Shown here: positions 1 to 64,000 of the stretch, piece after piece
Position numbering within the stretch: the first letter of the stretch is position 1
Layout of the letters: each line of letters starts with the position of its first letter
Assembly (NCBI GenBank): GCA_052034955.1
Contig: JBPOHZ010000016.1
Location: 41,273-105,272, forward strand
DNA: 64,000 bases
Direction: 5' to 3'
Source of the DNA: Candidatus Saccharimonadota bacterium
GTDB lineage: Bacteria; Patescibacteriota; Saccharimonadia; Saccharimonadales; AWTP1-31
Made by a program: the position numbers and the translations under genes
Notes under the pieces: model-generated
The model's input: only the letters and a program-made list of their open reading frames with translations
Database searches by the model: none
What the model was told of the DNA's origin: nothing

Positions 1-923
1 GGGGATATGCCGCCCAAAGCCAATACGGCAGTCATTAGGGTCTCGTAAACCCCAATACCACTTGGTAGCACAGATAAGAATCCGGCCAAGTTAGCTATAG
101 CATAGGCTAAGATAATTGCTCCCGGATTGACTAGGTGACCAAAAGCCAGATATACCGTATAGACAGTTAGAATCTCGGTTAGGTTTGCGACCAACGACCA
201 AACAAGTGGCCATTTTAATGCTGAGTAATCTTTCCTGATTACTTGATAATTATCGTGTAAATCCTGGAAGGCATGTTTGGCTCGCTCGGTATTTATGGTC
301 TCTGGGTGCTTTGGGCGAACCACGTGAATTAATTTGTTGATACCCTTTGTTATAAAACCAAAGAAGGCATTTATTCTTCGCTGACTACCGATAACATATG
401 CCAAAACAATGGTCCCGACTACTATTAAAGTAGATATTGAACCACCTGCTAGCAAAACAAATCTATTAACATTGCCGCTAAAGGTCAGCAGAATTAGAGC
501 CAAAATCAATAGAACTAGGAATGCAGCATAAACTAAAACAAATCTTAGCAGCTGCACGAGTGAGGCCCTGGCACCGCTAACCCCCTTCTCTTTCATCCTT
601 AAACTAAAATACGAAAATCCAGATACTCCACCACTAGGGAAAACGTGATTTACAAAATTTAGTTCCAAATTCACTCTGTACAAGAATTTATGACTAATCT
701 TGCTACCCAGGATTGCAAAAAGATCTCTATTTTGCCGAGCATAGGCATCGTAATTCAGTATTTGCCATACTGGAATCAGCAGTAACCACCACCACCTTAT
801 ATGCCCTACTGTACGAAAACTCTCAGTGATCTGATTACGGATTGCGAAAATCAGAATAAGTAAAGCTACGAAGGTGACAATATTGAGAATAATCTTCCAG
901 CGCGCTTTTTGTGAATGACTCAT
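1..923 (-). CDS. Multi-pass membrane protein, UPF0104 / lysyl-phosphatidylglycerol-synthase-TM-like (flippase-like) family; 3' end runs off the window
   Basis: Not in the supplied track. I checked every minus-frame codon from the ATG (complement of 921-923) down to base 3 and found no stop. Translation MSHSQKARWKIILNIVTFVALLILIFAIRNQ... is multi-TM and contains NHVFPSGGVSGFSYF. Family call is from memory. Confidence 0.5.
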   Translation of the reverse strand, partial: MSHSQKARWKIILNIVTFVALLILIFAIRNQITESFRTVGHIRWWWLLLIPVWQILNYDAYARQNRDLFAILGSKISHKFLYRVNLELNFVNHVFPSGGVSGFSYFSLRMKEKGVSGARASLVQLLRFVLVYAAFLVLLILALILLTFSGNVNRFVLLAGGSISTLIVVGTIVLAYVIGSQRRINAFFGFITKGINKLIHVVRPKHPETINTERAKHAFQDLHDNYQVIRKDYSALKWPLVWSLVANLTEILTVYTVYLAFGHLVNPGAIILAYAIANLAGFLSVLPSGIGVYETLMTAVLALGGIS

Positions 924-983
924 ATTACTCCTTATTATACCCGACCACCCTGTATATTTGTTATATCTTGGTATACTACCCCC

Positions 984-2165
984 ATGGATTCATCTTTACA
1001 GTCAATTTTTATACTAGGACGACAGCCAGCACTGGCTCTTGCCGAGCTAGAAAGTCTATTTGGAGCAGATAATATTAAACCCGCAGGAATTCATGCTGCA
1101 ATTGTAAACGCCAACCCATCCACTGTTAATTTCGATCGTATTGGTGGAAGTATCAAATTTGCCAAATTACTAACCGAACTACCAACCACCGAGTGGAACA
1201 AACTCACTAAATACATCGAGAAAACAATTCCCGAACATCTAGAGTACTTACCAGAAGGAAAACTTAAATTTGGAATTAGTACATACGGTCTAAATGTTGA
1301 TGCCGGAACCATCAACCGAAGCGGACTATGGATCAAGAAAGCCATCAAGAAAGCCGGCCGATCAGTTCGAATAGTACCTAATAACGAGCCAGCGTTAGGT
1401 AGTGCCCAAGTCATTCACAATCAAATGACAGGACCGCTGGGCATGGAACTTCTATTAATTAGAGATGGGGATAAAACCATCTTGGCTCAAACTATTGCTG
1501 AGCAAGACATCGAAGCTTATGCCGCTCGAGACCAGGGTCGACCAAAACGTGATGCACGAGTCGGAATGTTACCTCCTAAACTTGCCCAAATTATAATTAA
1601 TCTAGCTAATCCAAAGCCCGGTACCACAGTCCTAGACCCATTTTGTGGAACCGGTGTGATACTTCAAGAAGCCGTACTAATGGAGCTTGGGGCCTACGGA
1701 TCCGACCTAGAGCCAAGAATGATCGATTATACAAACGATAACCTAAATTGGCTTAAAGATAAGACTAATAAGCCGGTTAATGGAGCTACCGAAGTTGGCG
1801 ATGCCACTAGCTTAATTTGGAAAGAAACCGACTTTCAGTCAATTGCCTGCGAAACCTACCTTGGACGACCTTTCTCTTCCCAGCCCGATGCGTCGGTTCT
1901 ACAAGAAGTGATGCAAGACACCAATATGATTCATAAAAGATTCCTACAGAATGTAGTACGCCAGACCGAACCAGGTTTCCGAATGTGCATAGCCGTTCCG
2001 GCCTGGAAAGTTAATGACGGCTTTAAACACCTTAAAGTTCTTGATAACCTCGAGGATATGGGGTATAATCGTATAGAATTTGTTCACGCATCACGGGAGG
2101 ATTTAATTTACCACCGCGAAGGCCAAATAGTTGGCCGTGAACTAGTAGTGTTAATAAGGAAGTAA
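984..2165 (+). CDS. Class I SAM-dependent methyltransferase (putative RNA methyltransferase)
   Basis: Track ORF 915..2165 trimmed to ATG 984 (MDSSLQSIFILGRQ...), because the 915 start overlaps the divergent gene start at 923. SAM-binding motif VLDPFCGTGVILQEA. One base separates its stop from rpmA. Confidence 0.6.
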   Translation: MDSSLQSIFILGRQPALALAELESLFGADNIKPAGIHAAIVNANPSTVNFDRIGGSIKFAKLLTELPTTEWNKLTKYIEKTIPEHLEYLPEGKLKFGISTYGLNVDAGTINRSGLWIKKAIKKAGRSVRIVPNNEPALGSAQVIHNQMTGPLGMELLLIRDGDKTILAQTIAEQDIEAYAARDQGRPKRDARVGMLPPKLAQIIINLANPKPGTTVLDPFCGTGVILQEAVLMELGAYGSDLEPRMIDYTNDNLNWLKDKTNKPVNGATEVGDATSLIWKETDFQSIACETYLGRPFSSQPDASVLQEVMQDTNMIHKRFLQNVVRQTEPGFRMCIAVPAWKVNDGFKHLKVLDNLEDMGYNRIEFVHASREDLIYHREGQIVGRELVVLIRK

Positions 2166-2166
2166 T

Positions 2167-2439
2167 ATGTCACATGTCAAAGCTGGCGGTACCAGTAAAA
2201 ACAACCGAGATTCCCAAGGTCAACGTCTAGGCGTTAAACTATTTGGTGGCGAAAAAGTATCAGTTGGTCAAATTATTGTTCGTCAAGTTGGCCTGACTAA
2301 GCGAGCTGGTGTTGGTACCAAGCTTAGCCGTAACTTTACTATCCACGCTGCTAAAGACGGTGTAGTTGCCTTCAAATCACGGAAAGTTCGTCTTTTCTCT
2401 GGCAAATCAGTCCGCCGCACCGAAGTTACCGTCGAGTAG
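2167..2439 (+). CDS. rpmA: 50S ribosomal protein L27
   Basis: MSHVKAGGTSKNNRDSQGQRLGVKLFGGE... is the canonical L27 N-terminus; 90 aa. Confidence 0.95.
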   Translation: MSHVKAGGTSKNNRDSQGQRLGVKLFGGEKVSVGQIIVRQVGLTKRAGVGTKLSRNFTIHAAKDGVVAFKSRKVRLFSGKSVRRTEVTVE

Positions 2440-2458
2440 ACATCATATCCAAATAAAA

Positions 2459-2490
2459 ATAAGAGCTTAATCAAAAGCTCTTATTTTTTT
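2459..2490. terminator. Bidirectional rho-independent terminator (rpmA / convergent 363-aa gene)
   Basis: ATAAGAGCTT-aatcaa-AAGCTCTTAT 10-bp stem, followed by TTTTTT on the + strand and preceded by an A-run that gives a U-run on the - strand. Confidence 0.8.
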
Positions 2491-2499
2491 ACTAATTAT

Positions 2500-3591
2500 T
2501 TACTGCTGCGGAGGAACATCAACCCTAAACGATTGAACCGGTCCGCCAGGCCCCATAACGGCACCGCCACCTTGTCGCTGTGCATCGAGGACTGTAAAGT
2601 TCTTTGTTACCTGAGCCCCGTTATATCCCCCATCGTAGCCTTGTTCCCCACTTAATGGTGCACCCGAGCCCATTGTATCAGCTTGGCTTTCTAAAACTGT
2701 GCGCCGTAGATTATCTCCACCTCCAGTTGTCAATTCTTGGGGAGCTGCAGGAAGCTGATTTGATTCATCAAAAATATGTTCAGTACTAGGACCATTCTCT
2801 GGTATAACTAACATGTCCATAAATATCATATTTTGTCGTCCTTGTTCTTCTGGACTGTTAAAGCCTCTGGACATAATTCTAACGAATGTATTTGTAGGTG
2901 CTCCGGTATTAGGATCATTTACTCTTGCAATAACGCCTTTCACTAACCCTTTATTGTCTGGAGTAGCCTCACCTGAATCAGTCATTATTGCGTATTTATC
3001 TATCCCACGCAATGAGCTCATAAATCCGTCTTCTTTTGACCTGGCTTGATCGGGAGTATCAGCAAATAATGGAAAAAGCTCCTCGATAGTACCGAGCTCC
3101 CCTGAATCTCGTAGCATAGTAGCCCTCTCCATCAATGAAGACAACGAAGCTTTCTCTAAACCAGTCTGTCTACCAATTACTGAAGCTAGAAGTTGGTTGG
3201 CCCCATTTGCGGAGTTATACTTTAAAGAAGAAAAATTTGAGCTACCATCTGCTGCGCTTGTACCCGTAAAGAGCCTTATTGTCCCGAGACCGCCCTCAGC
3301 AACGGCTTCAGCCGCAGCTTGCACTTCGTTAGCTACATCTTGGCCTTTTGTGAAATCTTGATATTCAACAACTGTACTACTACCGCCAAACACCGGTAGT
3401 TCATCAGGTCGAGCGTCACGAATGCGTGCAGCTGGTTCAGAAAAATAAGTGTTGAGGTCATTCATACCAGAGTCTGTTTCTGCTATGTTAACTAATTCCG
3501 GCGCCAAGGCAACAGCAGCCGCGTCACCAGGAGGCAATAATTCTGTAAGCGGAATATTGCCAACCGCGCCTGTTGTTGCTAGTTCTCCCAT
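2500..3591 (-). CDS. Hypothetical protein (363 aa), no recognisable family
   Basis: Long uninterrupted ORF 24 bp downstream of the REC-only response regulator. No TM segment or signal peptide visible. Gly/Ala/Ser-rich termini. Confidence 0.5.
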   Translation of the reverse strand: MGELATTGAVGNIPLTELLPPGDAAAVALAPELVNIAETDSGMNDLNTYFSEPAARIRDARPDELPVFGGSSTVVEYQDFTKGQDVANEVQAAAEAVAEGGLGTIRLFTGTSAADGSSNFSSLKYNSANGANQLLASVIGRQTGLEKASLSSLMERATMLRDSGELGTIEELFPLFADTPDQARSKEDGFMSSLRGIDKYAIMTDSGEATPDNKGLVKGVIARVNDPNTGAPTNTFVRIMSRGFNSPEEQGRQNMIFMDMLVIPENGPSTEHIFDESNQLPAAPQELTTGGGDNLRRTVLESQADTMGSGAPLSGEQGYDGGYNGAQVTKNFTVLDAQRQGGGAVMGPGGPVQSFRVDVPPQQ

Positions 3592-3615
3592 AATATATAT
3601 TCCTATTCTAATTTA

Positions 3616-4020
3616 TTATGCAGCTAAATGGTGCTTGATGCGCTCAACAACATCGGCTATAACAACCTGAGATTTAACTAGGTAGTCGTCAGCTCCGAGT
3701 GACTTGGCCCGCTCTTTGTCACTATCTTGGCTTAGTGCAGTTAGCATGACAACCTTCACCTTAGCGGTCTCTGGAGTATTTCTAAGGATATCAAGTACAT
3801 CAAATCCGCTAACTTTAGGCATCATAACGTCTAGAACGATTAGGTCTGGCTTGTATTCTAGAGCCCCAGCTAACGCATCTTCACCATTTGGTACACGCTT
3901 TACATCAAAGCCTTCTGCTTGCAGTCGAGTCTGATAAACACTGGCGAGTGCATCGTCATCTTCTACTAATAGAATCTTTGACTGCTTTGTTGGGTTGGGG
4001 TTGTTTGTTGGTTCATCCAT
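3616..4020 (-). CDS. Single-domain response regulator (CheY-like receiver, no output domain)
   Basis: KILLVEDDDA (acidic pocket), DLIVLDVMMP (phospho-Asp), MLTALS (Thr/Ser), DYLVKS (Lys). Confidence 0.85.
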   Translation of the reverse strand: MDEPTNNPNPTKQSKILLVEDDDALASVYQTRLQAEGFDVKRVPNGEDALAGALEYKPDLIVLDVMMPKVSGFDVLDILRNTPETAKVKVVMLTALSQDSDKERAKSLGADDYLVKSQVVIADVVERIKHHLAA

Positions 4021-4058
4021 AATGCTAATGGTAATATATTATACTTATCCTGGCAACC

Positions 4059-5657
4059 TTAGTTAACTAAACTTGCAACAAAGCCTACAAACATTGGGTG
4101 CGGAACATTAGGACGGGACAAAAACTCTGGGTGGAACTGACTTGCTACAAAGAATGGATGATCAACCCCTTCTATAACCTCAACTAACTGCTTGCTCGGC
4201 GAAAGACCAACTGCCTTAATTCCCCAGGATTCATATCTACTAACGTAGGCATTGTTAGCTTCGTAACGATGTCGGTGCCTCTCGGTTATCTTGTCGGTTT
4301 TGTATAGTTTCTGGACTTTGCTTCCTTTTTTGAGAACGCAGGGATAATCACCGAGCCTCATCGTTCCGCCAGTATTCTCTTTCCCTGTTTGATCTTCCAT
4401 GGTGTGAATTACGAGATCATTGGCACCGGGGTTAAATTCCGCAGAGTTAGCATCACTTAGACCAGCGTTACGTGCTGCCGCGATGATTCCTACCTGCAGC
4501 CCGAGACATAGCCCGAGATATGGTACTTTATTGGTTAATGCATGCTGAGCAGCAAGAATCTTGCCCTCTACTCCGCGTGAACCAAAACCACCAGGAACCA
4601 CAATTCCATCTAGACCTTTCAGGTGCTTAGCTACATCTTTGTCCTCGCCTAGCTTCTCTGCATGCACCCACTTTATATCTATACCGACCCCCTTTGACCA
4701 GGCAGCCGCTTTAAGCGCCTCAAATACCGACATATAGGTATCTTGGTTGTCCATATACTTTGCCACCACGCCTACTTTGACCGTCTTCTTTGGTGTCGCA
4801 AGTATAGAATCTACCATCTTCTGCCATCCTGATAGATTTGGCTTCTTAGCCTCAAGATTAAGTTTTTTAACAACATAATCACCTATGCCTTGTGCCTCTA
4901 GGGTTAGTGGAACTTCATATACAGTCCGAGCATTAGGCAGTATAGCTATCCCAGCCTCTGGTACTCCACAAAAAGCACTTAGCTTGGTCTTAGTATTGCC
5001 GTTGGTTGGAACCTCACTCCGGGCAACTAAAACATTGGGGATGATACCCATCGAACGAAGTTCTCGGGTAGCATTCTGAGCTGGCTTGGTCTTAATCTCT
5101 TTGCTGGTTGAAAGATATGGCAGATAAACAACTTGTACGTATAAGCAGTTCTCGTAGCCAACTATCGAACCAAGCTCTCTGATTGCCTCGAAGAAAGCCG
5201 GGCTTTCGTAATCTCCTACCGTACCGCCAATTTCCACTATGTGAACGTCGAATCCCCGACCGGCCGTGACGACTGCCTGCATAATGGCGTTTGTGAAGTG
5301 TGGAACTAGCTGAACTGTCTGCCCCAGAAATTTGCCTGCTCGTTCGTCCTGTATCAAATCTCTTAGAATACGTCCACTCATAATAGAGCTTGTCCGGGTA
5401 AGTTGTGTGTTCAAAAATCGCTCGTAGTGACCGAGGTCAAGGTCTGTCTCGGCGCCATCTTTGGTAACAAAACACTCGCCGTGTTCCGCAGGATTGAGCG
5501 TTCCTGCGTCAACATTAAGATAGGGGTCGAGCTTCTGCATATTAACGGATAATCCGCGACTCTTGAGTATGTTGCCTAGAGAGGCTCCAGTTATGCCCTT
5601 CCCTAGACCCGAAAGAACTCCACCAGTAACAAATACATACTTAACTGTCTTTGCCAA
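4059..5657 (-). CDS. pyrG: CTP synthase
   Basis: N-terminal synthetase VTGGVLSGLGKG and C-terminal glutamine amidotransferase GLCLGLQ; 532 aa. Confidence 0.97.
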   Translation of the reverse strand: MAKTVKYVFVTGGVLSGLGKGITGASLGNILKSRGLSVNMQKLDPYLNVDAGTLNPAEHGECFVTKDGAETDLDLGHYERFLNTQLTRTSSIMSGRILRDLIQDERAGKFLGQTVQLVPHFTNAIMQAVVTAGRGFDVHIVEIGGTVGDYESPAFFEAIRELGSIVGYENCLYVQVVYLPYLSTSKEIKTKPAQNATRELRSMGIIPNVLVARSEVPTNGNTKTKLSAFCGVPEAGIAILPNARTVYEVPLTLEAQGIGDYVVKKLNLEAKKPNLSGWQKMVDSILATPKKTVKVGVVAKYMDNQDTYMSVFEALKAAAWSKGVGIDIKWVHAEKLGEDKDVAKHLKGLDGIVVPGGFGSRGVEGKILAAQHALTNKVPYLGLCLGLQVGIIAAARNAGLSDANSAEFNPGANDLVIHTMEDQTGKENTGGTMRLGDYPCVLKKGSKVQKLYKTDKITERHRHRYEANNAYVSRYESWGIKAVGLSPSKQLVEVIEGVDHPFFVASQFHPEFLSRPNVPHPMFVGFVASLVN

Positions 5658-5725
5658 AGCTATTCCCCTCGTTAATATATTGATACTATCAAAGGACCGG
5701 CATAATCTAAAGCATTTTGCTAAGA

Positions 5726-6922
5726 CTACAACGTTTTTAGCTTTGAAATAGCCGCTTCAAGCTGAGGATCTTTGCTTGCCTTGTAATCGGCCTCAGTTAG
5801 CTCAACCGCCTGATCTGGCTTGATTCCTTCTTTGTCAATATTCCGGCCATTTGGCGTAAACCATCTGGCTATGGTGACCTTTAGGAGTCCGCCATCGATC
5901 AACTCCTGTGGCTGCTGGACACTACCCTTACCGAAGCTCTTGGTTCCAAGTAGGGTGGCAGCCTTATTATCGCTTAGTGCCCCTGCCACGATCTCACTTG
6001 CACTAGCACTGCCTTCGTTAATCAATACAACCGTCGGCATCCCTAACAAGGTCGGGGTGCCCCTTGATTGATATGTCTTTACCACCACACCATCTCGTCT
6101 CTCGTCCACGACCTTACGATTATTTAGCCAAACACTCGATACACCAACAGCGGCATCTAGGTACCCACCTGGGTTACCTCTTAGGTCGAGGATTACTCCT
6201 TTAACTCCGGCATCCTTGAATTCATTTGCAGCTTTGCGGACCAATGCGGTTGTGTCATCCGAAAACCTAGAAACGGTTATGGAACCGATATTTCCGGGCA
6301 ATATCTTGTGCTCAACACTTGCAACATTAATTGTGTCCCTTGTAATTGTGAACTTCAGCTTATCACTACCCCTAATGATAGTTAGGTCAACCTTTGTACC
6401 GGCAGCACCCCTAATCTTGGACTTTGCGGCATCAACACTCATACCCAGGGCGTCTTTCCCATCTATTTCGGCAATTATATCTTTTGGCTTCAAGCCTGCC
6501 TTTTGAGCAGGAGTGTCGGCTAGTGGTGCCACGACAATGACGGCGTCTTTGTCCTTACCCAGTTCTGCCCCAATTCCTTCAAAGGTGCCACTTAGTTGCT
6601 CCTCAAATTCCTTAGCCTCAGAGGCCGACATATATTCGGTGTATGGATCACCGCTAGCGGCAACCAACCCCTGCTTAAGGCCATCCATTAGCTTATTTAC
6701 ATCTAATTTGCCATCGTAATTAGCTTTGAGCTGATCATAAACACTCTCTACGCTAGAATAATCTAAATTAGCTGGGAGACTCTTATTCTGGCCCTGGTGA
6801 GGTTTAAATAATGCAAAGTTCCCGTTGCCTGTCTGAACACCCGCCCCAAAGATTAACAAAGACAACAATACTGCTGCGATCATCTTATTTAATGGCAACA
6901 CCTTAGTATGATCTTTTGACAA
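5726..6922 (-). CDS. S41 family C-terminal processing peptidase (Ctp/Prc-like) with PDZ domain
   Basis: N-terminal TM segment; LDLRGNPGGYL, GSASASEI and FGKGSVQ motifs typical of S41. Confidence 0.9.
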   Translation of the reverse strand: MSKDHTKVLPLNKMIAAVLLSLLIFGAGVQTGNGNFALFKPHQGQNKSLPANLDYSSVESVYDQLKANYDGKLDVNKLMDGLKQGLVAASGDPYTEYMSASEAKEFEEQLSGTFEGIGAELGKDKDAVIVVAPLADTPAQKAGLKPKDIIAEIDGKDALGMSVDAAKSKIRGAAGTKVDLTIIRGSDKLKFTITRDTINVASVEHKILPGNIGSITVSRFSDDTTALVRKAANEFKDAGVKGVILDLRGNPGGYLDAAVGVSSVWLNNRKVVDERRDGVVVKTYQSRGTPTLLGMPTVVLINEGSASASEIVAGALSDNKAATLLGTKSFGKGSVQQPQELIDGGLLKVTIARWFTPNGRNIDKEGIKPDQAVELTEADYKASKDPQLEAAISKLKTL

Positions 6923-6978
6923 ACTACCCTCCGCTTTTGTTTATCTACCTATTGTACAGCAAGCCTAAAATATGTGGC

Positions 6979-8181
6979 TTAAAAGTGGATGAATCGCATA
7001 CCCAAGTTTTGGTATCTAGATTTTTCCATCTTATATTTACGGTAGGCACCATCGCCACCGAGATTGTAGTCACTTACAAGTATTGATCCATCGGCACCTA
7101 CGCCCTCTACAAATCGAACATGTCCGTATGTACCGTTGGTTACACCAACTACTACCCCACCGCTCGGGTTTCTATCTACTCTTGCCGAGGTTCGGTCTGG
7201 CCAATATTTGGCATGTCCAAGTCCGCTTAGGCCTGCCGGCGTGTATCCTTTTACCTTGGAGACCCTATATGCGGCCCAGCTAGTACAGTTACGGTAGCCA
7301 TAAGACCATTCATCCCATAGCCTTCTATAGGCACTTGCCTTTGGATATCCCCAGTCATATTGTCTACATGGTGGATCCGCCCAACCTGGCCATAAACAAA
7401 CTGCATTACCATATTTGTAGCCACCGCCACCGGCCATACCACTTGGAATACTTCCCCCAAGTGATGCAAGGTTCTCGTTGACTTGTTTTTGATTTAGCTC
7501 TGCAACCCGCTTACTGTTCTGCTTGATCTTTGCATTAAGGGCATTCTGCTGTTCTTCGTTTAAGCCCAACAATTCGTTTTGCTCAGCTTTTTGGGCCGCA
7601 ATCTGATTTTGAGCTTTCTCCTTATCTGCCAGGTAACGACCGACTTCTTCCTTCTGTGCTCGGAGCTTGAACTTCAAGGCTGTTATTTCTTCAAGTGTAG
7701 TCTTGATCTTGTCCTGAACAGAACTTCTATATTGCTGTTTATCTACAAAATCACTTAGGTCTTTACTAGAAGCTAACATTTCCAATGTGCTGATCTCACC
7801 TTCGAGATAAGATGCCTTTATGTTTTCGCCGAGTATCTCTTTTTGCCTATCTAGCTCTGCCTGGGCCTCGTTGATTTCCCCTTGAATGGCCTGCATTCTT
7901 TCTTCTGCGTCCTTAATCTGTACTTCTAATGCACCGATCTTAGCTTGAAGTCTATCGACTTTCTCCTCAATAGATGAAGCCTCTTCGCTTAGATCATCTT
8001 TTTCGGCTTCCTGTTTTTTGATACGAGCTTCAAGCTTTGCTTTTTCGGCTAATTCGGCGCTACTTAGTGCCTGTACTATCGGTACCCCGACCAAAGCAAA
8101 AGAAGCAACAACTGCCAGCACAAGAATTGCTGATTTAGTGCCAAGTTTAGAGATAATTTTAGTATTTTTTATTTTAAACAT
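6979..8181 (-). CDS. Secreted coiled-coil + CHAP-domain peptidoglycan hydrolase (PcsB-like)
   Basis: N-terminal signal/TM segment, then about 230 aa of Glu/Lys/Gln-rich heptad-like sequence. C-terminal Cys/His pair NCTSWAAYRV ... YGHVRFVEGV. Lies directly downstream of ftsEX. Confidence 0.8.
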   Translation of the reverse strand: MFKIKNTKIISKLGTKSAILVLAVVASFALVGVPIVQALSSAELAEKAKLEARIKKQEAEKDDLSEEASSIEEKVDRLQAKIGALEVQIKDAEERMQAIQGEINEAQAELDRQKEILGENIKASYLEGEISTLEMLASSKDLSDFVDKQQYRSSVQDKIKTTLEEITALKFKLRAQKEEVGRYLADKEKAQNQIAAQKAEQNELLGLNEEQQNALNAKIKQNSKRVAELNQKQVNENLASLGGSIPSGMAGGGGYKYGNAVCLWPGWADPPCRQYDWGYPKASAYRRLWDEWSYGYRNCTSWAAYRVSKVKGYTPAGLSGLGHAKYWPDRTSARVDRNPSGGVVVGVTNGTYGHVRFVEGVGADGSILVSDYNLGGDGAYRKYKMEKSRYQNLGMRFIHF

Positions 8182-8214
8182 TTGTACCTAAATTATACCA
8201 CATAATGCAAATGC

Positions 8215-9165
8215 TTATTTACTGGTCTTAAATTTCAAGTAGCGTCTAGTAGCAATAAGAGAAGATATTGCCCCGATAAGGACGCCAATTCCTAGCTGAA
8301 GACCCATAAATTTCCAGTAGTGATCACTGAAGTATTTATTTGAGAAGTCGATATCTAGTAAACCTAAGCTGCTTGCCTCAAAGGCTCTAGAAGAAATACT
8401 AAACAAGGTATGAATAATAAATAGCGAAGCTAGGCCGGATACGACGCCATACAGCATACTTTCTACAATAAATGGACCTCTAATAAAGTTGGTGCTTGCA
8501 CCAAGAAGTCTCATAATTGTTAGCTCGTCACGCCTGTTGAATATCGCCATTTGGATGGTGTTAAAGATAATAAGCATTGAAATAAAGGCAAATGTTATCA
8601 CGCCCACTACCCCAGCTTTTCTGAAGAAGCTTGTAGCGCTTGCGATCTTGTCTATTGCCTGTTTACGATCTCCGGAGTAAGATGTTTTATCTGACTGCAG
8701 GTCTTTAATGTCGTCCTTTTCTAGGAACTGCTTAATCGTCTCTATCTTATTTGGGTCTACTGGCTTAATTTGTAAGCTTTGAGGCAATGGGTTGTCAGTC
8801 TGGGTCACTGCCTCTAGTAAGTCCGGATTATCTCTGTTCTGCTCTTTGTAAAGTTCTAGAGCCTGCTCTTTAGTGACAAATGTAATTTCTTTAACATTTT
8901 CTAACTGCTTGATCCTAGTTACTAAATCATCACGTTGCTTTGTAGTTATACTGTCTTTTAAATAGACCGAGATATCGATCTTATCGGTAATCGACTCCAC
9001 GGTGTTAGAAAATGTGGCATTAGCAATAATAGAAAATAGAATTATTGTTAACGTAATAACCATTACGGCAATTGCGGCCATACCTAGCCAAGCATTACGT
9101 ACAAAGTTTAGGGCTCCGGTTTTAAAGATCCGTCGCCCCATGATCATACTCCGACGTACGTTCAT
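8215..9165 (-). CDS. ftsX: Cell division permease-like protein FtsX
   Basis: TM1, large extracytoplasmic loop, then 3 C-terminal TM segments. ATGA overlap with the ftsE stop. Confidence 0.85.
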   Translation of the reverse strand: MNVRRSMIMGRRIFKTGALNFVRNAWLGMAAIAVMVITLTIILFSIIANATFSNTVESITDKIDISVYLKDSITTKQRDDLVTRIKQLENVKEITFVTKEQALELYKEQNRDNPDLLEAVTQTDNPLPQSLQIKPVDPNKIETIKQFLEKDDIKDLQSDKTSYSGDRKQAIDKIASATSFFRKAGVVGVITFAFISMLIIFNTIQMAIFNRRDELTIMRLLGASTNFIRGPFIVESMLYGVVSGLASLFIIHTLFSISSRAFEASSLGLLDIDFSNKYFSDHYWKFMGLQLGIGVLIGAISSLIATRRYLKFKTSK

Positions 9166-9842
9166 GAACGATACTCCGCGTTAGCTCGGTCGCTTGTGAT
9201 TGCCCCATCCTGAATAGTAATGACGCGTCGCTTAAGCTTGTTAACTATCTCTTGGTTATGCGTAGTTAGAATTACAGTCGTACCAAAACGGTTAATCTTC
9301 TCTAACACCTTAATTACGTCCCAAGCATGTTTAGGGTCAAGATTACCAGTTGGCTCATCGGCAATTAGTATCCTTGGCTGTCTAACAATTGCCCTAGCAA
9401 TCGCAACACGCTGTCGCTCTCCACCAGAAAGCTCTCTAGGATATCTCTTTTCTTTGCCCTTAAGTCCAACGATGTCTAGGACTCGGGGTACTGTATGGTT
9501 TATCTCTTTATTACCCATCCCGACTATCTCTAGCGCAAACGCAACATTTTCGAAGACAGTTTTATTTGGCAGTAACTTAAAGTCCTGAAATACCACGCCA
9601 ATCTTGCGGCGAAGAAGTGGTATTTCGCGATCTTTTAAGGTTTCGTAATCTATTCCACCAACAATAATCTTGCCACTAGTTGGTTTCTCTTCCCTGGTAA
9701 GTAACTTAAGCAGCGTGGATTTGCCGGCACCACTTGGTCCGACAACAATAACAAATTCCTTTGGCTCAACATGAAGGCTAATCCGCTCCAATGCCGGTCC
9801 GTTACGACTGTACTTTTTTGTTACCCTATCCAGAAGAATCAT
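9162..9842 (-). CDS. ftsE: Cell division ATP-binding protein FtsE
   Basis: Walker A GPSGAGKST, signature LSGGERQR, Walker B ILIADEPT. Confidence 0.9.
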   Translation of the reverse strand: MILLDRVTKKYSRNGPALERISLHVEPKEFVIVVGPSGAGKSTLLKLLTREEKPTSGKIIVGGIDYETLKDREIPLLRRKIGVVFQDFKLLPNKTVFENVAFALEIVGMGNKEINHTVPRVLDIVGLKGKEKRYPRELSGGERQRVAIARAIVRQPRILIADEPTGNLDPKHAWDVIKVLEKINRFGTTVILTTHNQEIVNKLKRRVITIQDGAITSDRANAEYRS

Positions 9843-9899
9843 GTTTACTTATTATACCAAACCAAAAGCATTATTGCTGAGTTTGGGCACAACGAAATA

Positions 9900-10982
9900 T
9901 TATGACAGATTTGCCTCAAGATAAGCATCGATGAATGGCTCTAAATTACCATCTAAAACTGACTCTGGATCACTAGTCTCGTATCTTGTACGAAGATCTT
10001 TTACCTGCTTATAGGGGTGTAGCACGTAGCTCCTGATTTGATTACCCCACTCCGCAGATTGATTTGGTCCTTTTAGCTCACTTAGCTTATCTTTATGTTG
10101 CTCAAGTTTTAGGGCCGCCAGTCTAGACCTAAGAATCGTCATGGCTGTTTCTTTATTTTGCAGCTGCGATCGTTCATTCTGGATTGCCACTACTACCCCT
10201 GTTGGCAAATGCGTAATACGGACCGCTGAGTCGGTAGTATTCACGCTCTGCCCACCATGACCACCTGCCCGGTAAACATCTATCTTGAGCTCTGTTGGGT
10301 CAATTTCTAGTTCGTCTGGTTTATCAATTTTGGGCATTACTTCAACTTTGGCAAAGCTAGTTTGCCTTAAATTATCAGAATTAAAGGGACTGAGTCTTAC
10401 CAGTCGGTGCACTCCAACCTCGCTGGCAAGCTTTCCATATACAAAAGAACCACCTATTTCTAGAGTGGCCTTTTTTAATCCCGCCTCATCGCCAGGTGAC
10501 TCGTCTACAAGTGTTATTGCATACTTTTGCTGCTCTGCCCATCTGGTATACATTCGAAGCAGCATTGCCGTCCAATCTTGAGCATCGGTTCCACCAGCCC
10601 CAGCCGACAGTGTCAGCACGGCATCGTGGTCATCATATTTACCGTTAAATCGTAGATCGGCCTTTAGCTTAGCAAACTTTTCTTCGGATAACTTTAGTTG
10701 TCTAGACAAATCATCAGTTAGCGTCGGATCGTCCAAGTCCACCATAGCAATTATGTCATCGAGTTCCCTACCTAACTCTAGCCAAGGGTTAATCCTATCA
10801 CCCAACAAAGACTGCCTTTTCATGATTACTTGAGCTTTTTCGGTATCTTTCCAGAAATCTGGTTCTGAGATACGGTCATCTAAAGTCGAGAGCTCCTCTT
10901 TAAGCTGATCTAACTTCAAGCGACCTACTGCATTATCGAAATCAGACTTTAAAGTTTTAAGATGTTTATTAAGCTCATCCAT
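9900..10982 (-). CDS. prfB: Peptide chain release factor 2 (single uninterrupted frame)
   Basis: SPF tripeptide (RLSPFNS) and GGQ ([11 protein letters not shown]). The N-terminus MDELNKHLK...GRLKLDQLKEEL is in the same frame as the body. Confidence 0.95.
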   Translation of the reverse strand: MDELNKHLKTLKSDFDNAVGRLKLDQLKEELSTLDDRISEPDFWKDTEKAQVIMKRQSLLGDRINPWLELGRELDDIIAMVDLDDPTLTDDLSRQLKLSEEKFAKLKADLRFNGKYDDHDAVLTLSAGAGGTDAQDWTAMLLRMYTRWAEQQKYAITLVDESPGDEAGLKKATLEIGGSFVYGKLASEVGVHRLVRLSPFNSDNLRQTSFAKVEVMPKIDKPDELEIDPTELKIDVYRAGGHGGQSVNTTDSAVRITHLPTGVVVAIQNERSQLQNKETAMTILRSRLAALKLEQHKDKLSELKGPNQSAEWGNQIRSYVLHPYKQVKDLRTRYETSDPESVLDGNLEPFIDAYLEANLS

Positions 10983-11003
10983 ATGCTGAATTATAACAGC
11001 GTA

Positions 11004-12296
11004 TTAGCTACGTTCCCAAAGTGGAGAAACTTGCTTTTGCAGATCATCTAAAAAGTTATCGGCTGCGTTTCCTAATACTCCTAGGCCCCATGTTTTATCG
11101 GCAAACATTTCTCTGCTTACGTCTACTATTCCCTGTTTAGTTATAGCTTCGATGCGCTCTGGAACTTTATAGTAGTCATCGATGTGATCATCAAAAAAGT
11201 ATCGATAACTATATCCACTTGCCGTGCCTCCTACAGTCTGACCGCTGCGTTGATAGCGGCCAAGTGCATACTGTTTTGCAGATTCAATATCCTCGTCTGA
11301 TATTTGACCATCAAAGACTTCGTGGAGCTCTTTTGTAATTATTCCAAAGAGCGCCGTAGCATTGGCCGGCATTACCTGAGCGCCAAACCACCAGTTTGAG
11401 CTATCCCTTGTATGCCCCATTCCCGAACTCATACTATAAACCAATCCCCTTTCTCGTGCCGTACCAAGTATTCTGGAATAAAGAGTTTCGGTTAACATAG
11501 TGTTAATAAGACTTAGATTATCGGACTGCGAATCGCTTAGTCTATGTTGGGCGAATGTATCCAGATAGAAATATAGATTATCAACCGTATCATTCTGGAT
11601 GTATAGAGGTTCGGAAAGTCCTTTTGGTTTTTCGGATGGTAAAGCTATTCTGCCCTTTCCCTTGGGAAGTTCAATTTCAGCAAAAAGCTGTTCGATAGTT
11701 TTTCTTCGTGATGCATTCAAATTACCTGCCAGAATAAAACGCATATTACTACTAGTGTGCGTAGCTTTGTAATGGTCGGTGATGTCATCCAAAGTAACAT
11801 TATCCATCAACTTTAGTCGTTCTTGATCAGTCTTTACGTAAAAACCATACTTTTGACGCAATGCCAGACTCAAATGTCTAAAGTGGTTATTAGATCTAGC
11901 CGTCATCTCCTCCCGAACATTGCCGAACTCTGCCTCGAACTCTTCGCTCAAGAAAAGAGGTTTAGTAATAGATGTTAGGAGTAGGCCAAATACTCTATCC
12001 CACTCAAAGTCAGCACATTCTGCCTCGTATATGACATCGTAGCTACCCGTGGATGCATTAGAATAGGCGCCATTTTTTTCGAACTCAGCTTGAAAAGCCC
12101 TAGCCTTTGGAACCAACTCGTTAGCTCCAAGAAGCATGTGCTCCATAATATGAGCCGTCTCCCACTTTTTCTTCTTGGTTAGATAATCTCCAGCACGAAA
12201 ATTAATCTCGAAGCTCATTACACTGGCGTCTGGAACATGAATAAGCAAGCCTTTTGCTCCATTTGCTAGTTTTACTTCGTGAACTGTATGTTTCAA
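11004..12296 (-). CDS. M16 (pitrilysin/insulinase-like) zinc peptidase
   Basis: Inverted zinc motif HIMEH (HxxEH) near the N-terminus; 430 aa. Confidence 0.8.
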   Translation of the reverse strand: MKHTVHEVKLANGAKGLLIHVPDASVMSFEINFRAGDYLTKKKKWETAHIMEHMLLGANELVPKARAFQAEFEKNGAYSNASTGSYDVIYEAECADFEWDRVFGLLLTSITKPLFLSEEFEAEFGNVREEMTARSNNHFRHLSLALRQKYGFYVKTDQERLKLMDNVTLDDITDHYKATHTSSNMRFILAGNLNASRRKTIEQLFAEIELPKGKGRIALPSEKPKGLSEPLYIQNDTVDNLYFYLDTFAQHRLSDSQSDNLSLINTMLTETLYSRILGTARERGLVYSMSSGMGHTRDSSNWWFGAQVMPANATALFGIITKELHEVFDGQISDEDIESAKQYALGRYQRSGQTVGGTASGYSYRYFFDDHIDDYYKVPERIEAITKQGIVDVSREMFADKTWGLGVLGNAADNFLDDLQKQVSPLWERS

Positions 12297-14894
12297 CTAC
12301 TTCTTGCCTTTTTTTCGTCGCTTGCGTTCTGCCTTACGAGCTTTTTTACGTTTATCAGTGCTAATTACTTTTTTGGATCCACCCTTGTGCTGACCAGCGG
12401 GTACAAAATCTTCTTCGGTAAATTCGTCGGCTTCAATAATCTTGTCGGCGTTATCAACCGATTTACGAGCTGCCCTGGTTAGTTCTGTCTCTACTGGTGC
12501 CTCGTCGGCATCAACAGGTTCGGCGCTATATATTGCCCGAACAACATCATGCCTTAACGACGCCTGCATCTCTTCGAACATGTGTTGACCCTGTCTTCGG
12601 TATTCTACAAGTGGATCCCGCTGACCGACACTAATCCAGTGAATGCCCTCTCGAAGGTGATCCATGTTCTCGAGGTGCTGCATCCAAAGATTATCTAGAA
12701 TCTGTAGATATATATCTCGCTCTACTTTTCGCATTGTTTCATTACCAAAAGTCTTTTCTTGGGATTCATAAAGCTTCTGGGCTTGTTCTAGTAGCGCCTT
12801 ATCAAACTTTTCGGCAGGTGTATCAAATAACTTATCTAAAGTCTTCTCATCAAACGGGAATACTTCTCTTAGCAGAGTCTCGTAGTGGTCGGTGGTGGCG
12901 AGATTAGATGACGCAAGATCCTTAACTTCGTCAGCGATAAATAGCTTAATACGCTTACTGATGTCTGGTTGCATCAAAATCTCTCGGCGCATAGCGTATG
13001 TGGCCCTACGATGTCGATTCATTACATCGTCATATTGAACGACATTCTTACGCTGATCGAAATTATGACCTTCGACTTTCTTTTGTGCACCCTCGAGACT
13101 CTTACTTATAATACGATTCTCTATCGGTGTCTCGTCGTCTACATTAAGACGATCCATAACATTTGCGATTCTATCGCCACCAAAAATACGCATTAGATCG
13201 TCTTCGGTACTTACAAAGAATTGAGTAATACCCGGATCCCCCTGTCGTCCAGAACGTCCACGTAACTGGTTGTCGATTCGGCGAGATTCGTGCCTTTCGG
13301 ATCCCAGAACAAATAGTCCACCGAGTTTTTTAGTTTCTTCGTCCAGAACGATGTCGGTACCACGACCAGCAATGTTAGTTGCAAGTGTTACGCCGCCCTT
13401 TTGGCCAGCTTTTGCAACAATTGCAGCTTCTTTTTCGTTATTCTTTGCATTTAGAATCTGGTGGGGAACACCTTGTTTCTTAAGCAATCGACTAAGTTCT
13501 TCGTTCTTTTCGATAGAAACGGTACCAATCAGAACTGGCTGACCTTTTTGGTGCAACATAGCAACCTCACGGGCAATTGCTTTGAACTTACCAGCTTCGG
13601 TCTTATAGATACGGTCTGTACGGTCAATACGCGCTACTTCACGGTTTGATGGTATCTGAAGAACATCCAGCTTATAAATCTGGTGGAATTCTTCACTTTC
13701 AGTCTCGGCAGTTCCGGTCATACCGGATAATTTTTCATACAGACGGAAATAATTCTGAAAACTTATTGTGGCTAGTGTCATGGATTCTTCCTGAACTTCA
13801 ACACCCTCTTTAGCTTCGATTGCCTGGTGCAGCCCCTCGTTATAACGACGTCCTTTTAGAAGTCGTCCTGTAAACTCATCAACAATCACTACTTCGCCAT
13901 CGCTACTTACAACGTAGTCTTTATCACGCTTGAACAATGCCTGGGCCTTGAGAGCTTGATCTAAGTGATAGATATTACGGATGTTATCGCTACCGTATAG
14001 GTTGTCCAGCCCTAGTAATTTTTCGACAAAAGTTACTCCATCATCTGTTAGAACGGCAGCTTTTCGCTTTTCGTCTATTTCGTAGTGCTTTTCGGCCACC
14101 AGTTGCCTAGCCACTTTAGAAAACTGCGCGTAAGCATTACCACTGGTTGCAGCCGGAGCTGAAATAATAAGCGGAGTACGAGCTTCATCAATAAGAATTG
14201 AGTCTACTTCGTCGACAATTGCAAAGTGCAGATCACGTTGTCGTAGCTGGTCTAGTTCTCGGACCATGTTGTCACGTAAGTAATCAAAACCGAATTCGTT
14301 GTTGGTACCATATGTTACATCTGCAGCATAAGCTTCCTGCCTAGTACATGGTCGCAGGTGCCTAAATCGTTCATCCTGATGATCCTTGTTTGTAAACTTT
14401 GGATCGTAAATATATGATTCATCAGCAATAATAACACCGGTAGTGAGACCCATAAATCCGTAAACTTGACCCATCCAACCGGCATCACGTTGAGCAAGAT
14501 AATCGTTGACCGTAACAACGTGAACACCCTTTTCTGTAAGAGCATTAAGATAAACCGGGGCAGTTGCCACCAAGGTCTTACCCTCTCCTGTTTTCATCTC
14601 GGCTACGTTTCCTTCGTGTAAAGCCATACCACCCACCATCTGTACGTCAAAGTGGCGCTGACCAATAGCCCGCCAAGCCGCTTCGCGGATTACGGCAAAG
14701 GCATCCGGCATGATCTTGTCGAGACTTTCTTTTTCTAATCTCTTTTTTAACACAGAGGTCTGTTCTTTAAGCTTAGAATCAGAAAGCTTCTTGTACTTAT
14801 CGCTAAGTACGTTAATATCCTTCACACGCTTTTGCATGCGTTTAACAGTTTTGGCCTGGGGGTCACCCAGAATCTTCTTAAAAGCCTTCTTCAT
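12297..14894 (-). CDS. secA: Preprotein translocase ATPase SecA
   Basis: MKTGEGKTLVATAP and DEVDSILIDEARTPLIIS motor motifs; 865 aa. The C-terminus is a Lys/Arg-rich tail with no Cys/His zinc-finger motif. Confidence 0.97.
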   Translation of the reverse strand: MKKAFKKILGDPQAKTVKRMQKRVKDINVLSDKYKKLSDSKLKEQTSVLKKRLEKESLDKIMPDAFAVIREAAWRAIGQRHFDVQMVGGMALHEGNVAEMKTGEGKTLVATAPVYLNALTEKGVHVVTVNDYLAQRDAGWMGQVYGFMGLTTGVIIADESYIYDPKFTNKDHQDERFRHLRPCTRQEAYAADVTYGTNNEFGFDYLRDNMVRELDQLRQRDLHFAIVDEVDSILIDEARTPLIISAPAATSGNAYAQFSKVARQLVAEKHYEIDEKRKAAVLTDDGVTFVEKLLGLDNLYGSDNIRNIYHLDQALKAQALFKRDKDYVVSSDGEVVIVDEFTGRLLKGRRYNEGLHQAIEAKEGVEVQEESMTLATISFQNYFRLYEKLSGMTGTAETESEEFHQIYKLDVLQIPSNREVARIDRTDRIYKTEAGKFKAIAREVAMLHQKGQPVLIGTVSIEKNEELSRLLKKQGVPHQILNAKNNEKEAAIVAKAGQKGGVTLATNIAGRGTDIVLDEETKKLGGLFVLGSERHESRRIDNQLRGRSGRQGDPGITQFFVSTEDDLMRIFGGDRIANVMDRLNVDDETPIENRIISKSLEGAQKKVEGHNFDQRKNVVQYDDVMNRHRRATYAMRREILMQPDISKRIKLFIADEVKDLASSNLATTDHYETLLREVFPFDEKTLDKLFDTPAEKFDKALLEQAQKLYESQEKTFGNETMRKVERDIYLQILDNLWMQHLENMDHLREGIHWISVGQRDPLVEYRRQGQHMFEEMQASLRHDVVRAIYSAEPVDADEAPVETELTRAARKSVDNADKIIEADEFTEEDFVPAGQHKGGSKKVISTDKRKKARKAERKRRKKGKK

Positions 14895-14982
14895 TCGCTA
14901 ACAGTCCTCCGCAAGTTTCCTGGTCTTTTTGAATCAATTTATTGTACCACTGTTACCGCGGTTATGGGCAGGGTAATTTTTA

Positions 14983-15354
14983 CTATTGTTCTCTGGCGCT
15001 TGATCGCTTAAATTTAGCCAAGACTCGATGATGAAGTCGACCCGAGCCATGCATTTGTTTGTATTTTTTAATTCGATTTTTTAGCTTTTCTTCTACAACA
15101 TCAACGGCTGCAAACATGTTTACAGTAGTCTCTTTTGTTGAAATTGTTTCTTTAGGTAACTTTAATATGACTTCGCACGAACATTCAACACGCTGCTTGA
15201 TCTTTTGTTCCTTTAATCGAACTTCAACATGGGCAGATTCACGCGCCGCCTTTGGCATATACTGATCTAGCTTGCCTATTTTCTTAGAAATATACTTTCT
15301 TAGATCATCGGTCACTTCTGTATGAATACCAGTTATTTCAATTCGTTGTATCAT
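14983..15354 (-). CDS. hpf: Ribosome hibernation promoting factor / RaiA family (short form)
   Basis: MIQRIEITGIHTEVTDDLRKYISKKIGKL... matches the S30AE/HPF N-terminal fold. Sits in the Firmicutes-like hpf-secA position. Confidence 0.85.
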   Translation of the reverse strand: MIQRIEITGIHTEVTDDLRKYISKKIGKLDQYMPKAARESAHVEVRLKEQKIKQRVECSCEVILKLPKETISTKETTVNMFAAVDVVEEKLKNRIKKYKQMHGSGRLHHRVLAKFKRSSAREQ

Positions 15355-16646
15355 ATTTTTTCTTTGCCTCCCATATAAGCTCTTAATACTTCTGGAATTA
15401 CCACATCTCCCTCGGCCGTCTGGTAGTTCTCTAAAATGGCGACTGGCCCCCTGCTTAGCGGCAAGGCCGTAGCGTCATTGGTATGAATAAGATCAACTCC
15501 TGTTTGACGACGAACTCGAGTTTTTAAACGCCGCGCCTGGTAGTCTGTCATATAATCGGCTGTATGAGTTTCACGATATTTTCCTTGCCCTGGCATCCAA
15601 GCGTTTATGTCTATACCTTGAGCGTTTGGCTTACCAATATCAGCCGTGCATTTACTCATTAGTTGATATGGGATTCCAAGCATCGTCATAAGTTTCTCTT
15701 GAATGGCTACCATAAATTGGTGCTCAGCCAAACCTGCCTCAGCTACCCCTAGACTCTCCATCTCGAGCTTGTCAAATTGATGCATCCGGAAAAAGCCTTC
15801 CATGTCCTTACCATATGTACCAGCTTCTTTTCGAAAACTAGTTGCATAGCCGATATAGCGAATTGGCAAGTCAGACTCAGGAATTATCTCATTTGCATGC
15901 ATGCTACCCAGTACATGCTCAGCACTTCCTTGAAGCCAAAGCTCTTCTCCTTCAATTTTATATCGATCGTCGCTCGGCTCAAGACGATCCATAGCATCGT
16001 ACATTTCGGTACGAATCATATATGGAGGAAGTACCGGCTTAAATGGCTTATTACTGACGCTTAGATTATTATCTTTAATAACCTCATCTATAAATTCTTG
16101 GTCGGATAATTTATCGATAACAAATTGTATAATTGCAAATTGTAGCTTTACCAAATCACCTTGTAAGTATGCAAATCTAGCACCAGTTACTTTGGCTGCT
16201 CGTTCTTTGTCCAACCAACCCTTAGCCTCGGCTAACTGCGCATGATTCTTTGGTTCGAAATCAAACTTTGTTGGCTCGCCGACTGTTTTAGTAACTACAT
16301 TCTCGTCTTCTGAAGCACCAATTGGTACGTCTTGCAGAGGCATATTTGGAACTGCCTTTAACAAATTCGTGAAATCATGATCTAACGGTGCTAGCTTTTG
16401 CTCTAGAACAAGAACTTTGTCTTTAAGATCTTTCCCCTTATCTATTTGTTCAGGGCTAGGCTTACCGGCACTTAAACTAGCGCTGTGAGTATTGCGTAAA
16501 GCTCGCGCTTCTTCTAAATCTACTAGTAAATTGCGTCGCTCTTCGTCAACCTTTAGTAAGGCATCTATATCAACTTGGTAACCTTTTTGCTTAGACTTTT
16601 CGGCTACTAATTCTGCATTGTCTCGAATAAACTGAATATCTAACAT
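15351..16646 (-). CDS. serS: Seryl-tRNA synthetase
   Basis: Track ORF trimmed to MLDIQFIRDN. N-terminal coiled-coil arm plus class II core. Confidence 0.95.
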   Translation of the reverse strand: MLDIQFIRDNAELVAEKSKQKGYQVDIDALLKVDEERRNLLVDLEEARALRNTHSASLSAGKPSPEQIDKGKDLKDKVLVLEQKLAPLDHDFTNLLKAVPNMPLQDVPIGASEDENVVTKTVGEPTKFDFEPKNHAQLAEAKGWLDKERAAKVTGARFAYLQGDLVKLQFAIIQFVIDKLSDQEFIDEVIKDNNLSVSNKPFKPVLPPYMIRTEMYDAMDRLEPSDDRYKIEGEELWLQGSAEHVLGSMHANEIIPESDLPIRYIGYATSFRKEAGTYGKDMEGFFRMHQFDKLEMESLGVAEAGLAEHQFMVAIQEKLMTMLGIPYQLMSKCTADIGKPNAQGIDINAWMPGQGKYRETHTADYMTDYQARRLKTRVRRQTGVDLIHTNDATALPLSRGPVAILENYQTAEGDVVIPEVLRAYMGGKEKI

Positions 16647-16672
16647 ATACCCAGTATAACTTAACATTGAGC

Positions 16673-17458
16673 TTATTTCTTGTTTGAAATAGCTTCGAGT
16701 GTAAGCTCCGTCCTACGACGGGCATAACTACAATAATCACATTCCCCACCCATTGCTGCCCGGCCAACAGGTGGCATGTCATCATCCATGCATTCTTTCA
16801 TTGCAATCAGAGTCTTTTCGACCCAAGAATCTTCGCCTACATGTGGAAATACGTTTGTTCTAAATTCCACGACATTATTAAATCCGTCCTTACTAGCATC
16901 TCCATTGGCGTAGACAAAATACCCCGTATCACTTACCTTGTGGTTATTTGCCCTCAGCAACCACTGGTATGTTTCCATCTGTCTTCGGTAGCTATCTTGC
17001 CATCCACCTACAGGACCTAAGCCTGTGATCTCCTTATCCTTGGCTGTTGCCTTATAGTCGACAACGATCAATTCTCCAGCATCATTCACCCAAACGTCAT
17101 CAACAGCTCCAAATACATGAAGATTGGTTGGCTCGTGAAGAGTAAATACCCCAACAAAATTTTCTCTCCAAGTATCTATATCTTTATGAGCAAAAGGCTT
17201 GGCAGCTATATTGAATTCAACTTGCAGAGGATGTTGAGTGCCCGCTTTACGGTGCACATCGAACTCTTTTTTAAATAATTCATCTATAGCTTTGTTGATA
17301 TTAAAAGGCGGCGTATTGGGGCGAGTAATTTTGTGTCTAACATCCAGCCAAAAACACCTTGGACACTGCATAAACAGCTCTATTTTACTTCGACTAACTT
17401 TAAATGGAGCTGTTTGCCCAGGTATGTATGGCTGGCTACGTTCTCTCCAATAATTCAT
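16673..17458 (-). CDS. PD-(D/E)XK nuclease family protein with Cas4/AddB-like Cys cluster
   Basis: GAVDDV...LIVVDYKAT gives D...(D/E)xK. One N-terminal Cys pair (MQCPRCFW) and C-terminal GGECDYCSY suggest an Fe-S or metal cluster. Confidence 0.7.
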   Translation of the reverse strand: MNYWRERSQPYIPGQTAPFKVSRSKIELFMQCPRCFWLDVRHKITRPNTPPFNINKAIDELFKKEFDVHRKAGTQHPLQVEFNIAAKPFAHKDIDTWRENFVGVFTLHEPTNLHVFGAVDDVWVNDAGELIVVDYKATAKDKEITGLGPVGGWQDSYRRQMETYQWLLRANNHKVSDTGYFVYANGDASKDGFNNVVEFRTNVFPHVGEDSWVEKTLIAMKECMDDDMPPVGRAAMGGECDYCSYARRRTELTLEAISNKK

Positions 17459-17485
17459 CAGCTCATTGTACCAGTTAAAACCGGG

Positions 17486-18295
17486 CTAAGGACGAAGGGC
17501 GCCAAAGAATATTTGCCATGCAAGCGCAGATTTAGCAACCAAGCTTAAGATCATATAAACACGCTCACCGTATAAGTAATCGGCCCATTTGCCAACTTTC
17601 TTATACTGAAGATACATATTAATAGCGAAGCTGTTAAAGAATACGAACATTGTTCCGTATATAAAGTAAACAAATGTTGGAATATTACCAGATCCGTAAG
17701 CAGCTATTCCTGCCACATAGATACCAAACACGATCCATGGAACGATACCAGCAACACAACCCAACCAGTAAGGTAGCCAGTCAATCTTCTTCTGCCCTTG
17801 GTTTCTATATTCCATGACTAGCCCCATGCTATTCATCAAGAAGTCCAAAACAAAGATCATAACCAAAGAAGATAGATCATAGATTCCACTTAAGAGCCCG
17901 ATTGCCACCATCATCGTACTGGCGCTTAGTCCGTACTCAATCCAGCGAACTTTATTAAGTCCTTTCTTTAGATCTGATTCATATGTCTTTCGATACTTAG
18001 TTGCTACAAACAGATGAGCAATCGAAGACATCAAAAAGAAGGCAGCTGCTAGATAGACAATGTTTACATTAAAAAGCGTGTGCTGAGCTGTAGCTAGAAC
18101 CGGCCTACCAGCTATCTTTGATGCGATTGTATCTTGGGTTAGGTAATTTGTGATTATAGGCCAACTTACATTGCCGGCAAGCAGCAACACAGCTACTGCC
18201 TGGATAAAATGTAGCCCTGCTAGATATTTATTCCACTTGTTTAATGACTCTATCTTTATTGTTTTTTTGCTCTTGAATCTGTTTAGTAATTTCAT
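17486..18295 (-). CDS. Heliorhodopsin (7-TM retinal protein, inverted topology family)
   Basis: Long motif-level identity to prototype heliorhodopsin 48C12 as I recall it: RWIEYGLSASTMMVAI, YWLGCVAGIVPWIVFGIYV, FFNSFAINMYLQYKKVGKW, ERVYMILSLVAKSALAWQIF. Schiff-base Lys is K255 (codon 17531-17533). Counterion Glu is E120. H29 and H94 are conserved. Confidence 0.85.
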   Translation of the reverse strand: MKLLNRFKSKKTIKIESLNKWNKYLAGLHFIQAVAVLLLAGNVSWPIITNYLTQDTIASKIAGRPVLATAQHTLFNVNIVYLAAAFFLMSSIAHLFVATKYRKTYESDLKKGLNKVRWIEYGLSASTMMVAIGLLSGIYDLSSLVMIFVLDFLMNSMGLVMEYRNQGQKKIDWLPYWLGCVAGIVPWIVFGIYVAGIAAYGSGNIPTFVYFIYGTMFVFFNSFAINMYLQYKKVGKWADYLYGERVYMILSLVAKSALAWQIFFGALRP

Positions 18296-18301
18296 ACCTG
18301 C

Positions 18302-18310
18302 ACTATAACA
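18302..18310 (-). promoter_or_regulatory. Extended -10 promoter (TGTTATAGT), 6 nt upstream of the heliorhodopsin ATG (leaderless candidate)
   Basis: Minus strand reads TGT-TATAGT-gcaggt-ATG. Confidence 0.5.
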
Positions 18311-18335
18311 TATTAAGAAAACCGACCGTCTCCAA

Positions 18336-18344
18336 TGTTATACT
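18336..18344 (+). promoter_or_regulatory. Extended -10 promoter (TGTTATACT), 10 nt upstream of the sortase ATG
   Basis: TGT-TATACT-aatgctatag-ATG. Divergent from the heliorhodopsin promoter within a 59-bp spacer. Confidence 0.45.
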
Positions 18345-18354
18345 AATGCTATAG

Positions 18355-19017
18355 ATGAGATCAAAAATTAAGCTACCACAGCGTAAGACGATTGCCGGCA
18401 GATTTCCTTCTCGTCCGAAGAGATCCCTTAAAACTCGACTAGCCTTGTGGCTGCTGTCGATAATCGCCCTAGTGAGCTTCCTTCTACTTATACTTCCCTA
18501 TTTGCCCAGACTTGGCTTCTTGATTAACCGCCCCAAGATTGATCCCACTAGCTATCAACAAGAAGCCGAAGCAACCAGAAAAGGCGCAGGACTGGCTGTT
18601 GATTCTAAGAAATCTGGAAACCGTTTAATATTGCCCGACATAGGTGTCGACTCTGAGATAATTGAGGGAGCTAATTTATGGGTTATAGGCAAGAACCAAG
18701 GAGTATGGCGAGAATCCAGGGACGTAACCCCTGACAAGGATGGGAATATCGTAATTGCCGGCCATAGATTCTTATACACCGCACGCAATGGTGGCTGGTT
18801 CTACAATCTACCAGAACTAAAGACCGGTAACAGAATCTATATAAAATGGGATTCGAAGACCTATGAATACGAGGTCTACAACACCCGAACCGTAGAACCA
18901 ACCCAAGTAGATATCAGGGATAAAGACCCTAAAGTAAGTCGCAAACTAACCATGTACACTTGTTATCCGCTTGGTAGTACATCGAAACGGTTTGTGGTCG
19001 AAGCCAAGCAGATCTAG
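18355..19017 (+). CDS. Sortase family transpeptidase
   Basis: N-terminal TM anchor, catalytic His (NIVIAGHR), and Cys in the TLxTC-like motif LTMYTCYP. Confidence 0.8.
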   Translation: MRSKIKLPQRKTIAGRFPSRPKRSLKTRLALWLLSIIALVSFLLLILPYLPRLGFLINRPKIDPTSYQQEAEATRKGAGLAVDSKKSGNRLILPDIGVDSEIIEGANLWVIGKNQGVWRESRDVTPDKDGNIVIAGHRFLYTARNGGWFYNLPELKTGNRIYIKWDSKTYEYEVYNTRTVEPTQVDIRDKDPKVSRKLTMYTCYPLGSTSKRFVVEAKQI

Positions 19018-19550
19018 TCAGTCCTTAGGCTAGCAGCAAACTTCTGGCGTAATTTCAACAGTTTAGGATTAATTATTACTTGGCAGTAAGCCAGCTCGGG
19101 ATGCTTCTGAAAGAAGTTCTGGTGTTCATCTTCAGCAGGACAAAAAGTTTCTAGCTCCTTTACTTCTGTGACTATTGGATCATTCCATAATTTTGAAACA
19201 ACTTCCATGGACTTATCGATAGTCAATTTCTGGTCGTTACTCGTATAGAGAATTATTGACCTATACTCTGTACCTTTATCGTTCCCTTGGTAATTTAAGG
19301 TTGTAGGATCATGCATCGCCCAATAGATATCCAATACGTCTTCCAACTTAATAACAGATATATCAAAAGTTACTTTCACCACCTCGGCATGACCGGTTCT
19401 GCCAGACGCTACCTGATAATATCCGGGATCTACCGTATTTCCGCCCGCGTAGCCAGAAATAACTTCCGTTACCCCATTAATCAGTCTATAGCCTGCATCA
19501 AGACACCAAAAACACCCTCCTCCAAGGACTATGCTTTCAGTTTTTGACAT
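19014..19550 (-). CDS. msrA: Peptide-methionine (S)-S-oxide reductase MsrA
   Basis: GGGCFWC active-site motif; 178 aa. Confidence 0.93.
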   Translation of the reverse strand: MSKTESIVLGGGCFWCLDAGYRLINGVTEVISGYAGGNTVDPGYYQVASGRTGHAEVVKVTFDISVIKLEDVLDIYWAMHDPTTLNYQGNDKGTEYRSIILYTSNDQKLTIDKSMEVVSKLWNDPIVTEVKELETFCPAEDEHQNFFQKHPELAYCQVIINPKLLKLRQKFAASLRTD

Positions 19551-19552
19551 AA

Positions 19553-19855
19553 CTATTCTTCTACTTTGACATCATTCCAGAACGCTATATAGTTCGAGAA
19601 ATCTTTTTTAACCTGATCAATTGCAGATGGTAAAGGCTTCGGATAACTCCAAGCATTATCTTTGCTTTCATCTCCGTCTTTGCCTACATTAAAATATTGA
19701 CATACACCCTTCCAAGGGCAAGTGTAGGGAGTCGGGCTCTCGGATAAGAATTCCATTTTTACACTACTGGGTGGAAAATACCAATTCCCTTCAATATAGA
19801 TTAAATCTTTGCGATCTGCTTCGGCAATAACTTGATCTTTCCAAATAGCTTTTAT
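19553..19855 (-). CDS. DUF427 domain protein, probable non-canonical ATA start
   Basis: The track ORF (19553..19756) starts mid-domain. The in-frame upstream extension reads IKAIWKDQVIAEADRKDLIYIEGNWYFPPSSVK, the conserved DUF427 N-terminus (homologues start MKAIW...). AAGGAG lies 6 nt upstream of ATA (19855-19853). There is no ATG/GTG/TTG in frame. Confidence 0.75.
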   Translation of the reverse strand: MKAIWKDQVIAEADRKDLIYIEGNWYFPPSSVKMEFLSESPTPYTCPWKGVCQYFNVGKDGDESKDNAWSYPKPLPSAIDQVKKDFSNYIAFWNDVKVEE

Positions 19856-19865
19856 GATTTTCTCC

Positions 19866-21242
19866 TTAATCTGTTCTTAATGCCTCGATAGGGTCCATCT
19901 TTGCTGCTTTTCGTGCTGGTAAATAACCGGCAAGCATTGCCACGACGATAAGAGTCACAATAAGTATTATTATTTGTGAGGGACGGAAAATAAGTAGATT
20001 CTGTCCTTCTCCTAAATCAAGTTTTTTTGTCACCCAAGGATTTAATGGTATGCCAACTATAATGGCAAAGACCGAGCCAAGCAATCCCCCCAAGAAGCCA
20101 ATCCACCCAGCCTCTAGCATGAACAGCCTGCGTAAATCACGCTTTCGCATTCCGAGTGCTTTCATAAGCCCAATCTCTCTTATTCTTTCGAGGACGCTTA
20201 TGTACTGGGTATTAACAATTCCAAATACTGATGCCATTACGGTAATTAATCCAAAGACCCCCACTAAACCTTGGAGAACGTTAACAATTTGAGTTATGGA
20301 TTTCTGTATCTCTTTACTACTCATAGTAAAGTATTTACGATCCTTAAGATCTGCTTGGGCATCTACAATCTTCTTATTATCCTGTCCATCCTTCACTCTT
20401 ACATAAACATAGCTGTACTTCCCGTAATTTGGGGTGTCCTTAGTTGTATAATCGTAGATTGATTTAGCGTCTTTATCTGATAGATATACTGGTAAAGTTC
20501 CAAACCCTATACTAGTTGCCGCTTTTTTTGTAACCGCTACTATAGTGTACGTTCGAGTTTCAGTTTCGGGTGTTAGAGTTCTAGGATCTACGCCCGAACG
20601 AATAGCTTCGAGCACTTTTTGACCACCGCTATCAACAAATGGCTTCTGTATAGCTATTTGAACTTCCTTTCCTAAAGCAGACGATGCATTCTTGAATCCA
20701 AGCGCTTTTACATATCCGTCTGGTATAGTTGCCTGACCCTCTTTAAGGTCGCCAGAGGCAGGAATCTTACCGATCTCTAATTCTGGTTTTTGTGCTGGAT
20801 TATAAGCCTGTGAGCTCAAAGTAAACTTCTTCTGACCTTCTGTGGTGATGTAGCGTACATTTAAGGGGTAGTTTGCCCTAACACTCTCGACATAAGGTAG
20901 TTTTTCTAAATCTTTAAGGTCCTGAGTAGTTACTTGCTTAAGCTGTAGACTTGAACCATCTCCGCCAACCGTAAAAGAAGAGACCGTTTCGTCGTATTCT
21001 TTTGGTTCGGTTATTGGAGCGCCGGTATTTGAAACTTCTTTATCACGACCAACAATTAGTTCAGCTGGGTCAAAATTACTCGCTACAAGTGTATCGGTAT
21101 AACTTCTTATGCCATTACCGGCAGCAAGTGTGAGAGTCAAGGTAAATCCTCCTACACCAATAGCTAATGAGGTTAAAATAGTCCTTAGCTTTGCACTGGT
21201 TAAACTTCGTCCACTTCTTCGGATTGTATCTTGAATACGCAT
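19866..21242 (-). CDS. ABC transporter permease, FtsX/MacB-type with large extracytoplasmic domain
   Basis: N-terminal TM, about 260-aa external domain, and a C-terminal 3-TM FtsX-like module. Start/stop overlaps the ATPase gene. Confidence 0.85.
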   Translation of the reverse strand: MRIQDTIRRSGRSLTSAKLRTILTSLAIGVGGFTLTLTLAAGNGIRSYTDTLVASNFDPAELIVGRDKEVSNTGAPITEPKEYDETVSSFTVGGDGSSLQLKQVTTQDLKDLEKLPYVESVRANYPLNVRYITTEGQKKFTLSSQAYNPAQKPELEIGKIPASGDLKEGQATIPDGYVKALGFKNASSALGKEVQIAIQKPFVDSGGQKVLEAIRSGVDPRTLTPETETRTYTIVAVTKKAATSIGFGTLPVYLSDKDAKSIYDYTTKDTPNYGKYSYVYVRVKDGQDNKKIVDAQADLKDRKYFTMSSKEIQKSITQIVNVLQGLVGVFGLITVMASVFGIVNTQYISVLERIREIGLMKALGMRKRDLRRLFMLEAGWIGFLGGLLGSVFAIIVGIPLNPWVTKKLDLGEGQNLLIFRPSQIIILIVTLIVVAMLAGYLPARKAAKMDPIEALRTD

Positions 21243-21943
21243 TATTTCTTCTTCCCAGTTTTAACAGTCTTACGCTTGATCTGTTCTATTTTGCCATCCT
21301 TAAGAATAATTTGCACCTGGCACCTTCCCGCCAACTCAGGGTCGTGAGTAACGATCACCAGCGTACTGCCGTTATCTTTATTTATCTTGAATAGCATATT
21401 AATAACCTTGTCGCCAGTTGCGCTATCAAGGTTTCCGGTTGGCTCATCGGCAAATATAAGTTTAGGCTTATTTACGATGGCTCTAGCGATAGCCAAGCGC
21501 TGTTTTTGACCACCCGACAGATTCCTGGCTTTGGTATTTACTTTCTCGCTAAGTTCGACTGCCTCCAGTGCAGCGAGCACCCTCGCCCTACGGTCACGAC
21601 GACCTACTTCGGCTATCTCCAGAGGTAACATAACGTTTTGGTAACATGTCTGACTTCCCTCAACAAAGAACGCCTGGAAGATGAAGCTCATAGACTCGGC
21701 TCTAAAATGATCAATCTGCTTGGTCTTCATTTGCTGCATAATTGTGCCGCCAATGGACACATGCCCGTCGCTCGGTGTATCCAAGCCACTCATAATATGC
21801 ATAAGGGTGGATTTGCCCGAACCACTCTTACCGATAATTGCTACGGTTGAGCCCTCTTTTATGCTCAGATTAATGTCAGATAAGGCTGTAAATGCATTAT
21901 CTTTTTTACCATAGGTCTTCGAAACGTTTTTTACCTCAATCAT
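21242..21943 (-). CDS. ABC transporter ATP-binding protein (MacB/LolD-like)
   Basis: Walker A GKSGSGKST, signature LSGGQKQR, Walker B LIFADEPT. Confidence 0.9.
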   Translation of the reverse strand: MIEVKNVSKTYGKKDNAFTALSDINLSIKEGSTVAIIGKSGSGKSTLMHIMSGLDTPSDGHVSIGGTIMQQMKTKQIDHFRAESMSFIFQAFFVEGSQTCYQNVMLPLEIAEVGRRDRRARVLAALEAVELSEKVNTKARNLSGGQKQRLAIARAIVNKPKLIFADEPTGNLDSATGDKVINMLFKINKDNGSTLVIVTHDPELAGRCQVQIILKDGKIEQIKRKTVKTGKKK

Positions 21944-21969
21944 ACTTATAGTATAACAGCAGGCTTAGT

Positions 21970-23487
21970 CTATTTTTTGAATAAATCTGGATAAATAGTT
22001 TTGGTTACTTCATCAATTTCGCTTCGAAGCTGGGGGAACGGAACACCCTCCCTAGCAGTAACACCTTCGAATGTCCAAAAAACACGTTCGCTAAAGCCCC
22101 ATCCACAAGCCGGCGGCATACCGAATTCCAGCATTTCTACATAATCGATATCGAGCATCATTGCCTCGTCGTCTCCGGCATCTCGCATACCCTGTTGCTC
22201 CACAAACCTATTTAATTGGTCTATCGGATCATTTAGTTCGCTAAAACCATTACCAAGCTCACTACCGGCAATGATTGGCTGGAAACGCTGCACTGTATTT
22301 GGGTCGTTAGGGTTTGATTTTGCTAATGGACTAATGAATAGCGGCGTATTTATAAGCCATACAGGGCCGGCGACATCTTTGCGAATATTCTTCCAGAGTT
22401 TATCAATTCCCCTAGCCTTATTCTCGGTCTGCTCAACTTCAAGTTTATTATCCTTTAAGGCCTTCTTAACTTCATCTAAGGTGCAATTATATACGTCTAT
22501 GTTGTAGCGTTTTTGAATAGTCTCGGCGTAGTCCCATTGTTCCCATTTGCCAGCAAGATCAATCTCGAAGTCGCCTAGTTTGAACTGGAGTTTGCCAAAC
22601 GCTTCCTGAATAACATATCGATACATGTCTTCCATAAAAGCCATACCTTTTTTCCAGTCCCAGTAAGCTGCATACCATTCCATAGCGATATGCTCTGGAA
22701 GATGCTCGTCGGTATAGTTTTCGTTTCTAAATCGTGGACCAAGGTCATAAACCTTCTCGTAACCACCGCCAATCAACCGTTTTAACGGCAACTCATGGCT
22801 AATTCGAAGGTAAAAGTCCTGATCAATGGCGTCCATATGTGTTACGAATGGATTTGCATCGGCTCCCCCAGTTGTATGCTCCAAAACTGGAACATTTATC
22901 TCTACAAATCCTTCTTTATTCAAGAAATCGCGTGTTGCCTGCCAGAATTTACTTCGTCTGATAAATCTATCGTAAACATCTTTGTTGACGTTCATGTCGA
23001 CGTACCTGCGGCGAAGTCTTTCTTCTTTATTAGTAAATCCATCTTGAGCCGTTGGCATTGGTCGTAAGCTCTTCGTAAGTAGTCTGAGCTTCTTAACAGT
23101 TACAGATCGTTCGCCAGTTTTAGTAGTTGCAGCAACTCCTTCTACGGCAACAAAATCTCCAGAATCCAGTAAGTTAAGATTCTCAAAGCCTAGCTCACTA
23201 TTTGAGTAGTCTGGTTTAGCCACACCGTCTTGGCTTAGGAAAAGTTGAATCGTATCCTGTACGTCTCTAATCACGACGAATGCAATGCTTCCAAATTTTC
23301 GTATATTAGTTATACGTCCGGCTATTTTAATTTCTTTTGCGGACTTTTCTAAAGATTCGTAATCTGTAAGTACTTCGGCGACAGAGATATCCCTGCCAGA
23401 TTCGGCAGGATATGAATTAACGCCAAGTTTGTTTAGTTCATCTAATTTTCTTAGACGCTCATCTCGTAATTCTTTAAGTGTAGCCAT
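21970..23487 (-). CDS. lysS: Lysyl-tRNA synthetase, class II
   Basis: N-terminal OB domain plus GPRFRNENYTDEHLPEH and GSELGNGFSELNDP. Confidence 0.95.
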   Translation of the reverse strand: MATLKELRDERLRKLDELNKLGVNSYPAESGRDISVAEVLTDYESLEKSAKEIKIAGRITNIRKFGSIAFVVIRDVQDTIQLFLSQDGVAKPDYSNSELGFENLNLLDSGDFVAVEGVAATTKTGERSVTVKKLRLLTKSLRPMPTAQDGFTNKEERLRRRYVDMNVNKDVYDRFIRRSKFWQATRDFLNKEGFVEINVPVLEHTTGGADANPFVTHMDAIDQDFYLRISHELPLKRLIGGGYEKVYDLGPRFRNENYTDEHLPEHIAMEWYAAYWDWKKGMAFMEDMYRYVIQEAFGKLQFKLGDFEIDLAGKWEQWDYAETIQKRYNIDVYNCTLDEVKKALKDNKLEVEQTENKARGIDKLWKNIRKDVAGPVWLINTPLFISPLAKSNPNDPNTVQRFQPIIAGSELGNGFSELNDPIDQLNRFVEQQGMRDAGDDEAMMLDIDYVEMLEFGMPPACGWGFSERVFWTFEGVTAREGVPFPQLRSEIDEVTKTIYPDLFKK

Positions 23488-23495
23488 TTGGGTTT

Positions 23496-23524
23496 AGTAT
23501 ACCTGACTCAAGGTGTTATAACCA
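23496..23524 (-). promoter_or_regulatory. Candidate lysS promoter (TGGTTA-17-TATACT), 8 nt upstream of ATG
   Basis: Minus strand reads TATACT-aaacccaa-ATG. The -35 is weak. Confidence 0.4.
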
Positions 23525-23526
23525 GA

Positions 23527-23988
23527 TTAGGAAATACTTACGACTTTGTAGGTAGATGTCTCTGCAGGAGTTGTAATCTCGACCGTGTCACCAACTTTTT
23601 TACCCAACAAGGCGGTACCGATTGGTGATTCATCCGAGATCTTACCATTTAGTGGATCGGCTTCGACCGTTCCCACAACCTGGAACTCTTTTGTCTTGCC
23701 ATTCTCGCCTTTTAGAACAACGCCAGAGCCAAGCTGAACCTTACTGTCACCCTTTGGTTTTTTAATTATCTCTACGTTCTGTAGGATGCTCTCTATTTCT
23801 GAGATTCTAAGCTCTGTTCGCTCTTGTTCCTGTCTAGCAGAGCTATATTCGGCATTCTCTGCTAAATCACCGAATTCACGAGCGGTTTTAATTCGCTCGG
23901 CAATAGCTCCTCGTTGAGAAACTAATTCGTCACGTTCTTGTTCTAATTCTGCTACACCATCTTTGGTCAGTAAGTACTGTTTTTTCAT
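23527..23988 (-). CDS. greA: Transcription elongation factor GreA
   Basis: Trimmed to MKKQYLLTKDG (GAGGGG RBS upstream). Coiled-coil N-terminus and C-terminal GreA/B domain. Confidence 0.9.
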   Translation of the reverse strand: MKKQYLLTKDGVAELEQERDELVSQRGAIAERIKTAREFGDLAENAEYSSARQEQERTELRISEIESILQNVEIIKKPKGDSKVQLGSGVVLKGENGKTKEFQVVGTVEADPLNGKISDESPIGTALLGKKVGDTVEITTPAETSTYKVVSIS

Positions 23989-24060
23989 ACTTTTACCCCT
24001 CTTCACTCTTCTCTAAACTTGATTGAATCTTATTTGTCGTTCTGTTTACTGCCAGGTAGT

Positions 24061-25317
24061 TTACTGTTTATCGCTAAATATTGCTAGCAAATCTTTAACA
24101 TTTAACATTTTTGTTTCATCTTCTGTTCTTTTCTTGAACTCAAACTTACTTGCGGCCACCGTCTTACCGCTTACGACAACCCTATATGGTATTCCCATAA
24201 GGTCGGCATCGCCAAACTTTTCTCCGGCTCTTGCATCTCGGTCATCATATAGTGCTTCGATGCCAATATCTGCAAGCTTGTTGTAAAGCTCATCAGCCGC
24301 TTTTACGACCTCTTCTTCATCGCCCAATCTGGCTATATATACTTTGGCTGGCGCAATATTTTCTGGCCAAACCAAGCCTTTATCATCGGCGAAGTGCTCT
24401 GCAAGAAGTCCAACTAATCTACTGACTCCAATTCCATAGCATCCCATGATAATTGACTGTTCATCACCGTTTTCGTCAACAAACTTTACCCCTAGGACAT
24501 CGGAGTAAGTACTGCCCAATGGAAAGATGTTTCCAACCTCTACGGCTTTGACTTCTTCTAAGTCTTCTTTCTTAAGTCCAAGTTCGGAAAGAGTTTCGTC
24601 ATTCATGACCTCTTTATTGATAGCAAGCTTCTTCTTGCGATCTAGATAGATCGTATCTTCGCCAACTTCACTTAATGTCTGGAACTCTCGACTAAATTTA
24701 CTAAATATGCCTCCACTGGCAAAAGTAGTATAAGTTGTTTCGCCGATGCCAAGACGTTCATACACCTTATGGTACACCTCTGTTATGACCTCATAAAATG
24801 CATCATGTTCTTCTTGATTACGCGAGAAGGAGTACAAATCTTTCATGATGAACTCCCGGCCACGCATTAAGCCACTCTTTGCTCTTAGCTCATTACGGAA
24901 CTTGGACTGAATTTGGTATGGGTAGAAAGGTAAATCTTTGTAAGATCTTACAAAATCTCGAACACTATCCACCACGGCTTCTTCGTGGGTCAATCCAACA
25001 CCCAATTCAGTGCCGTTTGCTAATTTTGTCTTGAACCAGTTGTCAACTTTTTTGTCGTCCCATCGGCCAGTTTTTTCCCAGATGTCTTTCGGCTGCAAAA
25101 CGCTCATCTGAACTTCTTGCCCGCCAACAGCATTCATTTCCTCTCGAACAATCTGTGTGATGTTATCAAGAACTCGCTTACCTAATGGCAAATAAGCATA
25201 GACTCCTGCGAGCTCTTTATGAACAAAACCAGCCTGTATTAAAAGTTGGGCGTTCTTGGCTGTCTCATCGGCCGGAGCGTTTTTTGTTGTCTTGGTAAAC
25301 AGTTGGGTCATTCTCAT
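24061..25317 (-). CDS. proS: Prolyl-tRNA synthetase, bacterial-type N-terminus but lacking the INS editing domain (418 aa)
   Basis: MRMTQLFTKTTKNAPADETAKNAQLLIQAGFV... is the bacterial-type start. The length is about 150 aa shorter than INS-containing ProRS. Confidence 0.93.
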   Translation of the reverse strand: MRMTQLFTKTTKNAPADETAKNAQLLIQAGFVHKELAGVYAYLPLGKRVLDNITQIVREEMNAVGGQEVQMSVLQPKDIWEKTGRWDDKKVDNWFKTKLANGTELGVGLTHEEAVVDSVRDFVRSYKDLPFYPYQIQSKFRNELRAKSGLMRGREFIMKDLYSFSRNQEEHDAFYEVITEVYHKVYERLGIGETTYTTFASGGIFSKFSREFQTLSEVGEDTIYLDRKKKLAINKEVMNDETLSELGLKKEDLEEVKAVEVGNIFPLGSTYSDVLGVKFVDENGDEQSIIMGCYGIGVSRLVGLLAEHFADDKGLVWPENIAPAKVYIARLGDEEEVVKAADELYNKLADIGIEALYDDRDARAGEKFGDADLMGIPYRVVVSGKTVAASKFEFKKRTEDETKMLNVKDLLAIFSDKQ

Positions 25318-25341
25318 AGTATTTTCCTCATTCCTTCTATA

Positions 25342-25758
25342 TTAACCTAGATCCTTGGTTTCGACACGCCCCATGCTAACACCCGACAAATCTAAGCCTC
25401 GGGCCCTTTTACTAGTGTAAGTCGTTCTCTTTGCTTTATTCCTAACAAGTTTAAGAGCCTGACGACCAGAGCCATGAGCAATCCGCCGTGCCACAAATTC
25501 TAGCTCATCGCCTTTGTCCATCGACCCTCTATCGAGATCTTTCAGCGCGATACTTGCCTCCGCATCAAGCTTACTTGTCCTAGAGACATAATCCCTGAGC
25601 AACCTTACTCCATTATCCTCCCTTACTGCCCTGTCGGCTAGCTGCTGTGACTTTTCGGCTATTACATCAGATTGATGCCATTCATTAGCTAGAACGTCTT
25701 GTGCAAGCTCATACCAACCTTGTTCAGCTATGAGTTCACTTCTTTCTAAATATTTCAT
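25342..25758 (-). CDS. Hypothetical protein
   Basis: Trimmed to MKYLERSELI (GGAGAA RBS upstream). No family recognised. Confidence 0.5.
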   Translation of the reverse strand: MKYLERSELIAEQGWYELAQDVLANEWHQSDVIAEKSQQLADRAVREDNGVRLLRDYVSRTSKLDAEASIALKDLDRGSMDKGDELEFVARRIAHGSGRQALKLVRNKAKRTTYTSKRARGLDLSGVSMGRVETKDLG

Positions 25759-25783
25759 TTGTTCTCCAACCAACAACAAGATT

Positions 25784-25806
25784 AAAAATACGGCCCGGAG
25801 GCCGCT
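25784..25806 (-). terminator. Rho-independent terminator about 110 nt downstream of the CPBP gene
   Basis: Minus strand reads GCGGCC-UCCG-GGCCGU followed by AUUUUUAAU. Confidence 0.65.
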
Positions 25807-25915
25807 CTTGTTGCTAGTTATTTGCTTTATTTATAGAAAATCTAGCTAAGCCTCCGGTGACTGACCGGGGCTGGCGGGGTGACTAGAACTAGCAGCGTTT
25901 CTATAACCATGAGTA

Positions 25916-26743
25916 TTACTTTACCACAAAGACGAATAAGGTCAAGAATGCTACCAGATTCTTTAGTCCATGTAGAAATATTGGTGCCCATAACTTGCCG
26001 GTCTTCTCACGAAGGTAAACTAGGATTAGAGATAATATAAAAGTATCAATAGCCGCAACCCACAAAAGCGCTGCACCAGATCCTGCCTGTAAGTGAGCAA
26101 TCGCAAACAGAACACTAGTAATCAGAGCTGCTGAAATTTTTGTAAGCCTTTGCCGAAGACCCGTATACAAGAACCCCCTCATAACAATCTCTTCCATAAT
26201 TGGCGGAAGAATAACCAGGCTAATAAAGACGATCGGAAGCTGTAGATTAGTTACATTATCGAAACCTATTTGCTGTTTCTGGTCTAGATTAATAGTTGGT
26301 ATCAGTATCTTTATAATGGTTAGTGCCGCAATATATGTAACGAAGTAACCGCCATATGCCAAGAATGCCCTTGTTACGTCACCCCATACCGGGCGGTCAC
26401 TCAGACCAATAAGCTTTGGCGGGGTATTTCTACTTTTCAAGAACCGCGCTAGTAGCCCCAGCACAAAAACCGTCGCTAATAAGGAGATGCCGAACTGGGC
26501 GTAACTATTAGATTCTATCCAATTCTGTATTCTAGGTTCATTCCACCCCATAAAAGAAGGAACACTAATGATCACTAACCCAGCGGCTATCTGGCCAGCA
26601 AAGTAGGTGAAAACCGTTACAGCCACCGACTCAAACGGCGACCAATTAAGCTTTAGCTTTGAATCATTAGGTTTTGACGAAAAAAATCGAATTAGCCCAT
26701 ACAGACCTATTATGTAGATTGGTGTTGCCCAACTTAGCCCCAT
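25916..26743 (-). CDS. CPBP family intramembrane glutamic endopeptidase (CAAX protease/Abi-like)
   Basis: MEEIVMRG (EExxxR), FAIAHL (FxxxH) and FLHGLKN (His) motifs in a polytopic membrane protein. Confidence 0.8.
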   Translation of the reverse strand: MGLSWATPIYIIGLYGLIRFFSSKPNDSKLKLNWSPFESVAVTVFTYFAGQIAAGLVIISVPSFMGWNEPRIQNWIESNSYAQFGISLLATVFVLGLLARFLKSRNTPPKLIGLSDRPVWGDVTRAFLAYGGYFVTYIAALTIIKILIPTINLDQKQQIGFDNVTNLQLPIVFISLVILPPIMEEIVMRGFLYTGLRQRLTKISAALITSVLFAIAHLQAGSGAALLWVAAIDTFILSLILVYLREKTGKLWAPIFLHGLKNLVAFLTLFVFVVK

Positions 26744-26758
26744 AAGCCCTACCTTTCT

Positions 26759-27886
26759 TTACCAGAAACGTTTTATATCTACTACTGTAATGACTATGAA
26801 AAGCAACATCAAGATTGCGAAGCCTGTGCCATGAATCTTTTCTTCTTTTTCTTGGCTAAGTGGCCTTCTTAGTACCTTGTGATACAAAAGAGTTACAAAT
26901 AATCTGCCGCCGTCCAACGCAGGAATTGGTAAGACATTCATAATTGCTAAAGTCAGCGAGATAATCGCGATTATCATCAACATGAATTGATACCCCATAA
27001 GGCTGCCGTCTTTTAGAACAACAAATATTCCAACAGGGCCTGAGACCTGGCTACTAGCCTCTTTTCCATTGCCCCGAATCGCATTCCAGAGGGCATTTCC
27101 TAGCCCTTTGAGTGTTTCGATTGTTAGTTGCTTCATCAGCCCCAAAGATACAATTGGAGCCGACCAGGTAGAGCGCTGAACAGTATATTCGGCTGGCTGT
27201 AGCCCCAGGTAACCTTTAGGGTCGTCGGTCTTTTTACTGGCATTAACTTCCTGGCTAGTTCGAAGCTGGGCATCAACAATCTTATCAATTCCATCTCTTT
27301 TAATCTCTAACTGAACTTTTTGGCCCGCAAAGCTAGTAGTAGCATCTGGCAGGTTTTCGGCTTGCTGAATCAGGGCCTTGGTAGTTCCATTACTAAGACC
27401 GATTATCTTATCTCTTGTTTTCAGCCCAGCTTTTTCAGCGGGTGATCCTGGCTCAATATATCCAACTAGTACTTCATTCCGCGTAACTTTGGTATCGCTG
27501 GCAATCGTAAACTGATTTGGGATAATCTTTGGTATTCCCACTAGGGCTAAGAATGTCAGCAACAGGAAAGCTGTTATAAGGTTCATGCCTACGCCGGCAA
27601 CCATTATCTTAACTTTCGTTTTTAGCGGCGCAGCACCAAAGCTTCCCTTGGAAGTTGCCGAGTCATGCTCGCCCTTTAGCTTTACGAAACCGCCTAATGG
27701 CAACCAGTTGATTGTAAGCAGTAGTCCACTGTGTAGCTTTTTACCCCAGGCTTTAGGTGGAAATCCAATTCCAAATTCTTCTACATCTACTCCGCCCTTG
27801 CGAGCAGCTATAAAATGACCATATTCGTGGATGACCACCAAACCTACAAATAGAATTAGTCCAAGTATAAGTAAAAACAGCGACAT
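26759..27886 (-). CDS. Site-2 (RIP) zinc metalloprotease, M50 / RseP-like
   Basis: HEYGHF (HExxH), a central PDZ-like segment, and NVLPIPALDGG. Confidence 0.88.
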   Translation of the reverse strand: MSLFLLILGLILFVGLVVIHEYGHFIAARKGGVDVEEFGIGFPPKAWGKKLHSGLLLTINWLPLGGFVKLKGEHDSATSKGSFGAAPLKTKVKIMVAGVGMNLITAFLLLTFLALVGIPKIIPNQFTIASDTKVTRNEVLVGYIEPGSPAEKAGLKTRDKIIGLSNGTTKALIQQAENLPDATTSFAGQKVQLEIKRDGIDKIVDAQLRTSQEVNASKKTDDPKGYLGLQPAEYTVQRSTWSAPIVSLGLMKQLTIETLKGLGNALWNAIRGNGKEASSQVSGPVGIFVVLKDGSLMGYQFMLMIIAIISLTLAIMNVLPIPALDGGRLFVTLLYHKVLRRPLSQEKEEKIHGTGFAILMLLFIVITVVDIKRFW

Positions 27887-28584
27887 TATTTTCCGAACCT
27901 CCGTTGACGGTGGGCGTAATCATCTAAGGCAACCTGCAGGTCATCTTCCGAGAAAGCCGGCCAATGTACATTAGCAAAGTATAACTCGCTATAAGCTGCT
28001 CGCCACAACATAAAGTTACTAATTCTTTGCTCTCCTGATGTGCGAATAATTAAATCCAAAGGGGGAACGTCTGGTTGATACAGGTTTTGTTCGATTAGCT
28101 CCGGTGTAACCTCTTTAACTTGGGGGTCATCTTTAAGAATCTGGTTTACCGCGCTAGCAATTTCTTGTTGGCCTCCATAATTAAGGCAGAACAAGATGGT
28201 TCCAGCAGTATTATCTTTGGTTCGCTCTTCGGCATTACGCATAGCTTTAATGACTTTATCTGATAGTCGAGTGTCCTCACCGATAAAACAGACTCTAATA
28301 TTCTCTTTGTCTAACTCTGCAACCTGGCTCTTTGCTAACCAAATAAATAAGTCCATTAAATAGGCCACCTCTTCTTTGCTTCGATTCCAATTTTCAGACG
28401 AGAAAACAAACGCCGTCATATACTTAACGCCGCTTTTAAAGGCTGCCTTGCTAATTACCTTAAAGTTATCAGCTCCTTTTTTATGACCTTCCATGGTCGA
28501 TATACCTTGCGACTTTGCCCACCTCCGGTTTCCATCTAGGATTATCCCAAGGTGATTTGGTACAAGTGCTGTTTTTTCAGACAT
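27886..28584 (-). CDS. uppS: Undecaprenyl-diphosphate synthase (cis-prenyltransferase)
   Basis: HLGIILDGNRRWA and IRTSGEQRISNFMLWRAAYSELYF. Confidence 0.93.
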   Translation of the reverse strand: MSEKTALVPNHLGIILDGNRRWAKSQGISTMEGHKKGADNFKVISKAAFKSGVKYMTAFVFSSENWNRSKEEVAYLMDLFIWLAKSQVAELDKENIRVCFIGEDTRLSDKVIKAMRNAEERTKDNTAGTILFCLNYGGQQEIASAVNQILKDDPQVKEVTPELIEQNLYQPDVPPLDLIIRTSGEQRISNFMLWRAAYSELYFANVHWPAFSEDDLQVALDDYAHRQRRFGK

Positions 28585-28612
28585 AAAATCTATTATAGCG
28601 TAGTCAAGTGAC

Positions 28613-29176
28613 CTAAACGGTCATTATCTCTTGTTCTTTAACTTTTGAAGCATGCTCGGCCTCAGCTCTTGCTTTATTCATAAGTTCTTCAACTTGCGCA
28701 GCATACCTCTTGGCGTCGTCTTCACTAATATCTTTATCTTTTTTAGCTTGATCAAACTGATCTAGAGCATCATGTCTGACCCCACGCATTCGGACCATAC
28801 AATCTTCTAGCTTAGTGCCCACTTGCTTGCTAATTTCTCTTCGTCTTTCTTCTGTAAGCGCCGGGATTGGCACACGCACTACTCGTCCATCATCAGAGGG
28901 GTTAAGCCCAAGGTTCTGATTGTCGCGAATGGCAGTATTGATAGCCTGTAGATTACTTGGATCAAACGGTGTTATTTGTATTAGCTGAGCCTCTGGTGCA
29001 GTAACATTTGCTACCTGGTTAAGTGGTGTGGGTACGCCATATGCCTCGACCATGACACCATCCAACATTGCCGAACTGGCTCGTCCAGTTCTTAGTTTCT
29101 TAAGCTCTTCTTCAAAATGTTTAACGCTATCGGTAAATTTAGTTTTAGTTTGATTTACAATTTCTTGTGGACTCAT
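28613..29176 (-). CDS. frr: Ribosome recycling factor
   Basis: 187 aa; DGRVVRVPIPALTEERRREISKQV is typical RRF. Confidence 0.95.
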   Translation of the reverse strand: MSPQEIVNQTKTKFTDSVKHFEEELKKLRTGRASSAMLDGVMVEAYGVPTPLNQVANVTAPEAQLIQITPFDPSNLQAINTAIRDNQNLGLNPSDDGRVVRVPIPALTEERRREISKQVGTKLEDCMVRMRGVRHDALDQFDQAKKDKDISEDDAKRYAAQVEELMNKARAEAEHASKVKEQEIMTV

Positions 29177-29255
29177 TTATGCTCCTGTTTGTAATAACTA
29201 TTTTAACAGAGTTAACCGGCAATGTGACCAAGAAACTGGATATGAATCATCTAAG

Positions 29256-29284
29256 TTGACTATATTATATACATATGTTAAAAT
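29256..29284 (+). promoter_or_regulatory. Near-consensus sigma70-type promoter TTGACT-17-TAAAAT
   Basis: Read directly from the sequence. It drives an approximately 130-nt leader before ATG 29425. Confidence 0.6.
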
Positions 29285-29424
29285 ATTACTAAGTAACCAG
29301 TCAGCATTGACGCATATCACTTATTTGGTCGCTTGTGATATGTCGAGCTAATAGCGAATCCACGGCTGTTTCTCTTTTTGGGAAGCCGAGACAGGTACTA
29401 CAAATAACCTAACGAGGCGTCCTC

Positions 29425-30168
29425 ATGACCACAACTATGGAGCAGGAATCTGCACATGATTTTTATACTTTAGAAGAACTGCATTTAGTAGAGCCTCTAA
29501 TTGAAGAACCTGAGATTCTTTCTAACTGGAAGTTGAATCGTCTTTTTGGCACCTTAATTGTTGCCCAAGCCCTAGAAGAAAGACGCACATTTGATGGGAC
29601 ACCTCGTGTCATTGGCGCCGATGAAGATGGTAAGGCGATAGAAAGTCCTAACTACAAACTGGATACAATGAAAGCTACAAAGGCCCAAAAAGAGCTTCAC
29701 AACCAAATGCGTAGAGATGGCATATACAATAAAGATGAACATGACATTAGAACAAAATGGGGTAGAATTTGGTCTGCACTACGGATAGATGAAATCCCAA
29801 CTGCGATTATCTATCCCCTTGCAGGTGTACATGACTTTTTCGGCAATACTCGTACCCTACTTCCGGCCGAACTAGAATCTCCACAGTTTTACCGAGCGCT
29901 AGAGCTACAAGAAGTTACAAAAGAAGAATTCCTTAAGCATATAAGAGTCGGTGTAATTAATGTTACCCAGGCATTTGGCGTCACAGAACTGACTACCCAG
30001 GAGAATTTCGACATATTAGTAATGTCAGTCATGATCGATCCCGATAATCCTAACTACCCTTCTAAAACAGACATGATTAAGGGTACCGTTAAAGATATTT
30101 GTAGCAAGATTAAACGAGAAGTCCGTAAAGAAATAGCAAAACGTAAAGCCGCAAAACTAGAAAAATAA
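29425..30168 (+). CDS. Hypothetical protein (247 aa), orphan
   Basis: GAGG RBS 7 nt upstream, own promoter and own terminator. No family recognised. C-terminal Lys-rich helix. Confidence 0.55.
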   Translation: MTTTMEQESAHDFYTLEELHLVEPLIEEPEILSNWKLNRLFGTLIVAQALEERRTFDGTPRVIGADEDGKAIESPNYKLDTMKATKAQKELHNQMRRDGIYNKDEHDIRTKWGRIWSALRIDEIPTAIIYPLAGVHDFFGNTRTLLPAELESPQFYRALELQEVTKEEFLKHIRVGVINVTQAFGVTELTTQENFDILVMSVMIDPDNPNYPSKTDMIKGTVKDICSKIKREVRKEIAKRKAAKLEK

Positions 30169-30171
30169 AAA

Positions 30172-30196
30172 ACACCCAGGAAACCCGGGTGTTTTT
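30172..30196. terminator. Bidirectional rho-independent terminator (orphan gene / tsf)
   Basis: ACACCCaGG-aaa-CCcGGGTGT followed by TTTTT, with an A-run on the other side. Confidence 0.8.
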
Positions 30197-30212
30197 ATGC
30201 ACCTAATTAATG

Positions 30213-30809
30213 TTAGGAAATCTCGCCTAGCACTAATCGCTCGAAGCGACGTACTACAACGTTTTCACCTAGTTTTGCATTTGCTTCTTTCACAAGAGCG
30301 CCAACTGTCACATCAGGGTTCTTAATGAACGGCTGATCTAATAGACAAAGTTCGGCAAAATGCTTTTTAAGCATGCCTTCAACGATGTTATCAAGCATGT
30401 TTTCTGGCTTGCCTTCACCTTTTGCTTTTTCGGTGAATTCTGCCTTTTTGGCTTCTCGATCTTCTGCAGGAATATCATCTACGCTTGTGTAAACGGGAGC
30501 GGCTGCTGCAATATGCATTGCAACATCTTTAACTAGCTCTGCAAAACCTTCGGTTCGAGCCACAAAGTCTGTTTCACAGTTTACTTCTACAAGTACACCG
30601 ATACGTCCATCGTGGTTGTATGTACCAATGGTACCCTGACGAGCTTCACGCTCACCACGCTTTTCGGCCTTTGTAAGACCTTTTTTGCGCATAGCTTCTA
30701 ATGCTTTATCAAAATCACCATCAGCTTCTTCTAACGCCTTCTTGGCATCGGTCAAACCAACGCCGGTTAGGCTTTTTAGTCGCTTAATGTCATCGATTGA
30801 TACTTTCAT
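30213..30809 (-). CDS. tsf: Elongation factor Ts (short, 198-aa form)
   Basis: UBA-like N-terminus IKRLKSLTGVGLTDAKKALEEADGDFDKALEAMRKKG. Confidence 0.92.
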   Translation of the reverse strand: MKVSIDDIKRLKSLTGVGLTDAKKALEEADGDFDKALEAMRKKGLTKAEKRGEREARQGTIGTYNHDGRIGVLVEVNCETDFVARTEGFAELVKDVAMHIAAAAPVYTSVDDIPAEDREAKKAEFTEKAKGEGKPENMLDNIVEGMLKKHFAELCLLDQPFIKNPDVTVGALVKEANAKLGENVVVRRFERLVLGEIS

Positions 30810-30812
30810 TTG

Positions 30813-31547
30813 CTAGGCCTCCACCTTCTCTGTTTTATCTGCGGTTTTTGCAACTTTTTGCTTAGATTTGCCTTCTTCGATAGCTTGTTTTACGTAGTCC
30901 ATGATTAACTGCACAGTTTTAATGGCATCATCATTAGCAGGAATAACGTAATCGATATCAGTAGGATCAACGTTTGTATCTGCGATGGCAATAGTCTTAA
31001 TACCAAGCTTTTTAGCTTCTTTAAGAGCGTTCTGTTCGTTTAGAACATCAACAACAAAAACTGCACCAAAGTTTTCGTCTAGGTCTTTGATACCACCAAA
31101 TAGGTGATTAAGTTGGTCAATTTCTTCCTGGAACCGTTGTACTTCTAGCTTGTTATACTTTGCTTCCAAAGCACCGGCAGCCATGCGGACTTCGAGGTCC
31201 TTGACGTGCTTGATTCGCTCACCCATAGTCTTCTTGTTGGTTAGCATTCCGCCAAGCCAACGCTCAACGACATAAGGCATTCCAGTCTCTAAGGCTGTTG
31301 CCTTAACGATATCCTTGGACTGCCTTTTAGTACCAACAAGCAAGACCTGCTTGTTGCTTGCAACTGTTTTAGTAATAAATGCTAACGCCTCGTCTAGACC
31401 TTCGGCGGTCTTTGTTAGGTCGATAATATGAACACCTTCACGCTTGCTGTGAATGTAAGGTGCCATTTTAGGGTGCCAACGGCTGGTCTTATGACCGAAA
31501 TGGGCTCCGGCGGCTAATAATGCTTTAACGTCGACTTCAACAGCCAT
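30813..31547 (-). CDS. rpsB: 30S ribosomal protein S2
   Basis: Trimmed to MAVEVDVKALLAAGAHFGHKTSRWHPKM (AAAGGA RBS upstream). Confidence 0.95.
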   Translation of the reverse strand: MAVEVDVKALLAAGAHFGHKTSRWHPKMAPYIHSKREGVHIIDLTKTAEGLDEALAFITKTVASNKQVLLVGTKRQSKDIVKATALETGMPYVVERWLGGMLTNKKTMGERIKHVKDLEVRMAAGALEAKYNKLEVQRFQEEIDQLNHLFGGIKDLDENFGAVFVVDVLNEQNALKEAKKLGIKTIAIADTNVDPTDIDYVIPANDDAIKTVQLIMDYVKQAIEEGKSKQKVAKTADKTEKVEA

Positions 31548-31685
31548 GTTAAATCCTTTCACTTCGGTGATGACTTACCCGGATTGTCCTACACGGAGCA
31601 ATCAAGGAGGATTAATATCTTCACCTGCTTAATTGATAGTAAAGCTATTGTAACAGATAAGATTAAACTATTCAACAGATTAGTG

Positions 31686-31714
31686 TTGACCACTTCACCC
31701 CTGATGTGTATAAT
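31686..31714 (+). promoter_or_regulatory. Promoter TTGACC-17-TATAAT for rpmE
   Basis: Read directly. 12 nt separate the -10 box from ATG 31727, with no SD. Confidence 0.6.
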
Positions 31715-31726
31715 TGGGCTTTGATT

Positions 31727-32080
31727 ATGAAGAAAGACTTACACCCCAAGAATTACCGTCTAGTTGTTTTTAAAGATCTAAACAACGATGAAATGTTTTT
31801 AACTCGTTCTACAGTAGCTAGTGACGAGACTATTAAGTACACCGACGGCAATGAATATCCTCTAGTAACCGTTCACATTAGTAGCGCTTCTCACCCATTC
31901 TTTACTGGACAGGAAAAGATGATCGACATCGAAGGTCGTGTTGATCGATTCAAAGCTAAGCAAGAAGCCGCCGCCAAGCGTAAAGAAGCTGCAATTGCTA
32001 AAGCAAACAAAGTTCGTATCCGCAAAAATGCTGATGAAGTTTCAACTCAAAAAGTTGGCACCCCTTCTGTAAAGCAATAA
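31727..32080 (+). CDS. rpmE: 50S ribosomal protein L31, type B (no zinc-binding Cys pairs), with Lys/Ala-rich C-terminal extension
   Basis: [15 protein letters not shown]...[10 protein letters not shown]. No CxxC motif. About 40 extra C-terminal residues. Confidence 0.9.
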
Positions 32081-32095
32081 CTTCATTATTTAAAA

Positions 32096-32129
32096 CAGTC
32101 AGAGCATAGAGTTCTGGCTGTTTTCTTTT
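32096..32129 (+). terminator. Rho-independent terminator after rpmE
   Basis: CAGTCAGA-gcatagagt-TCTGGCTG (one G-U pair) followed by TTTTCTTTT. Confidence 0.65.
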
Positions 32130-32134
32130 ATACT
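32129..32134 (+). promoter_or_regulatory. -10 box TATACT, 8 nt upstream of the prfA ATG (leaderless candidate)
   Basis: TATACT-taaaacca-ATG, with no SD. Confidence 0.4.
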
Positions 32135-32142
32135 TAAAACCA

Positions 32143-33201
32143 ATGAACAAACAACAATCCTTACGAGCCGAACTAGACGAACTACAAGCCGAGCTTTCTG
32201 ACCCAGCAATTTTTAGCTCCCCGAAGTATCCCAAAATAGCCAAAAGACAGAGTGAACTAGAAAAGACCTTGGCCCTTTTTGATGAGCTATATAAACTTGA
32301 GTCTCAATTCAAAGAAGCGACCGTTATGAGTCAAGACTCGGACACCGAAATGGCTGCCATGGCAAAGGAAGAGCTTGTAGTGATTACCGACCGTAAGAAT
32401 GTTGTGGAAGCGGAGCTTTCTGAACTACTTACTCCTAAGGACCCGAATGATGATCGAGATGCAATTGTCGAAATTCGAGCAGCAGCTGGTGGAGACGAAG
32501 CCAGTCTATTTGCCGGTGATCTTTTTAGAATGTACACCAGATGGTGTGAAACAAGGAACTTCAAAGTCGAATTGATAGACGAGAGTCCTAGTGAAGTTGG
32601 TGGGTTTAAGGAAGTAATCTTCGCCGTAAGAGGCCTGGAAGTTTACAAAAGCCTTAAGTTCGAGGCAGGCGTACATCGAGTTCAACGAGTTCCAAGTACC
32701 GAGAGTCAAGGTCGAATCCATACCAGTACTGTAACCGTATCAGTCCTTCCAGAAGCAGAAGAAACAGATATCGAGATTAACCCCGCCGACCTCCGGATTG
32801 ATGTCTATCGCAGTAGTGGACATGGCGGACAGAGCGTTAATACCACCGATTCAGCAGTGCGTATCACCCATATCCCGTCAGGATTAGTCGTTACTTGTCA
32901 GGACGAAAAATCACAGATCAAGAACAAAGATAAGGCTATGGGAGTTCTCAGGTCTAGATTGCTTCAGATAAAAATAGACGAGGAACAGAAACAACTTAGT
33001 GAAAATCGCAAAAAACTTATTGGTTCCGGAGATCGTAGCGAAAAAATCCGCACCTATAATTTCCCACAAGATAGAATTACTGATCACCGCATTGGTTACA
33101 GCCGAAGCAATATACCAGTGGCACTTAGTGGCGACATCAATGATCTTATTGAAGCACTGCAAGAATATGAACGGCAGCTGATAAATAATGAAAATAGCTG
33201 A
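32143..33201 (+). CDS. prfA: Peptide chain release factor 1
   Basis: PxT tripeptide ([14 protein letters not shown]) and GGQ ([11 protein letters not shown]). Confidence 0.96.
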
Positions 33202-34018
33202 TTGGCTTAAAACCAATACCATAAAGCTTGAGACAGCTGGGATCGATACTGCCCGGCTGGATTGTTTAGTCCTTCTAAGCGACGCCCTGAAGACCGATAA
33301 GGCTCATATACTGTCGTACCCGGAACAGGAGATTGAAGAGCATAAAATCACTGAATTGAACACAAAAATTACCCAAAGAAAAAAGCACCTTCCCCTTGCC
33401 TATATCAGGGGTGAATCCGAGTTTTTTGGCAGAAATTTTATAGTCGACGACACCGTTTTAGTGCCTAGGCCAGAATCAGAATCGATCATCGAAGTGCTAA
33501 ATAATACCACCGATCTAACGACTATTATAGATGTTGGTACGGGCTCTGGTGCGCTTGCCATAACCGCCAAGTTAGAGCACCCTGGTTCTGATGTATATGC
33601 CCTAGATATTAGTGAGCAGTGTGTTAATTTAGCAAGTAAAAATGCTGACGTTAATAAAACTCATATCGAAATACTAATTAGTGACCTACTTGATCAGCTT
33701 CCACCAAAGGTTCTTAATGGCTCTTCAATACTGGCTAACCTTCCGTATGTACCAAATAGTTTGCAGCTAAACTCTGCCGCAGATCATGAACCAAAAATAG
33801 CAATATTTGGTGGCGAAGACGGCCTTGATCTATACAGAAGATTGTTCAAACAACTCCAGGATGCAAGACCTGGTGCCGTAGTGAACTGTATTATTACCGA
33901 GTCGATACCTTTTCAACATAAACAGCTCGATAAGCTAGCTAATAGTTATGGATTTGAACTAGATACCACACTTGGCTATGCCCAGAGGTTTATTCCTCGG
34001 GAACGGCTTCTAGCGTAA
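33188..34018 (+). CDS. prmC: Release-factor glutamine N5-methyltransferase PrmC/HemK
   Basis: Overlaps the prfA end. SAM motif [14 protein letters not shown]-type motif present as NLPY. Confidence 0.85.
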
Positions 34019-35162
34019 CCTTAACGGTTATTGTCTTACCCTCTCGTATCACAGTAAGGCTGACAGTATCACCAACTGAGCTACGACCAAGTATAGATGT
34101 AAGACTATTACTTTCGTCTATTGCCACACCATCTATCTTGGTAATTACATCTTTTTCTTTTAACCCGGCTTTAGATGCAGGGCTATCTTTTAAGATGGCC
34201 GGCTGTCCCTGGGATGGGGCTAGATATGCACCCCTCTTGGTGCTCAAGTTGTACTGGTAGGCATAATCGTCGGTTAGTGATACATATCGTACTCCCAGAT
34301 ACGGCCTAAGTAATTTACCTTCTTTGAGAACGCTTTTGATCAGTCCCTGAACATCATTAATAGGAATAGAGAAACCAATGTTTTCTGCGTCACCACCTGC
34401 AACGGCCGTATTAATGCCGATTACCTGACTACTTGTATTTACTAATGGCCCGCCCGAATTACCCCTATTAATGGCAGTATCCGTCTGAAACAAATTTTGT
34501 AAGGATTCACTTGCTGATCCTGATCCATCACCAGCTTCGATGTTTCTGCCAAAGCCCGAGATAATGCCACTGGTAACAGTGTTCTGAAACTGCCCCAGTG
34601 CGTTACCGATTGCAACTACTTTATCACCGACTTGAACCTTACTAGAGTCTGCAATAACTGCAGCTTTTAGTTTTTTGCCCTGCATATTATTAACTTTCAA
34701 AAACGCAACGTCTAAGGTATCTCCGTCGTTCGTCCTTCCAATAATAGATACATCCGTTAGTTCTGTGCCATCCGATAAAGTGACAGTTACTTTTTCCGTG
34801 CCGGTTGGGACTACGTGTCTGTTGGTGATAATGACGCCGCTCGTACTGATAATGACTCCCGTTCCAGCACTTTCACCACGTTGCTGGGAGGGCCCAAATA
34901 GTCCCTGTGTACTTGTTAAGCCAGTAACGTTAACAGATACGACACTAGGTCCTACATCCTTAGCGATCTTGTTTATTAACTGACTCTCGCTTGCAATTAT
35001 CTGCTGCTGAGCCTGTGAGCTACCAGTATCAAGTGTATTATCTGTTCTTGCCCCAGCCCATCCTCCTAAGAATCCTAGGCTTAGACAAAATACTAAAAAT
35101 AGTAATCGCTCGGCTGCGGTTTTACTAATAGTACGTCTTGAAGAATTATTATCATTCTGCAT
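33990..35162 (-). CDS. HtrA/DegP-family serine protease with PDZ domain
   Basis: Trimmed to MQNDNNSS (GGGAGG RBS upstream). ITNRHVV (His) and RGNSGGPLVN (Ser). N-terminal TM and C-terminal PDZ. Confidence 0.9.
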   Translation of the reverse strand: MQNDNNSSRRTISKTAAERLLFLVFCLSLGFLGGWAGARTDNTLDTGSSQAQQQIIASESQLINKIAKDVGPSVVSVNVTGLTSTQGLFGPSQQRGESAGTGVIISTSGVIITNRHVVPTGTEKVTVTLSDGTELTDVSIIGRTNDGDTLDVAFLKVNNMQGKKLKAAVIADSSKVQVGDKVVAIGNALGQFQNTVTSGIISGFGRNIEAGDGSGSASESLQNLFQTDTAINRGNSGGPLVNTSSQVIGINTAVAGGDAENIGFSIPINDVQGLIKSVLKEGKLLRPYLGVRYVSLTDDYAYQYNLSTKRGAYLAPSQGQPAILKDSPASKAGLKEKDVITKIDGVAIDESNSLTSILGRSSVGDTVSLTVIREGKTITVKVTLEAVPEE

Positions 35163-35176
35163 AACCACCCCTCCCT

Positions 35177-35932
35177 TTAAATTGCCTTGTCTCCCCATTC
35201 AGAGAAAGTCAGTACGATAATTGTCACTGCAAAAATAACAAACACTATCTGCCGTCGCAACACTATAGAAGATCTATCGGACTTTTCTAGGTAATAGATG
35301 CCGCCCAGTCCAAAGCCAATTACAGACAGCAGTAATGCTGGCTGGGCTACGGGACCATAAAACAATAGCCAATGCCCAAGCACCCAAGTTAGAGCACCAG
35401 CAAAATATGCCCACACCGCAGACAAGAATCTAACGTGCGACTCCTCAAAGCTGCCAAAAAAGTGTCTGGCAGACATGTAGCAGACTAGCCACGCACCAAC
35501 GACAATTACAGCTAAGGATGCTCCGCCCCAAGCCATAAACAAAGAACCGAGCCCAATTGATTGTGCAACTAAGGCTTGCAGCGATACACCGAAAGATCCA
35601 GATTGAGGCTTCAAGACCAATAGCCAAATGCCGTACAGCAGCGCCCAAAGAAGCTGTAGAGCTCCGCTATTAGCATTAATCATGAACAGTAATGCCGATA
35701 ACCCAACCACAATATCAACCGCATTGGCTCGGATATTTGCCGGCCAGTGCCTAGGCTTAACAGCAAACATTCGCCATTTGCTCAACAGAATAAGAGCCAC
35801 GCCTAATGGAAAAGGCGAAAATTTTAGCCTCACTAAGACTAGCAAGACTACTGGCAACAAGCACATTAGGGCTATGTGGATGAAATGTGAAAACCCTGCT
35901 TTAGGTTTTATTTTTGCTGGTATTTGCCTCAT
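35177..35932 (-). CDS. Hypothetical polytopic membrane protein
   Basis: 251 aa with roughly 7 hydrophobic segments. No family recognised. Confidence 0.55.
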   Translation of the reverse strand: MRQIPAKIKPKAGFSHFIHIALMCLLPVVLLVLVRLKFSPFPLGVALILLSKWRMFAVKPRHWPANIRANAVDIVVGLSALLFMINANSGALQLLWALLYGIWLLVLKPQSGSFGVSLQALVAQSIGLGSLFMAWGGASLAVIVVGAWLVCYMSARHFFGSFEESHVRFLSAVWAYFAGALTWVLGHWLLFYGPVAQPALLLSVIGFGLGGIYYLEKSDRSSIVLRRQIVFVIFAVTIIVLTFSEWGDKAI

Positions 35933-36030
35933 GACTTATGACTAATTATAACAAAAATACTGAATAATTGCTGAGACTAGAACTTAATGAATACTTGTGC
36001 TTATTACGTGCATATTGGTGCTTGGTACAG

Positions 36031-36036
36031 TATAGT
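36031..36036 (+). promoter_or_regulatory. -10 box TATAGT, 8 nt upstream of the lepB ATG (leaderless candidate)
   Basis: TATAGT-taaacgat-ATG, with no SD. Confidence 0.4.
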
Positions 36037-36044
36037 TAAACGAT

Positions 36045-36779
36045 ATGGATTCAAACCAACAGCCTAATAAAGATCTAGCCGAGCCGGTGGTTATTACTGC
36101 CACTGATCCAGTGGTAGACCCAGGTAAGGCGCCGACCGTAATATCTAACGACGCAACTCCGGAAGAGGTTGAGGCCGAGAACAATTCCGCAGAGAACAGC
36201 AAAAAAGAAGGAATAAAGGGCATACTATCGACTGTCGCCATTCTGATCATAGCTCCTCTCATTGCCTTAAGCCTTACGGCATTTGTATTTCAGTCATATG
36301 AGGTTGACGGCCCAAGTATGGAGACTACATTACAGAATCATGACAGATTAATCGTCTACAAATTGCCTCGAACACTCTCCAAACTAACTCGAAACAGCTA
36401 CACCCCTAAGCGCGCAGAGGTAGTCATATTTACTCGTCAAGACGACTACACTGCCGGAGTTGCTAAGTCTAGACAACTTATAAAAAGGGTTATCGCTTTG
36501 CCCGGTGAGAGGGTGGTCGTGAAGGACAACAAAATAACTGTCTATAACGACGAGAAGCCAGAGGGATTTAACCCTGACGAAATAGCCCCCTACGGCAAGG
36601 TGATTGGCAATACAAGTGGCGACGTAGATCTTGTAGTGCCCGACGATTCAATCTTTGTCTGTGGTGACAACAGAGCACAATCCCTTGATTCAAGAGCTTT
36701 CGGACCGGTTAAATTAAAGGACCTCGTCGGACGACTTTCCTTACGTGTCTACCCTTTTAATAAAGGTCAGAGTTTCTAG
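36045..36779 (+). CDS. lepB: Signal peptidase I (S26)
   Basis: GPSMETTL, IKRVIALPGE and GDNRAQSLDSR boxes. Confidence 0.9.
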   Translation: MDSNQQPNKDLAEPVVITATDPVVDPGKAPTVISNDATPEEVEAENNSAENSKKEGIKGILSTVAILIIAPLIALSLTAFVFQSYEVDGPSMETTLQNHDRLIVYKLPRTLSKLTRNSYTPKRAEVVIFTRQDDYTAGVAKSRQLIKRVIALPGERVVVKDNKITVYNDEKPEGFNPDEIAPYGKVIGNTSGDVDLVVPDDSIFVCGDNRAQSLDSRAFGPVKLKDLVGRLSLRVYPFNKGQSF

Positions 36780-37636
36780 TTAATACTAGCGATCTGATCG
36801 GTAAGTCGCTTTAGTTCTTCATCATCCTTAAAACTAATCTCTAATTTTCCACCTTTGGCGGTACGTCGTAAGCTTACTGGAGTATTCAACACCTTAGTCA
36901 ATCTAACTGTTTGAGGTGAAGTTGTAGCTACCTTTTTCTTGGCATCTGTCTGGGTTTTTGCTCCTTCTTTTTGAGCTGTTACAAATCTTTCCGCCTGGCG
37001 AACCGACCACCCGTTACTGATAATCAAATTTAGGAGCTGCAACTGCGACTTCAGATCTTTTATTGCCAATATACTTCTTGCATGACCTTCGGTAATCTTC
37101 TTTTCGGTAAGAGCTTGTTTTACTTCTTCTGGTAGACGAATTAGCCTTGCCGTATTTTTAATGGTCGTAGATGCTTTACCCAATTTTTTTGCGATTGTAT
37201 CGTAGTTTAAACTGAATTGATCATGTAGATATTCAATTGATGCGGCTTGTTCAAGCGGAGAAAGATTTACTCTTTGAACATTCTCGACTAATGCCAGCTC
37301 TAATCTTTGTAGCTGTTTGGTGGTTCGAACAATTCCTGGAACTGCTTTAAGACCCGCTTTTTTAGCAGCCCGCCATCTTCTTTCTCCAGCGATAATATAA
37401 TACTGCTGACCATTAGGAGTAACAACCAATGGCTGTAATATGCCATGTTCTTTAATCGAAGAAGCGAGGCCGGTGAGTTCTTCGTCATTAAAGATCAACC
37501 TTGGTTGCTCTGGGTTAGCAACTAGATCATCAATTTTTATTGAGATTATTTTTTCTGATTCGCTTGCAAGAATTGTGCTATCAAAATTTTGGGGGATTAA
37601 TGAGTCGAATCCTCGACCTAGCTTGTTAGTTGACAT
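36776..37636 (-). CDS. parB: Chromosome partitioning protein ParB/Spo0J
   Basis: GILQPLVV...IIAGERRWRAAKKAG plus an HTH segment. Confidence 0.9.
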   Translation of the reverse strand: MSTNKLGRGFDSLIPQNFDSTILASESEKIISIKIDDLVANPEQPRLIFNDEELTGLASSIKEHGILQPLVVTPNGQQYYIIAGERRWRAAKKAGLKAVPGIVRTTKQLQRLELALVENVQRVNLSPLEQAASIEYLHDQFSLNYDTIAKKLGKASTTIKNTARLIRLPEEVKQALTEKKITEGHARSILAIKDLKSQLQLLNLIISNGWSVRQAERFVTAQKEGAKTQTDAKKKVATTSPQTVRLTKVLNTPVSLRRTAKGGKLEISFKDDEELKRLTDQIASIN

Positions 37637-38384
37637 GAGTTAATACCTCTTTTGCTAAATTTTTGTAACTTCGTGCACCTTTTGACCATTTATCATGTTC
37701 AAGAATAGACTTTCCGAAACTTGGTGCCTCGGCTAATCTAACATTTCTTGGGATAACTGTGTTCATTAGTTTTTCGCCAATATGTTTTTTCAATTCCTGA
37801 ACTACCTGCTCGCTCAACGATGTGCGACTATCATACATAGTCACAAAGACGCCTAGTAATTCCAACCCAGGATTTAGACCCTGTCTTACTCTTTGGATAA
37901 TATCCAATAATTGGCCAAGTCCCTCTAACGCATAGTATTCAGCCTGAACAGGTATTAATACAGAGTTCGCGGCAGTTAGGGCGTTAATACTAAGAAGTCC
38001 TAAAGATGGAGGGCAATCTATAAGAACAATGTCGTAATCAAGTAATTCAAGTGCAGCCTTGAGCTTGGACTCTCTTTGTAATTCTTGAGCAAGATCCACT
38101 TCTGCAGCAGCCAAGTTGGCATTTGCCGGAATGATGGCTACATCGGCTATGGAAGTATTCTTTATTACCTGCGCAGTTTGGGTCGAATCAAAAAGTATGT
38201 CGTAAACTGTCGAATCTAAACTATGCTTATCAATACCTAGACCACTTGTTGCATTTCCCTGAGGATCTAAGTCAACAATTAATACTCGTCTGTCTGCCTT
38301 TGCAAGATACGCAGCCAGGTTAATAGTAGAGGTCGTTTTGCCAACCCCTCCCTTTTGATTCAAAACAGCAATAACAGTACTCAT
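37626..38384 (-). CDS. parA: Chromosome partitioning ATPase ParA/Soj
   Basis: Deviant Walker A NQKGGVGKTT. The start could alternatively be GTG at 38393. Confidence 0.92.
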   Translation of the reverse strand: MSTVIAVLNQKGGVGKTTSTINLAAYLAKADRRVLIVDLDPQGNATSGLGIDKHSLDSTVYDILFDSTQTAQVIKNTSIADVAIIPANANLAAAEVDLAQELQRESKLKAALELLDYDIVLIDCPPSLGLLSINALTAANSVLIPVQAEYYALEGLGQLLDIIQRVRQGLNPGLELLGVFVTMYDSRTSLSEQVVQELKKHIGEKLMNTVIPRNVRLAEAPSFGKSILEHDKWSKGARSYKNLAKEVLTHVN

Positions 38385-38483
38385 GTCTTCCACCTATTTA
38401 ACCATAAGCCTAAGTGATATGCCACCCAGGTTAAGCACTAGCATTATAGTGCTAGCTTAATAATACTTATGTATAATTTTGGG

Positions 38484-38522
38484 TATAAAAATAGAGTAGC
38501 TACAAATTGCAACTACTCTATT
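38484..38522 (-). terminator. Rho-independent terminator after rplU
   Basis: Minus strand has a 10-bp stem AATAGAGTAG / CTACTCTATT followed by a TTTTATA run. Confidence 0.7.
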
Positions 38523-38529
38523 GATAGAA

Positions 38530-38844
38530 CTAGGCGATCTTCTTGATAGTGATCTGCGCGCTGCGCTGACGATGGCCACGTACCTTACGGACACGCTTCT
38601 TAGCCTTATAACGGATAGCTAGGACTTTGTCCCCAACAACCTGCTCTTCGGCTACATCTGCAGTTACTTTTACCCCTGTTACCTCAGGTGTTCCGATTTT
38701 AACATCGGTGCCATCAATAACCATTAAAGGAGCGAAAGTTACAGATTTATCGTCACCGAGAAGCTCAACATTTAATGTCTCGCCTTCAGCTACTAGATAT
38801 TGCTTACCGCCAGTGGCGATAACTGCTTTTTTTACATTGCTCAT
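38530..38844 (-). CDS. rplU: 50S ribosomal protein L21
   Basis: MSNVKKAVIATGGKQYLVAEGETLNVE... Confidence 0.95.
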   Translation of the reverse strand: MSNVKKAVIATGGKQYLVAEGETLNVELLGDDKSVTFAPLMVIDGTDVKIGTPEVTGVKVTADVAEEQVVGDKVLAIRYKAKKRVRKVRGHRQRSAQITIKKIA

Positions 38845-38850
38845 CAGTAG

Positions 38851-38859
38851 ATCTTAACA
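38851..38859 (-). promoter_or_regulatory. Extended -10 (TGTTAAGAT), 6 nt upstream of the rplU ATG (leaderless candidate)
   Basis: Minus strand reads TGT-TAAGAT-ctactg-ATG. Confidence 0.4.
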
Positions 38860-38884
38860 GATTGAGAGCCAGCTGTAAAGTGTC

Positions 38885-41824
38885 TTAAACCTTAGCCAGG
38901 CTAATGGTAAGCTCGTGGCCCTCTACCTTAACCGTCTCCTTATACTGGTAGCTTTCCTTGCCAGCAGTCATCTTGACGGTCAGCGTTTCAGTAGATATTT
39001 CTTTTTCAAAGACAGCAATCGCTCCGGAGACGTCTTTAACAGATGTATCTAGGTCCAGGTTAATCCTGTCATCGACGTCCAGACCTGCTTGTTTACGAGC
39101 ACTTTGGACCTGTCTAACGATCTCTCGCATCAGACCTTCTTGCCTTAATTCTGGAGTTAATTCAGTATCAAGATCTACCTTATAGACCTGTGGCAATCCA
39201 TTCTCCTGGATATTTTCTAGTACTGACTTATCGGCATCAATCTTGTGACTATCGAAAACAACCTGCTTTACATTGAGCTCTTCGGCAATTATTTCTAACA
39301 GATCTTGATCGAGGAAGTTATAGCCCTTCTGCAATGTCACTTTTGCCAGTGGCTGTCGGACTTTTATGCCCTTCTCGGCTCGAACTCCCAAACCAACCGT
39401 TATAAGCTGCCTGGCAATATGCATGTCTCGGATTACCAATTCGTTGATGTGTCCAACTTGCGGCCAGTCCAACAGGTGAACCGACTCACCGCCTGTAAGC
39501 TTGCGGTAGAGCTCTTCGGCCATGAATGGGGTGAATGGAGCTAAAACCAGCGAAAGTTGCGTCAGAACGTAGTGTAGAGTCCGATAAGCACTATCTTTGT
39601 CGCCATCGTCCCCGCTCTTCCAGAATCGGCGTCGACTTCGTCGAACATACCAGTTACTGGCGTCGTCTAGGAACGGTAATATCGGCTTGACTGCTCCCGA
39701 TAGGTCATAGGCTTCCATGTTTTTCTCGACTTCGGCCGTCAACTGGTGAACACGGCTAATGATCCAGCTATCCAGCGGGTTCTTGCACAGTTCTGTTGGG
39801 TCTTCGTGCTTCCCGTCCCACTCCCAGCCGTCTACCTCGGCATACATAGTAAAGAAGTCGTACATATTCCAAACCATAGATAACTTACGAGCTACGTCAC
39901 TTACATCTTTGTCGATAAGTGAGTAATCTTCACCACTCGACAGTGGGCTCTGTAATAGCAAGAAGCGAGCGCTATCGGCTGAATACTGATCCATCAACAA
40001 GTTTGGATCTGTATAGTTTCCGTAGCTTTTACTCATCTTGCGACCGTCATTCCCAGATAATGTTCCGGTAACGACCACGTTCTTAAAGGCGTTCTTTCCA
40101 AATAAACCAACGTTTACAGCGTGAACATAGTAGAACCATGCCCGAACTTGGCTGACATACTCAACAATGAAGTCACCTGGGAAGTTGGCTTCGAACTTCT
40201 CTTTGTTCTCGAATGGATAGTGGAACTGGGCGAATGGCATACTGCCACTCTCGAACCAACAGTCCATAACCTTATCTATTCGCTTGTAGTGAACTCCGTC
40301 GATATCGAATTCGATATCATCCACCCATGGACGGTGGTAATCTTCTAGCTCAACGCCACTAAGTTCTTTGAGTTCCGCATAACTTCCGACCACTTTGATC
40401 TGTTCCTTGCCATCCTTATCGGTACCCTTCCAAACTGGCATAGCAGTCGCCCAAAAGCGATCACGGCTTAGGTTCCAGTCCGGAGCGGTTTCGACAGTTT
40501 TCTGGAATCTTCCATGCTTAATGTGATCTGGAAACCAAGTTATATTTTCAGAGTTCTCGACCAACATTTGCTTCTTTTGACTTTGGATATCCATGAACCA
40601 GCTAGGGTGAGCCCGATACATGAGTCTTGTTCCGCATCGGTGGCAGTGCGGATAAGGGTGCTGGATGTAATCAATCTTCCAAACTACTCCACTAGCAAGA
40701 AGTTCTTTGGCGATTGTTTTGTTGATGTCCCAAACGTTTTCACCCTTCCAGTCTCCTTCGGTAAATATACCGCTTTCGTCCAAAGTGTGAACCACCGGAA
40801 TACCAGCTTCTTGGGCCAAGGCAAAGTCCTCTTCTCCATATGCCGGTGCAATATGAACAATTCCCGATCCGTCTTCGTCGCTAACATAATCAGCATGCCA
40901 GATTTGATGAGCTCCCTCACCTCGGTCGTCAAATAATGGCTCGTATTTCTTACCGACTAGCTCTTTACCCTTTAGAGTACGTAACTCTTTGTACTCTAAT
41001 GGTTGATGCTTTTCGTCAGTCATTACTTTTTCAACCAAAGCCTTAGCCAAGACTAATTTTTGGCCTTCAATTTCAATCTCCACATAATCCATATCATTAT
41101 GTACAGCTGTAGCGGTGTTTGCTGGCAATGTCCAAGATGTTGTAGTCCAGGCTAATAGTGAGTAATCCTCTCCAACAACCTTGAACTTCACATAAACACT
41201 AGGGTCAGTAACATCCTGGTAGGCTCCGGCATCCATGGTAACCTCGTTTTTACTGAGGGGAGTTGCGTCACGGGTACAGTACATTAGAACTCTTTCGCCT
41301 TCGTAAATTTTGCCCTTTTCGTACAGCTCTTTAAAGGCCCACCAAACAGACTCCATGAAATCTTTATCCATGGTTTTGTAGGCGCCCTTAAAATCTACCC
41401 AGCGACCAATTCGATCAATGGTATCTTCCCATTCACTTCCGGTTTGCACCATGTTTTCGCGGTTAGCTACTATGTAATCTTCCAGGCTGATCTTAGTGCC
41501 AATTTCGCGGCGATCGGTAATACCTAACTTCTTCTCGGTAAATGTTTCAGCTGGTAATCCGTGGCAATCCCATCCCCAACGTCGCTCAACTCGCTTGCCC
41601 TTCATCGTATGATAACGAGGCACAACGTCTTTAATAATAGAACTTAACAAAGTTCCAAAGTGAGGCGAACCTGTAATAAATGGAGGGCCGTCATAAAATA
41701 CATAGGCATTGTCTGCAGGTCGATTGCTGATAGACTTTTCGAATGTCTTATTCTTTTTCCAATACTCAACTAGGTCTTTTTCGTACTCTAGTGCTCGTCT
41801 TCGTGTGCCTGCCTTAAACTTCAT
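38885..41824 (-). CDS. ileS: Isoleucyl-tRNA synthetase, type 2 (eukaryote-like) architecture
   Basis: Trimmed to MKFKAGTRRR (TAGGAG RBS upstream); the 21 upstream codons of the track ORF lie over the leader terminator. FYDGPPFITGSPHFGTLL (HIGH region) and GRKMSKSYGN (KMSKS). Confidence 0.96.
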   Translation of the reverse strand: MKFKAGTRRRALEYEKDLVEYWKKNKTFEKSISNRPADNAYVFYDGPPFITGSPHFGTLLSSIIKDVVPRYHTMKGKRVERRWGWDCHGLPAETFTEKKLGITDRREIGTKISLEDYIVANRENMVQTGSEWEDTIDRIGRWVDFKGAYKTMDKDFMESVWWAFKELYEKGKIYEGERVLMYCTRDATPLSKNEVTMDAGAYQDVTDPSVYVKFKVVGEDYSLLAWTTTSWTLPANTATAVHNDMDYVEIEIEGQKLVLAKALVEKVMTDEKHQPLEYKELRTLKGKELVGKKYEPLFDDRGEGAHQIWHADYVSDEDGSGIVHIAPAYGEEDFALAQEAGIPVVHTLDESGIFTEGDWKGENVWDINKTIAKELLASGVVWKIDYIQHPYPHCHRCGTRLMYRAHPSWFMDIQSQKKQMLVENSENITWFPDHIKHGRFQKTVETAPDWNLSRDRFWATAMPVWKGTDKDGKEQIKVVGSYAELKELSGVELEDYHRPWVDDIEFDIDGVHYKRIDKVMDCWFESGSMPFAQFHYPFENKEKFEANFPGDFIVEYVSQVRAWFYYVHAVNVGLFGKNAFKNVVVTGTLSGNDGRKMSKSYGNYTDPNLLMDQYSADSARFLLLQSPLSSGEDYSLIDKDVSDVARKLSMVWNMYDFFTMYAEVDGWEWDGKHEDPTELCKNPLDSWIISRVHQLTAEVEKNMEAYDLSGAVKPILPFLDDASNWYVRRSRRRFWKSGDDGDKDSAYRTLHYVLTQLSLVLAPFTPFMAEELYRKLTGGESVHLLDWPQVGHINELVIRDMHIARQLITVGLGVRAEKGIKVRQPLAKVTLQKGYNFLDQDLLEIIAEELNVKQVVFDSHKIDADKSVLENIQENGLPQVYKVDLDTELTPELRQEGLMREIVRQVQSARKQAGLDVDDRINLDLDTSVKDVSGAIAVFEKEISTETLTVKMTAGKESYQYKETVKVEGHELTISLAKV

Positions 41825-42027
41825 TTTTTCTCCTAAAATAAAAATCACTTCTTTTGACTGCCAGATCCCGTATATGGGAGGTACCATCTGGCTTCCAAAA
41901 GAAGTGATTCTTTTAGCTCTTACTTGTCGCTATTACGGGCTGCCCGATTGGTTTTACTAAGCATTCGCTTTTCCTCCAACTGCTTCACGGTAGATAGCCG
42001 CTAATCTGTAACCAGAGTGCATTTGTA
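41825..42027 (-). promoter_or_regulatory. T-box riboswitch-like leader of ileS
   Basis: Minus strand reads GCCAGA-UGGUACC-UCCC-AUAUAC-GGGA-UCUGGC (41860-41892), which is helix / 7-nt UGGUACC bulge / helix / loop. It is enclosed by a 14-bp stem AAUCACUUCUUUUG / CAAAAGAAGUGAUU (41843-41856 with 41896-41909), followed by UUUUAUUUU and the SD. Upstream AGCG and GUGAAGC elements resemble Stem I motifs. Confidence 0.6.
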
Positions 42028-42033
42028 ATTTTT

Positions 42034-42062
42034 ACTATACTCCAACCCGGTCTTTTTCTCAA
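42034..42062 (-). promoter_or_regulatory. Promoter TTGAGA-17-TATAGT for the ileS leader
   Basis: Read directly on the minus strand. Confidence 0.5.
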
Positions 42063-42068
42063 GAGAGT

Positions 42069-42335
42069 CTATTTATCTTGAGTATAGTAAGAAACTTCGT
42101 TCATTAGTGGTAAAACTGGACCTTGCCACAATCGAAGCATTTTTCCTTCGTTATCCATGGCCAATATAGCTGGGTACTGAACGATATCGTGCCTGGCTGC
42201 CATGTCTGCCCCATCTCGAGATTCCAGGCTAATAAGCTCTATCTTACGGCCAGTTTGCCTCGAAAAATCACGGGCAAATGTCTCGATCATGGTCCCGTGG
42301 TCAGATTGAGGATGGTAAAGAATAACCGCTTTCAT
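42069..42335 (-). CDS. Hypothetical small protein (88 aa), possibly a thioredoxin-like fold without a CxxC motif
   Basis: The beta-alpha-beta style pattern MKAVILYHPQSDHG...KIELISL...YPAILAM... is only suggestive. There are no Cys residues. Confidence 0.45.
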   Translation of the reverse strand: MKAVILYHPQSDHGTMIETFARDFSRQTGRKIELISLESRDGADMAARHDIVQYPAILAMDNEGKMLRLWQGPVLPLMNEVSYYTQDK

Positions 42336-42342
42336 TACCTAA

Positions 42343-42351
42343 AGTTTACCA
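42343..42351 (-). promoter_or_regulatory. Extended -10 (TGGTAAACT), 7 nt upstream of the 88-aa ORF ATG (leaderless candidate)
   Basis: Minus strand reads TGG-TAAACT-ttaggta-ATG. Confidence 0.4.
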
Positions 42352-42359
42352 CAATGGTT

Positions 42360-43298
42360 TTAAGCGTTAAGGTAGAACTCCTCATCTGGAACGTAACCAA
42401 TTGGAAATCTAGCTTGATACTTAGTTCGATCTGCTGCCTCTTCGATACTCTTACCGTTAGATATAACTATTTCTCTTAATAACATTTCTTCTGCAGTCAA
42501 GACTATTGATGAGTTACCGCTTGCCACTCCCATATCAGATGTAACCTTTTTGTCCTCATAGATTCGAACATCGTATAGAAAGCCCGAGTCGTCACTTAGA
42601 TCATTTCGACTTACCTTCCAAATATCTGCATAAGGTACAACTTCTTGATTCCATACGTAAGCCAAAATCATATCAGCATCTTTGTAATATTCGTCATTCG
42701 CATCGATTATCGTATTTACATAAGATTCTAAAGAACCTTTAGCATCTCTTGGAAATGCTTTTTCTAGTTCACCATCGTCTTTTGCCGGGTACAGAACTAC
42801 TGGTTTAGAATTATAGATATATGAAATCGGTAAATACTGTTTTGTAAGAGTACTTCCATCGCCACTCAGCAACAATGAGTCACCCATCTGCCAGGTATTC
42901 ATAAATAATCTCCGCATCATGTTGGAGTACGATTTATCATTTAACTCCAAGTAAAATGGACCTGGGGTTAAACGATAAATTGCCACGATATCATCAAATA
43001 TAAGAATTTCACTTTCTATTGAAAAATTCTCTTTGGGGACATATTTTACTTCTAAGTTTTGCTCTGTGAGTTCTTTATTCTCAGTCCACGAAGCGAATTG
43101 TCTAAGGTTTGTAATCTGTTTAATCGGAGTTTTAAATTTAACAAACTCTTTACGAATTTTCTCCGCTGACTCTTTAGAGATTAAGTCATTTAAATTACCT
43201 AATTCAAAGATGTGATATTGTTTAGCTCGTGCGGATCGTAAGTTAACGTCAATAATCGCTTCAACTACTTCATCTCTATTATGCAGTGCCTGACTCAT
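42360..43298 (-). CDS. Hypothetical protein (312 aa)
   Basis: Uninterrupted ORF; no family recognised. Confidence 0.55.
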   Translation of the reverse strand: MSQALHNRDEVVEAIIDVNLRSARAKQYHIFELGNLNDLISKESAEKIRKEFVKFKTPIKQITNLRQFASWTENKELTEQNLEVKYVPKENFSIESEILIFDDIVAIYRLTPGPFYLELNDKSYSNMMRRLFMNTWQMGDSLLLSGDGSTLTKQYLPISYIYNSKPVVLYPAKDDGELEKAFPRDAKGSLESYVNTIIDANDEYYKDADMILAYVWNQEVVPYADIWKVSRNDLSDDSGFLYDVRIYEDKKVTSDMGVASGNSSIVLTAEEMLLREIVISNGKSIEEAADRTKYQARFPIGYVPDEEFYLNA

Positions 43299-43304
43299 AT
43301 CGCC

Positions 43305-43313
43305 AGTATAACA
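43305..43313 (-). promoter_or_regulatory. Extended -10 (TGTTATACT), 6 nt upstream of the 312-aa ORF ATG (leaderless candidate)
   Basis: Minus strand reads TGT-TATACT-ggcgat-ATG, immediately after the nrdJ terminator. Confidence 0.45.
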
Positions 43314-43315
43314 AA

Positions 43316-43345
43316 AACAGGGGTAAATTACCCCTGTTTTATGAG
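43316..43345 (-). terminator. Rho-independent terminator after nrdJ
   Basis: Minus strand reads AACAGGGGTAA-t-TTACCCCTGTT followed by TTTGTT. Confidence 0.75.
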
Positions 43346-43359
43346 CCTCGGGCTACAAA

Positions 43360-46137
43360 CTAGCTACAGCCAGTGGTGCTGCCGCAAGCGGTGCAAACGT
43401 AGCAGCTACCTGCTCGCTGGGTTTGATTACCGCAGCTATAGCATAGTGGGGCTGTGTCGTCGGCACTCTTCTTGACCGGCTTTAAGACCGAGTCGACACT
43501 TGGAGTAGAGGCTAGAACTGGTTGCTCAACAGCTTGTTTAGCCACCTGAACTGGTTCATTCTCGACCTGAAGCGCTTCTGTAGACTCGTCTAACAGACTT
43601 GTCTGCTCGTCGGGCATGTCATCTAGATCTGCTAGGCCTAGTTCTAGTCGATCATCAAAGCTTAGGTAGTCTAGAGCCAAGCGACGGATGATGTAGTCGG
43701 TGATCGAACTGGCTGTACGAATCTCTGCATCATCGGTGATACCGGCTGGCGCAAAGCTGGTACCGCGAAGTGTCTTAACGTAGCTTTTTAGTGGTACACC
43801 GTACTGCAAGCCATGGCTGACGCTAATAGCGAAAGAATCCATAAGCCCCGACAATGTCGATCCCTGCTTAGAAACATTAATGAATAGTTCACCAGGAGTT
43901 CCATCTTCGTATTCGCTGACCGTAAAGAATCCGCTTAGGTCGGCAATATGGAACTTGTAGGTACTACTATTTCGACGTTTTGGAAGCACTCGCTTAACAG
44001 CACCCTTAACAATGATCTTATCTTCGATTGTTTTTGTTGGAGAGTCTTCGCTTCCCTCTTTTTTAGCCATACTTAGTGGTTGACCAACCTTGCAGTTATC
44101 TCGGTAAACGGCTACTGCTTTAAGGCCCATCTCCCAGGCATCCATGTGTAGCTGTTCGATGTCTTCGACACTAGCATCTTCTGGCATGTTTACAGTCTTA
44201 CTAATGGCACCTGATAGGAATGGCTGGACAGCGGACATCATTTTGACGTGACCTAGGTAGTGAATCGAGTTATCGCCCATTGAGCAAGCAAAGACTGCTT
44301 TATGCTCATCTTTAAGATGAGGAGCGCCAATTATAGTCTTCTCGACATCGATGTAGGCCACAATTTCATCGGCCTGCTTCTTGGTGTAACCAAGAGCGTC
44401 CAATGCCCTAGGTACAGTTTGGTTAACTATGTGCATTGTTCCGCCGCCGACCAGTTTCTTAACTTTTACTAGACCGAGGTCTGGCTCGATACCGGTGGTA
44501 TCACAGTCCATCATAAGTCCAATGGTACCTGTAGGAGCAAGAACGCTAGCCTGAGCATTACGGATACCATAAAGCTGTCCGAGCTCTACGGCTTCGTCCC
44601 AAGCTGTTGCAGCGGCACTTAAAAGGTCTTCTGGGACTAGACTAGCATCGATCTGTGATACGGCCTCGCGGTGCATCTTTAGAACCTTGATCATTCCCTC
44701 TTGGTCCTTGTGATAACCAGCGAACGGTCCAACTCGGCGGGCAAGCTTGGCACTAGTTGCATAGCTATGACCGGTTAGGATCGCAGTTATAGCCGCTGCC
44801 TGAGCACGACCCTCATCGGAGTCATATGGCAGACCTTGAGCCATCAGAAGCGCACCAAGGTTGGCGTAGCCAATTCCTAGTTCGCGGTAAGCTTTAGCAT
44901 TCTTGGTAATATTTTCTGTTGGATACTCTGAATAACCAACAAGTATCTCCTGGGCTGTAAATATTAACTCAATAGTATGCTTGTAGGCCTCGATATCAAA
45001 ACTATGGTCGTCGTTAAGATACTTAAGTAAGTTAATACTTGCCAAGTTACAAGCAGAGTTATCAAGGTGCATGTACTCACTACAAGGGTTACTACCGTTG
45101 ATACGTCCAGCATTTGGCGTGGTATGCCATTCGTTAATGGTAGTGTCGAACTGCATGCCGGGATCAGCACACTCCCAAGCAGCTTCAGCAATCTGTCTGA
45201 ACAGCTCCCGTGCCTTAATAGTCTTAACGGTCTTACCATTTGTTACAGCTTTTAGATCCCAGTCTTTATCGGCCTTGACTGCTTCCATAAATTCATCTGT
45301 TACGCGAACTGAGTTGTTGGCATTTTGATATTGTACAGAGAAGATATCTTTCCCATCCAAGCTCATATCAAAGCCTGCGTCCTGCAAAGCATGAGCCTTG
45401 CGCTCTTCTATAGCTTTAGCCCAAATAAACTCTTCGACGTCTGGGTGATCAGCGTTTAGGATAACCATCTTGGCAGCTCGACGAGTCTTACCGCCGCTCT
45501 TAATAGCACCGGCCGAGGAGTCAGCACCGCGCATAAAGCTCATTGGACCCGAAGCCGTACCGGCGCTCTTGCCTAACGATTCAACAGACGAACGAATAGT
45601 ACTAAGGTTAAGTCCAGCACCAGAACCACCCTTAAAGATCATGCCCTCTTCTTTGTACCAGTTTAAGATGGATGGCATTGTGTCCTCTACAGCCAAGATG
45701 AAGCAAGCACTGGCTTGTTGTGAGCGTTCCGGTGCCCCAATGTTAAACCAAACTGGCGAGTTAAAGGCTGCTCGTTGGGAAGCCAGTACATACTTGAGCT
45801 CTTCTTTATAGTCTTCGGCTTCAGCGTCACTTTCGAAGTAACCTTCCTGAAGTCCCTGGCGAGTGACAGTATCGACAACTCGGTCAATAAGATCACGAAG
45901 TGAGGTTTCGCGTTCAGACGTTCCGGGTGTACCGGTAAAGTACTTTTGGGCAACAATATTAATAGCGTTTAGCGAAAAATTCTCTGGAAATTCAACATTT
46001 CTCTGTTCGAAAACGTTTATTCCAGTCGCTGGATTCGTAATAATTGAATCTGTCTTAACCCACTTTAGAGCGTCATAGCCCTTTGTGTTTGGCTCCGTAA
46101 AGAGGCGACGTTGCCCCAGGATTGTTGTTTGTCCCAT
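43360..46137 (-). CDS. nrdJ: Ribonucleoside-diphosphate/triphosphate reductase, class II (adenosylcobalamin-dependent) NrdJ
   Basis: Trimmed to MGQTTILGQ (GAGGGT RBS upstream). Active-site GSNPCSEYMHLDNSACNLASINL. C-terminal Cys-rich tail CYSCGNQTQRAGSCYVCTACGSTTGCS. Confidence 0.9.
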   Translation of the reverse strand: MGQTTILGQRRLFTEPNTKGYDALKWVKTDSIITNPATGINVFEQRNVEFPENFSLNAINIVAQKYFTGTPGTSERETSLRDLIDRVVDTVTRQGLQEGYFESDAEAEDYKEELKYVLASQRAAFNSPVWFNIGAPERSQQASACFILAVEDTMPSILNWYKEEGMIFKGGSGAGLNLSTIRSSVESLGKSAGTASGPMSFMRGADSSAGAIKSGGKTRRAAKMVILNADHPDVEEFIWAKAIEERKAHALQDAGFDMSLDGKDIFSVQYQNANNSVRVTDEFMEAVKADKDWDLKAVTNGKTVKTIKARELFRQIAEAAWECADPGMQFDTTINEWHTTPNAGRINGSNPCSEYMHLDNSACNLASINLLKYLNDDHSFDIEAYKHTIELIFTAQEILVGYSEYPTENITKNAKAYRELGIGYANLGALLMAQGLPYDSDEGRAQAAAITAILTGHSYATSAKLARRVGPFAGYHKDQEGMIKVLKMHREAVSQIDASLVPEDLLSAAATAWDEAVELGQLYGIRNAQASVLAPTGTIGLMMDCDTTGIEPDLGLVKVKKLVGGGTMHIVNQTVPRALDALGYTKKQADEIVAYIDVEKTIIGAPHLKDEHKAVFACSMGDNSIHYLGHVKMMSAVQPFLSGAISKTVNMPEDASVEDIEQLHMDAWEMGLKAVAVYRDNCKVGQPLSMAKKEGSEDSPTKTIEDKIIVKGAVKRVLPKRRNSSTYKFHIADLSGFFTVSEYEDGTPGELFINVSKQGSTLSGLMDSFAISVSHGLQYGVPLKSYVKTLRGTSFAPAGITDDAEIRTASSITDYIIRRLALDYLSFDDRLELGLADLDDMPDEQTSLLDESTEALQVENEPVQVAKQAVEQPVLASTPSVDSVLKPVKKSADDTAPLCYSCGNQTQRAGSCYVCTACGSTTGCS

Positions 46138-46303
46138 TTCTACCCTCACTGTTTAAATTGTTAGATTTTTGTTAGAGTTTGCACCCCAGGTGTCTCTCGC
46201 CTTACCCCTGGTTTAGTTCGCTCCCCAACAGCACACATCCCTGCGTAGGACTTTATTGTCCCACTAATAGGTACCGTGGGGGAGCCGTCAAATTTACAAT
46301 TGT

Positions 46304-46774
46304 TTATTTGACTTTGCTAGTTTTGAGACCACGTATTTGCGATAACTCTTTCTCAAAACCATCTATGTCGGTGAATCGTCGGTAAACACTTGCGAATCGT
46401 ACATATGCTACTTCGTCTAGCTTGGCTAAACGATCCATTACCATTTGTCCAACCTTTGAAGTTGCCACTTCGCCGTCGCCGCAGTTATATAGCTCGTCCT
46501 CTACTTGCGCAACTAGTCGATCAAGCTCGATGTTAGTTATAGAAGTCTTTTCGCATGCCCGATAAAGCCCTGCAAGTAACTTTTCACGGTTAAACATTTC
46601 TCGAACGCCACTATTCTTGATAACCACAAGTTGTGGTCTTTCAAGGCGCTCATATGTAGTAAAGCGATGCTCGCAATTCAGACACTCTCTTCTTCTTCTA
46701 ATGGCTTCGCCATCGGAAACGTCTCGAGATTCAATAACTTTTGTATCTGCTTTGTGGCATTGACTGCACTTCAT
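46304..46774 (-). CDS. nrdR: Transcriptional repressor NrdR (zinc ribbon + ATP-cone)
   Basis: MKCSQCHKADTKVIESRDV...CLNCEHRFTTYERLE. Confidence 0.93.
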   Translation of the reverse strand: MKCSQCHKADTKVIESRDVSDGEAIRRRRECLNCEHRFTTYERLERPQLVVIKNSGVREMFNREKLLAGLYRACEKTSITNIELDRLVAQVEDELYNCGDGEVATSKVGQMVMDRLAKLDEVAYVRFASVYRRFTDIDGFEKELSQIRGLKTSKVK

Positions 46775-46822
46775 CGTAATCTCCTTCTTTTCACCATCTA
46801 AAGTACCATATCGCTTACTACG

Positions 46823-46871
46823 TTACTACATATAGCGTATATGCTTATAAGCATAGCCCCATGTATGGTGT
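46823..46871 (-). promoter_or_regulatory. Candidate tandem NrdR boxes flanking a perfect 16-bp palindrome upstream of nrdR
   Basis: Minus-strand cores are CCATACATGG (46859-46868) and CTATATGTAG (46826-46835), with centres 33 bp apart. The second matches 9/10 to the CwAtATaTwG core as I recall it. TATGCTTATAAGCATA (46840-46855) lies between them. Confidence 0.35.
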
Positions 46872-46918
46872 TTTTACAAGGATAAAACGCTGTAATATTT
46901 ATCACGAGAGTAGCCAGT

Positions 46919-48205
46919 TTACTCTTTGTTTTCGTTGTTCTGGTCGTTTTCTCTTGATTGAGAAGCTCTTCTATTTTTTAGGCGCCTTAGGAATGACGGC
47001 TTCTCTAGCTCGTCATGTTCTTGCTCAACAGACTCGGCGCTAGATGACGAGTCGTCTTGTTCGTCATGGTCAATTGACCAGATATTTGGAATAGATGGGT
47101 CGCTATGGAACGAACCTTCGTGTTCATCTTGCTTGTTGAGGTCCATATCCAAATCGTTTACCTGCTCCGCTTCAACTTTTTCATCGTCTATCTTTTCCTC
47201 TTCGATAGCGGCTGAAATGACTGGAGACTGGGAATTTCGTTTTGCAAAGTACGTAGCATCAAAACCAGTAGCTACTACAGTGATAATGATCTCGTCTTCG
47301 AGCTCAGGACTAATTGTTGCTCCGAATATAATGTTGGCATCTGGGTCGGCGGCAGCTGTAATGGTTTCGGCAGCCGTGTTAATTTCGTGCATTGAAATGT
47401 CATTGCCACCAATAACATTAAATAAGACACCTCTTGCTCCATCGATCGATACTTCTAGTAGAGGTGATTCAATCGCCTGTTGGGCAGCCTGAATGGCTCG
47501 GTTTTCACCACTTGCTCTACCAATGCCCATCAAGGCAGATCCGGCATTACTCATAACAGTCTTAACGTCTGCAAAGTCTAAGTTGATCAAACCGTGAACC
47601 GTAATTAAATCTGAGATTCCCTGGACACCCTGTCTTAGTACATCGTCAGCAACTTTAAATGCTTCTAGCAACGGGGTCTGGCGATCGATTGTCTGTAATA
47701 ATCTGTCATTAGGAATAATGATTAACGTATCTACCGCATCACGAAGGCGATCGATGGCAAGATCCGCATTACGTCGACGCTTATCGCCCTCAAAGGCGAA
47801 AGGCTTGGTAGCAAAGCCGACCACTAGTATACCGGCATCGCGTGCCGCCTGGGCTACAACATGACCTGCGCCACTGCCAGTGCCGCCCCCGGCACCAATG
47901 GTTACAAAGACCATGTCAGCACCTTCAATGACCTTCTTAATCTCTTCTATCGATTCTTTTGCAGCACTCTCGCCAACCGAAGGATCCGCACCCGCGCCTA
48001 GACCCCTTGTGGTATCCTTACCGATATGGATCTTTGTCGGTGCCTTAGAATGGTGCAAGGCTTGTGAATCAGTGTTAACTACAATGAATTCAACACCATC
48101 AACTCCGGCTTCAATCATCCTATTGACGGCTGCACCACCGGCACCACCAACGCCTATAACTTTGATCCTAGCGAACGTTTCTATAACTGGTGCGACTTGT
48201 GGCAT
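46919..48205 (-). CDS. ftsZ: Cell division GTPase FtsZ
   Basis: [10 protein letters not shown] tubulin signature. Acidic linker and C-terminal peptide PSFLRRLK. Confidence 0.97.
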
Positions 48206-48302
48206 TGGCTATCCCTTGAACTCATTCTTTAATGATTAAAAGTATACTGCATTACTTTATGGGTATCAATCGACAACTCGGTATAACTTATGTGCACAAG
48301 TT

Positions 48303-49535
48303 TTATGATGATTTAAATCTCTGAATAAATCCGTCAATTATGCCTGTCATATTTGTCCGACCTGCCCCCTCTTGAACCTCATTTGCAGGACCTAGTAGCA
48401 TATCTAGAAGCATTAGGCCTACAACACTGGCATAACTTGGGTCTTGAACGGTATCCATCAGTCCTGCTAACGGCTGTAGTTTGCCGACTCGAGCTGCCAG
48501 TTCCAGTTTTTCTTTAGCAAATTCCGCGAGTCCAGGCAAATTGGCCGTACCTCCTACCAGGACGACTCCTCCGGGCAGTTTTCTAGACTTCTGAATCTTT
48601 TTAAGTTCTTTATCGACATATTCCAGCAGCTCTTCTACCCGAGCTTCGATGATCATGTGTATATCTTCTGCATCAAATTCATGACGAGTTTTATTAATAA
48701 CAATCGATAAAGGGCCAGTCTTTGAATGCTTGCCCAAACCACCATGCTGAAGTTTTACGGCTTCGGCAATGTCTAAGTCAGTCTTAAGACCAATAGCCAG
48801 ATCATTGGTGATGTTTATTCCGCCGATAGGCAGGATAGCAACATGCTGGACCTCCCCTTCTTCCAAAACAACGAGATTGGTGGTGCCTGCACCTATATCT
48901 AATAAAACTGTGCCGGATTCTTTTTGCTGACCAGTTAAAACGGCTTCGGCGGCAGCTAAGCTGGCAACTGTATGATGATTAGCGACTAGGCTTGACTTTT
49001 CTAATGCTAAATCGAGATTTCTTAATGTTGGTGTCGATGCCGTCACTATATGTGTATCAACCTCGAGTCTTACGCCTTGCATGCCAACTGGATCCTTGAT
49101 GCTTCCCTGCCCATCCAACCGGTAATTCTTAGCGAAGACTTGGATAATCTCCCGATTTGGTGGTAGCTTTACTATCGTTGCCGCCTCTTCTACTCGCAGG
49201 CGATCTTCATCGGTTATCTCTTTATTACCAGTACTTATGGCTATGACACCCCTGGAATCCATACCGATTACCTGAGGACCATTAACATTCACGGTAGCAG
49301 AATTAATGTTTACCCCTGAAACTCGTTCGGCTTCGCCAACTGCATTAGTAATGGCCTCTACGACGTCATCGACTCTAACGACAACGCCTTTTCGCATCCC
49401 TTTGTTGGGCGAGCTTCCATGGCCTATTACAGAGACGATGTTTGAATCTTCGGAATCCATGACACCCACAACGCATCTTACGGTGTTAGTGCCTATATCA
49501 AGCCCGAAGTAATGTTGGGTGGCTTGTTCACGCAT
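48303..49535 (-). CDS. ftsA: Cell division protein FtsA (actin-like ATPase)
   Basis: GLDIGTNTV phosphate-1 motif; 410 aa; directly upstream of ftsZ. Confidence 0.93.
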   Translation of the reverse strand: MREQATQHYFGLDIGTNTVRCVVGVMDSEDSNIVSVIGHGSSPNKGMRKGVVVRVDDVVEAITNAVGEAERVSGVNINSATVNVNGPQVIGMDSRGVIAISTGNKEITDEDRLRVEEAATIVKLPPNREIIQVFAKNYRLDGQGSIKDPVGMQGVRLEVDTHIVTASTPTLRNLDLALEKSSLVANHHTVASLAAAEAVLTGQQKESGTVLLDIGAGTTNLVVLEEGEVQHVAILPIGGINITNDLAIGLKTDLDIAEAVKLQHGGLGKHSKTGPLSIVINKTRHEFDAEDIHMIIEARVEELLEYVDKELKKIQKSRKLPGGVVLVGGTANLPGLAEFAKEKLELAARVGKLQPLAGLMDTVQDPSYASVVGLMLLDMLLGPANEVQEGAGRTNMTGIIDGFIQRFKSS

Positions 49536-49541
49536 GCATGC

Positions 49542-49570
49542 AGTATAACGCTTGTCCTTTATGCTAACAA
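49542..49570 (-). promoter_or_regulatory. Promoter TTGTTA-17-TATACT, 6 nt upstream of the ftsA ATG (leaderless candidate)
   Basis: Minus strand reads TTGTTA-gcataaaggacaagcgt-TATACT-gcatgc-ATG. Confidence 0.5.
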
Positions 49571-49574
49571 GGCT

Positions 49575-50324
49575 CTACAGCTGAGTAAGGATCTCATATC
49601 CTTGTTCAGTAACTAAAATTGTGTGTTCAAAGTGTGCAGCTAACGATCCATCTTCTGTTTTTACCGTCCATCCATCATCGTCAATATAAACATCGTCCGT
49701 CCCGAGCGTAGCCATTGGCTCTATCGCGATTGTCATACCAGGTTTTAATAATGGCCCACTTCCCTTCATCCCATAGTTCGGAATATTAGGCTCCTCGTGC
49801 ATTTCATGGCCTACACCATGGCCCACTAAATCCCTGACAATACCGTAACCACCTTTATTTAATGTTTTTTCAACAGCATTTGCGATGTCACCAACTCTGG
49901 TTTCACCCTTGATTGACTCGATGCCAGCATATAACGCCGCCTCTGTTGTGTTAATGAGTCGTTGTATTTTTCGCTCCACTTTTCCAGCAACTGTAGTGAT
50001 GGCGGCATCCGTGACCATGCCTTTATATCGGACTACAAGATCAAGACTAACGATGTCGCCGTCGACCAGCACATAGTCATTAGGTATTCCGTGAACCACT
50101 TCATCATTAACCGAAATACAAATCACATCAGGATATCCCTGATACCCAAGAGTCACTGGATGTGCATCGTGCTTATTTAGAAGCTCAGCTGCCATATCCG
50201 CCAGTTGCTTGGTAGAGATTCCTGGCTTAACCTCTGATTTAAGGTGAGCTAATATCGTGGCCAGGATCTTGCCTCCTGCTCGCATGGCATCAATCTCTTC
50301 CGAAGTCTTTATTTGGTTATACAT
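49575..50324 (-). CDS. map: Methionine aminopeptidase, type I
   Basis: VHGIPNDYVL and DLVGHGVGHEMHEEPNIPNY metal-ligand motifs. Confidence 0.95.
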   Translation of the reverse strand: MYNQIKTSEEIDAMRAGGKILATILAHLKSEVKPGISTKQLADMAAELLNKHDAHPVTLGYQGYPDVICISVNDEVVHGIPNDYVLVDGDIVSLDLVVRYKGMVTDAAITTVAGKVERKIQRLINTTEAALYAGIESIKGETRVGDIANAVEKTLNKGGYGIVRDLVGHGVGHEMHEEPNIPNYGMKGSGPLLKPGMTIAIEPMATLGTDDVYIDDDGWTVKTEDGSLAAHFEHTILVTEQGYEILTQL

Positions 50325-50851
50325 TATGCTAGCTGGGAGATTATGTTATGAACTTGATCTGGTGGCTGCGAGCCATCAACATCATGAACAGTTATTCCAC
50401 GTTTCCTAAAGTCATCCAAAATTGGCATTGTAACGGCTCGATATTCTTGGAATCGCTGATGTATGGCTTCTTCGGTGTCGTCCTGCCTACCCCTGGCCAT
50501 TAGTCGTTCCTTGACCACTTCTTCGTTAGCAGTTAAATGGATGACGGCTGATATGTTAAATCGCTCCATCTGAACCTGATCTATTAGCCAATCAGCCTGT
50601 TTTAGGGTCCGCGGGAAGCCATCTAGAATAAATTCGTCACTAAGGTTGATAAGATCCAGTACTTTATCCATCATCCGGATCATCTCTGCGTCACTCAATA
50701 GCTTACCTTCTAGCATCTCTTTACGTCGCTGCCCGGTAACTAGTACTCGAAGTATTTCTCCGGTCGATATCCAAGCATAACCCTTGTGGTCAGCAAGCAA
50801 ACGCCCCTGCATACTCTTTCCGGAACCGGCAACCCCCATTAAAAGAATCAT
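50324..50851 (-). CDS. adk: Adenylate kinase, short (lid-less) form
   Basis: P-loop GVAGSGKS, ILDGFPRT and RGRQDD. Sits in the adk-map position. Confidence 0.78.
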   Translation of the reverse strand: MILLMGVAGSGKSMQGRLLADHKGYAWISTGEILRVLVTGQRRKEMLEGKLLSDAEMIRMMDKVLDLINLSDEFILDGFPRTLKQADWLIDQVQMERFNISAVIHLTANEEVVKERLMARGRQDDTEEAIHQRFQEYRAVTMPILDDFRKRGITVHDVDGSQPPDQVHNIISQLA

Positions 50852-51315
50852 TTGTTTAGGTACTCCCGAACTAATTTTGCAATTAAAGCACCGTCAGCAG
50901 AACCCTTAGATGCCTGTTTTACAGCCCCTATTAGTTGGCCCATCTGTTGCATTGACGGATTATCCATTTTGCCAGCTTCGGCTTCTACTAGCTGACTTAT
51001 TTCGGATTCCGACAATTGCTGCGGCAAGTAAGCGTCAATCACTAACTTCTCGGCAGCTTCGGCATCAGCTTTTTCTAGATTTCCACCCTGTTTATATAGG
51101 TCTGCGCTCTCTTGTCTTTTTTTGGCTTCTTTCTGAAGAAGACTAATTACTTCCTCTTCAGGTAATCCTGTGTCTCGGCTATTACCAGCTACTTCGGCGT
51201 AAAGAATAGAGCTCTTCAGCCCCCTAAGAGTAGTGACCAGCTCCTTCTTCCCGGCCAGCATGGCTTTCTTGATGTCTTGGTCGATTTGATCTTTGATTGT
51301 AATTGTATTTGCCAT
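50848..51315 (-). CDS. GatB/YqeY domain protein
   Basis: IKDQIDQDIKKAMLAGKKELVTTLRGLKSSILYAEV. Downstream of rpsU, as in Bacillus. Confidence 0.85.
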   Translation of the reverse strand: MANTITIKDQIDQDIKKAMLAGKKELVTTLRGLKSSILYAEVAGNSRDTGLPEEEVISLLQKEAKKRQESADLYKQGGNLEKADAEAAEKLVIDAYLPQQLSESEISQLVEAEAGKMDNPSMQQMGQLIGAVKQASKGSADGALIAKLVREYLNK

Positions 51316-51330
51316 CTGTAATTAGTTTAA

Positions 51331-51364
51331 CAAAAGCAAAGACCCCTGACTAGCAGAGGTCTTT
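51331..51364 (-). terminator. Hairpin plus U-run between rpsU and yqeY (terminator/attenuator)
   Basis: Minus strand reads AAAGACC...GGTCTTT followed by GCTTTTG. Confidence 0.5.
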
Positions 51365-51381
51365 AACGGTATGCTTGGTAT

Positions 51382-51597
51382 TTAACGAATACCAAGCTTA
51401 AGCTTCTTGACCTTGATAGCTTTACGCTCTCTTCGGACAATTGCTTTAAGGCGTCGATCTCGTTTACTCATTGGCTTTTCGAAGTACTGAGCCTGCTTAG
51501 CAATAGCTAATGCACCAGACTGTTGTACTTTTCGATTAAAGCGACGTAGTAAGTTCTCGAACGACTCTTTTGCGTCTTTGCGGGTTACTTGAATCAT
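51382..51597 (-). CDS. rpsU: 30S ribosomal protein S21
   Basis: MIQVTRKDAKESFENLLRRFNRKVQQSG... Confidence 0.92.
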   Translation of the reverse strand: MIQVTRKDAKESFENLLRRFNRKVQQSGALAIAKQAQYFEKPMSKRDRRLKAIVRRERKAIKVKKLKLGIR

Positions 51598-51605
51598 AGG
51601 TATAA

Positions 51606-51634
51606 ATTATAAGCTAACAGAGAGGATTTAGCAA
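51606..51634 (-). promoter_or_regulatory. Promoter TTGCTA-17-TATAAT, 8 nt upstream of the rpsU ATG (leaderless candidate)
   Basis: Read directly on the minus strand. Confidence 0.55.
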
Positions 51635-51652
51635 CCCTAAGATATATGGATA

Positions 51653-51964
51653 TTAAGCGTTAGAAGCTGGATTAGATTTCTTCTGATTAAGTCGCTGAGA
51701 TTTTAGTACTATGCTCTGCAGCTCTTTAAAGATAGCGAAGTGCTTATTTGTATGATAAATCTTGGTATTACCCTGTTTCTCAGAGATAAGGAAACCAATT
51801 TTTTCAAGACGCTTTAATTCCCTTTGGATATTACCAGCATCTTCTTTGATGAGTTTAGCCAATCCACGAACATGCGTCTTAAAATCGGGGTACTTGGCGT
51901 ACACCACAATAATTTTTCTCCGAACCCTGGAAGTAATAAATACGTCTAACATAAGCCTCTTCAT
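51653..51964 (-). CDS. Winged-helix (ArsR/PadR-like) transcriptional regulator
   Basis: HVRGLAKLIKEDAGNIQRELKRLEKIGFLISEKQGNTKIY shows an HTH plus wing pattern. Confidence 0.65.
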   Translation of the reverse strand: MKRLMLDVFITSRVRRKIIVVYAKYPDFKTHVRGLAKLIKEDAGNIQRELKRLEKIGFLISEKQGNTKIYHTNKHFAIFKELQSIVLKSQRLNQKKSNPASNA

Positions 51965-52063
51965 TGTTATTCAAACAACGTGTACCTAAAAGTATAGCCA
52001 TTATGAGATCATAATTCAACCCTGTTTGCTTAGAGTAATTCTGCTAGTAGCACGGGTTACCGA

Positions 52064-52069
52064 TATACT
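52064..52069 (+). promoter_or_regulatory. -10 box TATACT, 7 nt upstream of the priA ATG (leaderless candidate)
   Basis: TATACT-gtctgat-ATG. Confidence 0.4.
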
Positions 52070-52076
52070 GTCTGAT

Positions 52077-54014
52077 ATGTACTATTATAAAGTCTTAATT
52101 GGGAGCAGCAACTACCACGGGTCGGAAGCCCTAACTTACTGTAACGAAACAGAGATAAAAACTGGAACTATAGTTCAAGTACAGATGAGGAATGCTAAGG
52201 TCTCTGGTATCATTGTCAGTTCTACCGATAAACCAAAATTTAAAGTAAGGCCAATCCTAGGTATTCAGATCAGTAAATCTCTCCCCGAGGAGACGTTTCA
52301 ATTACTAGAATGGCTAGGAGAGTACTACCCGGCTCCAGGCGGGACACTGGTTACCCAGTTCGTCCCAAGTAGCCTCCCGATAAAAACCCTGGCAACTCCC
52401 AAGACGCTAATCCAGACAGAGCCCACAGATCTGTTACCGGAACTGAATAAGAGCCAGAAAGCGGCCGTAGAAGTAATAAATAAGAACAGCGGCAGCTGTC
52501 TGCTTCATGGGGATACTGGTACCGGAAAAACCAGAGTCTACCTAGAGATGGCCAGGAACAGCCTAGAAAAAAATGAGAATGTAGTCATTCTTACACCGGA
52601 AATAGGCCTTACCTCACAGCTCGCCGATACCGTTAGGAAATTCATTCAAGCACCGGTAGTAGTTTTTCATTCGAATCTGACCATCCAACAGCGACGCACT
52701 TTATGGCTTCAGATTCTGTATGCCACCGAGCCGCTAGTAGTTATCGGCCCTAGATCAGCATTATTCGTACCTATAAGCAATATAGGTTTAATAGTCGTAG
52801 ATGAAGCGCATGACAACGCCTACAAGCAGGATCAGGCTCCACGCTATCATGCCCTCCGCGTAGCCTCTAAGTTGGCACAAATACACAAGTGCCGCCTTAT
52901 ATTTGGGACGGCAACCCCACTAGTTAACGAATACTTCATAGCCGAGACAAAGAAACTTCCAATCATAAGGATGACCGAGCTGGCCGCTGGCCCATCTGAA
53001 CCCATAAACATACAGGTGATCAATGCTCGCGACCGATCACTATATAGCAAGAATCCCTATCTATCCGACGCCCTGCTAACCTCGGTGAATAATGCTCTGG
53101 AGAATGGTCAACAATCTCTGGTTTTCTTAAATCGCAGAGGAACTGCCAGATTGGTTATTTGTCAGAATTGTGACTGGCATTCGCTGTGTCCTAATTGTAA
53201 TATCCCCCTTACTTATCATGGCGATAGTCACCTTATGCGTTGCCACACCTGTGGTCACAAAAGCACTGCGGTCACTAGCTGTCCGGTCTGTTCTAGTCCC
53301 GACGTTGTATTTAAAAGCATAGGGACTAAAGCAATTACTGCCTCTCTCGAATCCATGTTCCCGGGCAAGGTTATAAAACGATTCGACACCGACAATCTAC
53401 GAGATGAGAAATTCGAGATACAGTACCAAGAAGTTAAATCCGGTAAGGTAGATATTCTTGTTGGAACACAGATGTTAGTTAAGGGTCTAGATCTTCCAAG
53501 ATTAGGTATGGTTGGGGTGGTCGCGGCCGATTCAAGCCTATACTTTCCTGATTACACCGCCGAGGAACAGACTTTCCAACTATTAACTCAGGTAATAGGT
53601 CGGGTCGGTAGGGGCCACAATAAAGATTCTTCGGTGGTCATACAGACTTATGATCCAAGTGGCCGGGCGCTCAATGCAGCAGTCAGTAAAGATTGGGATA
53701 AATTCTATAGATCACAGCTAGAAGAACGAAAGAAGCATCATTTTCCTCCGTACTTCGTAACCGTAAAGCTTCACTGCAGCAGAAAGACTCAACAAAGTGC
53801 CATTAAATCGGCTGGCGATCTAAGAAATAAGCTACTAGCTTTGAATATGCCAATTGAAATTGTTGGCCCGACACCCAGGTTTCAGGAGCTTGTTGGCGGC
53901 TTATTCAACTGGCAACTTATCGTCAGGGCAAAGAATAGAAATGCCCTGCTTGAAGTAGTTCGTCAGTTACCTAGCAACTGGAGTTACGACCTCGACCCCT
54001 TGAATCTCCTGTGA
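52077..54014 (+). CDS. priA: Primosomal protein N' (PriA helicase)
   Basis: Trimmed from a TTG start to ATG (MYYYKVLIG). Walker A GDTGTGKT, VVDEAHD, and Cys-rich zinc insertion CQNCDW..CPNC..CHTCGH..CPVC. Confidence 0.9.
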   Translation: MYYYKVLIGSSNYHGSEALTYCNETEIKTGTIVQVQMRNAKVSGIIVSSTDKPKFKVRPILGIQISKSLPEETFQLLEWLGEYYPAPGGTLVTQFVPSSLPIKTLATPKTLIQTEPTDLLPELNKSQKAAVEVINKNSGSCLLHGDTGTGKTRVYLEMARNSLEKNENVVILTPEIGLTSQLADTVRKFIQAPVVVFHSNLTIQQRRTLWLQILYATEPLVVIGPRSALFVPISNIGLIVVDEAHDNAYKQDQAPRYHALRVASKLAQIHKCRLIFGTATPLVNEYFIAETKKLPIIRMTELAAGPSEPINIQVINARDRSLYSKNPYLSDALLTSVNNALENGQQSLVFLNRRGTARLVICQNCDWHSLCPNCNIPLTYHGDSHLMRCHTCGHKSTAVTSCPVCSSPDVVFKSIGTKAITASLESMFPGKVIKRFDTDNLRDEKFEIQYQEVKSGKVDILVGTQMLVKGLDLPRLGMVGVVAADSSLYFPDYTAEEQTFQLLTQVIGRVGRGHNKDSSVVIQTYDPSGRALNAAVSKDWDKFYRSQLEERKKHHFPPYFVTVKLHCSRKTQQSAIKSAGDLRNKLLALNMPIEIVGPTPRFQELVGGLFNWQLIVRAKNRNALLEVVRQLPSNWSYDLDPLNLL

Positions 54015-54029
54015 TATCTGTTACTGCTT

Positions 54030-54038
54030 TGCTATAAT
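54030..54038 (+). promoter_or_regulatory. Extended -10 (TGCTATAAT), 8 nt upstream of the def ATG (leaderless candidate)
   Basis: TGC-TATAAT-ggcatcca-ATG. Confidence 0.45.
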
Positions 54039-54046
54039 GGCATCCA

Positions 54047-54634
54047 ATGTCTGCTACAAAAGATTCAATAATCACTCTACCCCACCCCGACCTTCGTAAA
54101 CGGTCTAAAAAAGTTGGCATAATTACCCAAGAAATTAAAGATTTAGTAGATAATATGGAGTCTGCTGTTTTTGATTGGGATAATAGCCGTGATCATGAAG
54201 TAACCGTGGCGCTTGCTGCTGTCCAGATTGATGAGCTTTATCGAGTAGTCATAGTAAGAGAAGATTTCGACCACAAATCCGAGGCAATATACACCGCCTT
54301 AATAAATCCTGAAATCGTTAAATATGAAGGTGACATTAAATATGATTATGAAGGCTGCCTAAGTATTAAATCTGTATATGGCTATGTGCCTCGTCACGAT
54401 AAAGTCAGAGTCAAAGCACAGAGTATCGATGGTAAACCAATTCGTTTTTCGGCCAGTGGCTTTCTGGCCCGAGTGCTGCAGCACGAGGTAGATCACACCA
54501 ATGGTAAGCTATTTGTTGACCACATCAAAGATGATACTGAAGCATTCTATATCCTTACCGAGAACGGTAAGTTGGAGCCCCTAGACTACGATAAAGATAT
54601 TAAAAATAGCAAGATACTATGGCAACAGACGTAG
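54047..54634 (+). CDS. def: Peptide deformylase
   Basis: ALAAVQI, EGCLS and HEVDH motifs. Confidence 0.93.
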   Translation: MSATKDSIITLPHPDLRKRSKKVGIITQEIKDLVDNMESAVFDWDNSRDHEVTVALAAVQIDELYRVVIVREDFDHKSEAIYTALINPEIVKYEGDIKYDYEGCLSIKSVYGYVPRHDKVRVKAQSIDGKPIRFSASGFLARVLQHEVDHTNGKLFVDHIKDDTEAFYILTENGKLEPLDYDKDIKNSKILWQQT

Positions 54635-55533
54635 CCCCAGTAGTATTTTTTGGCACCGGTCCAGTGGCGGCTAAAAGTTTAGAATTATTGGCTAAGAATT
54701 TTGCAATTGAAGCTGTTATTACCAAGCCAAAGCCAGCACATCATAGAGGAAATACTCCCGTGCTAGAGCTTTCTGAAAAACTAGATATTAAGGTATTAAC
54801 TGCCAATAATAAAGGTGAGCTCGATGATTTATTTGCTACCAGCCCTGTCAAAAGTGAACTAGCTGTTCTGATCGATTTTGGAATTATTGTTTCCCAAAAT
54901 GTAATTGATTACTTCCCTCTAGGAATAATCAACAGCCACTTCTCTGTTTTGCCAGATCTAAGAGGGGCAGATCCACTAACTTTTGCCATACTTTCTGGTC
55001 AAGAACAAACAGGCGTAAGCTTAATGAAACTCGTAGAAGCTATGGACGAGGGTCCCCTTATTGGATATGGGGAGTTTAAATTGACAAAAGATATAACCAC
55101 TCCAGAACTAACAGATGAACTCATACTTCTTAGCGATGCGCTGCTCCAACATGATCTACCAAGAGTTTTCGACGGCAGTGCCGGCCAGGGTGCACCACAG
55201 AGTATCACCGGTCGAAAAGTTAGCTACTCTAGACGACTGACCAAACAAGATGGGATTATCGATTGGGCAAAGCCAGCTAATATTATCGAAAGAGAGATTC
55301 GCGCCTATTCTGGCTGGCCAGGTAGCCGGACTACACTTGCTAAAAAAGAAGTGACCGTTTTGAAAGCTCATGTCGAACCCGGTACAGGAGATATCGGCAA
55401 AGTAGTATTCACCAAAGATAGCTTGTACGTACAAACAGGCGAGGATCGATTATTCATAGAGTCCCTCAAGCCTGCAGGTAAGCCAACCATGGACATTTCC
55501 GCCTTCCTGGCTGGTAATAGCAAGAACCTGTAG
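54619..55533 (+). CDS. fmt: Methionyl-tRNA formyltransferase
   Basis: HFSVLPDLRGADP motif. Overlaps the def end. Confidence 0.93.
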   Translation: MATDVAPVVFFGTGPVAAKSLELLAKNFAIEAVITKPKPAHHRGNTPVLELSEKLDIKVLTANNKGELDDLFATSPVKSELAVLIDFGIIVSQNVIDYFPLGIINSHFSVLPDLRGADPLTFAILSGQEQTGVSLMKLVEAMDEGPLIGYGEFKLTKDITTPELTDELILLSDALLQHDLPRVFDGSAGQGAPQSITGRKVSYSRRLTKQDGIIDWAKPANIIEREIRAYSGWPGSRTTLAKKEVTVLKAHVEPGTGDIGKVVFTKDSLYVQTGEDRLFIESLKPAGKPTMDISAFLAGNSKNL

Positions 55534-55539
55534 TAATTC

Positions 55540-56088
55540 CTATTGAACTGGTGGGTATTGCGGGGGTGTTGGATTTTGAGGATAAGCTGGTGGTTGCTGT
55601 TGAGGCATGGGCTGAGGTTGCATTGGCTGCTGAACGGGTTGCTGTGGATACTGTTGAGGCATAGGCATGGGCTGAGGTTGCATTGGCTGTGCTGGCATGG
55701 CTTGAGGCGCTGGTGGTTGCTGCATGGGGCCAAATGCAGGTTGAGGAGCGGGTTGTATAGGAGCCATTTGAGCTGACTGCTGACTTGCTGCCAAGATCTG
55801 AGGTGAAGCTGCTTTAATTTCTGCTTTTAATGCCTCTAGCTCTTCTGCTACAACTTGTTTGTAATTAGGAAAATTTGTCTCTAACCACTTTAATGCACCG
55901 GCTTCATCGTTCCTGTCTATGAATGCCTCAAACTCGTCTAGCTGTTGATTGGTCATTCTTTGCGCAAGCTTCATACCTACTCTCATTTCTAGAGTTTCGT
56001 AGATATGATTAAGCATCCGGTTCTTTTCCTGAGCCGGTAACGCGCCGAGTCCTAGTTCTATCAGTAAGTTGTCGTCTAACTTAAACAT
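55540..56088 (-). CDS. Hypothetical protein with helical N-terminal domain and Pro/Gln/Met-rich repetitive C-terminus
   Basis: MFKLDDNLLIELGLGALPAQEKNRMLNHIYETLEMRVG..., then about 80 aa of QPMQPQPMP-type low complexity. Confidence 0.6.
   Translation of the reverse strand: MFKLDDNLLIELGLGALPAQEKNRMLNHIYETLEMRVGMKLAQRMTNQQLDEFEAFIDRNDEAGALKWLETNFPNYKQVVAEELEALKAEIKAASPQILAASQQSAQMAPIQPAPQPAFGPMQQPPAPQAMPAQPMQPQPMPMPQQYPQQPVQQPMQPQPMPQQQPPAYPQNPTPPQYPPVQ
55596..55689. repeat. Imperfect direct DNA repeat (about 33 bp, two copies about 55 bp apart) inside the P/Q-rich coding region
   Basis: CTGTTGAGGCAT-GGGCTGAGGTTGCATTGGCTG occurs at 55597-55629 and again at 55651-55689. The second copy carries a 6-bp AGGCAT insertion. 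Confidence 0.8.
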
Positions 56089-56122
56089 GTTTGTCCTTTA
56101 CGTTTGCTTATATTCTATCAGA

Positions 56123-57562
56123 TCACCGACTGGTTAGTATATAAAACGCTACGAAGATAATGATTCCGACCGCGGCCCCCATAGCTCCACTAGCAACCGC
56201 CTGCTTGTAAGCTTTCTGATCTGTCATTTGGGGTATTTTGGTTAATTTATCATTTATAATCTCGGGTGTATAAATATTTTGAACACTGTCGTAGTTATTC
56301 AATTCAGAAGACTCTATACCAAGATTCTGCGCTCCTACAGGTATACCCTGATTATCTTTAACCTCATGCCGTCGTTCATAGGCCATCTCAGATTTTATAC
56401 TACTCTGCGATTCCACAGCTTCAGCAACTTTTTGCATGAAAGCTTCATGAGATTCCAAAGCGGTTTCAGGCTTGGTCTTTTCGGTTATCTCCCTAAGCCT
56501 TCTTTCTATTAGTTCGGAGTGTTTTGTACTTTGTTCATTAATATTCGTTGTTTTTTCAACAATTCTGTCTATATTAACTCTTTGGGCGATTGCTTCCGGG
56601 ACTGACTCGCTTGATTTCACTGGCTCCGAATACTCTATTTTTTGTTGTTGTTTCAACATAGTATTTTCTGAATCAATGGATTTCTGTTTAAGTTCTTCGA
56701 TGTCCTTATCGACCCTCTTGAACTCGTGTTTATTGATTGCCTGATTTCTTTTATCGCGCCTAAGGGCTAATCCGTAATTAAGTAGATGTAGACCGGTATT
56801 TACATGCTTATCGTTATAAACTTCAGCTTTTGGCTCACTAACAATAACCTCGCTTCTAGAAGCTTCAGCCATCGGCTCGCTAGATCTATACACTTCTTCG
56901 TTTTGCCTTCTTCGTAGTATCGCCTCTATGCTTTCCGGCTCGGGAACGGGCTGATCGGACTGAACAACTTCATGAGCATCTTCCGTTTGACCTCTCTCAA
57001 CATATGGCCTTAGAGTTGTTGCATCAAAGAATGGCTCAACTGGTTCCGGTTTAATATCCTCTATCCGCTCTAATGGTGCGTCGGCTTCGATTTCAGTAGG
57101 TAGCTCTGGAGTACTTGCTACTTCGGTATCTGGTGCAGTTGGTGGCCAATTTTCTTCTCTTTCGGTTGATGCAACTGGTTCAGGGACCTCAACGACAGGT
57201 AAACTTGTTGATTCAGTGCCCTCTACTAGCTCACTCTTATCTTCGACGACAAGCATATTCCTACTAAACAACTTCTTAAACCTATCGTATCGTCCAATCC
57301 AACCGGAAGTTTCTTTACCAGTGCTCTTCTCTACATTAGTTGGAGTACTATCATCATCGTCATCTTCTTCCTTATCATCTTCATCTTTTTCTTTTGATTT
57401 TTCCTTGGGTTTTTCTACCTCTTTTGGCGGTTCACCGAGTAATCTTGCCCAATAGCCCTCACTACCCTTCCACCTACTAACCCTACTGCGTCTGTCATCA
57501 ATAGTAGATTCATGGCTGTCGTCTTCTGGTTGCTCTTGGCTGAACTTGGGTCGTTCTTCCAT
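56123..57562 (-). CDS. Hypothetical acidic protein with a single C-terminal TM segment (tail-anchored topology)
   Basis: 479 aa, Glu/Asp/Lys-rich, no N-terminal signal peptide. C-terminal end is AMGAAVGIIIFVAFYILTSR. Confidence 0.55.
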   Translation of the reverse strand: MEERPKFSQEQPEDDSHESTIDDRRSRVSRWKGSEGYWARLLGEPPKEVEKPKEKSKEKDEDDKEEDDDDDSTPTNVEKSTGKETSGWIGRYDRFKKLFSRNMLVVEDKSELVEGTESTSLPVVEVPEPVASTEREENWPPTAPDTEVASTPELPTEIEADAPLERIEDIKPEPVEPFFDATTLRPYVERGQTEDAHEVVQSDQPVPEPESIEAILRRRQNEEVYRSSEPMAEASRSEVIVSEPKAEVYNDKHVNTGLHLLNYGLALRRDKRNQAINKHEFKRVDKDIEELKQKSIDSENTMLKQQQKIEYSEPVKSSESVPEAIAQRVNIDRIVEKTTNINEQSTKHSELIERRLREITEKTKPETALESHEAFMQKVAEAVESQSSIKSEMAYERRHEVKDNQGIPVGAQNLGIESSELNNYDSVQNIYTPEIINDKLTKIPQMTDQKAYKQAVASGAMGAAVGIIIFVAFYILTSR

Positions 57563-57571
57563 TATCTTTCC

Positions 57572-59335
57572 TTACAGCTTTCGGTCGACACTCTCTCGTG
57601 TAAACAACCTTACTTCGTCACCTTCTAGAACCTCTAGCTTACTGGTAGTTGCAATATTCATGCCACACATTTCACCTTCGAATACTTCTTTTGTGTCTTG
57701 TGGGCCTCGTTTTAGGTTGGTAACTTCTACTTCAGCAAGCTCTTGTTTGCCACGGAATACTCTGGCTAATGCTGGTGTTTCAAGTTTGCCACTCTTTACC
57801 TCGCCTCCACATATAACTTCAGTTTTAGATGTCTTAAATACAGCCTTCACCTGCAGAGTACCCAGGTCTTTTTCTATGATCTCCGGTGCTAATAGGCCTG
57901 TTAGCTCGACCTTAACGTCATCAATTAGTTCATAGATGATTGAATACAATCGGATACTAATCTTGTCCCTACTGGCCAGTCGCTTGATGCTAGCAGGAAG
58001 CTGGGAGTTAAAGCCATAAATAATTGCTCCACTTGAGTGAGCAAGATGTAGGTCGTTTTCGTTTACATTGCCGATTCCACTACTTACAACCCTTACAACA
58101 ACCTCTTCGTTGTCTAATGACTTAATACTATCGATTACAGATGTCAGCGAGCCCTGTACGTCAGCTTTAATAATAACCGGTAGCTCAGTCACTTCGTTCG
58201 TTCGGTTAATAAGACGAATCAACTCTCCACTTCCTATATCCTGACGACTGCTATCTTGTTTCTTGTGTTGAGCGATTGCCGAGGCCATAGATTTAGCCGT
58301 CTTTTCATCACTGGCTACCTGAAATTCATCGCCGAACTCTGGCAACTCTTTAAATCCTGTAACAATTACGGGGGTAGATGGTCCGGCAGTCTTTATTGGC
58401 TTCTTAAGAGTAGTTTCTAGATTACGAACCTTTGCATAGGTACTTCCAGCAACTACAAAATCCCCCTGTTTAAGGGTTCCCTCATCCACAAGACAGATTG
58501 CCACCGGCCCACGCCCCATCTCTAGGTGAGCTTCTATAACCAATCCGGTAGCCGGCTTATTAACTTCTGCCTTTAGTTCTTCAACATCGGCAACTAAAAG
58601 CACCATGTCTAGCAGTTCCGGGATACCCTGCTTTGTCTTTGCCGAAACCTCGACTATAACCGTATCGCCGCCCCATTCTTCTACCAAAAGGTCTTGCTCG
58701 GCAAGCTGTTGCTTAAGTTGTGGCACATTAGCACCTTCTTTATCTATCTTGTTAACCGCTACGATGATCTTGACTCCGGCTTTTCGAGCAAAACGGATTG
58801 CCTCAATAGTTTGAGGCTTAACTCCGTCATCAGCCGCAACAACAATAATAACCACATCGGTAAGCAGCGCTCCGTGCTCTCTAAGGGCAGCAAAGGCTTC
58901 ATGACCGGGTGTATCAAGAAATGTGATGTCACGGCTATTGTGAGACACCTGATAGGCTGAAATATGCTGAGTTATCCCCCCAGCTTCGCCCTTAGCAATC
59001 TCTGCACTACGTATTGCATCAAGCAAGCTAGTTTTACCATGATCAACATGACCCATAACAGCAATAACTGGGGGACGAGACTCGCCCGATTGATTACTTT
59101 TACGTTTTTCTCGTACCTCAATAGTTGGTGCTTCTACCTTTTTGGTCAGCTCGATATCGAGTCCAAGTTCACCAACAATAATCTGAGCCGTATCGAAGTC
59201 AATTCGCTCGTTAACTGTGGCCATGACACCGTTCTTCATTAGCTCACCGATCAATTTGGTAACTGGCAAAAGTAGCTTTTCGGCAAGAGCGCCGACGGTG
59301 ATTTGATCTTCAATCTCGATGGTTCGCTCTGCCAT
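57572..59335 (-). CDS. infB: Translation initiation factor IF-2 (short N-terminus)
   Basis: GHVDHGKTSLLD, DTPGHEAF and NKID G-motifs; 587 aa. Confidence 0.96.
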   Translation of the reverse strand: MAERTIEIEDQITVGALAEKLLLPVTKLIGELMKNGVMATVNERIDFDTAQIIVGELGLDIELTKKVEAPTIEVREKRKSNQSGESRPPVIAVMGHVDHGKTSLLDAIRSAEIAKGEAGGITQHISAYQVSHNSRDITFLDTPGHEAFAALREHGALLTDVVIIVVAADDGVKPQTIEAIRFARKAGVKIIVAVNKIDKEGANVPQLKQQLAEQDLLVEEWGGDTVIVEVSAKTKQGIPELLDMVLLVADVEELKAEVNKPATGLVIEAHLEMGRGPVAICLVDEGTLKQGDFVVAGSTYAKVRNLETTLKKPIKTAGPSTPVIVTGFKELPEFGDEFQVASDEKTAKSMASAIAQHKKQDSSRQDIGSGELIRLINRTNEVTELPVIIKADVQGSLTSVIDSIKSLDNEEVVVRVVSSGIGNVNENDLHLAHSSGAIIYGFNSQLPASIKRLASRDKISIRLYSIIYELIDDVKVELTGLLAPEIIEKDLGTLQVKAVFKTSKTEVICGGEVKSGKLETPALARVFRGKQELAEVEVTNLKRGPQDTKEVFEGEMCGMNIATTSKLEVLEGDEVRLFTRESVDRKL

Positions 59336-59364
59336 AGCCTACCTTTCTACAGTTCTTGCTGTAA

Positions 59365-60426
59365 TTATTTTGTGTCTTTGAGGCTTAGCGCTATTTTGCG
59401 CGCCTCAGTGTCGATATCTAGAACTTTGAATTGCTTCTTTTCGTTAAGTTGGAATACTTTCTCTGGGTCTGCACCGTCATCACCACTCATTTCGGATACG
59501 TGTACTAGAGCTTCAACACTTGGGCTAAGTTGTACAAATGCACCAAATGGAGTAATTCGAGTTACTTTTCCTTCGACTGTATCACCCTTTTTAAAGGCTT
59601 TTACTTCGCTCAACCATGGATCGTCTTGCATCTGTTTCATGCTAAGGCTTAGTCGGTCTTTATCGATAGCAATGATCTTAGCTTTGATAGTCTGACCGTT
59701 CTTTACGTATTCACGTGGGTCTTCAACACGCTCCCAAGAAATTTCAGAGATGTGAACAAGTCCTTCGATACCATCAACATTTACGAATGCACCGAAGTCG
59801 ATCACACCCGTAACAACACCTTCAACTTCATCTCCAACCTTAAGTTCTGAGAATCGTGACTGCATGTCGTCTTTGGTAGCTTCCTTCTCTGAGAAGATAA
59901 GCTTATTGTCTTTGCGGCTGACGTCTAAGACGCGTGCTCGAAGCACCTGACCAGTAAGAGCATTCAACTTCTGTAAGATTTCGTCTTTATCGGCACCAGA
60001 TACTCTTGGATAGTGACCAGCAGCTAGCTGAGAAACTGGTAAGAACCCTCGGATTCCTTCCATCTCTACAAGAAGACCACCACGGTTGGCGTCATAAGGA
60101 GTAATCTCGATGATTTCACCTGATTCAAATATGCGCTGTAATTCGTCCCAACCCCTGTCCTTAACGGCACGCTTCATGCTGAGCAGTGCATAGCCTTCGT
60201 CCATTTCAGGATCTACAACACTGGTAGTAACCTTCTCGCCAATTTCCAATTTTTGGCCATGACCAATTTCACGTCGCATAACTACACCAACGCCATTAGC
60301 ACCCAGGTCTAGCCACATTTCGTGCTTACGTACCGAAGTAATAGTTCCTTCGATAACATCCCCTACTTTTAGCTGCTTTATTTCACTAGACGCCAGCAAC
60401 TCGTCCATTGTTAAACTTTTTGACAT
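59365..60426 (-). CDS. rpsA: 30S ribosomal protein S1 (four S1 domains)
   Basis: Repeated VGDVIEG / VGDEVEG / KGDTVEG OB-fold S1 modules. Start moved to the second ATG because GGAGG lies only 1 nt from the first. Confidence 0.88.
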   Translation of the reverse strand: MSKSLTMDELLASSEIKQLKVGDVIEGTITSVRKHEMWLDLGANGVGVVMRREIGHGQKLEIGEKVTTSVVDPEMDEGYALLSMKRAVKDRGWDELQRIFESGEIIEITPYDANRGGLLVEMEGIRGFLPVSQLAAGHYPRVSGADKDEILQKLNALTGQVLRARVLDVSRKDNKLIFSEKEATKDDMQSRFSELKVGDEVEGVVTGVIDFGAFVNVDGIEGLVHISEISWERVEDPREYVKNGQTIKAKIIAIDKDRLSLSMKQMQDDPWLSEVKAFKKGDTVEGKVTRITPFGAFVQLSPSVEALVHVSEMSGDDGADPEKVFQLNEKKQFKVLDIDTEARKIALSLKDTK

Positions 60427-60491
60427 GAATTTCATGCCTCCTTATTTCTGCGGCAACCCTTGAGCTGTTTTTCCGATCAGATTTACCTAAG

Positions 60492-60520
60492 ATTATACCC
60501 TGTTGCTCCTCTGTTGGCAA
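60492..60520 (-). promoter_or_regulatory. Promoter TTGCCA-17-TATAAT for rpsA
   Basis: Read directly on the minus strand. It is followed by a roughly 60-nt leader with a GGAGG SD. Confidence 0.6.
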
Positions 60521-60534
60521 CTGATGACCTGGCT

Positions 60535-60563
60535 TTGCTAGGAGCAGTTTTGTGTTCTATACT
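60535..60563 (+). promoter_or_regulatory. Promoter TTGCTA-17-TATACT, 7 nt upstream of the ROK-kinase ATG (leaderless candidate)
   Basis: TTGCTA-ggagcagttttgtgttc-TATACT-ttagagc-ATG. Confidence 0.55.
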
Positions 60564-60570
60564 TTAGAGC

Positions 60571-61377
60571 ATGTATTTGGCGGTTGATATTGGTGCAACA
60601 AAAATTCTATTGGCTGTTTTTACTGCCGATGGAAAAGTAGTCGAAAAACTTAAATTTCCAACCGACAAAACCTATCCAGCAATGATCAATAGTCTGTCAG
60701 AACAGATAAAATTACTACAAAACCAAAATTTTAAACTAGCAGTTGTTGCAGTACCAGGAAGACTTGATAGAAAGAAAGGAATCGCAATCGCATTCGGAAA
60801 TCGTGACTGGCGTAATGTTGCAATTACCCATGATGCCGAAAAGATTATTGGATGCCCTGTAGTTATAGAGAATGATGCCAAACTGGCTGCACTTTCCGAG
60901 GCCATTCTTATCAAAGAAAGTTATAAAAAAGTACTTTATGTAACTATAAGCACTGGAATAAGTTCAGGACTTGTCGTAGATGGTATTTTAGATCCAGAAT
61001 TAATCGACAGTGAAAGTGGCCAAATGTGGTTTGATCACAATGGCAAAATGCAACAGTGGGAAGACTTTGCATCCGGAAGAGCTATTGTGGCCAAATATGG
61101 AAAGCGCGCAAGTGAAATCGAAGACCCGAAAATATGGAAAGAAATCTCTAAAAATATTGCCTTGGGATTAAGAGAGCTAATCGCAATCATTCAACCTGAT
61201 GTTATCGTCCTGGGCGGTGGAGTCGGAACACATTACGACAAGTTCAAGTCGGCTCTATCTGCCGAACTAAAGGCCTATGAACTACCAATTGCCCCAACTC
61301 CACCAATCCAAAAAGCCAAGAATCCCGAGGAAGCGGTAATATTTGGCTGTTATCAGATGGCAATAAATGCAAAATGA
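60571..61377 (+). CDS. ROK family protein (glucokinase-like sugar kinase)
   Basis: LAVDIGATKILLAV, VPGRLD and ENDAKLAALSEA motifs. Confidence 0.75.
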   Translation: MYLAVDIGATKILLAVFTADGKVVEKLKFPTDKTYPAMINSLSEQIKLLQNQNFKLAVVAVPGRLDRKKGIAIAFGNRDWRNVAITHDAEKIIGCPVVIENDAKLAALSEAILIKESYKKVLYVTISTGISSGLVVDGILDPELIDSESGQMWFDHNGKMQQWEDFASGRAIVAKYGKRASEIEDPKIWKEISKNIALGLRELIAIIQPDVIVLGGGVGTHYDKFKSALSAELKAYELPIAPTPPIQKAKNPEEAVIFGCYQMAINAK

Positions 61378-61844
61378 CAAAACTACTCGAAAAAATTATT
61401 AACGATCACCCTAAGATAAATTTCGAACCCAAAGACAGTTTTTCTTGGTGGCCCAAAAAGCAAACCGTTAATTACGTACTAGAAAAACTGTCTGATGATG
61501 CCGGTAGTTGGTCGCTGTTACATGAAGTTGGTCATGGAAAACTTGGACATCAGAAACACGGAACCGATTTTAATCTGTTAAAACTTGAGATTGATGCTTG
61601 GAAAGAAGCGAAAGTTCTTGCCAAGAAATACGGTGTAAGTATAGATCAGGAGCATATCGAAAATTGCCTAGATTCATATAGAGACTGGCTCTATCTTAGA
61701 AGCACCTGTCCAACATGCACTAGCACTAGCCAACAGATAAGCACTAGCACTTATCGTTGTTTCAATTGCAACACTGAATGGAAGGTGTCTTCGCCAAGAC
61801 AATGCCGCCCATACCGAATGCTTAATAAAAAAGAACCCCGGTAA
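61374..61844 (+). CDS. Hypothetical protein with HExxH motif and C-terminal zinc-ribbon-like Cys pairs
   Basis: LLHEVGHGKLGH, then CPTC...CFNC. ATGA overlap with the ROK gene. Confidence 0.5.
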   Translation: MTKLLEKIINDHPKINFEPKDSFSWWPKKQTVNYVLEKLSDDAGSWSLLHEVGHGKLGHQKHGTDFNLLKLEIDAWKEAKVLAKKYGVSIDQEHIENCLDSYRDWLYLRSTCPTCTSTSQQISTSTYRCFNCNTEWKVSSPRQCRPYRMLNKKEPR

Positions 61845-61856
61845 TCCGGAGTTCTT
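61824..61856 (-). terminator. Rho-independent terminator for the KGG stress-protein gene (overlaps the 3' end of the convergent gene)
   Basis: Minus strand reads AAGAACuCCGG-auua-CCGGgGUUCUU followed by UUUUAUU. Confidence 0.7.
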
Positions 61857-61881
61857 AGTGCACTACTAGTCTTTTTGGGGA

Positions 61882-62076
61882 TTAGTTTGCTTTTGTTCGG
61901 CGGCTAATGCGTCCACCCTTAGCGCCAGCAATACGAGCTAGTTCACGGTTAGCAAAGAAGCCACCGGTTCGGCCCTTCTTGCCACCTTTAGCACCGATTT
62001 TTGCATAAAAATCTGAGCCATATTTAGCTTTGTTAGTTGCAGCAGCGGCTTCGCCACCTTTTTTTGTTCCAGCCAT
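61882..62076 (-). CDS. KGG-repeat small general stress protein
   Basis: GAKGGKKG and GAKGG repeats (KGG motif) in a 64-aa basic protein. Confidence 0.75.
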   Translation of the reverse strand: MAGTKKGGEAAAATNKAKYGSDFYAKIGAKGGKKGRTGGFFANRELARIAGAKGGRISRRTKAN

Positions 62077-62179
62077 AGTCTAGGCCTCCCTTTAAAATTA
62101 ATGCCCCACCCAGACTCTGACAGAAGCAAGTGAAAGCGCCCCACCAAGCATTCCTCTTATCCCTTTCAGAATTACTAAA

Positions 62180-62208
62180 ATAGTATCACTGTATTGCGCT
62201 AATGTCAA
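62180..62208 (-). promoter_or_regulatory. Promoter TTGACA-17-TACTAT for the KGG gene
   Basis: Read directly on the minus strand. It leaves a roughly 97-nt leader. Confidence 0.55.
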
Positions 62209-62290
62209 TTAAAATTTATGATATTTAAGGTAGATTTAAGATTCGAGCATTTTCAGACCCAATTTTGCACAATTTTACAACAACATGCGC

Positions 62291-64000
62291 CTAAATACTG
62301 TCCACCATAAGCCACAAAGCGGCTTTATTCTTTTCGAACTGACTATAGCGATCGCTCCCAAGCTCTACTAAAATCGCAGGTGTTCGAAGCTTGTCGTGCA
62401 GCCAAGTCTCGAAAGCTCCAGTGGTGTCATACTGGAATACCTCGTTGGTATCAGAGACTGGTAAGTAGCGATAGCCTGAGGAACGGGCATATGCTCTTGC
62501 TAGACGATTTGAATATCCGCTGTCATTTCCCGACACAACTGAAGCCGTACTATGATAAGTAAGTACTAGGTCGGGCGACTCCCTGATCACTAGATTATAC
62601 AAAGCCATCGATTCAGGCTCCGACAATGGCTTCTTACCGGCACCATTCTTAACAGGAGTACTTCTTCCCGGCATTGTTACATTACTTTTCCAGTCGTTGG
62701 CTGGGAAATTCCTATTCAGATCTACGCCGTTACTATTAACTCTTTTGATGCCTTCAACTCCGTCAGGATTTAAACTTGGCACAATAATTATTGTTTGATC
62801 TGATGGAATCTTACTAGGGTTAGAATCCAACTCTTTTATCCAGGCCTCCATTAGATACTTTGTACTTCTTTCATTCCCGTGAGTAGCTCCTACAAAAAGA
62901 ACTTTTTTATCTCCGGAGCCAAATCTCCAGGAATTGATTGACTCCCCCTCCGCTGAGCTTCCAATTGATCTGACAACGTAGCAAGTAGTTCTTGATGACC
63001 TACTCCACTCTGAGTCGCCACTAATACCATACTTACTTACTACATCGTCTGATATAGAGACCGCAAAAGGTACACATAATCCCCAGTTTGTTTTAGGCGT
63101 AATAGTGATCGATTTTTCAGAAATTTTAAAGCTAACTGGAACGCTCTTACCCCTGACCCTTACAGAGATAAGCTTGTCTAGGTCCTGCTTACCCTTAATC
63201 TTTTGGTCAAAATTGAATATTACAGATTTACCGCTAGTAAATGAACGCGTTCCTAAATTTGAACTACTGACTTTTGGTCCGCCAGATGTTGAAAAGTTAA
63301 CAGCGACCGGCTTAAGTAACAGGCCTTTATCCTTTGCCACTAGTTCATTGACTTCAAGCTTGAACTTCTTCCGTCTTGGAAGGTCTTTATTAAGCTTTAT
63401 GATTGCGACCCTTCCAGATATAGACACTGTCTGTGGGATCGAATTTATAGAGATACTCGCGTTGTTTAAGTCTCTGCTAGCCTTAATTGTGATGGTCTTT
63501 GGTATGCCATATACAGTTGACTCGTTCTTTACCGATACATCACTAATATTTATTGGATCGGTAGTTTGGATATTCTTACTTAATATCGTACCTACTTCCT
63601 TATCATTGAACAATCTGATCACACTCAATTGATACTTCTTATTTTGGTGTAATTTCAATTTATCAATATCGCATTTTAAGTTTAATCCTTGAGGCAGACA
63701 GTCTACTACACCACTATCGCTTCTAATCTGATAGTTAAAGGTTTTATCAGTTTTGTCTAGCTTAAGTACCAGATCCTCACGAACTGATATCCTAGCGCCA
63801 AGGCTTTCGTTATCTACTTCAGGATGATTATCTGTCGTCACTACATACTGCTTACCGAGAGAAGGCAAACCAAAGATCTTTAACCCAATAACCGATGAAG
63901 ACGCTTCATTTACTGCAGCCTGAGGCACTACACACGAGCTAGTAGATAGCAGCGAAATACCAAATACCGACTTTATATTTGCATGAACTAACTTAAACTC
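62291..64000 (-). CDS. Secreted M14 zinc carboxypeptidase-domain protein with N-terminal beta-rich (Ig-like) repeats; 5' end outside the window
   Basis: GATHGNERST (HxxE), NPDGVEG, NGVDLNRNF and LTYHS. The track start (GTG 63928) is not the real start: the frame stays open to base 64000 and reads ...KSVFGISLLSTSSCVVPQAAV, which looks like a signal peptide. Confidence 0.8.
   Translation of the reverse strand, partial: EFKLVHANIKSVFGISLLSTSSCVVPQAAVNEASSSVIGLKIFGLPSLGKQYVVTTDNHPEVDNESLGARISVREDLVLKLDKTDKTFNYQIRSDSGVVDCLPQGLNLKCDIDKLKLHQNKKYQLSVIRLFNDKEVGTILSKNIQTTDPINISDVSVKNESTVYGIPKTITIKASRDLNNASISINSIPQTVSISGRVAIIKLNKDLPRRKKFKLEVNELVAKDKGLLLKPVAVNFSTSGGPKVSSSNLGTRSFTSGKSVIFNFDQKIKGKQDLDKLISVRVRGKSVPVSFKISEKSITITPKTNWGLCVPFAVSISDDVVSKYGISGDSEWSRSSRTTCYVVRSIGSSAEGESINSWRFGSGDKKVLFVGATHGNERSTKYLMEAWIKELDSNPSKIPSDQTIIIVPSLNPDGVEGIKRVNSNGVDLNRNFPANDWKSNVTMPGRSTPVKNGAGKKPLSEPESMALYNLVIRESPDLVLTYHSTASVVSGNDSGYSNRLARAYARSSGYRYLPVSDTNEVFQYDTTGAFETWLHDKLRTPAILVELGSDRYSQFEKNKAALWLMVDSI

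Follow-up and report, generated by a model that had tools for sequence, protein, structure and literature searches.

An intact heliorhodopsin gene of the Saccharibacteria clade at a fixed site within a housekeeping gene block

The window, that is, the whole 64-kb stretch of DNA analyzed in this work, carries on its minus strand a coding sequence for a heliorhodopsin (HeR; positions 17486-18295), which begins with an ATG start, ends with a stop codon and specifies a protein of 269 amino acids with seven transmembrane (TM) helices and an N-terminus predicted to be cytoplasmic. On the same strand, 27 bp downstream, lies the gene of a Cas4/RecB-like PD-(D/E)XK (PDDEXK) nuclease (16673-17458; PF12705, E=4.6e-12), in which four cysteines as well as the D..DYK and QxxxY motifs are invariant, and which scored 34.5 bits against the TIGR00372 cas4 model, under the cutoff of that model. 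The gene for seryl-tRNA synthetase (SerRS; 15351-16667, minus strand) begins 5 bp past the nuclease gene and is followed by those for HPF and SecA. Upstream of HeR, a divergently oriented sortase gene (18355-19017, plus strand; Pfam Sortase, E=1e-24) and an msrA gene (19014-19550, minus strand; Pfam PMSR, E=1e-55) were found. The ABC transporter nearest to HeR, of the MacB/FtsX type (19866-21943), is separated from it by DUF427, MsrA and the opposite-strand sortase.

With regard to transcription, the promoter of the HeR gene must lie within the 59-bp intergenic region between HeR and the sortase gene (18296-18354) or just beyond it. A TTGATC-16 nt-TATAAC element on the minus strand, at approximately 18336-18363, may be put forward as a promoter candidate, albeit as a weak inference. 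A consensus scan of the region from 14.8 to 20 kb yielded 10 promoter-like sites against 11.8 expected, i.e., no enrichment, and four terminator-like sites against 3.5 expected, none of them inside the run from HeR to SerRS. SerRS, HPF and SecA are probably part of the same transcription unit as the nuclease, and the probable co-transcription of HeR with the nuclease and SerRS would be a mere consequence of its position.

The original prediction had identified the gene product as a heliorhodopsin on the basis of four blocks shared with the HeR 48C12, and this assignment held in profile searches, with scores that leave no room for a chance match. The protein covered positions 1-242 of the 242 positions of PF18761 (Pfam; E=1.2e-87, 293.7 bits against a cutoff of 26.7) and reached 301.6 bits with the HeR equivalog NF038020 (NCBIfam; cutoff of 100), while PF01036, the type-1 rhodopsin family of Pfam, was not matched at E<0.01. 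Helix 7 carries the SxxxK motif and not the DxxxK of type-1 rhodopsins. A sequence search against solved structures retrieved the HeR of a Thermoplasmatales archaeon (TaHeR; 6is6, E=8e-64) and 48C12 (E=1e-51), and all four blocks were recovered in the phmmer alignment to PDB 6su3_X, where RWIEYGLSASTMMV, YWLGCVAGIVPWI, FFNSFAINMYLQYKKVGKW and ERVYMILSLVAKSALAWQIFFGAL of the window protein are paired with RWVEYSLSSSVMIV, FWFGCIAGIVPWI, FFNSFALVQYLQYKGKGKW and ERAYIVLSLVAKSALAWQIFSGTL of 48C12, respectively. The gene is thus an intact, standard prokaryotic heliorhodopsin gene of the Saccharibacteria (Saccharimonadia) clade. A protein identical to it is already present in NCBI and in Logan, in the latter case on a 3.1-kb contig that was assembled independently and displays the same HeR-PDDEXK-SerRS order. 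The NCBI equivalog model for HeRs would name the window protein automatically.

Alignment to both 48C12 and TaHeR also confirmed the lysine, glutamate and histidine positions to which functional roles had been ascribed beforehand. The retinal Schiff-base lysine K255 (codon AAA, 17531-17533) corresponds to K241 of 48C12 and K238 of TaHeR, and the counterion glutamate E120, located in the RWIEY motif of helix 3 (codon GAG, 17936-17938), corresponds to E107 and E108, respectively. The histidine pair H29 (codon CAT, 18209-18211) and H94 (codon CAT, 18014-18016) aligned exactly with H23 and H80 of 48C12, and with H23 and H82 of TaHeR. S251 of the SxxxK motif, here SLVAK (17543-17545), is equivalent to S237 of 48C12 and S234 of TaHeR. 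In the stretch comprising helices 5-6 (17624-17770; all of these positions on the minus strand), alignment mapping located the lateral-fenestration residues Y176, C180, G183, F220, N221 and A224, whose counterparts in 48C12 are F162, C166, G169, F206, N207 and A210, respectively; the definition of this fenestration or carotenoid-site motif was taken from a preprint (10.1101/2025.11.27.691015).

Conservation was assessed among 26 Saccharibacterial HeRs. K255, H29 and H94 were invariant in all 26 sequences, and the column of E120 held glutamate in 25 of them and aspartate in one. Within the fenestration, F220 and A224 were likewise invariant, G183 was kept in 25 of the 26 and position 176 was retained as tyrosine or phenylalanine, with N221 being variable (N in 12 sequences, S in 8, M in 3 and others in the remainder). 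In total, 72 columns were invariant across relatives at 63-74% identity, and these, which include K255, H29, H94, F220 and A224, indicate that the HeR is under purifying selection.

The AlphaFold2 (AF2) model of the protein (pLDDT of 82, pTM of 0.78) comprised seven long helices, and strands at residues 45-54 and 67-77 that constitute an extracellular beta-hairpin between helices 1 and 2. In a Foldseek comparison, the top 10 matches were all solved HeRs, TaHeR and 48C12 among them, with TM-scores of 0.83-0.94 and rmsd values of 1.9-2.6 Å; the superposition onto TaHeR gave a TMq of 0.86, a TMt of 0.94 and an rmsd of about 2 Å. Type-1 rhodopsins reached TM-scores of only around 0.6, at 10-16% identity. 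Based on the helix boundaries of the model and the positive-inside rule, the 46 residues predicted to face the cytoplasm include 15 lysines and arginines, compared with 3 among the 54 that face outward, and the N-terminal tail has a net charge of +7. This charge distribution predicts the inverted topology, with the N-terminus inside and the C-terminus outside.

As for the wider surroundings, the description of the locus as dense in housekeeping genes proved accurate, since the window is 93% coding and consists almost entirely of such genes. The observation that no crt- or blh-type gene is visible in the 64 kb was likewise corroborated: of the 62 window ORFs of at least 70 amino acids, 61 were scanned with Pfam and revealed no carotenoid, Blh, RPE65 or bacteriorhodopsin family, and NCBIfam searches of the window ORFs left without a Pfam match revealed nothing. 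No retinal pathway is therefore seen within the 64-kb window, a result that holds for this stretch. A His-rich membrane protein of 251 amino acids (35177-35932) was considered as a hidden Blh and discarded, as neither Blh/Brp nor any other family was matched (Pfam E<5, NCBIfam E<1). Scans of the window for tRNAs and Rfam families found nothing. The best 80 GTDB loci came nearly all from Candidatus Saccharibacteria or Saccharimonadales and had more than 10 syntenic genes. The nearest relatives of both HeR and its neighbors belong to Candidatus Saccharibacteria metagenome-assembled genomes with the same gene order, which, judged by sequence similarity, identifies the window as Saccharibacterial and agrees, through assignment to the CPR, with the reduced-genome, episymbiont-type host that had been proposed. 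The sortase gene beside HeR, together with this affiliation, is consistent with a Gram-positive-like envelope; the preprint 10.1101/2025.11.27.691015 describes HeRs as confined to monoderms.

Genes located within four positions of HeR were clustered across 79 related GTDB loci. The nuclease was found within four genes downstream of HeR in 24 of them, MsrA within three genes upstream in 20, and an ABC permease within four genes in 19. None of the ten neighbor classes compiled by Kim et al. 2024 (GS, NAD+ synthetase, photolyase, MerR, TerC, ABC transporter, SDR, alpha/beta hydrolase, DUF2177 and DUF2238; PMC11109279) was adjacent to the window HeR, whose same-strand neighbors are the PD-(D/E)XK nuclease and SerRS. 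As a control set, we used loci from JGI metagenomes anchored on the PDDEXK nuclease, 13 of which had at least 5 kb of upstream sequence. In these, the block MsrA-(HeR)-PDDEXK-SerRS-HPF-SecA contained HeR in seven loci and was devoid of it in six, and loci with and without HeR were interleaved when ordered by nuclease similarity. MsrA holds its upstream position, and the nuclease its place upstream of SerRS, also in loci without HeR. Because the block occurs in both states, HeR is an accessory gene, present or absent at one fixed position in a housekeeping block.

Taken together, these data make it probable that the window HeR is a slow-cycling, non-pumping light sensor or regulator that uses exogenous all-trans retinal and whose partner is not identifiable from the locus; the photochemistry is extrapolated from relatives that are 45-48% identical. 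By analogy with characterized relatives, the apoprotein would bind all-trans retinal not produced by the cell, which would enter through the conserved lateral fenestration, from the membrane or the environment. Its source would most plausibly be neighbors or hosts that bear carotenoids and blh, such as Actinobacteria. Upon illumination, isomerization of the retinal would be followed by transfer of the Schiff-base proton to a cluster formed by E120, the histidines and water, and not across the membrane, so that a long-lived intermediate would result. This intermediate may then alter the conserved cytoplasmic surface (the ICL1 helix at 99-114 and ICL3) and thereby modulate a partner protein. Precedents for HeR regulation by protein-protein contact are glutamine synthetase, photolyase and an ABC transporter (PMC11109279). 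The published partners, i.e., GS, photolyase and an ABC exporter, come from Actinobacteria and Firmicutes.

The locus itself could be taken to point to such a partner, with HeR coupled to the Cas4-like nuclease in light-linked DNA repair, comparable to the HeR-photolyase pair, to MsrA in the repair of oxidative damage, or to the MacB-type ABC transporter. The co-directional HeR, nuclease and SerRS genes, with their short gaps and no terminator-like site, and the recurrence of nuclease, MsrA and permease near HeR in the GTDB loci would fit this analogy, as would two related loci in which an ABC ATPase and permease come directly after HeR, the published association of HeRs with oxidative-stress genes (PMC8612252), and the photolyase and ABC transporter partners on record (PMC11109279). 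Nevertheless, we regard such coupling as unlikely. The order ABC permease-MsrA-PDDEXK-SerRS-HPF exists in locus L104 and the order MsrA-HAD-RumA-PDDEXK-SerRS in locus L094, both of which are HeR-less, and the block without HeR recurs in four further loci. Most relatives have between one and four unrelated housekeeping genes (for a HAD hydrolase and for rRNA methyltransferases, RumA-like and RsmE) lying between HeR and the nuclease; the latter is better conserved than HeR in the same loci (up to 89% versus 70-74%) and stays attached to SerRS rather than to HeR. The block thus existing without HeR, the intervening genes and the tie between nuclease and SerRS explain the adjacency by inherited synteny. 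A prediction of the partner from the neighbors was dropped, the block being equally common without HeR in the JGI control set. Similarly, genes of approximately 420 and 227 amino acids between HeR and the nuclease in relatives, considered as a photolyase- or GS-like partner, were assigned, from a reading of their motifs, to a RumA/TrmA-like TRAM-SAM methyltransferase and to RsmE, which both serve housekeeping. A more elaborate proposal, in which holo-HeR, in a cell unable to make retinal, would depend for its formation on contact with a host or neighbor that produces retinal or carotenoids, so that the protein would sense host and light in coincidence and tune a nearby housekeeping process (Cas4-like nuclease, Msr-type repair or MacB-type exporter) via its conserved ICL1 surface, is in our view very unlikely; if true, it would represent an episymbiont-specific use of a heliorhodopsin.

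HeRs have also been viewed as carotenoid-antenna light harvesters and not sensors (10.1101/2025.11.27.691015), and the window protein could accordingly serve energy or transport, either as a two-antenna harvester with exogenous xanthophylls at the fenestration or as a proton transporter gated by light, as certain HeRs of giant viruses are. It does possess the carotenoid-site motif defined in that preprint (the aromatic pair Y176/F220, the small residues C180/A224, and G183). Such a function would be an advantage to a cell of minimal energy metabolism, and type-1 rhodopsin pumps are known in Saccharibacteria (PMC9296517). We nonetheless consider this role quite doubtful. HeRs with demonstrated ion transport belong to a mainly viral subfamily without the carotenoid site, and carotenoid binding in HeRs is based on docking rather than measurement (10.1101/2025.11.27.691015). 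The window HeR has the carotenoid site and is nearest to TaHeR and 48C12. Neither of these two proteins reportedly showed ion transport when first described. Moreover, N221, the proposed carotenoid positioner, is not conserved in the clade, and an energy-conserving output would not follow from antenna binding alone. Lastly, given a window devoid of a retinal pathway and a HeR that is dispensable in sister lineages, the gene might be a relic that is decaying or has no chromophore, the genome being unable to make retinal. This is scarcely credible, considering that the ORF is intact and full-length, that all catalytic and pocket residues are retained, that 72 columns are invariant among the 26 relatives, and that the identical gene with the same neighbors was assembled independently in a Logan run. 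The reading as a non-pumping light sensor or regulator is hence the one that we favor.

The original prediction had presented a light sensor in a reduced-genome host as notable, and here its weight was overstated. HeRs are common in Saccharimonadia, which account for 80 of approximately 98 CPR HeRs, with SLVAK being the commonest motif among the latter (PMC9166423), and the identical protein was already deposited. Saccharibacteria with rhodopsins are described as devoid of blh and as probable recipients of retinal from their Actinobacteria hosts; this scavenging has been proposed and partly tested, and in lakes with such Saccharibacteria blh is found on Actinobacteria scaffolds (PMC9296517). 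Since HeR genes of this group, and their reliance on retinal from elsewhere, are already on record, the window gene is a correct but ordinary find, which adds little beyond its annotation as one more intact HeR in a catalogued clade of a lineage already argued to rely on external retinal. The suggestive operon arrangement that joins HeR to the Cas4-like nuclease plus SerRS, or to MsrA, is inherited synteny and no evidence of a partner, and consequently the locus does not render the signaling target of prokaryotic HeRs more testable. The presence or absence of HeR at one Saccharimonadales site could, on the other hand, offer a clean natural comparison for phylogenetic profiling.

Among solved structures, TaHeR (PDB 6IS6, 7U55) is the best match, with about 48% identity over 245 aligned residues. 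Both proteins have in common the lysine, the glutamate, both histidines, the SxxxK motif, the pocket residues M227 and A125 (window numbering) and the fenestration residues Y, C, G, F, N and A. Furthermore, the TaHeR apoprotein binds retinal rapidly through an opening, and its source organism is likewise without a retinal pathway (PMC9296517). TaHeR differs in its archaeal origin, and, relative to it, the window HeR has an ECL1 beta-hairpin loop about six residues longer, a TM5-TM6 turn that exceeds its counterpart by five residues, and an N-terminal tail that differs and is strongly basic. The identity to 48C12 of freshwater Actinobacteria (PDB 6SU3, 6UH3), a host of another phylum, is about 45%, and in the pocket Q213, S112 and N138 of 48C12 are replaced by M227, A125 and D151, respectively. 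In the same host group, the SacR type-1 rhodopsins (Jaffe et al. 2022, PMC9296517) depend on external retinal with fast uptake via an opening in the protein, features that may, by analogy, extend to the window HeR; SacRs are, however, PF01036 outward proton pumps with a DTS motif and normal topology, whereas the window HeR matches only PF18761. Closest of all are the Saccharimonadia/CPR HeRs (Chiriac et al. 2022, PMC9166423; 'heliorhodopsin HeR [Candidatus Saccharibacteria bacterium]' in NCBI), members of the same clade that are 62-74% identical, about 270 amino acids long and endowed with SLVAK, and that are encoded at the same site of the genome, flanked by MsrA/LysS and the PDDEXK-SerRS block. 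Compared to the usual arrangement in these relatives, the HAD, RumA-like and RsmE genes after HeR were lost or never present in the window, where HeR abuts the nuclease gene, as it does in four of the related loci.

An unbroken reading frame of 269 codons, from ATG to stop, occupies 17486..18295 on the minus strand, and its product matched two heliorhodopsin (HeR) profiles far above their cutoffs: PF18761, covered in full (E = 1.2e-87; 293.7 bits versus a Pfam gathering score of 26.7), and NCBIfam NF038020 (equivalog 'heliorhodopsin HeR'; 301.6 bits versus a cutoff of 100). No other family was matched by this protein in the Pfam scan. When all PDB chains were searched, only heliorhodopsins were retrieved, including TaHeR from a Thermoplasmatales archaeon (6is6; E = 8e-64; about 48% identity), the prototype 48C12 (6su3/6uh3; about 1e-51; about 45% identity) and the eukaryotic Cv06 (9vfc; 4e-42). 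An AlphaFold2 model made from 26 relatives (mean pLDDT 82, pTM 0.78) showed seven long helices, with a beta-hairpin joining helices 1 and 2. The first ten Foldseek matches of this model in the PDB were solved HeR chains (TM 0.83–0.94; rmsd 1.9–2.6 Å), whereas type-1 rhodopsins ranked below them (TM about 0.6; 10–16% identity). By every feature that can be assessed from sequence, the gene encodes a heliorhodopsin and not a type-1 rhodopsin.

The original prediction had named K255, E120 and the histidines H29 and H94, and the codons read back on the minus strand returned these residues: AAA (17531-17533), GAG (17936-17938), CAT (18209-18211) and CAT (18014-18016), respectively. In the alignment, they fell on the Schiff-base lysine (48C12 K241, TaHeR K238), the counterion (E107, E108) and the His pair (H23 in both proteins; H80, H82), and S251 of the SxxxK motif corresponded to S237 and S234, respectively. 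The four 48C12 blocks listed in that prediction were all seen in a residue-by-residue phmmer alignment with 6su3_X. Across 26 Saccharibacterial relatives, K255, H29 and H94 were invariant, and the E120 column held E in 25 and D in one. Furthermore, the residues that a 2025 preprint assigns to the lateral fenestration and to a putative carotenoid site in HeRs (F162, C166, G169, F206, N207 and A210 in 48C12 numbering; 10.1101/2025.11.27.691015) had Y176, C180, G183, F220, N221 and A224 as aligned counterparts, with F220 and A224 invariant in the same relatives, G present at position 183 in 25 of the 26, Y or F at 176, and variation at N221. Mean majority frequency in the clade alignment was 0.83 for both ICL1 (99-114) and ICL3, and 0.92 for helix 7. 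Regarding topology, K and R were counted per segment, with helix boundaries taken from the AlphaFold2 model, and accounted for 15 of 46 residues in predicted cytoplasmic segments versus 3 of 54 in outer ones. Because of this enrichment inside and the net charge of +7 in the N-terminal tail, the charge pattern fits the family-defining N-in/C-out topology.

A search of 5.8 billion proteins returned thousands of HeR relatives, the best 120 of which shared 62–74% identity with the window HeR, save for one identical entry (P0001, in NCBI and Logan); those named among these 120 were Candidatus Saccharibacteria, Saccharimonadales or Patescibacteria. Similarly, at least 572 HeR-encoding stretches were found among GTDB species representatives, the best 80 being from Saccharibacteria MAGs almost throughout, and more than 10 genes of the window order were matched in the best loci. 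The reduced-genome, episymbiont-type organism that had been guessed was therefore right. HeR relatives of 52–61% identity also occurred in contigs (L036, L042, L056, L020, L022, L044, L061 and L067) binned as Methanofastidiosum (1.6 kb), Izimaplasma, Dormiibacterota, WWE3, Dojkabacteria and Woykebacteria, which is explained either by lateral transfer of a HeR of Saccharibacterial type or by short contigs having been mis-binned. The window has a coding fraction of 93% and a GC content of about 0.43. Of its 62 ORFs (minimum length 70 aa), 49 are on the minus strand, and GC skew stays negative from end to end, so the whole stretch is probably part of a single replichore in which the minus strand leads. 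Among 61 ORFs scanned against Pfam, housekeeping functions were found nearly throughout (translation factors, five aminoacyl-tRNA synthetases, SecA, FtsZ/A/E/X, ParAB, class II RNR, PriA, IF2 and several proteases), and no tRNA genes or Rfam families were found across the 64 kb.

Downstream of HeR, and in the same orientation, come a Cas4/RecB-like PD-(D/E)XK nuclease (16673-17458; 27 bp after HeR), SerRS (5 bp past the nuclease), HPF (4-bp overlap with SerRS) and SecA, with no terminator-like sites found between these genes. Upstream, a divergent sortase gene lies across a 59-bp gap, and beyond it MsrA, an apparently truncated DUF427 ORF and an ABC transporter of MacB type. The consensus order in 79 related GTDB loci was ProS-GreA-LysS-ABC-DUF427-MsrA-(sortase)-HeR-(HAD)-(RumA-like)-(RsmE)-PDDEXK-SerRS-HPF-SecA, the nuclease being at most four genes from HeR in 24 loci and MsrA at most three in 20. 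In most relatives, a RumA/TrmA-like methyltransferase (~420 aa), RsmE (~227 aa) and a HAD hydrolase (~208 aa) part HeR from the nuclease; compared with the related loci L003:10811-14324 and L006:10793-12884, the window junction (17459-17485) lacks these three genes, which were found nowhere else in the 64 kb either. The compact junction recurs in L032, L051, L112 and L113. The 67-aa DUF427-like ORF (19553-19756, minus strand) corresponds to the C-terminal two thirds of a protein of 100–117 aa that relatives encode between the ABC permease gene and MsrA, and it appears to be truncated or started elsewhere. The nuclease (261 aa, minus strand) has cysteines C32, C35, C240 and C243 and motifs D120/D121, D134-Y-K136 and Q160xxxY164 invariant in 33 Saccharibacterial orthologues; it is conserved better than HeR (60–89% identity between loci) and almost always lies directly upstream of SerRS-HPF-SecA, and there is no CRISPR array beside it here.

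As a control of function versus synteny, a second locus set was anchored on the nuclease in JGI metagenomes; 13 of its loci contained the SerRS-type block and reached at least 5 kb further upstream. HeR was present in seven and absent from six, and both groups interleaved by nuclease similarity; the order was ABC permease-MsrA-PDDEXK-SerRS-HPF in L104 and MsrA-HAD-RumA-PDDEXK-SerRS in L094, two HeR-less loci. Since the neighbours are unchanged whether HeR is present or not, HeR is an accessory gene that has been gained or lost at a single fixed position within a housekeeping block.

As originally predicted, no retinal-synthesis gene is in view: carotenoid synthase, desaturase and cyclase, Blh/Brp, RPE65 and type-1 rhodopsin families were absent among the scanned ORFs of the window, in which undecaprenyl-diphosphate synthase (27886-28584) was the sole isoprenoid enzyme. 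Eight window ORFs lacked a Pfam match. One of them (35177-35932, minus strand), overlapping the start of an HtrA-like protease gene, encodes a 251-aa polytopic, His-rich membrane protein; its assignment as a distant Blh is unsupported, with no Pfam or NCBIfam match even at lenient thresholds. The seven others are 2500-3591, 25342-25779, 29425-30168, 42069-42335, 42360-43298, 56123-57562 (479 aa, highly acidic, low-complexity, with a C-terminal TM helix) and 61374-61844; one of these seven, of 363 aa, adjoins a stand-alone response-regulator receiver (3616-4020). Rhodopsin-bearing Saccharibacteria lack blh, which co-occurring Actinobacteria carry, and TaHeR takes up retinal rapidly through an opening, its source organism also being without a retinal pathway (PMC9296517).

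To the features computed here, namely family, fold, chromophore-binding and counterion residues, predicted topology, conserved fenestration residues and the lack of a retinal pathway across the 64 kb, published work and the HeRs characterised so far add a putative course of events. The apoprotein would take up all-trans retinal from outside, light would lead to a long-lived intermediate with no net ion transport, and the conserved cytoplasmic face may then modulate a partner protein, for which glutamine synthetase, photolyase and an ABC exporter are precedents (PMC11109279). Coupling of HeR to a neighbouring gene is unlikely, and adjacency was rejected as evidence for a partner because the block stays the same without HeR. 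Ten classes of HeR neighbour have been published, and none of them adjoins the window HeR (PMC11109279). The MacB-type ABC transporter is the sole neighbour loosely in a published partner class (ABC transporters, those being of a different type); in L045:10001-13000 and L074:7800-11000, two Saccharibacterial loci less closely related to the window, its ATPase and permease genes come immediately after HeR in the same orientation, but in the window's clade they lie upstream.

A role as a carotenoid antenna or in ion transport is quite improbable: the window HeR has the carotenoid-site motif, but docking is the only support for the antenna, and the HeRs that transport ions sit in a motif-less, mainly viral subfamily (10.1101/2025.11.27.691015). 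A relic gene is scarcely credible, being contradicted by the strong conservation. Returning to light-dependent modulation of a partner, CPR HeRs have been proposed to help in coping with oxidative stress caused by light (PMC8612252, PMC9166423); the nearby MsrA is compatible with this proposal but, because of the HeR-less control loci, is not evidence for it. It is very improbable that HeR, with formation of its holo-protein depending on host-derived retinal, reports host contact together with light and tunes a nearby housekeeping function.

The observation on this gene is thus confirmed and its interpretation supported. Itself uncharacterised, like all CPR HeRs, the window HeR is a right call but known already in kind and lineage, since Saccharimonadia HeRs have been catalogued, the retinal-scavenging argument for Saccharibacteria was made and partly tested by Jaffe et al. 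2022 (PMC9296517), and close relatives carry the NCBI label 'heliorhodopsin HeR [Candidatus Saccharibacteria bacterium]'. In a screen of 1326 CPR genomes, Chiriac et al. 2022 reported 115 rhodopsins, of which 17 were predicted to pump protons and all others were HeRs, with 80 of these HeRs in Saccharimonadia and SLVAK as one of the commonest helix-7 motifs (PMC9166423), which is exactly the motif of the window HeR.

Follow-up and report, generated by a model that had tools for sequence, protein, structure and literature searches.

T-box riboswitches are a model system for the RNA-RNA sensing of tRNA charge. In canonical T-boxes (Rfam RF00230; tyrS and glyQS of B. subtilis) a long Stem I carries an AG bulge and a distal loop, Stem III is flanked by purines, helix A1 is followed directly on its 3' side by a 7-nt UGGNACC bulge, and an intrinsic terminator stands upstream of an aminoacyl-tRNA synthetase gene, the OFF state being more stable than the ON state. 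The 5' arm of that terminator consists of the 3' strands of A1/A2, and stacking of the tRNA on A1 decides the outcome. The discriminator motif has been defined as 5'-RRRxG-Stem III-AA-3' (PMC7583486, PMC11404447), and the RRRxG and AA flanks of Stem III are required for binding of the tRNA 3' end (PMC7583486). For control of transcription a T-box is generally said to require a long Stem I, equipped with a platform that binds the tRNA elbow (PMC7583486). In the actinobacterial ileS T-boxes (M. tuberculosis, M. smegmatis and N. farcinica; 'class II' in TBDB) the ultrashort Stem I is cut off at the specifier loop, an S-turn in Stem II and a Stem IIA/B pseudoknot make up for the missing platform, and the output is sequestration of the Shine-Dalgarno sequence (SD), the sequestrator taking the 3' strands of the antisequestrator. 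For the M. tuberculosis ileS T-box it was described that charged tRNA drives Stem III off the antisequestrator, while uncharged tRNA keeps the coaxial stacking (PMC12647780).

The ileS leader and its family

The stretch of DNA analysed here (the window, 64 kb) comes from a member of the Saccharibacteria (TM7). The ileS gene, which the leader under study is predicted to regulate, runs on the minus strand from an ATG at 41824 to a stop at 38885 (979 aa) and is preceded by an AGGAG SD (41834-41830). The first 268 residues of IleS show 65-82% identity to Saccharibacteria IleS. A start at the in-frame ATG 41887 (1000-aa ORF) was rejected as a mechanical extension through the leader; this ATG falls within A1 and the bulge, and 41824, with its own SD, is the real start. 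An 88-aa gene lies upstream of the leader, a synteny common to the window and to sister leaders with a canonical platform. No tRNA genes were found within the window.

All sequence elements listed in an earlier sequence-only reading of this region are present on the minus strand, to which the leader coordinates below refer. These include the putative sigma-70 promoter TTGAGA-17-TATAGT (42034-42062; -35 box 42062-42057, -10 box 42039-42034), which has the proposed sequence and spacing and agrees with the consensus at 10 of 12 positions across its 17-nt spacer. Such a match is not statistically unusual when taken alone (35 promoter-like sites in 20 kb against 36.9 expected). Its position, on the other hand, is conserved, as relatives have TATAAT-like boxes about as far upstream of where the conserved leader begins. 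From this promoter, transcription is predicted to begin near 42027, which would give a leader of about 200 nt.

The same reading had proposed a T-box-type leader and had set two checks for it, a match to the Rfam T-box model RF00230 and conservation of the bulge and of Stem I among orthologues. The first failed: in the window no RF00230 match appeared, whether the gathering score or E ≤ 10 was the limit, and the best permissive Rfam matches were chance miRNA and snoRNA hairpins. Likewise, no Rfam match reached the gathering score in 20 relatives. In a permissive search, 13 of 18 relatives matched RF00230 below threshold (E 1e-7 to 0.3), with scores in relatives of 24-49 bits versus a gathering score of 93. 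The second check held, since the UGGUACC bulge and a Stem I are kept in orthologues.

A covariance model (R1) was built from 35 orthologous Saccharibacteria ileS leaders, with the window left out. It matched the window at 42009-41859 with 118.3 bits (E 4e-29), covering model positions 1-155 of 155, and this was its sole real match in the 64 kb; in 81 sources the model returned 58 matches. RNAalifold applied to the relatives recovered Stem I, Stem II, Stem IIA, Stem III, A1 and A2, with compensatory changes in 27 of 31 pairs, where covariation counts are not corrected for phylogeny. The leader also folds better than its shuffled versions (z = -3.2; 1 of 200 shuffles equally good). The T-box assignment is thus borne out by the R1 match together with the sub-threshold RF00230 matches in relatives. 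On these comparative grounds the ileS leader is a real but very divergent T-box riboswitch, and sensing of tRNA is predicted for it.

Decoding domain and discriminator

Stem I is ultrashort (41981-42021). Its base helix pairs UGC (42021-42019) with GCA (41983-41981) and covaries among leaders (GC/GC, CC/GG, AC/GU, UGC/GCA); above it follow two hairpins, the inserted CUGGUUACAG (42015-42006) and GCGG-CUAUCUA-CCGU (42001-41987), which carries the specifier. In 40 leaders the specifier hairpin has a 4-bp stem and a 7-nt NNAUCNN loop. Its stem varies (GCGG/CCGC, GCAG/CUGC, GUGG/CCAC, GCGA/UCGC and others) with compensatory changes in all four pairs, and AUC is invariant. Of the three Ile codons AUU, AUC and AUA, all of which had been considered as specifiers, it is specifically AUC (41995-41993) that occupies this place. 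The base 3' of the specifier is U in the window (AUCU) instead of a purine; in relatives it is A or G in 36 of 39 leaders and C in L056 and L022. The distal platform of Stem I (AG bulge and distal loop) is absent, and Stem I stops at the specifier loop. The motifs GAUUAGCGG and GUGAAGC, formerly likened to the Stem I AG bulge and distal loop, turned out to flank the 4-bp, 7-nt-loop specifier hairpin instead.

Within Stem II (41947-41980) AGGAA faces AGUAAAA in an internal loop that resembles an S-turn, and the stem is capped by the hairpin AAGC-GAAU-GCUU. All of its 8 pairs show compensatory changes, the window aligns to model R1 in this part, and the corresponding GAA / AGUAGAA of relatives was aligned by Rfam to T-box Stem II. 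It is followed by the Stem IIA hairpin CGGGCAGCCCG (41946-41936), with a downstream IIB segment reaching to 41925. The IIA hairpin covaries, and its C-G and G-C pairs are invariant. The IIB pairing comprises 3-5 bp in most relatives, with lineage-specific complements, and 2 bp (GC/GC) in the window; in individual sequences it is not better than in shuffles. At the level of the family the lineage-specific complements support a predicted IIB pseudoknot, which is weak in the window.

[quoted passage not shown] Stem III is kept and covaries in 35 relatives. The self-fold AAAAGAA-UCAC-UUCUUUU (41914-41897), which had been noticed from the letters, is present and represents the positional homologue of Stem III. 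Helix A1, GCCAGA/UCUGGC, is formed by 41892-41887 with 41865-41860; directly 3' of its 5' strand lies the 7-nt bulge UGGUACC (41886-41880), and above the bulge helix A2, UCCC-AUAUAC-GGGA (41879-41866). In an alignment of 19 leaders A1 and A2 both reach 99% pairing, and 4 pairs of each helix show compensatory changes. Within the bulge UGGNACC only N varies, with UGGA in place of UGGU in L003, L005 and L010. UGGU would fit A73 of bacterial tRNA-Ile.

The pair that closes A2 is U-A in the window, not the usual G.U; a G.U (or G-C) pair at this place is a proposed steric sensor of the aminoacyl group, and the G.U pair couples this sensing to shearing of A1. Among leaders in which the terminator encloses A1/A2 as in the window (nested class; the 23 first examined), this pair is G.U in 10, G-C in 3, U-A in 5, A-U in 4 and A/C in 1, versus G.U in 15 of 15 leaders with a canonical terminator (canonical class). 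The window departs from studied T-boxes at three positions considered important in them, namely the U after the specifier, the U-A pair of A2 and the two-pair IIB.

Nested terminator and proposed mechanism

A1 and A2 are enclosed by an outer helix, in which a 5' arm (41909-41895) pairs with the 3' arm UCAAAAGAAGUGAUU (41857-41843). This helix measures 15 bp and can be extended to 18 bp (to 41912) through A-U pairs into the U-tract UUUUUAUUUU (41844-41835), which follows the terminator 3' arm. That the antiterminator is nested inside the terminator and does not compete with it had been suggested from the sequence of this leader, and the arrangement is conserved with covariation. The outer helix is kept in 33 leaders, with changes on both sides in 11 of 15 pairs, and the same enclosing hairpin is the minimum free energy (MFE) structure of every nested-class leader (33 leaders). 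When 19 leaders were simply aligned with MAFFT, the nested structure was paired in 90.4% of cells, versus 36-54% in a control in which the partners were slid by 1-3 columns; 19 of 25 pairs vary on both sides, and none of 500 shuffles scored as high. Without any alignment, each 3' arm pairs best with its own Stem III region (mean -14.6 kcal/mol, vs -7.5 kcal/mol for non-cognate combinations).

The 5' arm of the outer helix corresponds to the loop and 3' half of Stem III; consequently, Stem III and the terminator are mutually exclusive. A1/A2, which the terminator contains intact, are present in both the ON and the OFF state, and the excluded element is Stem III. As an alternative hairpin, Stem III is itself well conserved in the nested class (88% of cells paired vs 47-61% when slid; 7 of 9 pairs compensatory). 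The expectation that the switching logic might differ from the textbook design is therefore supported, the self-fold of Stem III supplying the missing competitor. A cryptic canonical terminator made of the A1 3' strand and downstream sequence was also considered and rejected; the 3' segment folds weakly (-8.4 kcal/mol) and offers no hairpin with a U-tract. Predicted energies in the window are -22.8 kcal/mol for ON and -36.1 kcal/mol for OFF, and the mean difference of OFF minus ON is -10.1 kcal/mol in the nested versus -6.4 kcal/mol in the canonical class. In the window Stem III gives way to the outer helix in the MFE structure after about 9 nt of the 3' arm have emerged and not before, a point at which, in this folding model, the polymerase would be in the U-tract.

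Taken together, we consider the leader to be probably a tRNA-Ile-responsive T-box with an ultrashort Stem I, which controls ileS by transcription attenuation through a rewired expression platform. During transcription Stem III, A2 and A1 would fold first, and tRNA-Ile would be held through pairing of its anticodon with AUC. If the tRNA is uncharged, its ACCA-3' end would pair with UGGU, Stem III would dock coaxially on A1 and the flanking purines would latch into the minor groove; Stem III docked in this way would withstand invasion while RNA polymerase crosses the U-tract, and ileS would be transcribed. With charged tRNA or none, Stem III would stay undocked, and the 3' arm, tethered 2 nt from A1, would displace its 5' half. 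The resulting hairpin of about 28 bp would stack on A1 and terminate transcription at UUUUUAUUUU. In this terminator form the RRRxG purines would lie about 18 bp from the bulge, and the terminator should therefore not bind the tRNA 3' end. The accepted coupling, in which stacking of the tRNA stabilises A1 against the terminator, cannot operate in such an arrangement, so that coupling through Stem III is an extrapolation. Kinetic protection by the tRNA might also be insufficient in view of the modelled energies, because OFF exceeds ON in stability by 13 kcal/mol and Stem III is a 9-bp hairpin rich in A-U pairs. We give about even chances to the broader proposal that the switch has moved from A1 to Stem III in a large, possibly ancestral group of Saccharibacteria, in which charge would be read only through docking of Stem III and the purine string, with A1/A2 as a static scaffold.

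The absence of the known coupling, with A1/A2 persisting in the terminator form, would also suit a decayed or constitutive attenuator, that is a T-box descendant that no longer senses charge and either stops a constant share of transcripts or simply shields ileS from transcription arriving from upstream. The window itself, which has no Rfam match and no G.U sensor pair, post-specifier purine or convincing IIB pseudoknot, fits such a descendant. However, purifying or compensatory selection is clear across dozens of species in every element that contacts the tRNA, namely AUC and UGG-ACC, both invariant, the RRRxG/AA flanks and the S-turn of Stem II. Moreover, Stem III is conserved as an alternative hairpin alongside the terminator, and a constitutive terminator would not need Stem III. 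We regard decay of the switch as unlikely.

The near-continuous duplex of about 28 bp could, alternatively, be no terminator at all and instead serve as a clamp or as a site of processing (for example a substrate of RNase III or a determinant of mRNA stability) that organises the discriminator, so that control would be exerted by cleavage, stability or translation. A precedent for processing is a T-box leader of S. aureus that is reported to be processed by RNase III (PMC7913692), and the stem adjoining the U-tract is A-U rich. Against such a role, at least four U follow directly after the 3' arm in 23 of 23 nested leaders first examined, even though the sequence of the arm varies, and terminators of like style (A-tract, hairpin, U-tract) occur elsewhere in the same genome at 30196-30168 and 32092-32124. 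In addition, the helix neither includes nor sequesters the SD, and sister leaders of canonical layout have an ordinary terminator at the same position. A function other than termination thus appears quite improbable.

Translational control, in which CCUCC beside the bulge would pair with the AGGAG SD as in the SD-sequestering actinobacterial ileS T-boxes, can hardly apply, since the 4-5 nt of complementarity in the window that had drawn attention to it (a duplex of -6.2 kcal/mol) are equalled or beaten by 15% of shuffles, pairing is at chance level and not conserved (no better than shuffles in the window or 19 relatives; shuffle fraction 0.085 to 1.0 across 20 nested leaders), and every predicted state leaves the SD unpaired, although two relatives, L055 and L058, appear to sequester a GGCGGGAG SD with the 5' strand of A2.

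Relation to known T-boxes

These leaders place T-box regulation in Saccharibacteria, members of the candidate phyla radiation (CPR) with very small genomes, and form a whole group that is missed by standard Rfam annotation. No paper linking T-boxes with Saccharibacteria, the candidate phyla radiation or Patescibacteria came up in the literature searched. A terminator that overlaps Stem III may already be mentioned in Li et al. 2019, Sherwood et al. 2015 or Vitreschak et al. 2008. A neighbour-joining tree of the IleS N-terminus, rooted at its midpoint, has the nested class scattered over the deep branches and the canonical class in one derived clade.

In dozens of natural leaders A1/A2 persist in both states, and it is Stem III that is given up. 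If these leaders respond to tRNA, they would single out what docking of Stem III and the purine string contributes, a contribution only recently implicated by single-molecule work, and would represent a natural separation-of-function variant in which docking of Stem III alone is able to gate an intrinsic terminator. They would further show that an ultrashort Stem I supports transcriptional control, a counter-example to the long-Stem-I rule. The relaxed G.U sensor pair might mean that charged tRNA is rejected in another way, and G.U may be dispensable here.

With the actinobacterial ileS T-boxes the leader shares the regulated gene, the AUC specifier and the lack of an elbow-binding platform, as well as the Stem II S-turn, Stem IIA, RRRxG-Stem III-AA and the A1/UGGN bulge/A2 arrangement. 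It differs from them in its host phylum, Saccharibacteria, and in its output, a hairpin with a U-tract in which A1/A2 remain whole and Stem III is consumed. The UGGNACC bulge directly 3' of A1, the purine-flanked Stem III, the intrinsic terminator ahead of a synthetase gene and the more stable OFF state are common to the leader and to canonical T-boxes, whereas the long Stem I and the use of the A1/A2 3' strands as terminator arm are not. A further comparison is offered by the sister Saccharibacteria leaders with a canonical platform (for example L025, L038 and L062), which have a homologous decoding domain and discriminator with the same UGGUACC bulge and are scored by model R1 at 124-135 bits. 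Their terminator, UCCAAUG-loop-CAUUGGA-U6/7, uses the A1 3' strand and does not involve Stem III. Lineage-specific remodelling of the terminator/antiterminator domain in an otherwise standard T-box is also described for stem Sa of the staphylococcal glyS T-box (PMC9177973). Stem Sa is inserted into a pair of competing structures, antiterminator and terminator, and the exclusive partner of the terminator is still the antiterminator, unlike in the present leader, where it is Stem III.

The ileS leader and its family

The leader elements named in the sequence-only reading were all recovered on the minus strand. A promoter-like TTGAGA-17-TATAGT (42062-42034, 10/12 matches) precedes helix A1 (GCCAGA/UCUGGC, 41892-41887/41865-41860), the 7-nt bulge UGGUACC (41886-41880) and helix A2 (UCCC-AUAUAC-GGGA, 41879-41866). 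A1, the bulge and A2 are enclosed by an outer helix (41909-41895 with 41857-41843) and followed by the U-tract UUUUUAUUUU (41844-41835), the SD sequence AGGAG (41834-41830) and the ileS start codon ATG (41824). This nested hairpin is exactly what the minimum free energy (MFE) fold of the 216-nt leader gives, with an outer helix of 18 bp, a 2x2 internal loop, a 6-bp A1, the 7-nt bulge and a 4-bp A2 (z = -3.2 against dinucleotide shuffles; window GC ~43%). Another ATG at 41885-41887 (minus), made of the last A1 base and the UG of the bulge, lies within the riboswitch in frame with ileS, so that ORF listing called a 1000-aa ORF; the real start is likely the ATG at 41824, which is preceded by the SD. 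An 88-aa ORF (42069-42335, minus) stops 7 nt short of the -35 box, and in 46/80 loci this gene is syntenic, preceding the T-box or ileS (tblastn identity mostly 32-63%).

For comparison, 80 ileS loci, each with 1.5 kb of upstream sequence, were collected. The closest relatives of IleS, 65-82% identical across its first 268 residues, are from Candidatus Saccharibacteria/Saccharimonadales metagenome-assembled genomes. TGGNACC, almost always TGGTACC, was present 60-190 nt before the ATG in ~45 of the 80 loci, in most at 60-100 nt. At gathering thresholds no Rfam family was matched anywhere in the 64-kb window, nor were tRNA or tmRNA genes found in it, and in a permissive search of 41750-42150 the T-box model was absent among matches with E<=10, which comprised only chance miRNA and snoRNA hairpins. 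Taken alone, this Rfam comparison, proposed in the sequence-only reading, would fail the T-box assignment. In E-value mode, full-length RF00230 matches (1-219) were obtained for 13 of 18 relatives (24-49 bits, E 1e-7 to 0.3); none of the relatives' leaders searched attained the gathering score, 93. Several relatives with such matches (ileS loci L009, L056, L012, L068, L040 and L041) have the layout of the window leader.

Subsequently, 35 relatives, with the window left out, were aligned with MAFFT over the span that begins at Stem I and closes with the 3' strand of A1. The RNAalifold consensus contained 31 pairs, 27 of them with compensatory changes, and comprised a 4-bp hairpin with AUC invariant in its 7-nt loop, Stem II (with AAGAA/AGUAGAA between its lower and upper helices), Stem IIA, Stem III, A1 and A2. 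The covariation among orthologs for which the sequence-only reading had called is thus present, and relatives keep both the TGGNACC bulge and the specifier hairpin. A covariance model of this alignment (R1) matched the window at 42009-41859 (minus) over model positions 1-155 of 155 (118.3 bits, E 4e-29), with no second real match in the window. This match places the leader in a Saccharibacteria ileS leader family, which is tied to T-boxes by the sub-threshold Rfam matches and by its anatomy. By predicted function and by descent, the window leader is a T-box.

Anatomy was compared with the part list of a review (PMC7583486). The specifier AUC (41995-41993, minus) lies in GCGG-CUAUCUA-CCGU, the Stem II S-turn is formed by AGGAA opposite AGUAAAA, the IIA hairpin is present, and UGGN is fixed at the 5' end of the bulge adjoining A1. 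The AG bulge and distal loop are absent from Stem I of the window leader, which is 'ultrashort', as in actinobacterial ileS T-boxes; GAUUAGCGG and GUGAAGC, previously likened to these motifs, only flank the specifier hairpin. U stands immediately 3' of the specifier, where 36/39 relatives have a purine, and the IIB pseudoknot has two possible pairs against 3-5 in most relatives, in which its complements are lineage-specific (AUCU/AGAU, AGUCU/AGAUU, CAGC/GCUG, UCGA/UCGA, AGCU/AGCU). The failed Rfam match is probably due to the missing platform, the U after the specifier, a U-A closing pair in A2 and the weak IIB. The Stem I 5' strand carries a small inserted hairpin, CUG-GUUA-CAG (42006-42015, minus), which separates the base helix (UGC, 42021-42019) from the specifier hairpin. 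Equivalent inserts occur in several relatives with a nested terminator (e.g. L056, L009, L041, L061), and leaders with a canonical terminator have GCGUU-UGAG and no hairpin at this site.

A predicted terminator enclosing the antiterminator

When the leaders were folded over the stretch that starts 55 nt upstream of the bulge and ends at the U-tract, they fell into three groups. In 15 canonical leaders (e.g. L025, L038) the terminator uses the A1 3' strand (...UUGGA UGGUACC GCUC-loop-GAGU UCCAAUG-loop-CAUUGGA-U6/7). In 23 nested leaders, including the window, a helix of 9-18 bp formed by the sequence 5' of A1 and that right before the U-tract surrounds A1, bulge and A2; 10 further cases with T-boxes farther upstream were found with R1, giving 33. 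The third group is small and has mixed platforms, described further below (6 leaders in the closing-pair count).

When 19 nested platforms were aligned by MAFFT without fitting, 90.4% of the cells of the nested structure were paired, compared with 36-54% when partners were slid by 1-3 columns. Two-sided changes were seen in 19/25 pairs of the structure and 11/15 of the outer helix, and none of 500 shuffles equalled the observed pairing or covariation score. In an alignment-free test, duplexes between the pre-U-tract arm and its own Stem III region had a mean energy of -14.6 kcal/mol, against -7.5 kcal/mol (sd 3.8) for non-cognate combinations, and the energy matrix was block-diagonal. At least four U directly follow the arm in 23/23 nested leaders first examined. 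The nesting of the antiterminator within the terminator stem, proposed from the window alone, is therefore real and conserved, with covariation and 33 leaders behind it. Elsewhere in the window, intrinsic terminators with A-tract, GC-hairpin, U-tract and 13-14 bp stems lie at 30168-30196 (minus) and 32092-32124 (plus), indicating that this genome uses the terminator style of the leader hairpin.

The outer helix takes its 5' arm (41909-41895) from the loop plus 3' half of Stem III. The alternative self-fold of this arm noted earlier (41914-41897) proved to be Stem III itself, at the same position as in canonical relatives and with conserved purine flanks. Across the 19 nested platforms the Stem III hairpin was 88% paired (47-61% when slid), with 7/9 pairs compensatory. 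Together with the outer-helix covariation this indicates that the same bases are selected to pair with two partners, which, as read from the alignments, is the signature of a switch.

A decayed or constitutive attenuator is argued against by this conserved dual pairing and by the strict conservation of AUC, UGG-ACC and the purine flanks. A role of the outer helix in clamping or processing instead of termination is likewise disfavoured, as the U-tract invariably follows the arm and sister leaders place canonical terminators at the same spot. Translational control through pairing of CCUCC with the AGGAG SD, suggested by the earlier reading, is at chance level, and a hidden canonical terminator was sought in the window leader and not found.

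The G.U pair closing A2 has been described as the primary steric sensor, whose displacement helps to shear A1. In the window this pair (41879/41866) is U-A. G.U is retained in 15/15 canonical, 5/6 mixed and 10/23 nested leaders, the remaining nested ones having U-A (5), A-U (4), G-C (3) or A/C (1); for nested against canonical leaders Fisher's p is 2.6e-4, uncorrected for phylogeny. The mixed-group exception, L022, probably has a mis-called A1. On a midpoint-rooted neighbour-joining tree of the IleS N-terminus, nested leaders are spread across deep branches, and canonical and mixed groups fall within one derived clade. From this spread, tentative as the midpoint root makes it, the nested design seems to be long-standing and stable, not an isolated case. 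The relaxed G.U and the tree spread are consistent with a changed coupling in the nested class.

Energetics and a proposed Stem III docking mechanism

In predicted folds, A1 and A2 persist in both the ON (Stem III with A1/A2) and OFF (nested terminator hairpin) conformers, at -22.8 and -36.1 kcal/mol in the window leader. The mean OFF-minus-ON difference was -10.1 kcal/mol in the nested and -6.4 kcal/mol in the canonical class; in both, OFF is the state favoured thermodynamically in the calculation, and ON would have to be protected kinetically. On truncation folding, Stem III was the MFE structure until ~9 nt of the 3' arm were available (transcript end 41849), beyond which the outer helix gained energy rapidly, also pairing the loop UCAC. 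Since ~12 nt are hidden in the polymerase, the flip would coincide with U-tract transcription, and modest stabilisation of Stem III could carry polymerase past the termination window. The complementarities, their conservation and the computed energetics are direct results of these analyses.

For canonical T-boxes the tRNA-A1 stack has been called deterministic of the ON/OFF outcome, since A1 is sheared by the terminator. Uncharged tRNA holds Stem III of the M. tuberculosis ileS T-box in a coaxial stack on the antisequestrator, and a charged-tRNA mimic drives it off (PMC12647780). From these points combined, the most likely logic of the window leader would be Stem III docking. Uncharged tRNA-Ile would dock Stem III and latch its purines, shielding it from strand exchange and permitting ileS readthrough. 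With charged tRNA or none, Stem III would be undocked, and the arm, tethered 2 nt from A1, would displace its 5' half and extend A1 into the long terminator hairpin. The OFF form, in which ~18 bp separate the RRRxG purines from the bulge, should therefore fail to hold the tRNA 3' end. For the window leader we infer tRNA binding, charge discrimination and termination.

Variation among relatives and comparison with known T-boxes

Other platforms were seen among relatives. In L055 (~400-470) and L058 (~1440-1500) the A2 5' strand (ACCGCCCGC) complements the SD GGCGGGAG located directly ahead of the ATG, an arrangement that resembles SD sequestration. The L019 pre-U-tract arm seems to pair with the A2 5' strand; in the MFE folds of L030 and L042 the arm's partners are the Stem III 5' half and the A2 5' strand plus loop, respectively, each with an extra hairpin between. 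These variants point to at least three switch wirings in one gene family of one phylum. Fourteen loci (L065, L019, L050, L007, L046, L079, L034, L052, L043, L031, L036, L014, L021, L020) carry the T-box 400-1400 nt upstream of ileS, leaving room for a further gene, which seems to sit between the two and would make a T-box-controlled operon. The T-box is absent from ~22/80 loci, of which ~10 have a TGnTATAAT-like -10 box ending ~6-10 nt before the ileS ATG (box within the last 30 nt: L033, L049, L051, L053, L064, L067, L072, L075, L076, L077, L080). On this basis, ileS mRNAs may be leaderless in a derived clade whose members are mostly animal-associated.

Among the papers open to searching, none that links T-boxes to Saccharibacteria, Patescibacteria or CPR was found, and a Stem III-overlapping terminator may conceivably have been mentioned earlier. 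The ultrashort-type model of TBDB was applied to Actinobacteria genomes and to sequences already detected by its class I model. The window leader departs from several formal T-box features: it scores below the Rfam threshold, has no purine following the specifier, lacks the G.U pair and has a terminator that does not exclude the antiterminator. Its nearest kin are the ultrashort-Stem-I ileS T-boxes of Actinobacteria, from which it differs by a predicted transcriptional output and by a terminator that spares A1 and A2.
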